Part shown: piece by piece, positions 1 to 14,964 of the stretch
How positions within the stretch are numbered: the stretch's first letter is position 1
Layout of the letters: every line of letters begins with the position of its first letter
From: Candidatus Woesearchaeota archaeon
GTDB taxonomy: Archaea > Nanobdellota > Nanobdellia > Woesearchaeales > GW2011-AR4
Direction of reading: 5' to 3'
Assembly (NCBI GenBank): GCA_018303685.1
Contig: JAGVXS010000039.1
Location: forward strand, 1-14,964
Length of the DNA stretch: 14,964 nucleotides
Notes under the pieces: generated by a model
What the model was told of the DNA's origin: nothing
Database searches by the model: none
Seen by the model: the letters and a program-made list of their open reading frames with translations, nothing else
Program-made: the position numbers and the translations under genes

Positions 1-1370
1 TTTGATGTAAGCAGTTTTTTCAGAAGTACAATCTGCTCAATCATGTCAGTCTTTTCGCTTATCTGTGCCATTGGCTTTACCTTCATCTCATCAAGCCTTT
101 TGATTGCGCAATCCCCATATGCAACAAGCCTTTCTTTGCCTTCAAGCATTTCCCCTGAAAGCACGGAGCCCATTACAAGATTAAGCTGTTCTCCCCTCAA
201 TCCAATAAGCCTTGATGTTGCATTGAACATTGCGTTCAGGCATGCAGGGCAGGCTTTTCCGTCAATAACCTTGATGTCAGGATGCGGGGTTTCTTCTGCA
301 ACCGGCTTTTTTATGGGGTATTTTAATGCATCAAGCTCGTTGCCGACAATTTCAATATCTTTTATCGCATTTTTGCCTAGCTTTATGTAAGGCGGGATTT
401 CAAGCATGGATGCTTTGCAGAAAACAGCATCAAGCATTGCTGGATTTCTGCCTGCATAAACAAGGTTAAGGAAAGCCGGCTCTCCAAGAGTTAATGGACC
501 CTGCCCCTGCATTCCGCTTGTTGCATCAGCTATTGTAATCACATTCAATGCATTAACAAGCTTTGGCAGTGTCTCATCTATATTGTCAAAGTACATCCTT
601 CTCTGGGTAGGCTCGTCGCAAAGCCTTGACAAGTTTTCCACTGCCCCTGACAATCCAATCTGGGAGTTTGTCTTCATTATAGGGGCATTGATGATTTTCC
701 TGTTCAATGTTTCCTTAAGAATCTTAAATTTGTATCCGTCGCTTTCAATCTCCTCAAAGGGGCCTTTTGAAATGTCAGCAAAGCTTATGTCATTCTTTTT
801 GCAAACTTCAAGTATGCCTGCCTTTGAAGCAGCATCCATTGAATCCGAGCCGATTAGCGCCTGCTCCGCTATCATAATGTTTTCTTTGCTAATCCCATGC
901 TCCAGCAGAGCCAAAATCAGCGCATTCAGAAAATCTGGATTTGTGTTTACAGCCTGATATGGATAAGCAGCAGCCACAATGCTCGGCTTGACTAAAATCT
1001 TGTCGTCTTTGCCCAAATCAATCCTGTTCAAAAGCCCAACAGCATCTTTAATCGCTTCATAAATATCATACTTTACTTTTACAACAGCAACAGCATCTTT
1101 GCCCTTTGCTCTTTGCTCGACATAATCATCTCCAATCTTGTAATCCTTCATAGTTTTTTTAGGCATCCTGTTGCCGTGCTCATCCTCAAGAAGCAGGACA
1201 TTATATGGTATGATTGGGTGCATGGGAGAGGGAATTGCAACCTTTGTAATGCCTGCAACCCTTATCTTGGCGCCTTTCTGCTTGATTACAGGTCCTTTGC
1301 AGTAAACACATTTTTCAATAGGGTAAATCCATTTCTTGCTGCATTTTTCACATATCCACCTTATTATCAT
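1..1370 (-). CDS. DUF35-type zinc-ribbon/OB-fold domain fused to a DUF362 domain protein (C-terminus cut by the window edge; missing from the supplied ORF track)
   Basis: Manual minus-strand translation from ATG 1370-1368 gives 456 uninterrupted codons down to position 3. I checked positions 3-420 codon by codon for in-frame stops and found none. N-terminus is MIIRWICEKCSKKWIYPIEKCVYCKGPVIKQKGAKIRVAGITKV...PYNVLLLEDEHG, i.e. a CxxC-x10-CxxC ribbon (1299-1352) plus an OB-like segment, as in thiolase-associated DUF35 proteins. From about aa 115 the DUF362 pattern appears: KILVKPSIV, IMKTNSQIGLSGAVENL, ITIADATSGMQGQGPLTLG, RNPAMLDAVFCKA. An extra C-terminal region contains GKACPAC and YGDC. The ATGA start/stop overlaps the thiolase stop. 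GGTGGGGG SD lies at 1372-1379. Confidence 0.8.
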   Translation of the reverse strand, partial: MIIRWICEKCSKKWIYPIEKCVYCKGPVIKQKGAKIRVAGITKVAIPSPMHPIIPYNVLLLEDEHGNRMPKKTMKDYKIGDDYVEQRAKGKDAVAVVKVKYDIYEAIKDAVGLLNRIDLGKDDKILVKPSIVAAAYPYQAVNTNPDFLNALILALLEHGISKENIMIAEQALIGSDSMDAASKAGILEVCKKNDISFADISKGPFEEIESDGYKFKILKETLNRKIINAPIMKTNSQIGLSGAVENLSRLCDEPTQRRMYFDNIDETLPKLVNALNVITIADATSGMQGQGPLTLGEPAFLNLVYAGRNPAMLDAVFCKASMLEIPPYIKLGKNAIKDIEIVGNELDALKYPIKKPVAEETPHPDIKVIDGKACPACLNAMFNATSRLIGLRGEQLNLVMGSVLSGEMLEGKERLVAYGDCAIKRLDEMKVKPMAQISEKTDMIEQIVLLKKLLTS

Positions 1371-2491
1371 GCCCCCACCTTCTTCAGGATATGCACAGTA
1401 ACTGTGCTTCCTGCCCCGCCTATATTATGTGCCAGCGCATAATTTACATTATCAACCTGCCTGTCGCCAGCCTGTTTTCGCATCTGCTTCGCAAGATCGT
1501 AAACCTGTGCAATTCCTGTTGCGCTTATCGGGTGGCCTTTTGCCTTCAGCCCGCCGCTTGTATTCACAGGCAGCTTTCCATTTAAGTTGACTGTGCCTTT
1601 CCTTATCATGTACTTGCCTTCTCCTTTTTTGCAAAACCCCAAATCCTCATAGGAAATAACCTCAACAGGAGTGAAGGCATCGTGCAATTCAGCAACATCG
1701 ATATCACTAGGAGACAAATTTGCCTGTTTGTAAGCTTCTTCCGCGGCAAGTTTGCTGGCTTGCCATGAAGTCATGTCCTCGTTTTCAAAAGCTGAAAGCC
1801 TGTCAACATATAGGCTTGAGCCTGCTATCTCAATATCTGTTTTTTCTTTTGTCAGAATAGCTGCGGCAGCGCCATTGACAGACAAGCTGCAGTCAAAAAG
1901 CCTTAATGGAGATGCAACAACAGGAGACTTCTTTATCTGCTTTAATGTAACCTGCCTTTTGTAAAACCTTGCCTTTGGATTCAGATAAGCGTTGCTGTGG
2001 TTTTTAAAAGCAACCAATGCAAAATCATCTGTTGTAGCGCCATACCTGAGCATGTACTGTTGCGCAACCAAGGCGTTCTGTGCAGGAAAAATCAGTCCAT
2101 CAGCCTGCTCATACAATCTTTCAGCTGCCATAAGGATTTCGTCTGTTGTATTTGCAGTGTTATTGGACAGCAGCCTTTCAGAGCCAACAACAAGCACATT
2201 CTCATAACCCATTTTATTTGCTGTCCAGATTGCTGAACCTCCTCCGCCGCAGACAGCAGATGATGTTAGTATGGGAACCTTCTTTTTGAACATGCTGCTT
2301 AAAATCGAGGAAAACCCCCTCTGCCTTTCACCACTGCTTTCATTGTCAACAGTTGATGAGACAATAGCATCTATATCTTCCATATTAAAATTAGCGTCTT
2401 CCAACGCCTCCATTGTAGCTTCATAGACAAGCTCCTGGCTTGTATCTGTCTGTGCCCCGAACTTTGTCATGCCAACTCCTTTTACGTACAT
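1367..2491 (-). CDS. Thiolase-superfamily acetyl-CoA C-acyltransferase, SCP-x / DUF35-associated archaeal type
   Basis: 374 aa. N-terminus YVKGVGMTKFG. Nucleophile Cys81 in SSAVCGGGGSA (codon 2249-2251). ELHDAF, KGHPISATG and C-terminal AHNIGGAGS are typical of SCP-x/archaeal thiolases that lack the second catalytic Cys. GAGGGG SD lies 9 nt upstream. Confidence 0.9.
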   Translation of the reverse strand: MYVKGVGMTKFGAQTDTSQELVYEATMEALEDANFNMEDIDAIVSSTVDNESSGERQRGFSSILSSMFKKKVPILTSSAVCGGGGSAIWTANKMGYENVLVVGSERLLSNNTANTTDEILMAAERLYEQADGLIFPAQNALVAQQYMLRYGATTDDFALVAFKNHSNAYLNPKARFYKRQVTLKQIKKSPVVASPLRLFDCSLSVNGAAAAILTKEKTDIEIAGSSLYVDRLSAFENEDMTSWQASKLAAEEAYKQANLSPSDIDVAELHDAFTPVEVISYEDLGFCKKGEGKYMIRKGTVNLNGKLPVNTSGGLKAKGHPISATGIAQVYDLAKQMRKQAGDRQVDNVNYALAHNIGGAGSTVTVHILKKVGA

Positions 2492-2504
2492 AGAATTTAC
2501 CCCT

Positions 2505-2996
2505 CTACCTCGCGAATTTTGACCTGAACTCTGCCCTGTTTACAATTGCCAGCATCAGCAAAGCCTCTGCCACCAAAGTGTCTTTTACAAACGCCTTGCC
2601 CTGAAGAATCGCCCCTCTTTCATCCTGGGCTATCAAATCCAGCTCGAACCTTGCAGTATCCCCAGGCAGTATAGGGGCCATGAATTTTACTTCTTTCATC
2701 TTGTAGGCAAGCACATCCTTCTCCTGATGGTTTGGGATATTGTTTCTCACAAGCAAAGTGCCTGCCTGCCCCATACCTTCAACAGTCAAAGCGCCTGGCA
2801 TTATTGGAAAGCCTACAAAATGGCCTTTAAGGAAATCCTCTTTGCCTGTGACATCCTTTTCAGCTACTATACTGCTACTCGTCAGGCTTATAACCCGGTC
2901 AATGAATAAAAAGTGCTCGTCATAGGGTATAATCTTCTTGATGTTATCTGCGTTTATTCCGCCATCCGCGTTTTTCAGCTCGTTAAACCGGCTCAT
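2505..2996 (-). CDS. fabZ: FabZ-like hotdog-fold 3-hydroxyacyl-thioester dehydratase
   Basis: 163 aa. FabZ core motif LKGHFVGFPIMPGALTVEGMGQAG, with His59 (2820-2822) and Glu73 (2778-2780) 14 residues apart as in bacterial FabZ. N-terminal IPYDEHFLFIDRV corresponds to LPHRYPFLLVDRV. Confidence 0.85.
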   Translation of the reverse strand: MSRFNELKNADGGINADNIKKIIPYDEHFLFIDRVISLTSSSIVAEKDVTGKEDFLKGHFVGFPIMPGALTVEGMGQAGTLLVRNNIPNHQEKDVLAYKMKEVKFMAPILPGDTARFELDLIAQDERGAILQGKAFVKDTLVAEALLMLAIVNRAEFRSKFAR

Positions 2997-3020
2997 TTTA
3001 GCTTGTTTCTAAACTTTGGT

Positions 3021-3034
3021 TTAATTTAAATAAC
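3021..3034 (-). promoter_or_regulatory. TATA-like box for the fabZ-thiolase-DUF35 operon
   Basis: Minus strand reads GTTATTTAAATTAA, centred about 31 nt upstream of the fabZ-like ATG (2996). Confidence 0.45.
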
Positions 3035-3060
3035 TTTCTACCATTATATTTTTTAATATA

Positions 3061-3081
3061 TATAATAAAATAGTTATTATA
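3061..3081. promoter_or_regulatory. Perfect 8-5-8 inverted repeat (candidate operator) between the divergent TATA boxes
   Basis: TATAATAA (3061-3068), AATAG, TTATTATA (3074-3081); the arms are exact reverse complements. The background is very A/T-rich, so a chance occurrence is plausible. Confidence 0.3.
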
Positions 3082-3112
3082 AAGTATATCCATTACTGGA
3101 AAACACAAAAAT

Positions 3113-3124
3113 CTTTATAAAAAG
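3113..3124 (+). promoter_or_regulatory. TATA-like box for accC-birA
   Basis: CTTTATAAAAAG, centred about 26 nt upstream of ATG 3144. This spacing fits a leaderless or very short-leader mRNA. Confidence 0.5.
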
Positions 3125-3143
3125 AGAAGCAAAAGCATGCTGT

Positions 3144-5063
3144 ATGCTTAAGGGAAAAAAATTAGTGAGCAAGTCAGCGAGCTTGAGGCGCAAATTAGTA
3201 TTGGACATCATCAACAGGGCTTTGAAGCCTTTGGAGAGTATGTATATAGCCTTGGCAGGCTCTGCTAAAAAAACCAAAGAGATGTTTCCTGCCTTATACA
3301 GGCACTTTGAAGAGCTGATTAAGCAGCATATAATCACGCCAGGTAAAAGCATTTTTAACTCATCAAAAATAGGCGGCATGGGCGGCTTTATAACAACCAA
3401 TGTCATGAAAAGGCTGCCGCATATCGACGAAGCCCAGATAGAAGAAATACTCGGCAACCCCTCAAATAAGTCATTTCTGGAAATACTTACGAGGGGATTC
3501 GGCATAAACAGAGATAAGGAGAAAACATATACCAAACTTGGCAACGGTAGCTTCAAGAGAATATTAATTGCAAACAGGGGAGAGATAGCACTGCGCATAA
3601 TAAGAGCGTGCCGCGAACTGGGCATAGAAAGCATCGCAATTTATTCTGATGAAGAAAAAGACAGCCTGGTTGTGAAGTTCGCAGACAAGTCCTACAACAT
3701 AGGCAAGCCGAAGAACTACCTCAACATCAAGAAAATAGTTGAGATAGCAAAGCAAAGCGAATGCGATGCAATCCATCCCGGTTACGGGTTCCTTTCAGAA
3801 AACCCCAAGTTTGCAAGGCTATGCGAGAAAAGGGGCATAAAATTCATAGGTCCGTCTTCAAGGATGATAGGGAAGCTTGGAAACAAAATAGAGGCGAAAA
3901 ATGCAATGCTCAAGGCAAACATCCCGGTAATAGAAGGAGTTAAAGAAGATCTAAAGAGCAAGAGGCATGCACTAAGGGCTGCAAGAAGGAGCGGATTTCC
4001 CGTCATACTAAAAGCATCTGCAGGAGGCGGAGGCAAAGGGATGAGGATTGTCGAAAGGGAAGAGGATGTTTTTAATGCCTACGAAAGCGCAGAGAAAGAG
4101 GCGTTAAACTCTTTTGGCAGCAGCTCGCTGTACATAGAAAAATACCTTGAAGAGCCAAAGCACATAGAGTTCCAGATTTTGGCTGACAGGCATGGAAATG
4201 TCATCCATCTTGGGGAGAGGGACTGCAGCATACAGAGAAGGCACCAGAAGCTGATAGAGGAGGCGCCAAGCCCTGCACTTGACAATGAGCTAAGGGAATT
4301 GATGGGCGCTGCTGCCGTGAATGCAATAACGGCTATAGGCTATGAAGGGGCAGGCACTGTGGAATTCTTGCTGGACAAGAACAGGAATTTCTATTTTATA
4401 GAGATGAACACAAGAATACAGGTTGAGCATGGCGTTACAGAAATGGTGACAAATGTAGATTTGATAAAGGAGCAGATAAAACTCGCCGAAGGAGCCAAGC
4501 TTGCTTACAATCAGGAAGACATAAAGGTAGAGGGGCATGCAATTGAATGCAGGATAAATGCAGAGGACCCAAGCAACAATTTTGCGCCTTCTCCGGGCAC
4601 TGTCGTCAACTACCTGCCTCCGGGAGGGCCCGGCATCAGGATAAGCAGCTCGTGCCATACGGGCTGCAGGATTCTGCCGCAATTTGACTCTTTAATCGCC
4701 TTGCTTATCTGCCACGGCAGGACAAGGCACGAGGCAATAGCCAGGATGAGAAGGGCTTTGGACGAGTTTATTATTGAGGGGGTAAAAACTACGACGCCGT
4801 TCCACAAGCTTGTGCTTAGCAAGAGGCAATTCCTGAAGGGAAATGTTGCAACATCTTTTATAGAAAACAATATGATAATGGAGGAGATGAAAGGATTAAA
4901 GCAGAAAAAAGAGGCTTTGCCGAAAGAGAAAAAAGTGCTTATAGTAACAACAGCAGTCGCGCAGTACCTTGTGAAAAAACAGGATGCACCAGGCAAAAAA
5001 ATAAATCCATGGGTGATGGCAGCGAGGCAGGAAGCGCTGAATGAGGGAAGCCTTGAAGAATAG
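3144..5063 (+). CDS. accC: Biotin carboxylase (ATP-grasp) subunit of an acyl-CoA carboxylase, with a ~136-aa N-terminal extension and a ~63-aa C-terminal tail
   Basis: 639 aa. From aa 137: FKRILIANRGEIALRIIRACRELGI, HPGYGFLSEN, glycine-rich lid KASAGGGGKGMRIV, EMNTRIQVEHGVTE, IECRINAEDP. TATA-like box 3113-3124 lies about 26 nt upstream of ATG 3144. The nearest internal in-frame ATG (3405) would still leave about 50 extra residues. Confidence 0.93.
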   Translation: MLKGKKLVSKSASLRRKLVLDIINRALKPLESMYIALAGSAKKTKEMFPALYRHFEELIKQHIITPGKSIFNSSKIGGMGGFITTNVMKRLPHIDEAQIEEILGNPSNKSFLEILTRGFGINRDKEKTYTKLGNGSFKRILIANRGEIALRIIRACRELGIESIAIYSDEEKDSLVVKFADKSYNIGKPKNYLNIKKIVEIAKQSECDAIHPGYGFLSENPKFARLCEKRGIKFIGPSSRMIGKLGNKIEAKNAMLKANIPVIEGVKEDLKSKRHALRAARRSGFPVILKASAGGGGKGMRIVEREEDVFNAYESAEKEALNSFGSSSLYIEKYLEEPKHIEFQILADRHGNVIHLGERDCSIQRRHQKLIEEAPSPALDNELRELMGAAAVNAITAIGYEGAGTVEFLLDKNRNFYFIEMNTRIQVEHGVTEMVTNVDLIKEQIKLAEGAKLAYNQEDIKVEGHAIECRINAEDPSNNFAPSPGTVVNYLPPGGPGIRISSSCHTGCRILPQFDSLIALLICHGRTRHEAIARMRRALDEFIIEGVKTTTPFHKLVLSKRQFLKGNVATSFIENNMIMEEMKGLKQKKEALPKEKKVLIVTTAVAQYLVKKQDAPGKKINPWVMAARQEALNEGSLEE

Positions 5064-5811
5064 TTTTTACAGTTCTTTGGATAATAGCTATATGAAGTGC
5101 AAAATTTACCGCTTCAAATCATTGAAGTCCACTCAAGACAAAGCCAAGGAATTTTCCAAGAAAGGACTAAAAAATATTGTTATTGTCGCTGATGCGCAGA
5201 TAAAAGGGAGAGGGCGCTTCAAAAGAAAATGGCACTCTGCCAAAGGAGGCTTGTGGATGTCAATCTTACTTTCGCCAAAAAAAGCGGAAAATCTGCAATA
5301 CCTGACATTTGCCGCGGCAATAGCAGTTGTCAAGTCCATTAAAAAAATGACAGGCATCAGCACAAAAATAAAATGGCCCAATGACGTCCATTACAACGGC
5401 AGGAAATTGTGCGGCATTCTTACAGAAGGGATTTTTCCAGCTAATTATGCTGTTATAGGGATTGGTGTTAATGTCAACCAAAGCAAATTTCCCAATGAAA
5501 TAAAAAACACCGCTATATCACTCAAAATGATTAAAAACCAAACAATATACATTAAAAAACTGATTAGAAATATACTTTATGAATTTTTCAACTTATATAA
5601 TAATTATTACAATAAAAATAAATTTGAAAAAATATCAAAAATCTGGAAAATGCATTGTGATACAATAAACAGGGACGTAACCGCAATCACAAGAGCTGGC
5701 AGATTAAGCGGGAAGGCAATAGGCATCGATGAAGAAGGCAGCCTGCTGCTGAAAACAGGCAAAAGCAATGTAGTTAAAGTTGCAGAGGGAGACATAAGCA
5801 TCAGGTACTAA
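5041..5811 (+). CDS. birA: Biotin--[acetyl-CoA-carboxylase] ligase, class I (no N-terminal DNA-binding domain)
   Basis: Biotin-binding loop KGRGRFKRKWHSAKGGLWMSILLSP (GRGR codons 5206-5217). KWPNDV motif. C-terminal SH3-like end VAEGDISIRY. Start is uncertain: ATG 5041 overlaps accC by 23 nt and has AGGAAG upstream; ATG 5092 is the alternative (239 aa). Confidence 0.88.
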   Translation: MREALKNSFYSSLDNSYMKCKIYRFKSLKSTQDKAKEFSKKGLKNIVIVADAQIKGRGRFKRKWHSAKGGLWMSILLSPKKAENLQYLTFAAAIAVVKSIKKMTGISTKIKWPNDVHYNGRKLCGILTEGIFPANYAVIGIGVNVNQSKFPNEIKNTAISLKMIKNQTIYIKKLIRNILYEFFNLYNNYYNKNKFEKISKIWKMHCDTINRDVTAITRAGRLSGKAIGIDEEGSLLLKTGKSNVVKVAEGDISIRY

Positions 5812-5815
5812 TCAC

Positions 5816-5829
5816 AATATTTAAAAAAG
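5816..5829 (+). promoter_or_regulatory. TATA-like box for the small membrane protein-bioY unit
   Basis: AATATTTAAAAAAG lies about 29 nt upstream of ATG 5851, directly after the birA stop. Confidence 0.45.
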
Positions 5830-5850
5830 ACACTGGCAAACTTCAGCAGA

Positions 5851-6081
5851 ATGGCGATTTTGAAGAGCATACCAATATTAAAAAAGCTTGTGGACATGGC
5901 ATACGCAATATTGGTAGTGATTGTCTTAAGCGCCTTGGTCGGACTGATTCTGGCGTTTCCTGTCAAACTGCTCTGGAACTATGTGTTCGGGAGCTATCTC
6001 ACAATCAACTGGTTTCAGGCATGGGCCCTGAATGTCCTGACAGGAATACTTTTAAGCAAAACCGGAAACGGAAAAAGGTGA
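5851..6081 (+). CDS. Small hypothetical membrane protein (76 aa, two predicted TM helices)
   Basis: Hydrophobic segments AYAILVVIVLSALVGLILAF and WFQAWALNVLTGILL. TATA-like box 5816-5829 lies about 29 nt upstream of the ATG. Its stop is 4 nt before the bioY ATG, and the bioY SD (GGTGA) lies inside its last codons. Confidence 0.55.
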   Translation: MAILKSIPILKKLVDMAYAILVVIVLSALVGLILAFPVKLLWNYVFGSYLTINWFQAWALNVLTGILLSKTGNGKR

Positions 6082-6085
6082 TGAT

Positions 6086-6739
6086 ATGATAACTGCAAAC
6101 AAAAACAAGACTTTGTACGAGATTCTGTTTCATCAAAGTACAATAATGCTTGATGTTTTTATGATACTTGCAAGCGTTGTTTTTATGGCGGCAATGGCAA
6201 ACATTACAATACCAGCCTCATACATAGCGGCTATGGAGAAGATGTTCCATATACCGCTTTGGCCGGTGCCCATCACAATGCAGACTTTTGGTGTTTTTAT
6301 TGTTACATTCTTCTTCGGCTCAAGAAAAGGATTGATTGCGATGGCTGCATATGCCCTTGCCGGGCTCCTCGGCTTTGGGGTTTTTGCAGGCCACAAGTCG
6401 GGAGTTGATGTATTTTTGAAAGCCAGCGAAGGATTCAAGCTTGCCCCGTCAGGCGGATATATAATAGGATTTTTGCTTATGGCGTTCCTTGTGGGGATTA
6501 TGATAGAGAAAGGCTACGGGAGAACAGGAAAAAGCATATTGCTGTGCATGCTTGTTGGTGAGATTGTGTTATATACAATCGGCCTTCCTTGGCTTTGGAT
6601 AGCGCTCGGAAAGATATCATGGCTTCAGGTCCTCAAATTCGGCTTGGTTCCTTTCATCATAGGAGACACACTGAAGGCACTGCTCGCAGCTGCATTGTTC
6701 CCTTATATGTGGAAAGGGGCAGAGAAGATAGGCAAGTAA
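6086..6739 (+). CDS. bioY: Biotin transporter BioY (ECF-type S component, here without visible A/T components)
   Basis: 217 aa, multi-TM. PVPITMQTFGVFIVTFFFGSRKG, AGLLGFGVFAG and GGYIIGFLLMAFLVG match the BioY family pattern. It sits in the biotin ligase / carboxylase context. Confidence 0.85.
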   Translation: MITANKNKTLYEILFHQSTIMLDVFMILASVVFMAAMANITIPASYIAAMEKMFHIPLWPVPITMQTFGVFIVTFFFGSRKGLIAMAAYALAGLLGFGVFAGHKSGVDVFLKASEGFKLAPSGGYIIGFLLMAFLVGIMIEKGYGRTGKSILLCMLVGEIVLYTIGLPWLWIALGKISWLQVLKFGLVPFIIGDTLKALLAAALFPYMWKGAEKIGK

Positions 6740-6746
6740 GCATTGC

Positions 6747-7136
6747 TCATTCTATTATTGCAAGCACATCGCCCCTGTTCACATTGTCATTTTTCTTTAC
6801 CTTAACATCTTTTAATACACCATCCTTAGGCGCGGTTACCTCATTCTCCATTTTCATAGCCATCAGTATAAACAGGCTCTGCCCCTGCTTTACCCTTGCG
6901 CCTTCTTTGGCTTTTATTTCGTAAATAATCCCGGGAAGAGGCGCTGTTATTTCAGTAGCCCCCTCACTTATCTTCTGCCTTTTTTGCAGCCTGTCAATTG
7001 CGGATGTTTCAGCATCTTTTTTTGTCTCAACTTCGTAAACATCAGAGCCGCAGTGCACAAGTATTTTGCCCTCTTCTGTTTCCTCTACAAAAACCTTGTA
7101 TTCCCTGCCGTCAACCTTAACAACAAGCTCTTCCAT
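6747..7136 (-). CDS. accB: Biotin carboxyl carrier protein (short, 1.3S-like type)
   Basis: 129 aa. Biotinyl domain APLPGIIYEIKAKEGARVKQGQSLFILMAMKMENEVTAPKDGVLKDVKV. Biotinyl-Lys95 codon AAA lies at 6852-6854. N-terminal VKVDGREYKVFVEE resembles short transcarboxylase-type carriers. The ATG is 2 nt after the carboxyltransferase stop. Confidence 0.9.
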   Translation of the reverse strand: MEELVVKVDGREYKVFVEETEEGKILVHCGSDVYEVETKKDAETSAIDRLQKRQKISEGATEITAPLPGIIYEIKAKEGARVKQGQSLFILMAMKMENEVTAPKDGVLKDVKVKKNDNVNRGDVLAIIE

Positions 7137-7138
7137 GT

Positions 7139-8656
7139 TTACAATGGCATGTTTCCGTGTTTTTTTGCCGGCTTTTTTTCTCTTTTAGAAAGCAGCATTT
7201 CAAGGCACTTGACCATGGCAATCCTTGTGTTTTTTGGCTCAATTATCATATCAATTTTTCCGAGGCTTGCTGCACTATAGGGGTTAAGGTATTTTTCCGA
7301 GTACTGCCTTGATAGCTCAGATTTCAGCTTCGGGTTTTTGCTTAGCTCATCCTTGTTTATTATACTGACTGCCTGCTCAGCGCCCATGACTGCAATCTCG
7401 GCCATTGGCCACGCTATAACCTTGTCAAAGCCCATCCCCTTTGAGACAAGTGCGATGTAAGCCCCCCCATACGCTTTTCTAAGCACAAGCGATATTTTTG
7501 GCACAGTCGCCTCGGAATAGGCGTAAAGCACCTTTGCGCCGTGCCTTATTATGCCATTATGCTCCTGCTCTGTGCCGGGCAAATAACCAGTGACATCAAC
7601 AAGATTTATGAGCGGTATGTTGAAGCAGTCGCAAAATCTCACAAATCTTGAAATCTTGTCAGAGGAGTTAATGTCAAGGCAGCCCGCCAGCACCTTCGGC
7701 TGGTTGGCTACAACTCCAACAACATAGCCGTTAAGCCTTGCAAACCCGATAACCGCATTTTGCGCGTAATTCGCCCCAACCTCAAAAAAGGATTTTTTGT
7801 CAAAAATCTCTATGATGACATCTTTTATATCATAAGTCTTTTTTGGGTCTTCCGGAACAATGCCCTGAAGCCTTTTTGTTTCTCTTGCCGGAATGTCTGT
7901 GGAATGATAAGGGGGGCTCTCAAGATTATTCTGGGGGAGATAGCTCAGCAAAATCTTTATCATGTCCAAGCATTGCTTTTCATTTTCTGCCATGAAATGC
8001 GCTACGCCGCTTTTCTCATTTTGGACTGATGCGCCCCCCAGCCCCTCAAAGTCAATTGCCTCGCCAGTGACTGTTTTTATTACATCAGGACCTGTAATGA
8101 ACATGTAGCTTGTTTTATTCACCATAAAAACAAAGTCAGTCAAAGCAGGGCTGTAAACGGCAATACCTGCGCAAGGGCCAAGTATTGCAGATATCTGCGG
8201 TACAATGCCTGAAGACAAAGTGTTAAGCTGAAATATCCTGCCGCCGCCTTCCAGGGCGGAAATTCCTTCCTGTATCCTTGCCCCTCCTGAGTCAAACAAG
8301 CCGATGCACGGGCATCCTGTTTTCAATGCCAGCTCCATCACATGGGCTATTTTTTCGTTGTGAGTATTGCCCATCGAGCCGCCCATAAAGGAGAAGTCCT
8401 GTGCGTAGACATAAACAGGCTTTTTGCTTATTGTGCCATAGCCGGCTACAACACCATCACCATACCTTCTTTTTGCCTCAAGCTCCTTGCTTTGCAGCTC
8501 TGCAAAAGCATCAAGCTCTGCAAAAGAGCCTGTATCAAGAAGGTGCTTAAGGCGCTCTCTTGCAGTAAGCTTGCCTTTTTTGTGCTGCACTTCGGCAGCG
8601 TGCTTGTCATCAAGCGCTTTGCTCCTTTCAAGAAACTCCCTAACCTTCTCCCCCAT
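7139..8656 (-). CDS. pccB: Acyl-CoA carboxylase carboxyltransferase subunit (PccB/AccD5/MmdA family)
   Basis: 505 aa. KGKLTARERLKHLLDTGSFAELDAF, FDSGGARIQEG and a second-half AYGGAYIAL. This is the two-crotonase-fold CT length. TATA-like TTTTTAAA (minus strand; 8679-8686) lies about 26 nt upstream of the ATG. Confidence 0.93.
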   Translation of the reverse strand: MGEKVREFLERSKALDDKHAAEVQHKKGKLTARERLKHLLDTGSFAELDAFAELQSKELEAKRRYGDGVVAGYGTISKKPVYVYAQDFSFMGGSMGNTHNEKIAHVMELALKTGCPCIGLFDSGGARIQEGISALEGGGRIFQLNTLSSGIVPQISAILGPCAGIAVYSPALTDFVFMVNKTSYMFITGPDVIKTVTGEAIDFEGLGGASVQNEKSGVAHFMAENEKQCLDMIKILLSYLPQNNLESPPYHSTDIPARETKRLQGIVPEDPKKTYDIKDVIIEIFDKKSFFEVGANYAQNAVIGFARLNGYVVGVVANQPKVLAGCLDINSSDKISRFVRFCDCFNIPLINLVDVTGYLPGTEQEHNGIIRHGAKVLYAYSEATVPKISLVLRKAYGGAYIALVSKGMGFDKVIAWPMAEIAVMGAEQAVSIINKDELSKNPKLKSELSRQYSEKYLNPYSAASLGKIDMIIEPKNTRIAMVKCLEMLLSKREKKPAKKHGNMPL

Positions 8657-8676
8657 AAGCCAGGCTTATGAATGAG

Positions 8677-8689
8677 TGTTTAAAAAGGT
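8677..8689 (-). promoter_or_regulatory. TATA-like box for the carboxyltransferase-BCCP unit
   Basis: Minus strand reads ACCTTTTTAAACA, centred about 26 nt upstream of ATG 8656. Confidence 0.45.
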
Positions 8690-8709
8690 TTTGAAATGTT
8701 TTAATGAGG

Positions 8710-8715
8710 AAAAAA
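8710..8715 (-). terminator. Oligo-T tract downstream of radB (archaeal-type intrinsic terminator candidate)
   Basis: A6 on the plus strand equals T6 on the minus strand. It begins 6 nt after the radB stop and lies upstream of the next TATA box. Confidence 0.35.
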
Positions 8716-8720
8716 TCACC

Positions 8721-9452
8721 CTAAAAAAGCTTGAATCCCCTGCTTTCAGCTGCGGCTATTATGCCGCTGTCAACAATCTTAAACAAAACTTCCTTCTCAC
8801 CGCCAATGCTCCTGTGCTTCCTCAGGATGGCCCTCCTGTTGTTGTTTGGGGTGGTTTGCAGTTCTATGAGGCACTTGCTGCCGTATTTGAGAATGTCGCC
8901 GCCGACAATGTTAACCTTGTCCCTGTCGTCAAAGTCCGTATAAACCTGGTTTGTGATGAGCACCGGAATCTGCTTTTTCCTTGCTATCTCAGTAAGCCAG
9001 GAAATCTGCTTTCCGAGCTCAAGGTTTACTTCATGGATATCATCGTTTTTGCCCAGCTCAAGGCGGTAAAGCATTGCTATGGTGTCAACGACTATCAGCC
9101 CAATCCTGTCATTGACTATGTCCCTGAGCTTCTCAAAAGACTTCTTTTGCTCCGAAAAGCTTGTCGGCCTCAAAAATATTATGTTGTCAAGTATTTTTTT
9201 GTAGTCTTGGCTTATGCTTGAGCATATCTGCCTGAATCTCTCGAGAGAAAAGCCGCCCTCGCTGTCAACATAAACAACTTTTTTCCCGTTTCTGGCCACA
9301 TCAACCGAGCAGAGCAGGCAAAGAATTGTCTTGCCCGAGCCGGCAGGCCCGTAGATTGTAGTTATAACATCTTTTTCATAGCCGCCATCAAGCATTGTGT
9401 CAAGCAGCTTGCTGCCTGTTGATATATTATTGTTCAATTCCACATCTTCCAT
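8721..9452 (-). CDS. radB: DNA repair and recombination protein RadB (RecA/RadA paralog)
   Basis: 243 aa. ISTGSKLLDTMLDGGYEKDVITTIYGPAGSGKT (Walker A), VVYVDSEGGFSLERF, and Walker B LIVVDTI. It is colinear by eye with Pyrococcus-type RadB and has no N-terminal HhH domain. Confidence 0.85.
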   Translation of the reverse strand: MEDVELNNNISTGSKLLDTMLDGGYEKDVITTIYGPAGSGKTILCLLCSVDVARNGKKVVYVDSEGGFSLERFRQICSSISQDYKKILDNIIFLRPTSFSEQKKSFEKLRDIVNDRIGLIVVDTIAMLYRLELGKNDDIHEVNLELGKQISWLTEIARKKQIPVLITNQVYTDFDDRDKVNIVGGDILKYGSKCLIELQTTPNNNRRAILRKHRSIGGEKEVLFKIVDSGIIAAAESRGFKLF

Positions 9453-9471
9453 AGCTTATGGCATTCCCTCC

Positions 9472-9485
9472 AATTTTATAAAATT
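9472..9485 (-). promoter_or_regulatory. Palindromic TATA-like box upstream of radB
   Basis: AATTTTATAAAATT is a perfect 14-bp palindrome centred about 26 nt upstream of the radB ATG (9452). Confidence 0.5.
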
Positions 9486-9512
9486 TGTTGTTTTGGCTGT
9501 TAATCTAGGAAA

Positions 9513-9524
9513 CCTTAAATATAC
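9513..9524 (+). promoter_or_regulatory. TATA-like box for the DUF4190-like gene
   Basis: CCTTAAATATAC lies about 30 nt upstream of ATG 9549. Confidence 0.5.
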
Positions 9525-9548
9525 ATTAAAAAAACAATTACAACCAAT

Positions 9549-10001
9549 ATGAACAAGCATTTATCTCCGGGAGCAGCGTGGGCACTTTATCTTCTTATCA
9601 TTATCTACGTAATAATTGCCAAGTACAACAATATGACACTATTCAAGATGGATATTTACTATGCAGTCCTGCTGGCTGTATTGCCGCTATGCGCTGCATA
9701 CACATACTATGCTGACAGGCACAAAAGACAGGGGCTTTCCATAAGCTCTTTCGCATTTGGCCTGTTATTCTGGATTCCACTGCTTAACCTGATTTTTGGG
9801 CTGCTGGCAGTATACCTTGGAATAAAATCCCTGATTGGCATCAAAAAAAAGCCATCCAAATATGGGGGAAAATGGCTTGCGGTTATAGGCATCATATTAG
9901 GCTCCATAGTATACATAACATACCTCACAGGCATAGGAATGTGCCTATACGGCTATAAGGAAGTCTGCAGGAACATAGGACTGGATTTTCTGGCTCGATA
10001 A
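9549..10001 (+). CDS. Small integral membrane protein, DUF4190-like
   Basis: 150 aa, about 4 TM. GLLAVYLGIKSLIGIKKKPSKYGGKWLAVIGIILGSIV resembles the DUF4190 repeat pattern. TATA-like box 9513-9524 lies about 30 nt upstream. Confidence 0.65.
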   Translation: MNKHLSPGAAWALYLLIIIYVIIAKYNNMTLFKMDIYYAVLLAVLPLCAAYTYYADRHKRQGLSISSFAFGLLFWIPLLNLIFGLLAVYLGIKSLIGIKKKPSKYGGKWLAVIGIILGSIVYITYLTGIGMCLYGYKEVCRNIGLDFLAR

Positions 10002-10070
10002 TTTTAATAGAAATATTTAAAAGTACTAATCTTTTATGTCTTATGTTATACAAGGTATTTCAATAACACA

Positions 10071-11315
10071 ATGGAAGACGTCATAATGCTCGGGTCAGGC
10101 ATACTTTTCGGTATTTTGTTTTTGTTCCTCACATTCATTTTTCTTATATTTACAATTTCCTGGTTTTTCAAGGGAAACAGAAGCGGCTTTGAGCCGAAAG
10201 TAACTATTGTAATACCAGCCTATAACGAAGAGAATAACATCACCGAATGCATAGATTCCATCTTCAGCTCCAGCTATAAGAAAAACAAGATGGAGGTCAT
10301 CGTGGTTGATGACGGCTCAAAAGACAATACATTAACCGTGCTCAGAAAATATAAAGAGGTTAAAATACTGAGGCAGAACCATCTTGGAAAGGTAGAAGCG
10401 CTGAATAAAGGAGTTTTGAGATCTTCCAATGAATTTATTGTGACTATTGATGCAGACACAGTGCTTGACAAAAACTGCATAAGGGAGCTTGTCAGCCCTT
10501 TTCATGACGGGAATATAGGCGCAACTACAGGCAACAACAATGTCAAGAACAACAAGTCCATTATCAGCGCATTCCAGAACATTGAATACCATTTCAGCAA
10601 CTTAATAAGAAACAGCTTTTCCAAAGTTTTCAGCAACGGCATATGGTTCAGCGGCTCTTTGGCATGCTACAGGAAAAAATCACTGGAAAAAATCGGCTAT
10701 TTCAAAAAAGACACACTTGCAGAGGACCAGGATATTGCACTGGAGATGAAAAAAGCAGGCTGCAAAACATTAAATACGCCAAAAGCGATAGGATACACGC
10801 TTGTGCCGACAAAAGTCAGCGACCTGTACAGGCAGAGGGCAAGGTGGTGGATAGGCACTTTGCAGGCTATAGTAAAAAATAAGTCGCTTTTCTCGAGGAA
10901 GTCAAGCCCGTCAATACTGTTCCTTTACATAAACCAGTTTTGGTGGTCCTTTTACGCGTTTCTGTCCTTGCCACTGATAGTGTACCAGATAAACTACTGG
11001 CTGCCATACAATTCACAGGGCATGTTCAGCATGCTCGGCTATTTTTTCAAGTGGCTGAGCCTCATGGGGCCAATATATGTGCTATACAAAATTCCCGATT
11101 TTGGAGTGTCATTGTACAGCATCTTCGGCGTTTTGTCAGGCATTATGACAACGATATTAAGCATAGCTGCGTTAAAAATGTTCAATGACAGGGTTAGCCT
11201 GAAAAACGTGCTTGCAATATTTTTTTACTTTCCATATACAATAGTTTTAAATATAATAATCTTAGTCAGCCTGTTAAGGAACAGGTTTTGGGAAGAAAGC
11301 TATTATATCAAGTGA
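10071..11315 (+). CDS. Membrane-integrated processive family-2 glycosyltransferase, NodC/IcaA/PgaC/chitin-synthase-like
   Basis: 414 aa. N-terminal TM, then VTIVIPAYNEE, VVDDGSKD, GKVEALNKG, DAD (10449-10457), AEDQDIALEMKKAG and QRARW (10833-10847), followed by about 4 C-terminal TM helices. Confidence 0.88.
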   Translation: MEDVIMLGSGILFGILFLFLTFIFLIFTISWFFKGNRSGFEPKVTIVIPAYNEENNITECIDSIFSSSYKKNKMEVIVVDDGSKDNTLTVLRKYKEVKILRQNHLGKVEALNKGVLRSSNEFIVTIDADTVLDKNCIRELVSPFHDGNIGATTGNNNVKNNKSIISAFQNIEYHFSNLIRNSFSKVFSNGIWFSGSLACYRKKSLEKIGYFKKDTLAEDQDIALEMKKAGCKTLNTPKAIGYTLVPTKVSDLYRQRARWWIGTLQAIVKNKSLFSRKSSPSILFLYINQFWWSFYAFLSLPLIVYQINYWLPYNSQGMFSMLGYFFKWLSLMGPIYVLYKIPDFGVSLYSIFGVLSGIMTTILSIAALKMFNDRVSLKNVLAIFFYFPYTIVLNIIILVSLLRNRFWEESYYIK

Positions 11316-11321
11316 GCCAAA

Positions 11322-12671
11322 ATGCTAAAAGAAATTTTACAGCAATTCATCCAGAATTACATAGCATTAGTAACAGAATTCTTTTCATGGTATAATGCTG
11401 CAGGGAGGAGAATACTCGACTTTTTGCACAATATGTTTAATGGCGCATTCAACGCTTTGCTTTTAGTAGCTGTTTTGATGTCAGTGCTTTACCTGATAAT
11501 GTCTTTTTACATACTCTTCAAGAAGCGCGAGCAGAAGCAGGAAGAGCCAGTTGATGATGAAAACCTGCCTTTGGTTACGGTGCAGATTCCGACCTTTAAC
11601 GAGCTCGTTGCTATAAGGTGCGCGAAAAGCTGCCTTGGCTTTGATTACCCTAAAGACAGGTACGAGATTCTCATAGGGGACGACAGCAACAGGCCTGAAA
11701 TTTCAAGGAAGCTGAAGGAATTTGCTAAGCAGCACAGCTTGGTGAAAGTGATAAAAAGGCAGAGCAATATCGGGTACAAGCCTGGCAACCTGAACAACAT
11801 GCTAAAATACTCAAAAGGGGAAATTATTGTGATTTTTGACTCTGACTTTGCGCCGCAGCCCGATTTCCTGAAAAGGATAGTCAAGCCTTTCATGAAAGAC
11901 AAAAAGATTGCAGGAGTGCAGGCAAGATGGAAGCTCATCAATTACAACCAAAACCTTGTGTCTGTGCTGGGCTCTACAATAGTGTCAACATGCCATCATA
12001 TTACAATACCCTTTATGTACCAAAGGAGGGGGATAACCTTCCTTTGCGGCTCTGCCGAAGCAGTAAGGAAAAGCGTGCTTGCAGAGATTGGCTGCTGGGA
12101 AAGCGGCAACCTGACTGAAGACATAGAGTTCTCACTCAGGCTGCTTGAGAGGGGCTACAAGATAGAGTATCTGGACGACTTGGAGTGCGACAGCGAAGTT
12201 CCATACACGCTCAAGGATCTTTACAAACAGCAAATGAGATGGGCGTATGGGGTTATCTACTCCTGGAAAAAGCACTTTATAGCAATAGCAAAGAGCAGAC
12301 ACCTTCGCTTGATGGACAAGATGTACATGGGGATTATATTCTGCAGCGGGTATATGCTCTCAGTCCTTCTTGCAGGGCTCTTTATAACAGGCACTCTCAG
12401 CTTTATGACGCATGCTCCTGCGCCTATAGAATGGGGAAGGTTTTTTTACGAGATGGCAAGAAACATCATATTAACCAGCGGCTTGATTGTGTCAAGCATA
12501 GTTGCGCTTGCAAAGGCCAACAAGTCAAGGCTGACGCTTCCTATGATAGCATCATCATTCAGCTACGGAATTGTAGTGACCTATTATGTAAATGTAGGCA
12601 TTTTCAAGGCATTGTCAAAAACACCAATGGAATGGTACATGCTTAACAAGCAGGGCAATAAGATTGACTGA
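11322..12671 (+). CDS. Membrane-integrated processive family-2 glycosyltransferase, cellulose-synthase-like (Csl/BcsA-like core)
   Basis: 449 aa. VTVQIPTFNE, IGDDSN, GYKPGNLNNML, FDSDF, TEDIEFSLRL and QQMRW (12228-12242), with C-terminal TM helices. It starts 6 nt after the preceding GT2 gene. Confidence 0.88.
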   Translation: MLKEILQQFIQNYIALVTEFFSWYNAAGRRILDFLHNMFNGAFNALLLVAVLMSVLYLIMSFYILFKKREQKQEEPVDDENLPLVTVQIPTFNELVAIRCAKSCLGFDYPKDRYEILIGDDSNRPEISRKLKEFAKQHSLVKVIKRQSNIGYKPGNLNNMLKYSKGEIIVIFDSDFAPQPDFLKRIVKPFMKDKKIAGVQARWKLINYNQNLVSVLGSTIVSTCHHITIPFMYQRRGITFLCGSAEAVRKSVLAEIGCWESGNLTEDIEFSLRLLERGYKIEYLDDLECDSEVPYTLKDLYKQQMRWAYGVIYSWKKHFIAIAKSRHLRLMDKMYMGIIFCSGYMLSVLLAGLFITGTLSFMTHAPAPIEWGRFFYEMARNIILTSGLIVSSIVALAKANKSRLTLPMIASSFSYGIVVTYYVNVGIFKALSKTPMEWYMLNKQGNKID

Positions 12672-12683
12672 TTCTTTAGAAAG

Positions 12684-12694
12684 TATTATTTATT
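12684..12694 (+). promoter_or_regulatory. TATA-like box for the GT-C glycosyltransferase gene
   Basis: TATTATTTATT is centred about 27 nt upstream of ATG 12716. Confidence 0.4.
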
Positions 12695-12702
12695 CTTGCG
12701 TA

Positions 12703-12709
12703 TTTTTTT
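12703..12709 (+). terminator. Oligo-T tract after the GT2-GT2 pair
   Basis: A T7 run starts 32 nt after the stop at 12671. It overlaps the next gene's promoter region, so its role is ambiguous. Confidence 0.3.
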
Positions 12710-12715
12710 AATAAA

Positions 12716-14107
12716 ATGAGGCTGAGGGACAATATTGGAATAAGCATAATAATACTGGCATTTATTTGTGCAAATGCAATTTTTCTTGTTTTCTATAAAG
12801 ACGTTTGGTGGGATTCTTCAGTTTACATTGGCATGGGAAAATACATCTATTCCTTAGGCCATTCAGGATTGTGGGAAGATTACAGGATGCCATTGTTTCC
12901 TTTGATTCTTGGCTTTGGATGGCTTTTGGACACGGATATTGTGCTTTATTCAAGGATAGTTTCTTTGATATTTGCGTGCCTTGTGTTATTCATGACATAT
13001 AAACTGGGAAAAGAGTCATTCTCTGAGAAGACAGGGCTTTTAGCATCCTTCTTTCTTGCTTTTTCATACACATTCCTCTTTTTCAGCGGCAATATACTGA
13101 CAGAAATTCCCTCTGCTTTTTTTGTGATGGTGTCTTTTTACCTTTTTTTCAAACAGAGATATTTCCTTTCCGGAGTATTCGCGGGAATATCAATGATGTT
13201 CAGGATTTTCCATTCATTTGTTTTTATAGGGATTTTTGCAACATTTGTTTTATGCGGATATAATAAAAAAGGATTTGCCAGCAAAATTTTTAATTATATT
13301 GCTGGATTGTTATGCCTAATTTTGCCTTACCTGGTTTTCAATTTTTTCATGTATGGTGACGTGCTGCGACCTTTAAAAATCCAGACGTTCTTCGTGCATA
13401 CAACTGCATGGAACCTTTATCGTGGATGGCTGTTTTATCCTATCGGGCTTGCAAAGGAAAATTTCCTTTTAGCCGCATTGCTTATTGCCCCATTGCTAAT
13501 CTATAAAAACAAGAAATTGACGGGCCACAGGATCTTTGCATTATTTGCATCTGTTATTTTCTACATCTTATTTTATTCATTTGCAAGACACAAGGAAATG
13601 AGGTTTATGATAGTTGCATTGCCAATTCTTTACATTCTTTTGTCAATTTTACTATTCGAAATTTATAAAAAAATGAAATTTAAGGAAATTGCGGTAGCGA
13701 TTTTTATAATAATGGCGCTTGCATGGATTTTTATGACATTCTCTAAAATATCATCAGCAATCTCATACCAACAGCAAAGAAATAACGAGGCATTGCTTTT
13801 TTTCCAGTCCAAGATAAATGAGAAAAACGGAACAATATGGATTACAAATCCCATATATGCATTGCATTCTAACAAGAAAATTGACGGGTTACTATATTAT
13901 TATTCATCAAAAAACCTGGTTGAATTTGCTGCCGGAAATGTTTTTGATATCGCTTTCACGAATGATTGCGACATAATGTGTGCACCAAAAGAGCACGATC
14001 CTTATTGTGAAATAAGCCATATAAAATTATATGAAAAACTTGGCAATTATAAAAAAATATATTCGAATAAAGTAAATTCATGCAATTATGAAATATTCAC
14101 TTCTTGA
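12716..14107 (+). CDS. GT-C fold polytopic membrane glycosyltransferase (PMT_2/ArnT-like) with a Cys-containing C-terminal extracytoplasmic domain
   Basis: 463 aa, about 10-11 TM. An acidic first-loop motif follows TM1 (VWWDSSVYIGMGKYIY). The soluble C-terminal ~110 aa contains four Cys (NDCDIMC...PYC...NSC). The family call rests on architecture only. Confidence 0.65.
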   Translation: MRLRDNIGISIIILAFICANAIFLVFYKDVWWDSSVYIGMGKYIYSLGHSGLWEDYRMPLFPLILGFGWLLDTDIVLYSRIVSLIFACLVLFMTYKLGKESFSEKTGLLASFFLAFSYTFLFFSGNILTEIPSAFFVMVSFYLFFKQRYFLSGVFAGISMMFRIFHSFVFIGIFATFVLCGYNKKGFASKIFNYIAGLLCLILPYLVFNFFMYGDVLRPLKIQTFFVHTTAWNLYRGWLFYPIGLAKENFLLAALLIAPLLIYKNKKLTGHRIFALFASVIFYILFYSFARHKEMRFMIVALPILYILLSILLFEIYKKMKFKEIAVAIFIIMALAWIFMTFSKISSAISYQQQRNNEALLFFQSKINEKNGTIWITNPIYALHSNKKIDGLLYYYSSKNLVEFAAGNVFDIAFTNDCDIMCAPKEHDPYCEISHIKLYEKLGNYKKIYSNKVNSCNYEIFTS

Positions 14108-14567
14108 CATTGATGAAATCCCCCAATGTAAATCCATTAATTCTTCTGCCTTTGGATGTTTCATGACTTTCCTCATACTCCTCAACCAGCCTGACCCCAA
14201 GGAATCTTTCCAGTTTTTTTGCCAAGGATAATGGAGGGGCTAAAGCGCCTGTCTCAATCTTATGGACGGTTGCCTCCTTTTCACTGATTTTACGGGCAAA
14301 ATCTTTCTGCGTAAATCCCATTGACTCCCTCTTTTTCCTGATTACCTCGGCATAGTTTTCCACCAACAGCTCCATTTTCTCCTCTTTCTGCCGAGCTTGG
14401 CTCTTCATCCGCATTACTTGGGATTTTGCATCAAGCCTTTTCGGCTGCTGGACAACTTTGCCGAATCTTGCGCAGTCATTGCAGACGTCAAGCTGCACGC
14501 CCTCTATACCAACTTTTGCCAGACTTTCTGCCCTCTTGCCGCACAAGTCGCAATTGATTTTAATCAC
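14097..14567 (-). CDS. mbf1: Archaeal multiprotein-bridging factor 1 (zinc ribbon + Cro/C1 HTH)
   Basis: 156 aa. N-terminal CDLCGK...CNDCARFG ribbon. HTH GFTQKDFARKISEKEATVHKIETG. Conserved archaeal C-terminal TLGDFI. The start is GTG at 14567, the only start codon after the in-frame stop at 14577-14579. Confidence 0.9.
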   Translation of the reverse strand: MIKINCDLCGKRAESLAKVGIEGVQLDVCNDCARFGKVVQQPKRLDAKSQVMRMKSQARQKEEKMELLVENYAEVIRKKRESMGFTQKDFARKISEKEATVHKIETGALAPPLSLAKKLERFLGVRLVEEYEESHETSKGRRINGFTLGDFINVKK

Positions 14568-14964
14568 CCATGACTGTTACAATTATTTTTCTGCCATGCC
14601 TTGGCCCGTCAAGCTCTGCAAACATCGCGCTTTGCCACCTGCCCAAGTCCAGTTTGCCGTCTTTTATTGGTATTGTCTCTGACGGCCCTAAAATTGCGGA
14701 TTTTATATGGCTGTCGGCATTGCCGTCAATCCTGTCATGGCGCCAGACTCCTGATGGGACTAATTTGTCCAAAGCATCCAGCAAATCAAGGCAGATGTTC
14801 GGGTCATAGTTCTCGTTTATAATGATTGCGGCTGTCGCATGCGCTGCAAAAACATTGCATATGCCGTTTTCCACCTTTGATTTTTTTATTATTGTGTTTA
14901 TTCTTGGCGTTATGTCTATCAATTCCTGCTTTTTTGATGTGGATAAAATGATTTCATCCCGCAT
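14560..14964 (-). CDS. yjbQ: YjbQ/UPF0047 family protein (secondary thiamine-phosphate synthase-like)
   Basis: 134 aa. FAAHATAAIIINENYDP, GNADSHIKSAILGPS and LGRWQSAMFAELDGPR are colinear by eye with E. coli YjbQ. The ATG sits exactly at the window end (14964-14962), so a start further upstream cannot be excluded. Confidence 0.88.
   Translation of the reverse strand: MRDEIILSTSKKQELIDITPRINTIIKKSKVENGICNVFAAHATAAIIINENYDPNICLDLLDALDKLVPSGVWRHDRIDGNADSHIKSAILGPSETIPIKDGKLDLGRWQSAMFAELDGPRHGRKIIVTVMGD

Follow-up and report, generated by a model that had tools for sequence, protein, structure and literature searches.

A FabZ-thiolase-DUF35 operon of Woesearchaeota as a candidate ACP-independent fatty acid synthase

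Gene organization of the locus

The DNA analyzed here, referred to as the window, comprises 14,964 nt (contig JAGVXS010000039.1 of assembly GCA_018303685.1, positions 1-14,964) from Candidatus Woesearchaeota archaeon, a tiny groundwater archaeon of the DPANN group. At its left end, three linked minus-strand genes encode, in this order, a FabZ-type dehydratase, an SCP-x/archaeal-type thiolase, and a DUF35-DUF362 fusion protein, and they constitute the 5′ end of a conserved DPANN operon. An earlier note had described these genes as translationally linked, and their coordinates, spacer, and overlap were confirmed from the sequence. The first gene (2505..2996, minus strand) encodes a 163-aa 3-hydroxyacyl-thioester dehydratase of the FabA/FabZ family (Pfam FabA, E value of 2.3e-21) and ends with a TAG codon at 2507-2505. 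The 13-nt spacer that follows (2492..2504, minus strand; AGGGGTAAATTCT) carries a purine-rich Shine-Dalgarno-like element ahead of the thiolase ATG; the spacer lies where the earlier note had placed it, but the GAGGGG motif assigned to it extends into the stop codon by one nucleotide, the final G. The thiolase gene (1367..2491, minus strand; 374 aa; SCP-x/archaeal ACAT type; Pfam Thiolase_C_1, E value of 1.1e-48) overlaps the start of the fusion gene by ATGA (1367..1370, minus strand), an arrangement that, as read from the sequence, points to translational coupling. The fusion gene (1..1370, minus strand) is truncated by the window edge, with 456 of its 481 codons inside the window.

Both enzymes retain their catalytic residues. 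The dehydratase matched FabZ structures in the PDB with E values from 2.6e-24, and its GHF and VEGMGQ segments align with the catalytic motifs. His59 and Glu73, noted earlier as intact, correspond in alignment to the catalytic His/Glu pair of solved structures of FabZ and are invariant in 47/47 orthologues. Its score against the NCBIfam FabZ model (104 bits) is slightly below the cut-off of 113; nevertheless, the Pfam and PDB profiles identify this hotdog protein as a FabZ-type dehydratase and not as the thioesterase that would have spoken against the earlier interpretation. The thiolase possesses the nucleophile Cys81, the His of HDAF (HDxF), and the His of GHP, which are conserved in 46 orthologues, and it matched PDB entries 7yvy (3.5e-66) and 6esq_A (5.8e-58).

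Reading past the left edge revealed that the operon continues with a FabG-type ketoreductase as the very next gene, where a search for reductases had been proposed, a second thiolase, a family III CoA-transferase, and a methyltransferase-FabG fusion. The FabG protein scored 309 bits against TIGR01830 (cut-off, 298). With FabG and the two thiolase paralogues counted, the unit spans at least 5 to 7 genes. GpsA (410 bits versus a cut-off of 257) and two PlsC-type acyltransferases are encoded nearby and belong to this cluster; some lineages have them within the operon itself. No HMG-CoA synthase gene was found in the window, as observed earlier, in the 10 kb past its left edge, or in about 37 kb around the locus.

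On the other side, a 147-bp AT-rich region (2997..3143), presumably a shared promoter, separates the operon from a divergent biotin carboxylase gene, an arrangement conserved in 37 loci. This acetyl-CoA carboxylase (ACC) subunit (3144..5063, plus strand), recognized by Pfam and by NCBIfam accC (642 bits versus a cut-off of 626.5), has a 135-aa N-terminal extension (3144-3548) conserved in 34 orthologues. It is followed by the biotin-protein ligase BirA (5041..5811, plus strand; Pfam BPL_LplA_LipB and BPL_C), whose start is possibly at 5092 and which is annotated in the metagenome as a 239-aa product, and by the biotin transporter component BioY (6086..6739, plus strand; Pfam BioY, 1.1e-33). 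The biotin carboxyl carrier protein (6747..7136; Pfam Biotin_lipoyl, 1.6e-19) and the acyl-CoA carboxyltransferase subunit of the 12S/PccB type (7139..8656; Pfam Carboxyl_trans, 7e-178) are encoded on the minus strand.

The DUF35-DUF362 fusion protein

Read past the left edge of the window, the fusion protein is 481 aa long. The third gene had been taken for a DUF35-type zinc-ribbon/OB protein; this applies to its N-terminal ~100 aa, whereas the whole is a fusion with DUF362 and not of DUF35 size. The N-terminal module (1059..1370, minus strand; aa 1 to about 104) is predicted by Foldseek and hhalign to combine a Cys4 zinc ribbon with an OB fold. Pfam detected only DUF362 in the protein and no DUF35 in its N terminus, even at an E value of ≤10; the DUF35-like nature of this part is a prediction seen by fold and profile comparison only. 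The module matched the DUF35 subunits 6ok1, 7pyt, 6esq, and 3irb with Foldseek E values of 4e-4 to 1e-2 (probability of 1.0; chains 6ok1_D, 7pyt_A, and 6esq_E/F, and entry 3irb) and DUF35 ORFs in hhalign with 87% (E value of 3.7e-6). Across 53 sequences from archaea and 106 from CPR bacteria, residues C7, C10, C21, C24, H51, P55, and Y56 are conserved, and orthologues from Woesearchaeota, Pacearchaeota, and Nanoarchaeota share 63-99% identity.

The DUF362 core (414..998, minus strand; aa 125-319; Pfam DUF362, 1.7e-24) is a LarA-N-like Rossmann-type domain; the DUF362 part runs on from it to the window edge, and the domain is complete. The AF2 model (pLDDT of 83) shows both the DUF35 part and the LarA-like part, and standalone DUF362 proteins match positions of about 90-430 of the fusion profile. 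To our knowledge, DUF362 has no known function, and we know of no earlier description of its fusion to DUF35 or of its occurrence in a thiolase context. Among the components of the operon, this joining of DUF35 with an entire LarA-like DUF362 domain stands out as the most novel. The DUF362 part matched the LarA-family racemases 7s91 and 9eia by fold (Foldseek E values of 1e-7 to 1e-4; probability of 1.0). The LarA superfamily comprises nickel-pincer-nucleotide 2-hydroxyacid racemases, and Pfam clan CL0471 includes both DUF362 and LarA_N (PMC11770544); sequence similarity to LarA was not detectable. Any role of the LarA-like domain in the pathway would be conjectural.

Conservation in archaea and CPR bacteria

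Conserved synteny was seen in about 55 species of archaea as well as in CPR bacteria. In related genomes of Woesearchaeota/Nanoarchaeota, FabZ lies upstream of the thiolase-fusion pair in 42/42 informative species-level loci, and a thiolase abuts the fusion gene in 50/55; the arrangement is more than chance. The 4-nt ATGA overlap is the commonest thiolase-fusion spacing among 50 loci, and the FabZ-thiolase gap has a median of 9 nt over 42 loci. A second thiolase is located within 1.2 kb in 43 of the 55 loci, and an SDR gene within 6 kb in 39. In loci L047-L060, the genes run co-directionally on one strand as FabZ-Thl-fusion-Thl-FabG-(acyl-CoA dehydrogenase-EtfB-EtfA)-PlsC-PlsC-GpsA, probably a single operon. 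In sister lineages, the operon also includes FabK-like reductases or acyl-CoA dehydrogenase/EtfAB, the latter an enzyme type specific for CoA. Rosetta-stone fusions join DUF35-DUF362 to an SDR (L048; 743 aa) and FabZ to a FabK-like protein (L062 and L066). CPR (Parcubacteria) bacteria possess a shorter version of the module, which adjoins ACC, PlsC, PlsY, a FabK-like gene, and cyclopropane-fatty-acid synthase, with HMG-CoA synthase absent.

This depth of conservation bears on whether the locus could be a specialized-metabolite cluster of the polyketide or aryl-polyene type, with thiolase-fold condensing enzymes, a methyltransferase, and tailoring reductases. The dehydratase additionally matches the ApeI-like Pfam family, the locus encodes a methyltransferase-SDR fusion as well as a CoA-transferase, and the DUF35 complexes PhlABC and MucABC have been recruited to secondary metabolism. 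However, the core is conserved through an order-level clade and CPR, beside the housekeeping genes rpS2 and RadA/RadB and always alongside phospholipid genes, and it is precisely the methyltransferase and CoA-transferase that vary, making this explanation highly improbable.

According to the earlier note, a FabZ-type dehydratase had replaced HMG-CoA synthase in the operon. This did not hold: the unit is larger, and a genuine archaeal HMG-CoA synthase, accompanied by a thiolase-like and a DUF35 gene of its own, is encoded downstream in the same cluster of seven relatives (L007, L017, L026, L041, L046, L057, and L059). Because the two sets coexist, the FabZ-thiolase module is a paralogous system that exists in addition to, and not instead of, the HMG-CoA synthase set. 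In 6/7 of these relatives, the thiolase-like protein encoded beside HMG-CoA synthase no longer has the nucleophile Cys, and therefore the module's thiolases (Thl1/Thl2) may supply this enzyme with acetoacetyl-CoA. Together with the proximity of thiolase 1 to the archaeal ACATs 7yvy and 6esq, a true HMG-CoA synthase a few genes downstream would fit a thiolase/DUF35 pair that retains its canonical supply of acetoacetyl-CoA to the mevalonate pathway, with FabZ and FabG loosely associated. We consider this very unlikely, as HMG-CoA synthase is missing from the about 37 kb around our locus, from most other loci (it occurs in 6 of 55), and from the CPR module, whereas FabZ, FabG, ACC, and PlsC are conserved partners.

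A proposed CoA-based fatty acid synthase

We assign a probability of roughly 60% to the interpretation that the operon encodes an ACP-independent fatty acid synthase that acts on CoA thioesters and feeds glycerol-3-phosphate ester lipids. The two paralogous SCP-x-type thiolases would perform the Claisen condensation, with the zinc-ribbon/OB (DUF35) part of the fusion protein holding them in the manner of known thiolase/DUF35 complexes. The 3-ketoacyl-CoA would be reduced by the FabG-type reductase, presumably to (R)-3-hydroxyacyl-CoA, and dehydrated by the FabZ-type hotdog enzyme, and an enoyl-CoA reductase (Bcd/EtfAB, FabK-like, or PECR-like SDR, depending on the lineage) would close the cycle. 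The neighboring GpsA would provide glycerol-3-phosphate, to which the two PlsC-type acyltransferases would add the acyl-CoA products, yielding bacterial-type phosphatidic acid. The malonyl-CoA that would drive the condensation probably comes from the divergent ACC together with BirA and BioY. The earlier view of a condensation-dehydration module acting on CoA thioesters, rather than serving isoprenoid supply, thus gained support from FabG, ACC, GpsA/PlsC, acyl-CoA dehydrogenase/EtfAB, and the lack of ACP genes near the loci. None of the three findings named in advance as contrary to that view was obtained; we infer the physical complex among the operon products.

Several observations weigh against this interpretation. 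In the window's own genome, the roughly 37 kb around the locus yielded no enoyl reductase gene, both thiolase paralogues look from their sequences like ordinary non-decarboxylating ACATs that could additionally feed acetoacetyl-CoA to HMG-CoA synthase, and DPANN archaea are generally viewed as lipid scavengers. Moreover, FabZ and FabG are classically ACP-dependent. A conventional bacterial-derived FAS II, with ACP, AcpS, FabD, and KAS encoded elsewhere in the genome and the thiolase and fusion protein serving otherwise, e.g., in acetoacetyl-CoA formation, would accommodate the match of both proteins to bacterial ACP-dependent families, ACC as the classical first FAS II step, and a survey (mBio 2024) that listed FabG, FabI, and FabZ of DPANN MAGs as 'ACP pathway' genes. 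Yet 67 loci, surveyed with flanks of up to 10 kb to either side where the contig extended that far, contain no ACP-like ORF, and no KAS, FabD, or PP-binding genes were found among the precomputed Pfam calls of annotated loci L001-L008 and L065-L067, although nearly every other lipid gene is clustered in these neighborhoods. The strict coupling of FabZ to the thiolase and fusion genes (42/42), often through overlapping codons, argues for one pathway, the acyl-CoA dehydrogenase/Etf of the same operon uses CoA esters, and ACP-related enzymes were reported missing from the CPR genomes examined in PMC7242380. We therefore regard an ACP-dependent pathway as unlikely and CoA as the probable carrier.

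With CoA as the carrier, the flux might also serve fermentation or catabolism instead of membrane lipids, either as reverse beta-oxidation or chain elongation to butyrate/caproate for redox balance and energy, with Bcd/Etf bifurcation and a CoA-transferase freeing the acid, or as beta-oxidation of scavenged fatty acids. Butyrate pathways of the clostridial type typically contain thiolases, Bcd/EtfAB, and a family III CoA-transferase, and Woesearchaeota have been described as fermenters. However, the cluster contains the biosynthetic (R)-type FabG and FabZ and not Hbd and crotonase, ACC is always attached, two PlsC genes and GpsA belong to the same co-directional cluster in several lineages, and neither an acyl-CoA synthetase nor a respiratory sink is encoded in the cluster. 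The CPR versions, moreover, adjoin PlsY/PlsC and cyclopropane-fatty-acid synthase. A catabolic purpose hence appears quite unlikely, and these features suggest synthesis as the direction of flux. Woesearchaeota-type archaea and CPR bacteria are usually thought unable to make bacterial-type membrane lipids; if correct, the CoA-based synthase would enable such synthesis in these archaea and in the CPR bacteria that share the module.

Comparison with known systems

By analogy, the best reading of the module is a variant of the archaeal thiolase/DUF35 synthase known from Sulfolobus. In S. acidocaldarius, KT/DUF35 complexes (Saci_1121 thiolase/Saci_1120 DUF35) together with the FabG-like reductase Saci_1104 and the hotdog dehydratase Saci_1085 make acyl-CoAs (Schmerling et al. 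2024, 10.1101/2024.07.05.601840). Both systems combine a thiolase with a DUF35 zinc-ribbon/OB protein, a FabG-type ketoreductase, and a hotdog-fold dehydratase; both use CoA thioesters and no ACP, presumably so in our case, and in both the enoyl reductase lies outside the core. In contrast, the dehydratase is of the FabZ type here and of the MaoC type in S. acidocaldarius, and FabZ-type enzymes were stated to be absent from archaea (Schmerling et al. 2024, 10.1101/2024.07.05.601840). Our operon further differs in its two thiolase paralogues, in the fusion of DUF35 to a full LarA-like DUF362 domain, in the collection of the genes in one operon with ACC and GpsA/PlsC attached, and in its lineage-dependent Bcd/Etf, FabK-like, or PECR-like enoyl reductase instead of an MDR enzyme. 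The S. acidocaldarius proteins form a complex, and ours may do so. Malonyl-CoA was not a substrate of the S. acidocaldarius thiolase (10.1101/2024.07.05.601840), which counts against the proposed synthase and leaves its ACC to be accounted for; use of malonyl-CoA by the pathway is a tentative assumption.

The thiolase/HMG-CoA synthase/DUF35 complex of Methanothermococcus thermolithotrophicus (6esq/6et9; bacterial derivatives PhlABC and MucABC) shares with our operon the thiolase family with its Cys/HDxF/GHx motifs, the DUF35-like module (a fold match to 6esq_E/F), and adjacent, translationally coupled genes. Unlike that complex, our operon lacks HMG-CoA synthase, the second thiolase-fold partner being a thiolase paralogue, and the DUF35 part is missing the helical region at the N terminus and has DUF362 attached as an extension of 380 aa. 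Bacterial FAS II resembles the cluster in the catalytic His and Glu of FabZ, a FabG that passes the NCBIfam equivalog cut-off, a biotin-dependent ACC in three parts, and genes for glycerol-3-phosphate-based acylation; in contrast to FAS II, the cluster resides in an archaeal host and is devoid of ACP, FabD, and KAS (FabH/FabB/FabF), leaving the thiolases as the sole condensing enzymes. The best fold matches of the N-terminal module of the fusion protein were the benzoylsuccinyl-CoA thiolase BbsAB (7pxp/7pyt) and the steroid aldolase Ltp2-ChsH2(DUF35) (6ok1), in which a DUF35 zinc-ribbon/OB module docks on an SCP-x-type thiolase-fold enzyme that acts on CoA esters. Those systems are catabolic, with aromatic or steroid substrates, and differ in fusion partner and gene context; like the fusion protein described here, ChsH2 joins DUF35 to another domain, in that case a MaoC hydratase.

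Core genes of the operon

The left 3 kb of the window carries three linked genes on the minus strand, arranged as an earlier note had described them. A hotdog ORF of the FabA/FabZ type (2996-2505; 163 aa; Pfam FabA, 2.3e-21) is followed by a 13-nt spacer (AGGGGTAAATTCT) and an SCP-x-type thiolase, here called Thl1 (2491-1367; 374 aa; Pfam Thiolase_C_1, 1.1e-48), which is joined by an ATGA stop/start overlap at 1370-1367 to a third ORF, itself truncated by the left edge of the window. The hotdog protein was confirmed as a dehydratase type: it scored 76.3 bits against the FabA/FabZ family (PF07977; curated cut-off 23), and solved FabZ structures matched it from 2.6e-24. With 104.3 bits, it fell slightly short of the stricter NCBIfam FabZ equivalog NF000582 (cut-off 113), and its match to the MaoC profile (E value of 0.0075) was under the cut-off. 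His59 (in GHF) and Glu73 (in VEGMGQ), which the note had considered catalytically intact, indeed align with the catalytic positions of solved FabZs and are invariant in 47 of 47 orthologues.

The nearest solved relatives of Thl1 are the archaeal acetoacetyl-CoA thiolases 7yvy (3.5e-66) and 6esq_A (5.8e-58). The enzyme retains the nucleophile Cys81, the histidine of the HDxF motif (here HDAF) and the GHP histidine; the nucleophile Cys, the HDxF His and the GHx His are the residues that define the DUF35-associated acetoacetyl-CoA thiolases (ACATs) (PMC12960953). A second thiolase beyond the left edge, Thl2, is 63% identical to Thl1 and contains the same motifs. We considered HDAF in place of HDCF, that is, the lack of a general-base Cys, as a sign of decarboxylating thiolases. 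This was dropped as evidence because HDxF, with its catalytic His, is the defining motif of the DUF35-associated ACATs themselves (PMC12960953), and 7yvy also reads HDAF. Judged by their motifs, the only condensing enzymes of the cluster look like ordinary non-decarboxylating thiolases.

The DUF35-DUF362 fusion protein

The note had typed the third gene as DUF35. The locus was extended with metagenome contigs of similar groundwater samples that carry the thiolase gene in identical form, which revealed that the full protein comprises 481 aa and that the assignment holds for one fifth of it, as supported by Foldseek and hhalign; the rest is DUF362, so the gene had been both mis-sized and mis-typed. 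Pfam detected only DUF362 in the third ORF (PF04015; aa 125-319, 1.7e-24, 87.5 bits vs cut-off 24). The N-terminal 114 aa carry a CxxC...CxxC pattern, and Pfam DUF35 did not match them at E<=10, nor did it match the related fusion proteins at E<=1. A profile of the fusion family searched against PDB sequences matched neither DUF35 nor LarA, and both assignments are therefore based on fold comparison and profile-profile alignment.

To obtain this evidence, the fusion was modeled with AlphaFold2 from 36 orthologues (pLDDT 83, pTM 0.80) and the PDB was searched with Foldseek. Residues 1 to ~100 matched the DUF35 subunits of all solved thiolase-type complexes (ChsH2 6ok1, BbsA 7pyt/7pxp, 6esq_E/F, MucC 9vbt, SSO2064 3irb and Trf 6htj; E values of 4e-4 to 1e-2, probability 1.0, 20-22% identity). 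Alignment by hhalign with seven bona fide DUF35 ORFs of related loci gave 87% probability and superimposed the zinc ribbon and a 'PY..LL' strand. The Cys4 zinc ribbon and OB fold are thus predicted to be DUF35-like, at the fold and profile level only. Residues ~110-480 matched the LarA-family nickel-pincer racemases 7s91, 9eia and 9q3j (E values of 1.8e-7 to 2.4e-4, probability 1.0, TM 0.33-0.44), and the model predicts a LarA-like two-lobed Rossmann-type fold for the DUF362 part. The likeness to the LarA superfamily lies in this fold and in Pfam clan CL0471, to which both DUF362 and the LarA N-terminal domain belong (PMC11770544), with no sequence-level LarA match. Standalone DUF362 proteins match profile positions ~90-430, and what follows the DUF35 fifth is a complete DUF362 protein.

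The four cysteines of the zinc ribbon, H51 and P55-Y56 are kept in 53 archaeal and 106 CPR sequences, as are K183, N228, K233, N246, D/E282, D314 and E319 of DUF362. The latter set of residues speaks for a genuine site of binding or catalysis in that lobe. The conserved CPAC/Cys421 at the C-terminus was also considered as a metal or Fe-S site and was rejected, the Cys being missing or substituted in many orthologues.

Flanking genes

To the left of the window, the operon goes on with FabG, Thl2, a family III CoA-transferase and a methyltransferase-FabG fusion, followed by TRAM, LigT and rpS2. The reductase that the note had suggested looking for in this direction is the very next gene, a putative FabG-like 3-ketoacyl-CoA reductase (TIGR01830, 309 bits vs cut-off 297.75) with the classical S...YxxxK motif. 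The opposite strand past the left edge encodes the NAD(P)H glycerol-3-phosphate dehydrogenase GpsA (410 bits vs 257) and two PF01553 acyltransferases. Upstream of the operon, the biotin carboxylase (BC) of acetyl-CoA carboxylase (ACC), BirA and BioY diverge from a 147-bp AT-rich spacer, and the biotin carrier (BCCP) and carboxyltransferase (CT) are encoded on the minus strand. Another 6 kb rightward of the window contained nothing relevant. The window and the 10 kb on either side of it contained no HMG-CoA synthase, in line with the note's expectation for the left edge, and no MDR or other enoyl reductase was found within about 37 kb of the cluster.

The methyltransferase-SDR fusion, a second FabG-like SDR, was considered as the missing enoyl reductase and was rejected, as ~180 aa of it are the same as in FabG and it contains the YxxxK motif of ketoreductases. 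This identity was seen in locus L001 between FabG (8686-9420) and the SDR half of the fusion (11692-13401), and would reflect a recent duplication or gene conversion. At L005 (2937-3671), the stretch between the FabG copies (Thl2, CoA-transferase and methyltransferase) is missing, owing either to variation within the population or to collapse of the assembly.

Conservation across archaeal loci

More than 100 orthologues of the fusion protein, 63-99% identical, are labelled Woesearchaeota, Pacearchaeota or Nanoarchaeota. A scan of species-representative genomes yielded 56 loci, in which ORFs were called and assigned by BLASTP to a reference set. In 50 of 55 loci, a thiolase lies directly next to the fusion gene, most commonly with a -4 overlap, and FabZ lies upstream of that thiolase in all 42 loci with enough sequence. 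Of the 55 loci, 43 have Thl2 within 1.2 kb downstream and 39 an SDR within 6 kb; BC was found in 37, PlsC in 22 and GpsA in 20, counts that are limited by contig ends. No ACP-like ORF was found within 10 kb in 67 loci, and the precomputed Pfam calls of the annotated loci included no KAS, FabD or PP-binding genes. Many of the records (L010, L012, L013 and other 'binchicken' loci) are MAGs named 'uncultured Methanosarcinales archaeon', with loci 65-73% identical to the Woesearchaeal ones; the name appears to be a taxonomic placeholder. Bin contamination probably accounts for L061, a 4-kb contig labelled 'Nitrospinota' whose thiolase and fusion gene are of the Woesearchaeal type.

A group of archaeal lineages (L047-L060) encodes a shorter fusion of ~375 aa without the last ~100 aa. 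Their genes are co-directional on one strand in the order FabZ-Thl-fusion-Thl-FabG-acyl-CoA dehydrogenase-EtfB-EtfA-PlsC-PlsC-GpsA, and in some loci the gaps between them reach 2.5 to 4 kb. Parts of the module are also joined by gene fusion, as in a DUF35-DUF362-SDR protein of 743 aa (L048) and in FabZ-FabK-like proteins (L062 and L066). The enoyl reductases of the relatives are Bcd/Etf, FabK-like or PECR-like. Among loci reaching the downstream marker genes, 15 of 18 with the long-form fusion lack a clustered enoyl reductase and 8 of 9 with the short form have one, a suggestive difference that amounts essentially to a single phylogenetic contrast.

In seven related loci (6 of 55 in the synteny count), we found a bona fide archaeal HMG-CoA synthase (475 bits vs 244) with its own thiolase-like gene and a standalone DUF35. 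This separate trio contradicts the note's proposal that FabZ replaces HMG-CoA synthase, a framing that was wrong. Several of these loci additionally encode a MaoC dehydratase, together with an SDR for which human peroxisomal trans-2-enoyl-CoA reductase ranks second among the PDB matches. The thiolase-like gene of the trio (L007, 16790-17899; L017, L026, L041, L057 and L059) has lost the nucleophile Cys, which is replaced by Asp in five loci (e.g., AGDASG) and by Gly in L057. Its product is probably non-catalytic, and the HMG-CoA synthase may therefore depend on Thl1/Thl2 for acetoacetyl-CoA.

The module in CPR bacteria

Starting from L062, the most divergent genome match, we arrived at a short fusion protein of 340 aa with more than 120 relatives in Paceibacterota, Minisyncoccales, Nealsonbacteria and Parcubacteria, some of which carry the JGI name 'uncharacterized OB-fold protein'. 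Its own flanks being insufficient, the taxonomy of L062 was settled by the named CPR relatives and by their bacterial contexts, in which the module is flanked by NusA, pilin and toxin-antitoxin genes. The thiolase motifs are identical in kind (VCxGGG/HDAF/KAKGHPIS), and the thiolase is followed by fusion-(BioY)-SDR-FabZ-FabK-like-PlsC-BC-BCCP-BirA-CT-(PlsY). FakA/DegV adjoin the module, with a cyclopropane-fatty-acid synthase in one case.

Three of three CPR loci carry a PF04019/DUF359 gene between thiolase and fusion (L065, 6806-7297; L066, 9285-9785; L067, 8890-9387). We take this family to be that of the archaeal GTP-dependent dephospho-CoA kinase; if so, the gene would provide a further CoA-related, archaeal-flavoured link. 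In L067, a Parcubacteria-type locus, CarS-like, geranylgeranyl-reductase-like, polyprenyl synthase and PcrB/GGGPS-like genes (2880-3437 and 18588-21038) adjoin the module, so that archaeal-type lipid genes stand side by side with bacterial-type ones.

Comparison with known systems and interpretation

In the fatty-acid synthase (FAS) of S. acidocaldarius, thiolase and DUF35 form a heterotetramer to which a FabG-like NADPH reductase and a hotdog dehydratase are bound; acetyl-CoA is channelled as far as enoyl-CoA with no ACP involved, and the cycle is closed by a separate enoyl-CoA reductase (10.1101/2024.07.05.601840). Our cluster likewise has adjacent thiolase/DUF35 genes, here with the ATGA overlap, and a predicted FabG-like 3-ketoacyl-CoA reductase. 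However, the S. acidocaldarius dehydratase is MaoC-type whereas ours is FabZ-type, its NADPH-dependent MDR enoyl-CoA reductase has no counterpart near the window's cluster and is represented by lineage-variable enzymes in the relatives, and our cluster has two thiolase paralogues and a DUF35 scaffold fused to DUF362. By analogy, the module would work like the S. acidocaldarius synthase and yet constitute a distinct variant without the MaoC dehydratase and MDR reductase; its thiolase, DUF35, reductase and dehydratase may also form a physical complex, for which the translational coupling and the DUF35-DUF362-SDR and FabZ-FabK-like fusions are indirect support. The archaeal thiolase/HMG-CoA synthase/DUF35 complex shares the ACAT-type thiolase motifs and the DUF35 Cys4/OB part, but its HMG-CoA synthase partner is absent from the window operon. 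Bacterial type II FAS differs in its ACP, malonyl-CoA:ACP transacylase and KAS, all absent from the neighbourhoods examined here.

As the same logic appears to be realized with different parts, we read the cluster as a probable ACP-independent, CoA-based fatty-acid synthase, to which we assign a probability of about 0.6. From the gene identities, motifs, architecture and synteny observed here, we infer CoA as the carrier, complex formation, the direction of flux and the chain length. The adjacent acyltransferases would link the acyl products to glycerol-3-phosphate through ester bonds. ACC is invariably attached to the module in both domains, although its thiolases look non-decarboxylating and malonyl-CoA was not a substrate of the Sulfolobus thiolase (10.1101/2024.07.05.601840). 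The note's idea of a module acting on CoA thioesters survives, backed by FabG, GpsA, acyltransferases and ACC nearby, without its FabZ-for-HMG-CoA-synthase framing.

A more far-reaching version would be a malonyl-CoA-driven, ACP-free de novo FAS common to Woesearchaeota (DPANN) and Parcubacteria (CPR), with a decarboxylative SCP-x-type thiolase and with the full-length LarA-like DUF362 as a new catalytic subunit, for example for the enoyl-thioester reduction done by Bcd/Etf or FabK where DUF362 is truncated. We consider this version unlikely. If true, it would mean that 'lipid-auxotroph' radiations make their own ester lipids and that an archaeon builds a bacterial-type membrane with archaeal-type condensing machinery.

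For the CoA-based synthase favored here, several elements have precedents. FabG, FabI and FabZ were already known from DPANN bins (PMC10936187), GpsA and PlsC from Woesearchaeota (PMC6431249), ACP-independent synthesis in archaea has been proposed before (PMC3533463; 10.1101/2024.07.05.601840), and for CPR genomes reported to lack ACP-related enzymes, an ACP-independent route was considered possible (PMC7242380). Our literature search for the module in Woesearchaeota, DPANN, Parcubacteria and Patescibacteria found no prior description; in the literature searched, we found neither the operon, its strict FabZ-thiolase-fusion core and the DUF35-DUF362 fusion, nor the lineage-specific in-operon enoyl reductases and the occurrence of one module in both Woesearchaeota and Parcubacteria.

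Membrane-lipid synthesis is widely held to be beyond the abilities of DPANN archaea and CPR bacteria. The conserved cluster, which contains ACC, thiolases, FabG, FabZ, in most lineages an enoyl reductase, GpsA and acyltransferases, could enable them to produce phosphatidic acid on their own. It also bears on the 'lipid divide', as an archaeon here combines bacterial-type genes for glycerol-3-phosphate ester lipids with a thiolase/DUF35 condensing system of archaeal style, and the presence of the module in both domains implies transfer between co-occurring ultra-small organisms. DUF362 comprises thousands of proteins and is related to the nickel-pincer LarA enzymes; the fusion would provide a first functional context for DUF362 and extend the repertoire of DUF35 scaffolds. 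ACP-free fatty-acid synthases are also of engineering interest for CoA-based chain elongation.

Other features of the window

An Rfam search over the window gave no match, and a sigma-70 promoter/terminator scan was set aside as not meaningful in an archaeon. The ACC biotin carboxylase begins with a 135-aa N-terminal extension (3144-3548, plus strand) without a Pfam match, which is 22-97% identical in 34 Woesearchaeal orthologues and missing from the CPR orthologue; its single-sequence AF2 model was all-helical and, at pLDDT 48, unusable. The start of BirA is ambiguous: the longest ORF begins at 5041, overlapping BC by 23 nt, and the annotated 239-aa product at 5092. Further right, the segment 9549-14107 encodes a DUF4190 membrane protein, two family-2 glycosyltransferases with chitin-synthase-like matches and a 463-aa GT22/PMT-like membrane protein, and looks like a cell-surface glycosylation block unconnected with the fatty-acid module. 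MBF1-like and YjbQ genes follow the GT22/PMT-like gene.

What the first reader, a model, noticed from the sequence alone, without database searches (positions are those of the whole stretch)
1..1370. Edge-truncated ORF missing from the ORF track: DUF35 scaffold fused to DUF362
The track shows only antisense shadow ORFs here. The minus strand, however, is open for 456 codons from ATG 1370 to the window edge. Residues 1-100 form the CxxC/CxxC ribbon plus OB fold typical of the thiolase-binding DUF35 protein. Residues ~115-345 carry the DUF362 pattern (KILVKPS, MKTNSQIGLSGAVENL, GMQGQGPLTLG). A further region follows with GKACPAC and YGDC. DUF362 has no assigned function. Fusing it to a domain whose known role is to dock onto a thiolase suggests DUF362 is a catalytic or redox partner working on the thiolase product. 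That would be a functional lead for an orphan family.
Basis: partly seen in the sequence, partly recalled or inferred. Interest (0 to 1): 0.75.

Follow-up and report, generated by a model that had tools for sequence, protein, structure and literature searches.

The report
Thiolase-docking protein fused to DUF362
The edge-cut gene is real and conserved in small groundwater archaea (Woesearchaeota): it joins a thiolase-docking module to a protein domain of unknown function, sits between two thiolase genes in a fatty-acid/lipid gene island, and gives the first usable clue to what that orphan domain family is connected with.

Summary
The minus strand is open for 456 codons from ATG 1370, which overlaps the stop of an upstream thiolase gene (ATGA). 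Only about 25 C-terminal residues are missing. More than 100 full-length homologues (~482 aa) and 31 GTDB species loci, all Woesearchaeota/Nanoarchaeota, rule out a frameshift.

DUF362 is solid (Pfam 87.5 bits). The N-terminus matches no Pfam DUF35 model. Its fold, however, matches only DUF35 proteins in the PDB, so it is a divergent DUF35-like dock.

Context is conserved: FabZ-like, thiolase-1, this gene, thiolase-2, methyltransferase and FabG-like reductase, beside acetyl-CoA carboxylase, GpsA and two PlsC.

The same dock is also fused to two unrelated ketoacyl reductases (HBD, SDR), and 50 of 56 testable dock genes in the metagenome loci have a same-strand thiolase upstream within the flank held. 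Docking onto thiolase is therefore well supported.

The redox-partner idea fits only distant relatives. Those keep a LarA-like His/Lys/His triad and four Cys, and they replace dock-reductase fusions in amino-sugar clusters. The window's protein has Asn/Glu/Tyr there and three Cys, and its operon already encodes a reductase and a dehydratase.

Most likely it is a scaffold or CoA-handling hub for a CoA-based fatty-acid synthase. It is a new variant of a known kind, and its biochemistry is untested.

The parts
1..1370 (-). Edge-truncated gene 'X' (456 of ~481 codons): DUF35-like dock + DUF362 + LarA-like C-terminal domain
   Evidence: Open frame. 99% identical to the 481-aa protein P0001. >=120 full-length homologues. 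31 genome loci.
1071..1370 (-). Dock module, aa 1-100: 4-Cys zinc ribbon followed by an OB-like barrel. It is the most conserved part of the protein.
   Evidence: Foldseek hits to DUF35 proteins only. No Pfam DUF35 hit. Mean pairwise identity is 78%, against 70% for DUF362 and 65% for the C-terminal domain. The module defines a family of 118 representatives at 50% identity.
1290..1358 (-). Zinc ribbon, aa 5-27 (C7, C10, C21, C24)
   Evidence: All four Cys are conserved in 119-120 of 120 family members and invariant across the diverse dock alignment A5.
414..998 (-). DUF362 domain (Pfam PF04015), aa 125-319
   Evidence: 87.5 bits against a cut-off of 24, covering model positions 1-200 of 200. 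LarA-superfamily fold.
591..674 (-). Segment aa 233-260, equivalent to the LarA cofactor triad. Here it reads K233-T234-N235 ... E245-N246 ... Y260. Relatives with the triad have KTH ... KN ... H.
   Evidence: HMMER alignment to the malate racemase Mar2 H171/K181/H197, which have the same spacing as LarA H174/K184/H200. N235, E245 and Y260 occur in 119, 120 and 116 of 120 family members. Table of variants.
3..338 (-). C-terminal alpha/beta domain, aa 345-456, cut by the window edge. It carries C374xxC377 and C421, the remnant of a four-Cys site.
   Evidence: AF2 model with pLDDT ~88-93 in this region. Foldseek alignments to LarA homologues span 335-500 columns, i.e. both lobes. Relatives have CxxC...C...GCPP, and several close relatives have lost all four Cys.
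1367..2491 (-). Thiolase-1 (SCP2/archaeal type), translationally coupled to X
   Evidence: Pfam Thiolase_C_1 and Thiolase_N; NCBIfam PRK06064. Cys nucleophile, N-H, HDxF and GHP motifs conserved in 24-25 of 25 orthologues. The overlap with X is 4 nt or 1 nt in most genomes.
2505..2996 (-). FabZ-like 3-hydroxyacyl dehydratase, first gene of the operon
   Evidence: Pfam FabA 76 bits; NCBIfam FabZ 104 bits against a cut-off of 113. Syntenic in nearly all loci.
3144..5063 (+). Biotin carboxylase (acetyl-CoA carboxylase subunit), divergently transcribed from the operon
   Evidence: accC TIGR00514, 642 bits against a cut-off of 626.5. Conserved synteny.
5041..5811 (+). Biotin-protein ligase BirA
   Evidence: Pfam BPL_LplA_LipB and BPL_C.
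6086..6739 (+). BioY biotin transporter. This slot is variable; other genomes carry an acyl-CoA thioesterase here or nothing.
   Evidence: Pfam BioY. Synteny table. Absent from L012.
6747..8656 (-). Biotin carboxyl carrier protein (6747-7136) and carboxyltransferase (7139-8656) of acetyl-CoA carboxylase
   Evidence: Pfam Biotin_lipoyl; Carboxyl_trans 593 bits.

Best explanation
X is the DUF35-type partner subunit of a thiolase-based condensing complex in a fatty-acid-synthase-like lipid island of Woesearchaeota.

Shown:
- Its N-terminal zinc ribbon plus OB module has the fold of DUF35 proteins, which in solved complexes sit on thiolase-type enzymes.
- The gene is translationally coupled to two paralogous thiolases that look catalytically intact.
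- The same module recurs fused to enzymes that take the thiolase product.

Inferred:
- The dock clamps thiolase-1 and thiolase-2 together, as PhlB/MucC do with two thiolase-fold proteins, or as the Sulfolobus KT/DUF35 pair does.
- It holds the LarA-fold DUF362 body at the shared CoA-binding site.
- In this protein the body has lost the LarA-type His/Lys/His positions and part of its Cys site. The operon also encodes its own ketoreductase and dehydratase. The body is therefore most likely a non-redox platform. It would bind the nucleotide end of (acyl/malonyl)-CoA, or the FabG-like and FabZ-like partners, so that intermediates are channelled and the unfavourable Claisen condensation is pulled forward.
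- Acyl-CoA products would then feed the neighbouring PlsC-type acyltransferases and GpsA-made glycerol-3-phosphate.
For: Fold:
- The full model (pLDDT 82) matches LarA homologues at E 6.5e-8 to 3e-5 over 335-500 columns.
- It also matches DUF35 proteins (BbsA, ChsH2-DUF35, archaeal thiolase/HMGCS DUF35, PhlB, MucABC-complex chains 9vbo_G/9vbt) with probability 1.0.
- The top 14 hits of the dock-only model are all DUF35 proteins, followed by a sharp drop in probability.

Gene order:
- FabZl > Thl1 > X > (SDR) > Thl2 > (CoA-transferase) > MT > SDR, beside ACC/BirA/BioY and often GpsA plus two PlsC, in about 30 species.
- Thl1-X and X-Thl2 junctions mostly overlap by 4 nt or 1 nt.
- The thiolase motifs (Cys nucleophile, N-H, HDxF, GHP) are conserved in 24-25 of 25 Thl1 and 26-28 of 28 Thl2 orthologues.

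Dock family:
- 118 representatives at 50% identity. About 44 are fused to DUF362, 25 to 3-hydroxyacyl-CoA dehydrogenase, at least one to an SDR ketoreductase, and none is a canonical DUF35.
- 50 of 56 dock genes with >=1.3 kb of upstream sequence have a same-strand thiolase upstream within the flank held (about 5 kb). Twelve of 14 HBD fusions are directly adjacent.

Loss of the LarA-type site: N235/E245/Y260 replace the H/K/H kept by triad-bearing relatives. Only three of four Cys are kept, and relatives at 41-50% identity have lost all four.

Other FAS steps are encoded separately:
- The SDR reaches the FabG equivalog cut-off.
- Short-form operons carry FabG, a FabZ-FabK fusion, FabK and PlsC.

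Precedent: in Sulfolobus a DUF35 protein mediates a complex of ketothiolase, SDR reductase and dehydratase (10.1101/2024.07.05.601840).

The dock is the most conserved region of the protein.
Against: - No physical interaction has been shown, and no multimer model could be run.
- Pfam DUF35 models do not match. Sequence links to DUF35 are marginal (E about 0.02; hhalign probability 38%).
- The triad mapping rests on one weak HMMER alignment (E=0.019), although the spacing matches exactly.
- The DUF362 body is highly conserved, with many invariant polar residues: K128, S130, E169, D199, R224, N228, K233, T234, E245, N246, D282, H363. That looks more like an active or ligand-binding site than inert scaffold.
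- No enoyl reductase gene is found in the Woesearchaeal island, so one catalytic slot is formally open.
- Whether these genomes lack ACP was not tested.
Confidence: 0.55

Rival explanations
1. First reader's reading. The DUF362 body of X is an active enzyme that converts the thiolase product (3-oxoacyl-CoA), for example a new kind of reductase or isomerase. It could instead supply the enoyl reductase missing from the island. The dock serves only to tether it.
For: - The same dock is fused to two unrelated ketoacyl reductases, HBD and SDR, directly downstream of thiolases.
- Triad-bearing long dock-DUF362 proteins occupy exactly that slot in amino-sugar clusters: thiolase > dock-DUF362 > hexapeptide or GNAT acyltransferase. 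This parallels thiolase > dock-HBD > the same acyltransferase families.
- X has many invariant polar residues.
- No enoyl reductase gene is present in the Woesearchaeal island.
- The LarA fold is a hydride-transfer scaffold (PMC11770544).
Against: - X has Asn/Glu/Tyr where LarA and triad-bearing DUF362 proteins have His/Lys/His.
- The Cys site is incomplete in X and absent in close relatives.
- Its operon already has a FabG-like reductase and a FabZ-like dehydratase.
- In short-form operons KS, KR, DH and ER are all encoded separately, yet dock-DUF362 is still present. The domain is therefore not simply one of the four cycle enzymes.
Confidence: 0.25
2. The operon (FabZ-like, two thiolases, X, BioC-like methyltransferase, FabG-like SDR) makes a pimeloyl thioester for biotin rather than membrane fatty acids. 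X would be a component of that dedicated elongation module.
For: - BirA, BioY and the ACC biotin enzymes are adjacent.
- In L003/L004 the neighbours are BioB-like (radical SAM + BATS), BioF-like and BioD-like genes.
- The methyltransferase has a weak BioC match (26 bits against a cut-off of 185).
- In short forms the X' gene overlaps bioY.
Against: - Acetyl-CoA carboxylase alone explains the biotin genes.
- Most genomes carry the BioY importer rather than biotin synthesis genes.
- GpsA and two PlsC acyltransferases, or PlsC in the short-form operons, point to glycerolipid synthesis.
- The BioC match is far below its cut-off.
Confidence: 0.08
3. The N-terminal zinc ribbon/OB is a nucleic-acid- or translation-factor-binding module, like the DUF35-fold protein Trf (Sso2509). 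X would be a regulator, not a metabolic subunit.
For: Trf (6htj) is the best Foldseek hit of the dock-only model. It also appears in the profile search at E=0.019.
Against: - Thiolase adjacency is overwhelming across all fusion types.
- The fusion partners are acyl-CoA enzymes.
- All other top fold hits are thiolase-bound DUF35 proteins.
Confidence: 0.03
4. The fusion is an assembly or sequencing artefact that joins two genes.
For: None found. The window does appear mosaic relative to L012, with a breakpoint inside thiolase-1.
Against: The ORF is colinear and full-length in >100 independent assemblies and 31 genomes. More distant relatives have the same architecture.
Confidence: 0.01

Closest known systems
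Archaeal acetoacetyl-CoA thiolase / HMG-CoA synthase / DUF35 complex (PDB 6ESQ/6ET9), and the related bacterial PhlABC and MucABC acyltransferases
   Same: A zinc-ribbon + OB protein is encoded next to SCP2/archaeal-type thiolases carrying Cys, HDxF and GHx motifs. In PhlABC/MucABC two different thiolase-fold proteins are bridged by the small subunit. X likewise lies between two thiolase genes. The fold match is direct.
   Different: - No HMG-CoA-synthase-type partner is present; both neighbours are thiolase paralogues.
- The dock lacks the N-terminal helices and fails the Pfam DUF35 models.
- It carries a ~380-aa LarA-fold extension.
- The same genomes keep a separate canonical DUF35 beside an HMGCS-like gene.
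Sulfolobus acidocaldarius fatty-acid synthase complex: ketothiolase/DUF35 + SDR ketoacyl-CoA reductase + MaoC dehydratase (bioRxiv 10.1101/2024.07.05.601840)
   Same: A CoA-based, ACP-independent scheme in which a DUF35 protein organises a thiolase with the next enzymes of the cycle. X's island likewise has thiolases, an SDR reductase and a dehydratase.
   Different: - Here the reductase and dehydratase are bacterial FabG/FabZ types rather than MaoC.
- Acetyl-CoA carboxylase is tightly linked.
- No enoyl reductase is seen in the island.
- The DUF35-like part is fused to DUF362.
Known DUF35 fusions: ChsH2 (MaoC hydratase-DUF35, Ltp2 complex, PDB 6OK1), and fusions to thiolase, SDR-like Rossmann, SCP2 and hot-dog domains listed for SSO2064 homologues (PMC2954200)
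   Same: The principle is the same: the thiolase-docking module is fused to an enzyme of the adjacent step. The dock-HBD and dock-SDR proteins found here follow it.
   Different: DUF362 is not among the reported fusion partners. In X the dock is N-terminal and belongs to a separate sequence family.
LarA superfamily (DUF2088; nickel-pincer-nucleotide 2-hydroxyacid racemases/epimerases, e.g. Mar2 PDB 6D6Z/7S91)
   Same: Two-lobed fold (Foldseek E 6.5e-8). DUF362 and DUF2088 share Pfam clan CL0471 (PMC11770544). Triad-bearing dock-DUF362 relatives align His/Lys/His with LarA H174/K184/H200.
   Different: X has Asn/Glu/Tyr at those positions, no DUF2088 Pfam hit, and no 2-hydroxyacid context. Cofactor biosynthesis genes were not examined.

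Membership tests
DUF35 (Pfam PF12172 zinc ribbon + PF01796 OB fold) | Four-Cys rubredoxin-like zinc ribbon immediately N-terminal to the barrel | tested here: met
   C7, C10, C21 and C24 are conserved in 119-120 of 120 family members and invariant across diverse docks. The model shows the ribbon strands.
DUF35 (Pfam PF12172 zinc ribbon + PF01796 OB fold) | OB-fold domain with the DUF35 topology | tested here: met
   Foldseek probability 1.0 to BbsA, ChsH2-DUF35, 6ESQ DUF35, PhlB, the MucABC complex and SSO2064. The top 14 hits of the dock-only model are all DUF35 proteins. Model confidence in this region is moderate (pLDDT 63-81).
DUF35 (Pfam PF12172 zinc ribbon + PF01796 OB fold) | Significant match to the family's sequence models | tested here: not met
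   No PF01796 or PF12172 hit at E<=10. The PDB profile search gives 6esq_E at E=0.017 only with a broadened profile. hhalign against Woesearchaeal DUF35 gives probability 38%.
DUF35 (Pfam PF12172 zinc ribbon + PF01796 OB fold) | N-terminal helical segments before the ribbon (SSO2064, PMC2954200) | tested here: not met
   The ribbon starts at residue 5-7.
DUF35 (Pfam PF12172 zinc ribbon + PF01796 OB fold) | Gene neighbourhood with a thiolase-superfamily gene | tested here: met
   ATGA overlap with thiolase-1. Synteny in about 30 species. 50 of 56 dock genes have a same-strand thiolase upstream within the flank held.
DUF35 (Pfam PF12172 zinc ribbon + PF01796 OB fold) | Physical complex with the thiolase | not testable with these tools
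   No multimer prediction or experiment was available.
DUF362 (Pfam PF04015) | Score above the Pfam gathering threshold over the whole model | tested here: met
   87.5 bits against a cut-off of 24, model positions 1-200 of 200.
DUF362 (Pfam PF04015) | Motifs seen in the four high-scoring relatives: KPN, KTH, KN(M)KG, DG..G.EG.GP. This motif set was taken from those relatives and not checked against the Pfam model itself. | tested here: inconclusive
   X has KPS, KTN, EN(L)SR and DAT.GMQGQGP. K128, K233, T234, N246, D282 and P292 are kept, while the His and the second Lys are replaced. Relatives with the full motifs score 165 bits.
LarA superfamily (nickel-pincer nucleotide enzymes) | Two-domain LarA fold | tested here: met
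   Foldseek E 6.5e-8 to 3e-5, 335-500 aligned columns, TM about 0.35-0.43.
LarA superfamily (nickel-pincer nucleotide enzymes) | Cofactor-tethering Lys (K184), nickel-ligand His (H200) and catalytic His (H174) | tested here: not met
   The aligned positions in X are E245, Y260 and N235, present in 120, 116 and 119 of 120 members. The alignment itself is weak (E=0.019).
LarA superfamily (nickel-pincer nucleotide enzymes) | LarB/LarC/LarE cofactor synthesis genes in the genome | not tested
   Only loci of up to about 21 kb were available. None is seen in them.
CoA-based archaeal fatty-acid synthase (Schmerling et al. 2024 type) | Thiolase plus DUF35-type partner, ketoacyl reductase, dehydratase and enoyl reductase | tested here: inconclusive
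   Thiolases, a FabG-like SDR and a FabZ-like dehydratase are present. No enoyl reductase is found in the Woesearchaeal island. FabK is present in the short-form operons.

The most novel reading that the evidence does not exclude
X and its short relatives may be the missing carrier of an ACP-free, bacterial-style fatty-acid synthase in these archaea. In this reading the DUF35-like dock clamps the thiolase. The LarA-fold domain has been stripped of its cofactor residues (Lys to Glu). It holds the nucleotide end of acyl-CoA so that the pantetheine arm swings between the thiolase, FabG, FabZ and FabK.

As a corollary, the DUF362 relatives that keep His/Lys/His plus four Cys would be cofactor-dependent hydride-transfer enzymes acting on 3-oxo- or 3-hydroxyacyl-CoA. 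They might use a nickel-pincer-type cofactor. That would be a third, non-homologous kind of ketoacyl reductase or epimerase.
Probability: 0.12. Interest if true: 0.85.

Novelty: new variant of a known kind. Interest (0 to 1): 0.62.

Why it matters
DUF362 is a large orphan family. The two searches of the held paper library (terms DUF362 and PF04015) found no assigned function; it appears only as the outgroup of the LarA racemases.

This gene family ties DUF362 physically and genomically to thiolase and acyl-CoA chemistry. It also yields a natural experiment. The same docking module is fused to HBD, to SDR, or to DUF362 in otherwise parallel gene clusters. That makes a concrete biochemical test possible.

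The gene also marks a conserved island in Woesearchaeota that combines acetyl-CoA carboxylase, thiolase-type condensing enzymes, bacterial-type FabG and FabZ, GpsA and PlsC. This island is relevant to how archaea on the bacterial side of the 'lipid divide' could make ester lipids, and to whether they do so without ACP.

Tried and rejected
- Pfam on residues 1-116 and 339-456 alone at E<=10 gave no DUF35 hit and nothing for the C-terminus.
- PDB sequence searches with the family-only profiles A2 and A1 gave only noise.
- The dock-only AF2 model was poor beyond residue ~70 (pLDDT 61). I used it only for ranking.
I repeated it with a narrower alignment.
- Dock fusions to unidentified C-terminal domains (P0187, P0201, P0211, the 266-aa family of L053) have no Pfam or PDB match.
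- The idea that DUF362 is simply the ketoreductase, dehydratase or enoyl reductase of the cycle is rejected for the short forms. All four activities are encoded separately beside them.
- I had suspected that thiolase-1 and thiolase-2 lack a catalytic base because they read HDAF rather than HDCF. I dropped this: the motif is HDxF and its His is the essential residue (PMC12960953).
- A 75-aa ORF was considered as a hidden ACP. It is a two-helix membrane protein.
- No additional widely conserved unlabelled gene exists in the island; the most widespread is in 8 loci.
- Cluster look-up gave no organism names for the distant relatives. Their taxonomy is not established here.
Full report
**Observation.** The minus strand from 1370 to the window edge translates into 456 residues without a stop. 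The ORF lister shows only + strand shadow ORFs because it omits ORFs that run off the end.

The start codon overlaps the stop codon of the upstream gene (ATGA) and follows a GGTGGGGG stretch. The product is 451/456 identical, gap-free, to a 481-aa metagenomic protein. Only about 25 residues are missing.

A search of 5.8 billion proteins returned 337 hits. The best 120 are nearly all 460-495 aa, 63-99% identical, and cover 90-100% of the query. Those that carry names are called DUF362 proteins of Woesearchaeota, Nanoarchaeota or Pacearchaeota. A scan of one genome per GTDB species found 31 loci. Those with a specific organism label are Woesearchaeota or Nanoarchaeota MAGs; about a dozen carry a generic 'uncultured Methanosarcinales' title but have the same gene order. 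The fusion is therefore real and not a frameshift.

**Domains.** Pfam gives DUF362 at 87.5 bits (cut-off 24) for residues 125-319, over the whole model. Nothing in Pfam matches residues 1-116 or 339-456, even at E<=10. A profile of the N-terminus finds nothing in the PDB by sequence.

An AlphaFold2 model built from 60 homologues has mean pLDDT 82. Foldseek against the PDB gives two clean groups:
- LarA-superfamily racemases (Mar2, LarA homologues; E 6.5e-8 to 3e-5). The alignments span 335-500 columns, so DUF362 and the C-terminal region together resemble both LarA lobes.
- DUF35 proteins: BbsA, ChsH2-DUF35, the DUF35 subunit of the archaeal thiolase/HMG-CoA synthase complex, PhlB and MucABC-complex chains (E 4e-4 to 8e-3, probability 1.0).

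The dock-only model is weaker (pLDDT 61). Even so, its top 14 PDB hits are exclusively DUF35 proteins, and probability then falls below 0.1. With a broader profile of the module, the 6ESQ DUF35 chain and the DUF35-fold protein Trf appear at E about 0.02. A profile-profile comparison with Woesearchaeal DUF35 proteins aligns the OB core at E=3e-4, probability 38%.

I conclude that residues 1-100 are a divergent DUF35-like zinc-ribbon/OB module. It lacks the N-terminal helices of SSO2064-type proteins (PMC2954200). It does not belong to the Pfam families as currently modelled.

**Genomic setting.** The window itself encodes, upstream on the same strand, an SCP2/archaeal-type thiolase and a FabZ-like dehydratase. 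Divergently it encodes biotin carboxylase, BirA, BioY, BCCP and carboxyltransferase.

Across about 30 species the order is conserved: CT, BCCP, (BioY or thioesterase), BirA and BC on one side. On the other side come FabZ-like, thiolase-1, X, (SDR), thiolase-2, (family III CoA-transferase), methyltransferase and SDR. Often these are followed by an HMGCS-like/thiolase-3/canonical DUF35/MaoC/SDR block, and by GpsA with two PlsC-type acyltransferases.

Further details:
- The SDR reaches the FabG equivalog cut-off, GpsA passes its models, and the thioesterase is YbgC/FadM-type.
- Thiolase-1/X and X/thiolase-2 junctions mostly overlap by 4 nt or 1 nt.
- Both thiolases keep the nucleophilic Cys, N-H, HDxF and GHP motifs in essentially all orthologues. 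These are the motifs of active DUF35-associated thiolases (PMC12960953).
- The literature had noted bacterial fatty-acid genes and G3P dehydrogenase in Woesearchaeota (PMC8204110; PMC6431249). Searches of the held library on DUF362, PF04015, DUF35 in archaea and Woesearchaeal lipid genes turned up no paper on this fusion.

**The dock is a family of its own.** A profile of the module, searched against 1.84 billion representative proteins, finds 118 hits. None examined is a canonical DUF35. By architecture they split as follows:
- About 44 carry DUF362. Ten of these also have the C-terminal lobe (460-495 aa); the rest are 320-380 aa.
- 25 carry 3-hydroxyacyl-CoA dehydrogenase (3HCDH_N + 3HCDH).
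- At least one carries a FabG-like SDR.
- About ten carry domains with no Pfam or PDB match.

In 77 further metagenome loci, 50 of 56 dock genes with enough upstream sequence have a same-strand thiolase upstream within the flank held. Twelve of 14 HBD fusions are directly adjacent. Fusion to two unrelated ketoacyl reductases, always next to a thiolase, is the strongest evidence that the module tethers a partner to a thiolase. This is the arrangement shown biochemically for the Sulfolobus KT/DUF35/reductase/dehydratase complex.

**What the DUF362 part does.** Two classes emerge.

Class one is represented by four distant long forms (P0147, P0156, P0158, P0191).
- They keep the motifs KPN, KTH and KNMKG, and a C-terminal CxxC...C...GCPP site.
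- A profile including them aligns, weakly (E=0.019), with the malate racemase Mar2. Their His, Lys and His fall on Mar2 H171/K181/H197. Those residues have exactly the 10- and 16-residue spacing of LarA H174/K184/H200. In LarA these are a catalytic His, the Lys that binds the nickel-pincer cofactor, and the nickel ligand (PMC11770544).
- These proteins lie in amino-sugar clusters as thiolase > dock-DUF362 > hexapeptide or GNAT acyltransferase. That parallels thiolase > dock-HBD or dock-SDR with the same acyltransferase families.

Class two is the window's family together with the short forms.
- They have Glu in place of the Lys and no His at either position: N235, E245 and Y260 in 119, 120 and 116 of 120 members.
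- X keeps three of the four Cys. Relatives at 41-50% identity, and P0120 partly, have lost them.
- Short forms sit in an operon of thiolase, dock-DUF362, (BioY), FabG, a FabZ-FabK fusion, FabK and PlsC. All four cycle activities are thus encoded separately.

The DUF362 body of X is therefore unlikely to be the reductase, dehydratase or enoyl reductase. It cannot use LarA-type chemistry. Its strong conservation, including an invariant E245-N246, still argues for a specific binding or catalytic site.

**Most likely mechanism.** X clamps the thiolase pair through its dock. Its nucleotide-binding-type LarA fold acts as a platform at the shared CoA site. It would hold the nucleotide end of acyl- or malonyl-CoA, or recruit the FabG and FabZ partners. 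The endergonic condensation is then pulled forward and intermediates are channelled towards acyl-CoA for the PlsC enzymes.

The docking part I rate at about 0.8. The whole statement I rate at 0.55. The enzyme reading for X stays at about 0.25, helped by the absence of an enoyl reductase gene in the Woesearchaeal island. A biotin/pimelate role (0.08), a translation-factor role (0.03) and an artefact (0.01) are minor.

**Novelty.** DUF35 fusions to thiolase, SDR-like, SCP2 and hot-dog domains are known, and DUF35-mediated thiolase complexes are well described. A DUF35-like dock fused to DUF362, a dock family outside the Pfam models, and its place between two thiolases in a Woesearchaeal lipid island were not found in the library searched. 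I class it as a new variant of a known kind. It gives a real functional lead for DUF362. It also raises a more speculative possibility: an ACP-free carrier role for the Glu-variant, and cofactor-dependent acyl-CoA chemistry for the triad-bearing variant.

Noticed in passing
L001:15759-19406 (also L013, L022, L032, L034, L125): There is a second block: HMGCS-like, thiolase-3, canonical DUF35, MaoC and SDR. Thiolase-3 has Asp or Glu in place of the nucleophilic Cys in 5 of 5 loci. Three of the five canonical DUF35 proteins have lost the zinc ribbon (~103 aa). This looks like a repurposed, possibly aldolase-like, complex rather than an acetoacetyl-CoA thiolase.
   Followed up: partly
P0147, P0156, P0158, P0191 (loci L041, L042, L124): These dock-DUF362 proteins keep His-x9-Lys-x15-His, aligning with LarA H174/K184/H200, plus a CxxC...C...GCPP site. 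This raises the question of whether DUF362 proteins with these motifs use a nickel-pincer-type or related cofactor. The alignment is weak (E=0.019).
   Followed up: partly
window 2060-2160 (inside thiolase-1), compared with L012: The window is 93% identical in DNA to Woesearchaeota contig JACOZN010000015 from RadA to the first third of thiolase-1. Identity then drops to 74% through the rest of thiolase-1 and X. This points to a recombination breakpoint or a chimeric assembly. A 122-nt piece of thiolase-1 also matches the thiolase-2 end of L012.
   Followed up: partly
window 5851-6081 (+); L001:4881-5105; L003:4858-5085: A conserved 75-76-aa protein with two hydrophobic helices and no Pfam match lies next to BirA in this island. 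In the window it sits between BirA and BioY; in L001 and L003 it sits beside the thioesterase gene.
   Followed up: partly
window 6086-6739 and the same slot in L001-L035: The slot between BCCP and BirA is variable. It holds BioY in some genomes, a YbgC/FadM-type acyl-CoA thioesterase in others, and nothing in L012.
   Followed up: partly
window 3144-3551 (first ~136 codons of the biotin carboxylase gene); antisense ORF 3077-3634: The biotin carboxylase carries an N-terminal extension of ~136 aa before the Biotin_carb_N domain, with no family match. Homologues are also 631-639 aa. The 185-aa antisense ORF has no match and is probably a shadow.
   Followed up: no
L003:16077-18346, and L005, L007, L015, L020, L023, L026, L027, L034: A bacterial-type NAD(P)H glycerol-3-phosphate dehydrogenase (GpsA) and two PlsC-type acyltransferases lie a few genes from the X operon in many Woesearchaeota. 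This implies sn-G3P ester lipid synthesis.
   Followed up: partly
L053:3940-4740 (also L054, L056, L062, L076); P0187, P0201, P0211: The dock is also fused to C-terminal domains with no Pfam or PDB sequence match. The 266-aa family sits 2 nt downstream of a thiolase. L064 carries a 100-aa stand-alone dock directly after a thiolase.
   Followed up: partly
L040:1253-2167, and 17 of the 49 short-form dock-DUF362 metagenome loci (L068-L121): A fused CTP_transf_like (PPAT-like) + DUF359 gene is divergently adjacent to short dock-DUF362 genes. From recalled knowledge, archaeal dephospho-CoA kinase belongs to DUF359, which would make this the last two steps of CoA synthesis; this was not checked here. 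It hints at a link to CoA supply.
   Followed up: no
window 10071-14107: Two family-2 glycosyltransferases and a PMT_2/GT22-like membrane glycosyltransferase form a separate glycan cluster downstream of RadA. They are followed by an HTH regulator and a UPF0047 gene.
   Followed up: no

What the first reader, a model, noticed from the sequence alone, without database searches (positions are those of the whole stretch)
1..8656. Back-to-back acyl-CoA carboxylase, biotin supply and thiolase/dehydratase genes: a possible ACP-independent acyl-chain module in an archaeon
Within 8.7 kb the sequence encodes all three acyl-CoA carboxylase functions: BC at 3144-5063, CT at 7139-8656 and BCCP at 6747-7136. 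It also encodes the ligase that activates BCCP, a biotin importer, a thiolase with its DUF35 partner, and a FabZ-type dehydratase. The accC and fabZ-led units share one 147-bp divergent promoter region. No ACP, KAS or phosphopantetheinyl transferase is present in the window. Established knowledge: an ACP-independent, CoA-based fatty-acid route using thiolase-superfamily and hotdog enzymes has been proposed for archaea but is poorly supported experimentally. Clustering carboxylase, condensing enzyme and dehydratase together is the kind of genomic evidence that proposal lacks. The two reductase steps are not in the window.
Basis: inference. Interest (0 to 1): 0.8.

Follow-up and report, generated by a model that had tools for sequence, protein, structure and literature searches.

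The report
ACP-free fatty-acid gene cluster, DPANN archaeon
A tiny groundwater archaeon (Woesearchaeota), from a group thought unable to make membrane lipids, carries a strongly conserved gene neighbourhood that looks like a carrier-protein-free fatty-acid factory wired to an acetyl-CoA carboxylase and to bacterial-type lipid-assembly genes.

Summary
The window encodes BC, BCCP and a PccB-type CT, a BirA-type ligase, BioY, an archaeal-type thiolase and a FabZ-type dehydratase. fabZ and accC diverge from a 147-bp spacer.

One correction: the "DUF35 partner" has no sequence-level DUF35 match. It is a DUF35-like fold fused to DUF362, a LarA-like domain of unknown function, and it runs off the window start.

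The organism is a Woesearchaeote (DPANN). Contigs 100% identical to the window continue the fabZ operon with a FabG-type reductase, a second thiolase, a CoA-transferase and a methyltransferase-SDR. GpsA and two PlsC-type acyltransferases lie about 5 kb further.

Across 48 species-level genomes the core fabZ-thiolase-fusion-thiolase-SDR is nearly invariant, and BC lies upstream in 30/36. Distant relatives place acyl-CoA dehydrogenase/EtfAB, or FabK, plus PlsC-PlsC-GpsA in the same gene string. No ACP or KAS was seen near any locus.

Best reading (about 0.55): a CoA-based fatty-acyl synthesis module coupled to malonyl-CoA supply and glycerol-3-phosphate acylation. It is a new variant of the Sulfolobus thiolase/DUF35 synthase.

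Unresolved: genome-wide absence of ACP, the enoyl reductase of this lineage, and whether malonyl-CoA is the extender.

The parts
3..1370 (-). DUF35-like (Zn ribbon + OB fold) :: DUF362 (LarA-like fold) fusion protein. It is truncated by the window edge: 456 of 481 aa are present.
   Evidence: Pfam DUF362, 88 bits, residues 125-319. There is no Pfam DUF35 hit. AlphaFold model pLDDT 82. Foldseek places the N-domain with BbsA 7pxp, ChsH2-DUF35 6ok1 and the 6esq DUF35, and the remainder with malate/lactate racemases 7s91, 6d6z and 9eia. The protein is 64-74% identical across more than 100 Woesearchaeota proteins. Its ATG overlaps the thiolase stop.
1367..2491 (-). Archaeal/SCP2-type thiolase (Thl1), the putative condensing enzyme.
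   Evidence: Thiolase_C_1, 165 bits, and Thiolase_N. Best PDB matches are 7yvy and the 6esq thiolase. Cys81 and His320 are present; the HDxF motif reads HDAF. A thiolase lies upstream of the fusion in 36/39 genomes.
2505..2996 (-). FabZ-type (hotdog) 3-hydroxyacyl dehydratase, first gene of the operon.
   Evidence: Pfam FabA, 76 bits. NCBIfam FabZ 104 bits against a 113 cutoff. Catalytic His59 and Glu73 align with those of solved FabZ structures. It is 72-79% identical across Woesearchaeota and lies upstream of the fusion in 36/37 genomes.
2997..3143 (.). 147-bp divergent intergenic region between fabZ and accC.
   Evidence: Read directly from the sequence. A ~140-155-bp spacer is conserved in at least 10 species.
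3025..3040 (-). Conserved BRE/TATA-like box (TAGAAAGTTATTTAAA on the minus strand), 29-44 nt upstream of the fabZ ATG.
   Evidence: At least 80% conserved in an 11-species alignment of the spacer. It occurs once in the window. Promoter function is inferred.
3110..3124 (+). Conserved TATA-like box (CTTTATAAAAAG), 20-34 nt upstream of the accC ATG.
   Evidence: The TT.TATAAA.ATT block is conserved in the 11-species alignment. It occurs once in the window. Promoter function is inferred.
3144..5063 (+). Biotin carboxylase (AccC), with a lineage-specific 136-aa N-terminal extension.
   Evidence: Biotin_carb_N, CPSase_L_D2 and Biotin_carb_C at residues 137-574. TIGR00514 accC scores 642 against a 626 cutoff. 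The extension is conserved in L007 and L009 and in 26/36 genomes. BC lies upstream of fabZ in 30/36 genomes.
5092..5811 (+). Biotin-protein ligase (BirA type, no repressor domain). An alternative upstream ATG lies at 5041.
   Evidence: BPL_LplA_LipB plus BPL_C. TIGR00121 scores 186 against an 83 cutoff. GRGR motif. Gene calls of 239-242 aa in relatives.
5851..6081 (+). Conserved 76-aa hydrophobic (probable two-helix membrane) protein between birA and bioY. It is not an ACP.
   Evidence: Sequence. No Pfam hit. A 74-76-aa gene is called at the same place in L001, L007, L009 and L012.
6086..6739 (+). BioY biotin transporter (S component).
   Evidence: Pfam BioY, 117 bits. It is present in 9/32 relatives. 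Others have a 4HBT thioesterase or bioB/F/U/D genes at this position.
6747..7136 (-). Biotin carboxyl carrier protein.
   Evidence: Biotin_lipoyl, 70 bits. AMKM motif with Lys95. Present in 23/32 relatives.
7139..8656 (-). Carboxyltransferase, PccB/AccB type (12S family).
   Evidence: Carboxyl_trans, 593 bits. Best PDB matches are 1vrg and S. coelicolor PccB. Ile401 aligns with PccB position 422, which is the residue that differs among the D422 mutant entries. Present in 20/31 relatives.

Best explanation
The window is the left-centre part of a conserved Woesearchaeota (DPANN archaea) neighbourhood. It most likely encodes fatty-acyl chain synthesis on CoA thioesters, without an acyl carrier protein.

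Operon 1, on the minus strand and continuing beyond the window start, encodes:
- a FabZ-type dehydratase;
- thiolase 1;
- a DUF35-like::DUF362 fusion;
- a FabG-type ketoreductase;
- thiolase 2;
- in this lineage, a CaiB-type CoA-transferase and a methyltransferase-SDR.

By analogy with solved thiolase/DUF35 complexes and the Sulfolobus fatty-acid-synthase complex, the Zn-ribbon/OB domain would dock the fusion protein onto the thiolase(s). This would build a condensing/reducing/dehydrating assembly (inferred).

Operon 2 is transcribed divergently from a conserved ~150-bp spacer with two TATA-like boxes. It encodes biotin carboxylase, biotin ligase, a small membrane protein and BioY. A convergent pair encodes CT and BCCP. 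Together they make and biotinylate a three-subunit acyl-CoA carboxylase. Its specificity residue (Ile401) is the acetyl-CoA-accepting type, so it most likely supplies malonyl-CoA (inferred). The conserved linkage suggests that malonyl-CoA drives the otherwise unfavourable thiolase condensation by decarboxylation (speculative).

About 5 kb beyond the operon lie GpsA and two PlsC-family acyltransferases with intact HX4D/EGxR motifs. These would esterify the acyl-CoA products onto glycerol-3-phosphate to give bacterial-type phosphatidic acid (inferred).

The enoyl-reduction step is not assigned in this lineage. Distant relatives use acyl-CoA dehydrogenase/EtfAB or FabK encoded in the same string. 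Here the full-length LarA-like DUF362 domain is the leading candidate (speculative).

Shown: gene identities, fold assignments, catalytic motifs and conserved synteny. Inferred: direction, substrates, complex formation and end-product.
For: Organism and extension
- Homologues are named Woesearchaeota/Nanoarchaeota, and the window carries RadB and an MBF1-like gene.
- The window is 100% identical to six metagenome contigs. L001 extends it by 8.6 kb to the left. The extension holds SDR (TIGR01830 FabG, 309 against a 298 cutoff), thiolase 2, CoA-transferase III, MT-SDR, then GpsA (410 against 257) and 2x PF01553 acyltransferase.
- The genes are tightly packed or overlapping.

Conservation across 48 species-representative genomes
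- FabZ 36/37; upstream thiolase 36/39; downstream thiolase 33/34; SDR 26/27.
- BC 30/36; BirA 27/34; BCCP 23/32; CT 20/31.
- PlsC 14/18; GpsA 13/18.

Rearranged contexts keep the same partners
- L052, L055 and L059 read FabZ-Thl-fusion-Thl-SDR-ACAD-EtfB-EtfA-PlsC-PlsC, all on one strand. GpsA follows directly in L055 and L059; L052 ends inside the second PlsC gene.
- L058 has the same string without ACAD/Etf.
- L061 reads Thl-fusion-SDR-CMAS-FabZ::FabK-FabK-PlsC-PlsC-BC-BCCP-BirA.
- L052 and L011 embed a 2-oxoacid:ferredoxin oxidoreductase in the cluster.

Catalytic residues and folds
- Catalytic residues are intact in FabZ, both thiolases, both SDRs (Yx3K), PlsC1/2 and BCCP.
- CT has Ile401 at the PccB-D422 position.
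- The fusion's N-domain matches DUF35 scaffolds by fold.

Absence of ACP and the ER pattern
- There is no ACP-like hit even at E≤10 in ~700 kb around the 48 loci.
- There are no ACP, KAS or PPTase domains in the window.
- A clustered ER is present in 0/22 loci with the long fusion and in 4/5 loci with the short fusion.

Precedent
- The Sulfolobus KT/DUF35/SDR/hotdog-dehydratase complex synthesises fatty acids without ACP.
Against: - No experiment or expression data exist for these uncultured organisms.
- ACP, AcpS, KAS and an enoyl reductase could be encoded elsewhere. Genome-wide absence was not testable here. The ACP test used tblastn with E. coli ACP over ±10 kb only, which is weak.
- The best family matches of FabZ and FabG are the ACP-dependent bacterial enzymes.
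- Thiolases of this type are known only as non-decarboxylative. The Sulfolobus study found no malonyl-CoA use with Saci_1114, the one thiolase it tested. The proposed role of the carboxylase is therefore unprecedented.
- The enzyme set plus ACAD/Etf could also run as beta-oxidation or as fermentative chain elongation.
- Synteny among the closer relatives (64-74% identity) partly reflects shared ancestry. Independent rearrangement events number only about three or four.
- Coleman et al. 2019 judged archaeal GpsA/PlsC homologues unlikely to act in membrane synthesis.
- Sequence-level DUF35 membership of the fusion is not met.
Confidence: 0.55

Rival explanations
1. Catabolic or fermentative use. 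The thiolases, SDR, hotdog hydratase and (in relatives) ACAD/EtfAB run as beta-oxidation of scavenged fatty acids, or as reverse-beta-oxidation fermentation (butyrate/caproate type) for redox balance. The carboxylase then acts as propionyl-CoA carboxylase for odd-chain products. The CoA-transferase and 4HBT thioesterase release free acids.
For: - ACAD plus EtfAB, with a ferredoxin domain on EtfA in L052, and OFOR lie inside the cluster in distant relatives.
- A CaiB-type CoA-transferase occurs in 9/27 relatives and a YbgC-type thioesterase in 14/32.
- Zhang et al. 2024 report fermentative capabilities in most of their Woesearchaeota genomes.
- CT family names in PDB and NCBIfam are mostly 'propionyl-CoA carboxylase/MmdA'.
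Against: - An ATP-consuming carboxylase with its own biotin ligase and supply is conserved next to the operon in 30/36 genomes. Fermentation has no use for it.
- No methylmalonyl-CoA mutase or epimerase and no acyl-CoA synthetase is in view.
- PlsC-PlsC-GpsA sit in the same string in L055, L058 and L059, and PlsC-PlsC in L052, whose locus ends there.
- The reductase and dehydratase are of the FabG/FabZ (R-specific, anabolic) types. They are not Hbd/crotonase.
- CT carries Ile, not Asp, at the specificity position.
- A cyclopropane-fatty-acid-synthase homologue lies in the L061 cluster.
Confidence: 0.12
2. Dedicated synthesis of the biotin precursor. The cluster is a mini-FAS that builds pimeloyl-CoA. 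This would work in BioC/BioH style (methylated malonyl thioester elongated twice, one thiolase per round) or in BioZ style (glutaryl-CoA from a CaiB-like CoA-transferase). That would explain its linkage to biotin genes.
For: - In L012 and L022 the BioY position is occupied by bioF, bioU and bioD next to birA-accC-fabZ. L012 also shows bioB, an LCM-like methyltransferase and an MBL hydrolase there.
- The cluster methyltransferase has BioC as its best, but very weak, NCBIfam hit (22-26 bits).
- The CoA-transferase resembles succinate-glutarate CoA-transferase (192 bits, below cutoff).
- There are two thiolases.
Against: - Only 1/31 species representatives (plus L012) have bio genes nearby.
- The window genome carries the importer BioY instead.
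- The methyltransferase is present in only 16/27 relatives and the CoA-transferase in 9/27, whereas the core is near-universal.
- The logic is circular: biotin would be made only for a carboxylase whose product is used only to make biotin.
- The PlsC/GpsA linkage is left unexplained.
- A general FAS can also serve pimelate synthesis, as in E. coli, so this may be a secondary use rather than a rival.
Confidence: 0.1
3. Ordinary bacterial-type FAS II acquired by gene transfer. FabZ and FabG act on acyl-ACP. ACP, AcpS, FabD, KAS and FabI are encoded elsewhere. The neighbouring thiolases and DUF362 fusion serve another pathway.
For: - FabG passes the TIGR01830 cutoff, and FabZ homologues are named FabZ by NCBI.
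- Zhang et al. 2024 list FabG/FabI/FabZ in DPANN genomes.
- ACP genes are small and easily missed.
Against: - fabZ and the SDR are embedded in, and translationally packed with, the thiolase/fusion genes in 36/37 and 26/27 genomes.
- No KAS, FabD or ACP lies within ±10 kb of 48 loci.
- Relatives place a CoA-specific ACAD/Etf in the string.
- The reported 'FabI' may stem from the Pfam name of adh_short_C2, 'Enoyl-(ACP) reductase', which both SDRs hit.
Confidence: 0.1
4. A specialised, polyketide-like or methyl-branched lipid pathway. Thiolase, C-methyltransferase-KR fusion and dehydratase, without an enoyl reductase, would make branched or unsaturated chains rather than ordinary fatty acids.
For: - The MT-SDR fusion mirrors the cMT-KR order of PKS modules, and it gives a Methyltransf_12 hit.
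- FabZ also hits ApeI-like and PKS_DH_N.
- No ER is clustered in this lineage.
- The weak PDB hits of the MT are C-methyltransferases.
Against: - The MT is absent from 11/27 relatives.
- The cluster sits among housekeeping genes and is near-universal in the lineage.
- The PDB hits are not significant (E 0.06-0.09).
- Relatives do carry enoyl reductases.
Confidence: 0.05

Closest known systems
Sulfolobus acidocaldarius ACP-independent fatty acid synthase complex: KT Saci_1121 / DUF35 Saci_1120 / SDR ACR Saci_1104 / MaoC-HCD Saci_1085, plus MDR enoyl-CoA reductase Saci_1115 (Schmerling et al. 2024, bioRxiv 10.1101/2024.07.05.601840)
   Same: - An archaeal-type thiolase is paired with an adjacent DUF35-fold protein.
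- It has a FabG-like SDR ketoreductase and a hotdog-fold dehydratase.
- It works on CoA thioesters with no ACP.
   Different: - The dehydratase here is FabZ-type, not MaoC.
- The DUF35-like domain is unrecognisable by sequence and is fused to DUF362.
- Two thiolase paralogues flank the fusion gene.
- No MDR reductase is in view.
- All genes lie in one operon next to a carboxylase, whereas that study judged malonyl-CoA use unlikely.
- The cluster is linked to GpsA/PlsC.
Archaeal acetoacetyl-CoA thiolase/HMG-CoA synthase/DUF35 complex (PDB 6esq), and the bacterial PhlABC and MucABC acyltransferase complexes
   Same: - The thiolase is homologous (200 bits to the 6esq thiolase).
- The fusion's N-domain matches the DUF35 subunits by fold.
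- The general theme is a DUF35 scaffold joining two thiolase-superfamily proteins.
   Different: - There is no HMG-CoA synthase in the window operon. A separate KASIII-like/thiolase/DUF35/MaoC/SDR cluster exists in some relatives.
- The second partner here is another thiolase.
- The HDxF motif is HDAF rather than HDCF.
Bacterial type II fatty acid synthesis (FabG, FabZ, FabK; AccABCD)
   Same: - Ketoreductase and dehydratase families are the same.
- FabK is fused to FabZ in the L061 relative.
- Malonyl-CoA is supplied by a biotin carboxylase system.
   Different: - No ACP, AcpS, FabD or KAS is seen.
- The condensing enzymes are thiolases.
- The carboxyltransferase is the single-chain PccB/AccB type, not AccA/AccD.
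Clostridial reverse beta-oxidation (Thl-Hbd-Crt-Bcd/EtfAB)
   Same: CoA-bound elongation by thiolase. Distant relatives encode ACAD/EtfAB as the likely enoyl-CoA reductase.
   Different: - R-specific FabG/FabZ-type enzymes replace Hbd/crotonase.
- A carboxylase and glycerolipid acyltransferases are linked to the cluster.
- The window lineage has no ACAD/Etf nearby.
LarA (lactate racemase) superfamily / DUF2088. It shares Pfam clan CL0471 with DUF362.
   Same: The DUF362 part of the fusion has a LarA-like fold: Foldseek E 8e-7 to 1e-4 against malate and lactate racemases.
   Different: - TM-scores are only ~0.35-0.43.
- A profile search of the PDB finds no sequence similarity.
- LarA catalytic and nickel-pincer-binding residues were not assessable.
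- No larB/C/E genes are in view.
- The function of DUF362 is unknown.

Membership tests
Archaeal ACP-independent FAS complex (Sulfolobus type) | Archaeal/SCP2-type ketothiolase | tested here: met
   Thiolase_C_1, 165 bits. Best PDB matches are archaeal-type thiolases. Cys81 and His320 are present.
Archaeal ACP-independent FAS complex (Sulfolobus type) | Adjacent DUF35 (Zn ribbon + OB fold) partner protein | tested here: inconclusive
   Fold-level match to DUF35 proteins (Foldseek E 2e-4 to 1e-3, TM-target 0.40-0.49), and a CxxC-x10-CxxC motif. However, there is no Pfam DUF35 hit and hhalign against a bona fide DUF35 is not significant. The domain is fused to DUF362.
Archaeal ACP-independent FAS complex (Sulfolobus type) | SDR 3-ketoacyl-CoA reductase | tested here: met
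   It lies outside the window at L001:8686-9420, directly downstream of the fusion. TIGR01830 scores 309 against a 298 cutoff. Present in 26/27 relatives.
Archaeal ACP-independent FAS complex (Sulfolobus type) | MaoC-type hydroxyacyl-CoA dehydratase | tested here: not met
   The dehydratase is FabA/FabZ-type. The MaoC hit is only E 0.0075, below cutoff. A MaoC gene occurs only in a separate cluster, in 2/18 relatives.
Archaeal ACP-independent FAS complex (Sulfolobus type) | MDR-superfamily NADPH enoyl-CoA reductase | tested here: not met
   None of the gene families listed in the window or in the called genes of its L001 extension is an MDR. Relatives instead carry ACAD/EtfAB or FabK. The rest of the genome was not testable.
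Archaeal ACP-independent FAS complex (Sulfolobus type) | Physical complex formation and acyl-CoA elongation activity | not testable with these tools
   This requires protein biochemistry.
Bacterial type II FAS | Acyl carrier protein and phosphopantetheinyl transferase | tested here: inconclusive
   None is present in the window. There is no E. coli-ACP-like tblastn hit at E≤10 within ±10 kb of 48 loci. Whole genomes could not be scanned.
Bacterial type II FAS | KAS I/II/III condensing enzymes and FabD | tested here: inconclusive
   None appears among the called genes of the window, L001, L007 or L012. A KASIII/HMGCS-like gene occurs in a side cluster of a few relatives. The check is not genome-wide.
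Bacterial type II FAS | FabZ equivalog score | tested here: not met
   NF000582 scores 104.3 against a 113 cutoff. TIGR01750 scores 100.6 against 155. The catalytic His and Glu are nonetheless conserved.
Three-subunit acyl-CoA carboxylase (BC + BCCP + PccB/AccB-type CT) | Biotin carboxylase with ATP-grasp core | tested here: met
   TIGR00514 scores 642 against a 626.5 cutoff.
Three-subunit acyl-CoA carboxylase (BC + BCCP + PccB/AccB-type CT) | BCCP with the biotinyl-lysine motif (A/E)MKM | tested here: met
   AMKM at residues 93-96, Lys95. Biotin_lipoyl, 70 bits.
Three-subunit acyl-CoA carboxylase (BC + BCCP + PccB/AccB-type CT) | Carboxyl_trans (12S) subunit, with no membrane beta subunit of a decarboxylase | tested here: met
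   PF01039, 593 bits. No large membrane subunit lies in the window. BC and BirA are present, which argues for a carboxylase rather than a Na+-pumping decarboxylase.
Three-subunit acyl-CoA carboxylase (BC + BCCP + PccB/AccB-type CT) | Acetyl-CoA (rather than propionyl-CoA only) specificity | tested here: inconclusive
   Ile401 aligns with PccB residue 422. That position is Asp in the propionyl-specific wild type and Ile/Val/Leu/Ala in the engineered entries. That Ile marks acetyl-CoA-accepting enzymes is recalled from Diacovich et al. 2004, not tested here. An enzyme assay is needed.
LarA superfamily (for the DUF362 domain) | LarA-like two-domain fold | tested here: met
   Foldseek gives 7s91 at E 7.7e-7, 6d6z at 2e-5 and 9eia at 5e-5, with TM about 0.35-0.43. 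The two families share Pfam clan CL0471.
LarA superfamily (for the DUF362 domain) | Nickel-pincer cofactor ligands and catalytic histidines; larB/C/E accessory genes | not tested
   No residue-level structural alignment was available. A profile search of the PDB found nothing. No lar genes are in view.

The most novel reading that the evidence does not exclude
Woesearchaeota are DPANN archaea assumed to scavenge their lipids. In this reading they make bacterial-type fatty-acyl glycerol-3-phosphate ester lipids de novo, using a carrier-protein-free synthase with three unusual features:
- Archaeal thiolases perform malonyl-CoA-driven (decarboxylative) condensation.
- A LarA-like DUF362 domain, tethered to the thiolase by a cryptic DUF35 domain, supplies the missing enoyl-reduction step or another new catalytic step.
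- Related cassettes have moved between DPANN archaea and CPR bacteria.
Probability: 0.15. Interest if true: 0.92.

Novelty: new variant of a known kind. Interest (0 to 1): 0.76.

Why it matters
The 'lipid divide' separates archaeal isoprenoid ethers on G1P from bacterial fatty-acid esters on G3P. It is a long-standing puzzle for early cell evolution and eukaryogenesis. DPANN archaea, Woesearchaeota included, are generally described as lacking lipid biosynthesis and depending on hosts.

Scattered FabG/FabZ and GpsA/PlsC homologues in these genomes have been noted before, but they were dismissed or left unexplained.

The synteny shown here gathers most of a route from acetyl-CoA to phosphatidic acid into one conserved neighbourhood. 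It covers carboxylase with its biotin supply, condensing enzymes, ketoreductase and dehydratase. In relatives it adds a CoA-specific enoyl reductase. It ends with G3P dehydrogenase and two acyltransferases. No ACP was seen within 10 kb of any of the 48 loci.

This turns a vague proposal into a defined set of about ten genes that can be expressed and assayed. It gives a first functional context for DUF362. It raises the testable idea of malonyl-CoA-dependent thiolase condensation. It also predicts ester-linked fatty-acid lipids in a widespread uncultured archaeal lineage.

Tried and rejected
- Pfam scan of the fusion's N-terminal 114 aa at E≤10 gave no DUF35 family, only a spurious RING hit.
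- hhalign of the fusion alignment against a genuine Woesearchaeal DUF35 was not significant.
- A profile search of PDB sequences with the fusion alignment gave no hits.
- The N-terminal extension of BC stayed unexplained. It has no Pfam hit. A homologue search returned only five short fragments. The AlphaFold model had pLDDT 49 and is unusable.
- The methyltransferase domain gave only non-significant PDB hits and a weak BioC hit.
- The 76-aa ORF between birA and bioY was checked as a possible ACP. It is a hydrophobic membrane protein with no PP-binding motif.
- I considered a Na+-pumping methylmalonyl-CoA/oxaloacetate decarboxylase for CT+BCCP. I rejected it because BC and BirA are present and no membrane beta subunit is.
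- I considered a mevalonate-pathway role for the thiolase/DUF35 pair. I rejected it for this operon because there is no HMG-CoA synthase and the operon holds FabZ and FabG instead.
- I considered the second SDR as a FabI/FabL-type enoyl reductase. I rejected it because both copies carry the Yx3K ketoreductase spacing.
- Ten literature searches found no paper describing this cluster.

Full report
**1. What is in the window**

| Gene | Coordinates | Strand | Key evidence |
|---|---|---|---|
| Biotin carboxylase (BC) | 3144-5063 | + | accC TIGR00514, 642 against a 626 cutoff |
| BirA-type ligase | most likely 5092-5811 | + | TIGR00121, 186 against an 83 cutoff |
| 76-aa hydrophobic protein | 5851-6081 | + | no Pfam hit |
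| BioY | 6086-6739 | + | Pfam BioY |
| BCCP | 6747-7136 | - | AMKM motif, Lys95 |
| Carboxyltransferase (CT) | 7139-8656 | - | PF01039, 593 bits; PccB/AccB type |
| Thiolase | 1367-2491 | - | archaeal type |
| FabZ-type hotdog dehydratase | 2505-2996 | - | Pfam FabA, 76 bits |

- The fabZ-accC spacer is 147 bp.
- The rest of the window holds RadB, a DUF4190 protein, two GT2 glycosyltransferases, an Alg9/PMT-like glycosyltransferase, an MBF1-like HTH protein and a UPF0047 protein.
- No ACP, KAS or phosphopantetheinyl-transferase domain is present.

Two details differ from the finding.

*The 'DUF35 partner'.*
- It occupies 3-1370 on the minus strand, and its start codon overlaps the thiolase stop.
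- It runs off the window; the full protein is 481 aa.
- It is not recognisable as DUF35 by sequence.
- Residues 125-319 are DUF362.
- An AlphaFold model built on 32 homologues has pLDDT 82.
- Foldseek shows that the first ~100 residues form a CxxC...CxxC zinc ribbon and an OB fold. These resemble the DUF35 subunits of benzoylsuccinyl-CoA thiolase (7pxp), Ltp2-ChsH2 (6ok1) and the archaeal thiolase/HMG-CoA synthase complex (6esq).
- The remainder resembles LarA-type malate and lactate racemases (7s91, 6d6z, 9eia).
- DUF362 and the LarA N-domain share Pfam clan CL0471, and DUF362 has no known function (PMC11770544).

*The BC extension.*
- BC carries a 136-aa N-terminal extension that is conserved at protein level in relatives.
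- It has no family match, and its structure model was unusable.

**2. Organism and what lies beyond the window**

- Homologues of the fusion and of FabZ come almost exclusively from Candidatus Woesearchaeota, Pacearchaeota and Nanoarchaeota, at 64-79% identity. With RadB and MBF1 in the window, the organism is a DPANN archaeon.
- The thiolase occurs with identical sequence on many groundwater metagenome contigs.
- Six fetched contigs are 100% identical to the window over their overlap.
- L001 extends 8.6 kb past the window start. After the fusion it carries, tightly packed on the same strand:
  - a 244-aa SDR that passes the FabG model (309 against 298);
  - a second thiolase;
  - a CaiB-type family III CoA-transferase;
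  - a methyltransferase-SDR fusion.
- After three housekeeping genes come, on the opposite strand:
  - a GpsA-type NAD(P)H glycerol-3-phosphate dehydrogenase (410 against 257);
  - two PF01553 acyltransferases with intact HX4D and (P)EGxR motifs.

So one of the 'two missing reductases' lies immediately outside the window.

**3. Conservation**

Called genes around homologues at 73%, 71% and 64% identity (L007, L009, L012) show the same neighbourhood.

A scan of one genome per GTDB species with the fusion alignment returned 48 loci, nearly all Woesearchaeota or Nanoarchaeota. tblastn with the window and L001 proteins gave the counts below. Only loci with enough flanking sequence were counted.

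| Component | Present |
|---|---|
| FabZ upstream | 36/37 |
| Thiolase upstream | 36/39 |
| Second thiolase downstream | 33/34 |
| SDR | 26/27 |
| BC | 30/36 |
| BirA | 27/34 |
| BCCP | 23/32 |
| CT | 20/31 |
| PlsC | 14/18 |
| GpsA | 13/18 |
| Methyltransferase | 16/27 |
| CoA-transferase | 9/27 |
| BioY | 9/32 |

The ~150-bp divergent fabZ/accC spacer is kept in at least ten species. It holds two conserved TATA/BRE-like boxes, at window 3025-3040 and 3110-3124.

The most telling evidence comes from lineages where the order has been reshuffled but the partners stay together.
- In the 42-46%-identity clade (L052, L055, L059) the string on one strand is FabZ-thiolase-fusion-thiolase-SDR-acyl-CoA dehydrogenase-EtfB-EtfA-PlsC-PlsC. 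GpsA follows directly in L055 and L059. L052 ends inside the second PlsC gene.
- L058 has the same string without ACAD/Etf.
- L052 and L011 also embed a 2-oxoacid:ferredoxin oxidoreductase in the cluster.
- L061 is labelled Saccharibacteria and carries an S1-domain protein. It reads thiolase-fusion-SDR-cyclopropane-fatty-acid-synthase homologue-FabZ::FabK fusion-FabK-PlsC-PlsC-BC-BCCP-BirA.

**4.

- *Is clustering conserved?* Yes.
- *Is the carboxylase propionyl-specific?*
  - In the alignment to S. coelicolor PccB, the residue that differs among the D422 mutant entries (I/V/L/A) follows GGAY.
  - The window CT has Ile401 at that position.
  - Ile at this position is the state of acetyl-CoA-accepting enzymes. 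This rests on Diacovich et al. 2004, recalled from memory and not tested here.
  - No mutase or epimerase lies nearby.
- *Is there a standard FAS II?* This was not testable genome-wide.
  - tblastn with E. coli ACP found nothing, even at E≤10, in ~700 kb around the 48 loci.
  - No KAS or FabD appears among the called genes.
  - The acyl-CoA dehydrogenase/Etf in relatives is a CoA-specific enzyme.

**5. Mechanism proposed**

The mechanism builds on two analogies. Solved thiolase/DUF35 assemblies show the docking mode. The Sulfolobus complex joins ketothiolase, SDR reductase and hotdog dehydratase through a DUF35 protein and synthesises fatty acids on CoA.

- The fusion's N-domain would dock onto Thl1/Thl2.
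- The SDR (Yx3K, FabG-like) and FabZ (His59 and Glu73 intact) would process the 3-ketoacyl-CoA.
- The divergently transcribed carboxylase unit, with its own ligase and biotin supply, would provide malonyl-CoA.
- Its near-constant linkage suggests that malonyl-CoA is the extender. That would be new for this thiolase class. Both thiolases carry HDAF where the 6esq thiolase has HDCF, but 7yvy also has HDAF, so this is only a hint.
- Acyl-CoA would then be used by the two PlsC-family enzymes, with GpsA-derived G3P, to give phosphatidic acid.

The enoyl reductase of the window lineage is unassigned.
- Clustered ACAD/Etf or FabK occurs in 4/5 loci with a C-terminally truncated (~358 aa) fusion.
- It occurs in 0/22 loci with the full-length fusion.
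- L011, which has the long form plus ACAD/EtfB, is an exception.
- Together with the LarA-like (hydride-transfer) fold and the conserved Cys374, Cys377 and Cys421, this makes DUF362 a candidate reductase.
- The short-form loci amount to only about two independent lineages, so this remains speculation.

**6. Rivals**

- *Catabolic or fermentative use (0.12).* ACAD/Etf, OFOR, the CoA-transferase and the thioesterase fit this reading. The conserved ATP-consuming carboxylase, the FabG/FabZ enzyme types and the PlsC/GpsA linkage do not.
- *Dedicated pimeloyl-CoA synthesis (0.10).* The bioF/bioU/bioD genes that replace BioY in L012 and L022 suggest it; L012 also has bioB. So does a very weak BioC hit. 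Against it, bio genes are near only 1/31 representatives, the window genome has an importer, and the logic is circular. Pimelate synthesis may be a side use of the same machinery.
- *Ordinary FAS II with ACP elsewhere (0.10).* This cannot be excluded. It does not explain why fabZ and fabG are locked into a thiolase/fusion operon.
- *A specialised branched or polyene lipid pathway (0.05).* This rests on the MT-KR fusion, which many relatives lack.

**7. Relation to what is known**

The closest system is the Sulfolobus ACP-independent synthase. This cluster differs in five ways:
- the dehydratase is FabZ-type, not MaoC;
- the scaffold is a cryptic DUF35 fused to DUF362;
- there are paired thiolases;
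- there is a different, or missing, enoyl reductase;
- it is coupled to a carboxylase and to glycerolipid genes.

Earlier papers noted FabG/'FabI'/FabZ in DPANN genomes (Zhang et al. 2024) and GpsA/PlsC in Woesearchaeota (Coleman et al. 2019). They did not connect them, and the latter doubted a membrane role. Woesearchaeota are usually said to lack lipid synthesis. No searchable paper describes this cluster.

I therefore rate it a new variant of a known kind. Interest is high because it makes a lipid-divide question directly testable with a defined gene set.

**8. Limits**

- All evidence is comparative and structural prediction.
- Direction, substrates, complex formation and products are inferred.
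- Much of the synteny comes from related genomes.
- The taxonomic label of L061 and the L001 repeat structure depend on metagenome assemblies.

Noticed in passing
window 3144-3551: The biotin carboxylase has a 136-aa N-terminal extension that is conserved at protein level in 26/36 related species. It has no Pfam match and no usable structure model (pLDDT 49). It may be a docking or regulatory domain specific to this lineage.
   Followed up: partly
window 5851-6081: A 76-aa hydrophobic, probably two-helix, protein is encoded between birA and bioY. A gene of 74-76 aa is called at the same position in L001, L007, L009 and L012, even where BioY itself is replaced. Its function is unknown, and it is not an ACP.
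   Followed up: partly
L001:8695-9221 and L001:12676-13202: The stand-alone SDR and the SDR domain of the methyltransferase-SDR fusion share 527 bp at 100% identity. The same paralogues in other species are only ~75-80% identical at DNA level. This points to recent gene conversion or an assembly chimera.
   Followed up: partly
L005:1-3671: L005 is identical to the window for 2859 bp. Downstream, fabZ-thl1-fusion is followed directly by a single SDR and then TRAM, so thiolase 2, the CoA-transferase and the methyltransferase are missing. It is either a natural deletion variant or an assembly collapse.
   Followed up: partly
L012:1-4851 (also L022): In a marine (TARA) Woesearchaeote the BioY position holds a biotin biosynthesis set. 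The set is bioB, an LCM-like methyltransferase, an MBL-fold hydrolase, bioF, bioU and bioD. It lies next to birA-accC-fabZ. The methyltransferase/hydrolase pair could be a BioC/BioH analogue that relies on the neighbouring elongation enzymes.
   Followed up: partly
L009:15759-19406 (also L022, L031, L047, L049, L057): Some relatives have a second cluster downstream. It reads KASIII/HMG-CoA-synthase-like, thiolase-like protein, bona fide DUF35 (OB_ChsH2_C), MaoC dehydratase and SDR. The thiolase-like protein has Asp in place of the nucleophilic Cys and lacks the HDxF motif. This arrangement is closer to the Sulfolobus/HMGCS-type complexes.
   Followed up: partly
L061:8092-19961: A contig labelled Candidatus Saccharibacteria (CPR), with an S1-domain protein nearby, carries a reshuffled version of the cluster. 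It includes a FabZ::FabK fusion, a second FabK-like gene, a cyclopropane-fatty-acid-synthase homologue, two PlsC genes and BC-BCCP-BirA. This hints at exchange between CPR bacteria and DPANN archaea, or at mis-binning.
   Followed up: partly
L007:8929-10004: In assembly GCA_016187465.1 the first thiolase gene is split into two called ORFs of 174 and 135 aa. This is a frameshift or a sequencing error. It explains why that locus counts as 'missing' in the synteny tally.
   Followed up: no
window 8721-9452 and L005:7844-8845: RadB sits immediately upstream of CT-BCCP, and RadA sits just beyond the PlsC genes. The lipid-related neighbourhood is therefore bracketed by the two recombinase paralogues. 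This is conserved in L007 and L012.
   Followed up: no
window 10071-14107: Two GT2 (chitin-synthase-like) glycosyltransferases and an Alg9/PMT-like membrane glycosyltransferase follow on the plus strand. The two GT2 genes are conserved in L007. They may act in surface glycan synthesis or lipid-linked glycosylation.
   Followed up: no

Follow-up and report, generated by a model that had tools for sequence, protein, structure and literature searches.

Comparison of sequences shows that nucleotides 3144-3551 of the 14,964-nt archaeal DNA analysed here (the window) code for a genuine N-terminal domain of 136 residues, translated from M1, on AccC, the biotin carboxylase subunit of an acyl-CoA carboxylase. 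By the same comparison this extension is a lineage-specific orphan family, fused directly ahead of the biotin carboxylase core. The best overall explanation in our view, to which we give a probability of about 0.5, is an orphan translated AccC domain acting as an assembly or regulation module. The accC ORF (3144-5063, plus strand) encodes a protein of 639 aa, and the features considered are the following:

2997-3143, no strand assigned: divergent intergenic DNA separating accC from the FabZ-like gene (minus strand); it contains the promoters of both genes and, in its middle, an AT-rich block
3106-3121, plus strand: accC promoter, with a BRE-like purine-rich stretch at about 3106-3113 and the TATA box TTTATAAA at 3114-3121
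3144-3146, plus strand: start codon M1 of full-length AccC, conserved
3144-3329, plus strand: first half of the extension (aa 1-62), a basic tail MLKxKKAKL... and then predicted long helices (aa 14-47 and 49-62)
3330-3551, plus strand: second half of the extension (aa 63-136), its most conserved block with the lowest column entropy
3552-4898, plus strand: biotin carboxylase core (N, ATP-grasp and C domains), aa 137-585
4899-5063, plus strand: C-terminal tail (aa 586-639 and stop codon), with the conserved motif VLIVTTAVxQYL...NPWVMAARQEAMNEGSLEE
5041-5811, plus strand: biotin protein ligase BirA (class I, no HTH), Pfam BPL_LplA_LipB and BPL_C
6747-7136: BCCP (Biotin_lipoyl protein), assigned by Pfam
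7139-8656: carboxyltransferase CT (Carboxyl_trans protein), assigned by Pfam

The accC frame opens after an in-frame TAA at 3066-3068, with its first ATG at 3144, in agreement with the sequence-only reading of this DNA, which had also placed the start of the core at aa 137 (nt 3552), exactly where the Pfam domain Biotin_carb_N begins (PF00289, aa 137-242). CPSase_L_D2 (PF02786, aa 248-454) and Biotin_carb_C (PF02785, aa 468-574) follow, and the three domains stand in biotin carboxylase order with E-values of 1e-37 to 1e-79. The protein passes the curated equivalog threshold of TIGR00514 accC (642.2 bits, cut-off 626.5) and scores 661.5 bits with the NCBIfam model NF006367 (cut-off 597). Its core is about 50% identical to solved biotin carboxylases, the GGGGKG loop is invariant, and R154 and E158, which we take by eye to be the counterparts of the dimer-interface residues R19 and E23 of E. 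coli AccC, are conserved.

With this complete and typical core, the enzyme resembles canonical AccC proteins (S. aureus 2VPQ, E. coli 1BNC; TIGR00514). These begin 1-3 residues before beta-1, whereas the window AccC has 136 additional residues in front and some 54 behind. Since no PDB alignment starts before query aa 115 (the range is 115-140, and 133-140 for almost all), the extension is covered by none. The best NCBIfam model, NF006406 (687 bits), describes the PRK08654-type archaeal AccC/PycA of about 500 aa with a short C-terminal tail; it covers aa 137-613, approximately the first half of the tail included, but the window AccC stays below its family cut-off of 739 and the model has no counterpart to aa 1-136 and 614-639. 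Every full-length homologue inspected has this tail as well as the N-terminal extension; the pN/pS of the tail is 0.26. It has no Pfam match at E<=10, and an OadG-like identity was dropped on the same search. Compared with the PDB by Foldseek, the full-length model matched only the biotin carboxylase core over about 450 columns; matches to the human PCC/MCC alpha subunits spanned about 490-500 columns and perhaps enter the tail, where confidence is low.

The accC mRNA is probably leaderless, because the 3' end of the TATA box lies 22 nt before ATG 3144. The TATA-like box proposed earlier at 3113-3124, for a transcript starting at about 3144, is borne out by TTTATAAA, which falls inside that range. 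A block C.aAAAtcTTTATA.AA ending about 22 nt ahead of the conserved ATG is shared by the window and 18 of the 20 loci that had enough upstream sequence. The box is placed 23 nt before the ATG in L022; no such BRE/TATA box precedes accC in L003, and in L023 a similar one is possible, by eye, upstream of a conserved internal Met. The same leaderless-type spacing is found before CT, RadB and orf76, which are also lead genes in the window, whereas internal operon genes carry an SD sequence instead of this TATA geometry. Moreover, the first Met and the motif MLKxKKAKL are found in 81 of 93 homologues. The GC content of the extension (0.42) matches that of the core, that of the intergenic DNA being 0.20, and GC3 is nearly equal in extension (0.52) and core (0.53). 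An antisense ORF of 185 aa (3077-3634, minus strand) was treated as spurious because the plus-strand frame displays a codon-position selection pattern.

Translation could instead start at M79 (3378) or M88 (3405), nt 3144-3404 being then a long untranslated 5' leader, and NCBI-named proteins of close relatives do begin at MGSFIT (M79) or MKRLPH (M88). Yet Met occupies these positions in only 54 and 52 of the 93 homologues respectively, I or V standing there in about 40%, and 14 homologues have no Met anywhere in aa 60-136. No SD-like sequence was found before either codon, Rfam returned no structured RNA over 2900-3650, aa 1-87 exhibit purifying selection and coding-type GC3, and the distance of the TATA box is that expected for a leaderless start at M1. 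We regard these internal starts as highly improbable. In any case at least 49 extra residues are unavoidable, because no in-frame ATG, GTG or TTG lies between 3405 and 3552 (only CTG, ATA and ATC codons); the earlier statement on the lack of start codons in this interval was correct, while its figure of at least 50 residues was one too high.

The extension recurs, beyond what chance would give, in 93 full-length homologues (identity 60-82% along the entire protein) and in 18 GTDB species-representative genomes; all carriers found are Woesearchaeota/Pacearchaeota-type archaea (Nanoarchaeia, DPANN). It is under purifying selection, with a pN/pS of 0.33 overall, 0.38 in its first 87 residues and 0.24 in the remainder (aa 88-136), against 0.14 in the core. 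Synonymous sites are near saturation in this comparison (pS about 0.75); in the closest pair, the window and locus L004 of the near-identical genome JACOZN010000015, pS is 0.20 and pN 0.012.

The extension was described earlier as unexplained and it is still so, no match being found in Pfam, NCBIfam or PDB sequences. Its profile hit PDB sequences only through a spurious coiled-coil match (E=0.67), and 28 diverse family members gave nothing consistent against Pfam at E<=1. A profile (HMM) search of 1.84 billion representatives returned 25 matches, of which 12 had their sequences read; the other 13 are mostly short. The ten real matches of the 12 all continue into the core motif of the carboxylase, [FI][KS][RK][IV]L[IV]..., and no free-standing or otherwise-fused copy occurs among the matches read; P0138 and P0141 were discarded as eukaryote-like repeat artefacts. 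Our literature search found no paper on this extension.

The two halves of the extension differ in character. The first half (aa 1-62) has a net charge of +9 and a pI of 10.3, and the AlphaFold2 model of the full-length protein reaches a pLDDT of 63-72 over aa 11-50. In the second half, where column entropy falls to 0.9-1.1 bits over aa 79-136, the lowest of the extension, we find the motifs HIITPSK, SSKI, GSFITANVMKRLPHVDE, NPSNKSFLEILTKGFGIN and KEKTYTVLG, and three short helices are predicted with a pLDDT below 50. The polar motifs NPSNKSF and KRLPHVDE are very strongly conserved; a ligand- or nucleic-acid-binding site would fit them as well as a protein interface. The conserved TYTVLG immediately precedes beta-1, and the extension runs straight into this strand of the core with no low-complexity linker. 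Over the family, the median pI is 9.9 and the median net charge +11.

AlphaFold2 was given the extension alone with a 6-sequence alignment and the full-length protein with 74 sequences. The pLDDT was 48 for the former and below 50 over aa 59-132 in the latter; at this low confidence only helices and no strands appear in aa 1-127, so that the extension is predicted to be all-helical. Its model had no Foldseek match below E=1 in the PDB, the best ones (E=1.0) being unrelated small helical proteins. A by-eye resemblance of aa 79-125 (LPHVDExxxEEIL, LTKGFGIN) to HhH/(HhH)2 was also considered and rejected, no HHH-type Pfam family being hit by the 28 members at E<=1.

These data bear directly on the sequence-only reading of the extension as a winged helix of ArsR/TrmB type. 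Such a module would bind DNA, for example the divergent promoter between accC and the FabZ-like gene, and the carboxylase would then regulate its own operon or the biotin genes. The basic character of the domain is in keeping with this, three helices bounded by the conserved P29 and P49 and followed by HIITPSKELF make a conceivable H1-H2-H3 plus hairpin, and an operator could lie in the divergent intergenic region, which measures some 150 nt at most of the orthologous loci and contains three conserved blocks; its conserved AT-rich middle block is the only candidate site. However, no HTH family recurs among the 28 members searched against Pfam at E<=1 (one TrmB match at E=0.19 and one Put_DNA-bind_N at E=0.026), PDB sequences and NCBIfam give nothing, and the low-confidence model has neither strands nor a beta-hairpin wing in aa 1-127, the Foldseek comparison returning nothing below E=1. 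H2 as proposed would span some 17 residues, and in the supposed recognition helix H3 the conserved positions (F48, P49, Y52, E56, H62) are mostly aromatic or hydrophobic, whereas helices that read DNA typically present a set of polar and basic residues. Furthermore, conservation within the extension is highest at aa 63-136, outside the stretch read as a winged helix, and no free-standing regulator form was seen in the profile search. The extension is therefore not supported as a winged-helix DNA-binding module detectable in sequence or predicted structure, and we consider this reading unlikely.

An additional argument had been drawn from BirA, which indeed lacks an HTH according to Pfam; it lends the winged helix little weight, because archaeal biotin protein ligases are normally of class I and devoid of an HTH. 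The E. coli BirA (class II) winged helix and the ArsR/TrmB regulators, the pattern behind that reading, offer the likeness of a biotin-pathway enzyme with a module at its N-terminus that is small and basic. Here, though, the module is on the carboxylase and not on the ligase as in E. coli, and profile matches, a predicted wing and the conservation pattern all fail to correspond.

The surroundings of accC are themselves conserved. The cluster FabZ-like / AccC-BirA-orf76 / BioY / BCCP / CT / RadB, in which orf76 is a small conserved membrane protein, is largely or fully kept in L001 and in the divergent L022, where BCCP and CT are also neighbours of accC; L023 and L003 retain only parts of it. 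In the window accC and birA overlap by 23 nt, and the two genes are adjacent in all four of these loci as well.

This arrangement could suit a sensor domain that would receive a small molecule (acyl-CoA, nucleotide or a biotin-related compound) or a regulatory partner (BirA, for instance) and control the carboxylase allosterically. The near-invariant polar motifs HIITPSK, KRLPHVDE, NPSNKSF and GFGIN resemble a binding site more than a scaffold. On the other hand, no known ligand-binding family is matched, and accC-bpl adjacency need not involve the extension, since it has been reported for archaeal pycA genes too (PMC11237513). A sensor of this kind is in our opinion doubtful. A further reading, in which the extension is a new nucleic-acid- or effector-binding fold through which the carboxylase subunit itself senses a signal, seems to us rather unlikely. 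If true, the subunit might autoregulate the divergent promoter shared by accC and the fatty-acid-type gene, or might gate carboxylase activity; in both cases it would replace regulators absent from these reduced DPANN genomes.

The first 13 residues are rich in lysine, and the hydrophobic moment is moderately high over aa 7-36 and 43-60. A basic tail and amphipathic helices of this sort might tether the carboxylase to membrane or lipid, close to lipid synthesis or to the BioY transporter, and the cluster does encode BioY, the membrane protein orf76 and fatty-acid-type enzymes. Nevertheless, the extension has no hydrophobic segment, and a tether would account for only the first 60 residues or so and not for the most conserved block (aa 63-136). 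We find it very unlikely.

We return to the assembly or regulation module. In the mechanism that we propose, this lineage-specific, basic and helical module would pack against the carboxylase core as a protein-protein module, and would either attach the biotin carboxylase to the core formed by carboxyltransferase and BCCP or determine its oligomeric state, thereby serving assembly or regulation of the complex. Signs of integration with the enzyme are the direct junction without linker, the co-occurrence with the C-terminal tail, the conserved cluster, and an acidic BCCP (pI 5.2) alongside a basic extension; basicity counts for little here, because proteins of this genome are lysine-rich in general (the pI of BirA is 10.1). 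Argued by analogy, this specific function as a protein-protein module is tentative, and we would put it at somewhat less than even odds.

Non-catalytic parts that join BC and CT or stimulate the complex are known elsewhere: the BT domain of propionyl- and methylcrotonyl-CoA carboxylase alpha subunits, the actinobacterial epsilon subunits AccE/PccE, and PccX of Haloferax. With these the likeness would be one of function alone, the role of the extension being itself conjectural. The BT domain follows BC and consists of a beta-barrel around a helix; the extension, by contrast, precedes BC, and only helices are predicted for it. No homology to the BT domain, to epsilon-type or to free-standing small subunits emerged from the profile search of 1.84 billion representatives. 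The real matches read in that search were all N-termini fused to BC; what we propose is therefore that the extension may work like these elements, not that it belongs to their families.

A practical consequence concerns databases. NCBI-named AccC proteins of Woesearchaeota and Pacearchaeota begin inside the conserved domain, with 50-120 residues lost, and the start sites of these shorter relatives (M79, M88 or later) were apparently called wrongly. Expression or modelling from those records would yield a truncated AccC.

Conserved enzymes often carry terminal extensions restricted to one lineage, and for this reason that of AccC is no major surprise. It is nonetheless an undescribed protein family with near-invariant motifs, carried by a central metabolic enzyme in poorly understood archaea with reduced genomes, whose acyl-CoA carboxylase genes share a conserved cluster with those for fatty-acid-type enzymes and biotin uptake. 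We know of no structure that reveals how BC, BCCP and CT are held in archaeal three-subunit carboxylases. If the domain does mediate assembly or regulation, it would represent another solution for holding these three components together.

The accC frame is open after an upstream TAA at 3066, and its first ATG lies at 3144. The product passes TIGR00514 (accC; 642 bits, cut-off 626.5), and alignments of its biotin carboxylase (BC) core to solved structures begin at aa 115-140, nearly all at 133-140. Downstream of M88 (nt 3405), no in-frame ATG, GTG or TTG precedes the core, and the sequence-only reading was correct throughout on ORF, starts and core, the smallest unavoidable extension being 49 residues.

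Genes of the window and Pfam domains of AccC
1367-2491, minus strand: thiolase-like gene
2505-2996, minus strand: FabZ-like dehydratase, divergent from accC
3144-5063, plus strand: accC ORF, 639 aa
aa 137-242 of AccC: Biotin_carb_N
aa 248-454 of AccC: ATP-grasp domain
aa 468-574 of AccC: Biotin_carb_C
5041-5811, plus strand: class I biotin ligase (birA), 23-nt overlap with accC
5851-6081, plus strand: orf76, small membrane ORF
6086-6739, plus strand: BioY
6747-7136, minus strand: biotin carrier partner (BCCP)
7139-8656, minus strand: carboxyltransferase (CT)
8721-9452, minus strand: RadB

Five independent lines support translation of the extension (aa 1-136): conservation, selection, composition, promoter and the lack of a conserved alternative start. 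Used as query, it retrieved five fragments with 60-71% identity and an identical first Met. Full-length AccC retrieved about 100 clusters of 620-660 aa, and in 93 of them the extension is alignable end to end. Whether orthologues share it had been left to be checked; they do, in these 93 homologues and in 18 genomes representing species, each of them Woesearchaeota/Nanoarchaeia or a MAG carrying that label. NCBI-named homologues belong to Candidatus Woesearchaeota, plus one Pacearchaeota, and a groundwater Woesearchaeota MAG (L004) holds a 97%-identical copy. Over 21 orthologous genes, pN/pS falls from 0.38 (aa 1-87) through 0.24 (aa 88-136) to 0.14 in the core and stands at 0.26 in the C-terminal tail, with synonymous sites near saturation (pS ~0.75); the closest pair gives pS 0.20 and pN 0.012 for the extension only. 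Composition is also that of the core (GC 0.42 and GC3 0.52, against 0.46 and 0.53), the adjoining intergenic GC being 0.20. An antisense ORF of 185 aa (3077-3634, minus strand) spans the whole extension; it is considered spurious because the plus-strand frame has a coding-type substitution pattern.

The upstream part of the extension could nevertheless be untranslated, as the NCBI-named proteins (519-622 aa) begin at M79 (nt 3378), M88 or later. However, these Met are poorly conserved (54/93 and 52/93) compared with M1 (81/93), 14 of the 93 homologues have no Met anywhere in aa 60-136, no Shine-Dalgarno-like sequence precedes 3378 or 3405, and Rfam finds no RNA element over 2900-3650. Non-translation is thus very improbable. 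The internal-Met set comprises relatives' NCBI-named proteins and P0007, which has no source name (P0007, P0008, P0089, P0092, P0095-P0100, P0103, P0106, P0108, P0109, P0112, P0114, P0115 and P0117). They miss 50-120 residues of a conserved N-terminal domain; most likely these starts are mis-calls, and mis-annotation in these relatives looks systematic.

In the window, and in 18 of 20 loci whose upstream sequence is long enough to compare, a C.aAAAtcTTTATA.AA block ends ~22 nt ahead of the conserved ATG, upholding the TATA-to-start geometry first read at 3144; no such box is seen at locus L003. The archaeal TATA box is centred near -26/-27 relative to the transcription start, which therefore falls at ~3144, so that the accC mRNA is probably leaderless. 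In all the lead genes, starting at 3144, 5851, 8656 (minus) and 9452 (minus), ~22-23 nt separate the end of the TATA box from the ATG; CT, RadB and orf76 share accC's spacing, which implies leaderless transcripts. Thiolase (2491, minus) and BioY (6086), internal operon genes, carry instead GGAGG- or GGTGA-type Shine-Dalgarno sequences. The FabZ-like/accC intergenic region (window 2997-3143; L004-L022), ~150 nt in most orthologous loci, contains three conserved blocks: the promoter of the FabZ-like gene (aTTTAAAtAACTTTC), a central AT-rich block (approximately taCtttaaTAtttTxtAAtAtatATaTt) and the BRE/TATA box of accC. The central block may serve as a regulator site or may be no more than AT-rich spacer.

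What is this domain? Pfam and NCBIfam give no family match for the window protein's extension, none recurs among 28 diverse members, and its profile matches no PDB sequence. Searched against 1.84 billion representative proteins, the profile found only 25 matches. Twelve had their sequences inspected, the other 13 being mostly short: two were rejected as repeat artefacts, and ten, some with just 23-34% identity in the extension, are N-termini running straight into the core motif ([FI][KS][RK][IV]L[IV]...). This makes the extension, at the level of sequence, an orphan domain, seen only fused ahead of a biotin carboxylase. It is basic throughout the family (median pI 9.9, median net charge +11), best conserved at aa 63-136 (motifs HIITPSK, GSFITANVMKRLPHVDE, NPSNKSFLEILTKGFGIN and KEKTYTVLG) and joined to the core by no flexible linker.

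An ArsR/TrmB-type winged helix binding DNA had been tentatively proposed here. AlphaFold2 predicts helices (14-47, 49-62, 79-90, 96-104, 111-118) and no wing, in a model of modest confidence at aa 11-50 (pLDDT 63-72) and below 50 elsewhere in the extension. Foldseek against the PDB found no match for the predicted extension, and with the full-length model matched the BC core alone. HTH profile matches are not recurrent, the candidate recognition helix conserves chiefly aromatic and hydrophobic residues, and the better-conserved half falls outside the proposed motif. A degenerate helix-hairpin-helix pair at aa 79-125, seen by eye, had no profile support. The proposal also leaned on the adjacent BirA lacking an HTH; this neighbour is indeed a class I ligase, but such ligases without HTH are normal in archaea, which makes the argument weak. 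It is weakened too by accC/pycA-bpl adjacency in archaea without any such extension (PMC11237513). The winged helix finds no support, given a poor structural model, and DNA binding is quite unlikely.

Cluster order is largely or fully kept in L001 and the divergent locus L022, and only in parts in L023 and L003. The accC/birA overlap (5041-5063) joins two different frames, which suggests translational coupling, and this adjacency is kept in every relative examined. The conserved orf76 product (~76 aa, two apparent hydrophobic helices by eye) matches nothing in Pfam or NCBIfam and may be an overlooked partner either of biotin uptake or of the carboxylase cluster. Its gene, with its own TATA box ~23 nt before the ATG, directly follows birA in the window (5851-6081, plus) and L022 (3871-4101), while in L001 (9121-9363) and L002 (3248-3475) it is found downstream with one gene in between. 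The divergent set (window 1367-2996, minus; L001 1-5848; L023 1-7935) conserves FabA/FabZ-like dehydratase and thiolase-like proteins, with an additional DUF362 protein and short-chain dehydrogenase in relatives; it looks like an ACP-independent fatty-acid-type pathway tied to carboxylase in these DPANN archaea.

AccC also bears a conserved C-terminal tail (aa 586-639; 4899-5063, plus; VLIVTTAVxQYL...NPWVMAARQEAMNEGSLEE), always present together with the extension; Pfam has no match there and NF006406 reaches only aa 613. Foldseek alignments to human propionyl-/methylcrotonyl-CoA carboxylase alpha exceed those to stand-alone BC by ~40-50 columns, and on the predicted model may reach into this tail. 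In single-chain alpha subunits the BT domain keeps BC attached to CT, whereas this three-subunit carboxylase has none. Because of this, because the extension occurs only as a fusion to the carboxylase, contiguous with its core and accompanied by the tail, and because the BCCP partner is acidic, our best guess, at a probability of about 0.35, is protein-protein contact: it would dock BC to the CT/BCCP core or set BC oligomerisation. An effector-binding regulatory domain is unlikely, though the likeliest of the four rivals; a membrane tether is improbable, slightly more so than DNA binding. The remaining probability goes to something else.

Conserved enzymes commonly bear terminal extensions without assigned function, and nothing in these results points to a new mechanism. 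AccC is a known enzyme carrying an undescribed, lineage-restricted N-terminal domain; the finding is useful in practice to annotators and offers a sensible subject for structural modelling or biochemical work.
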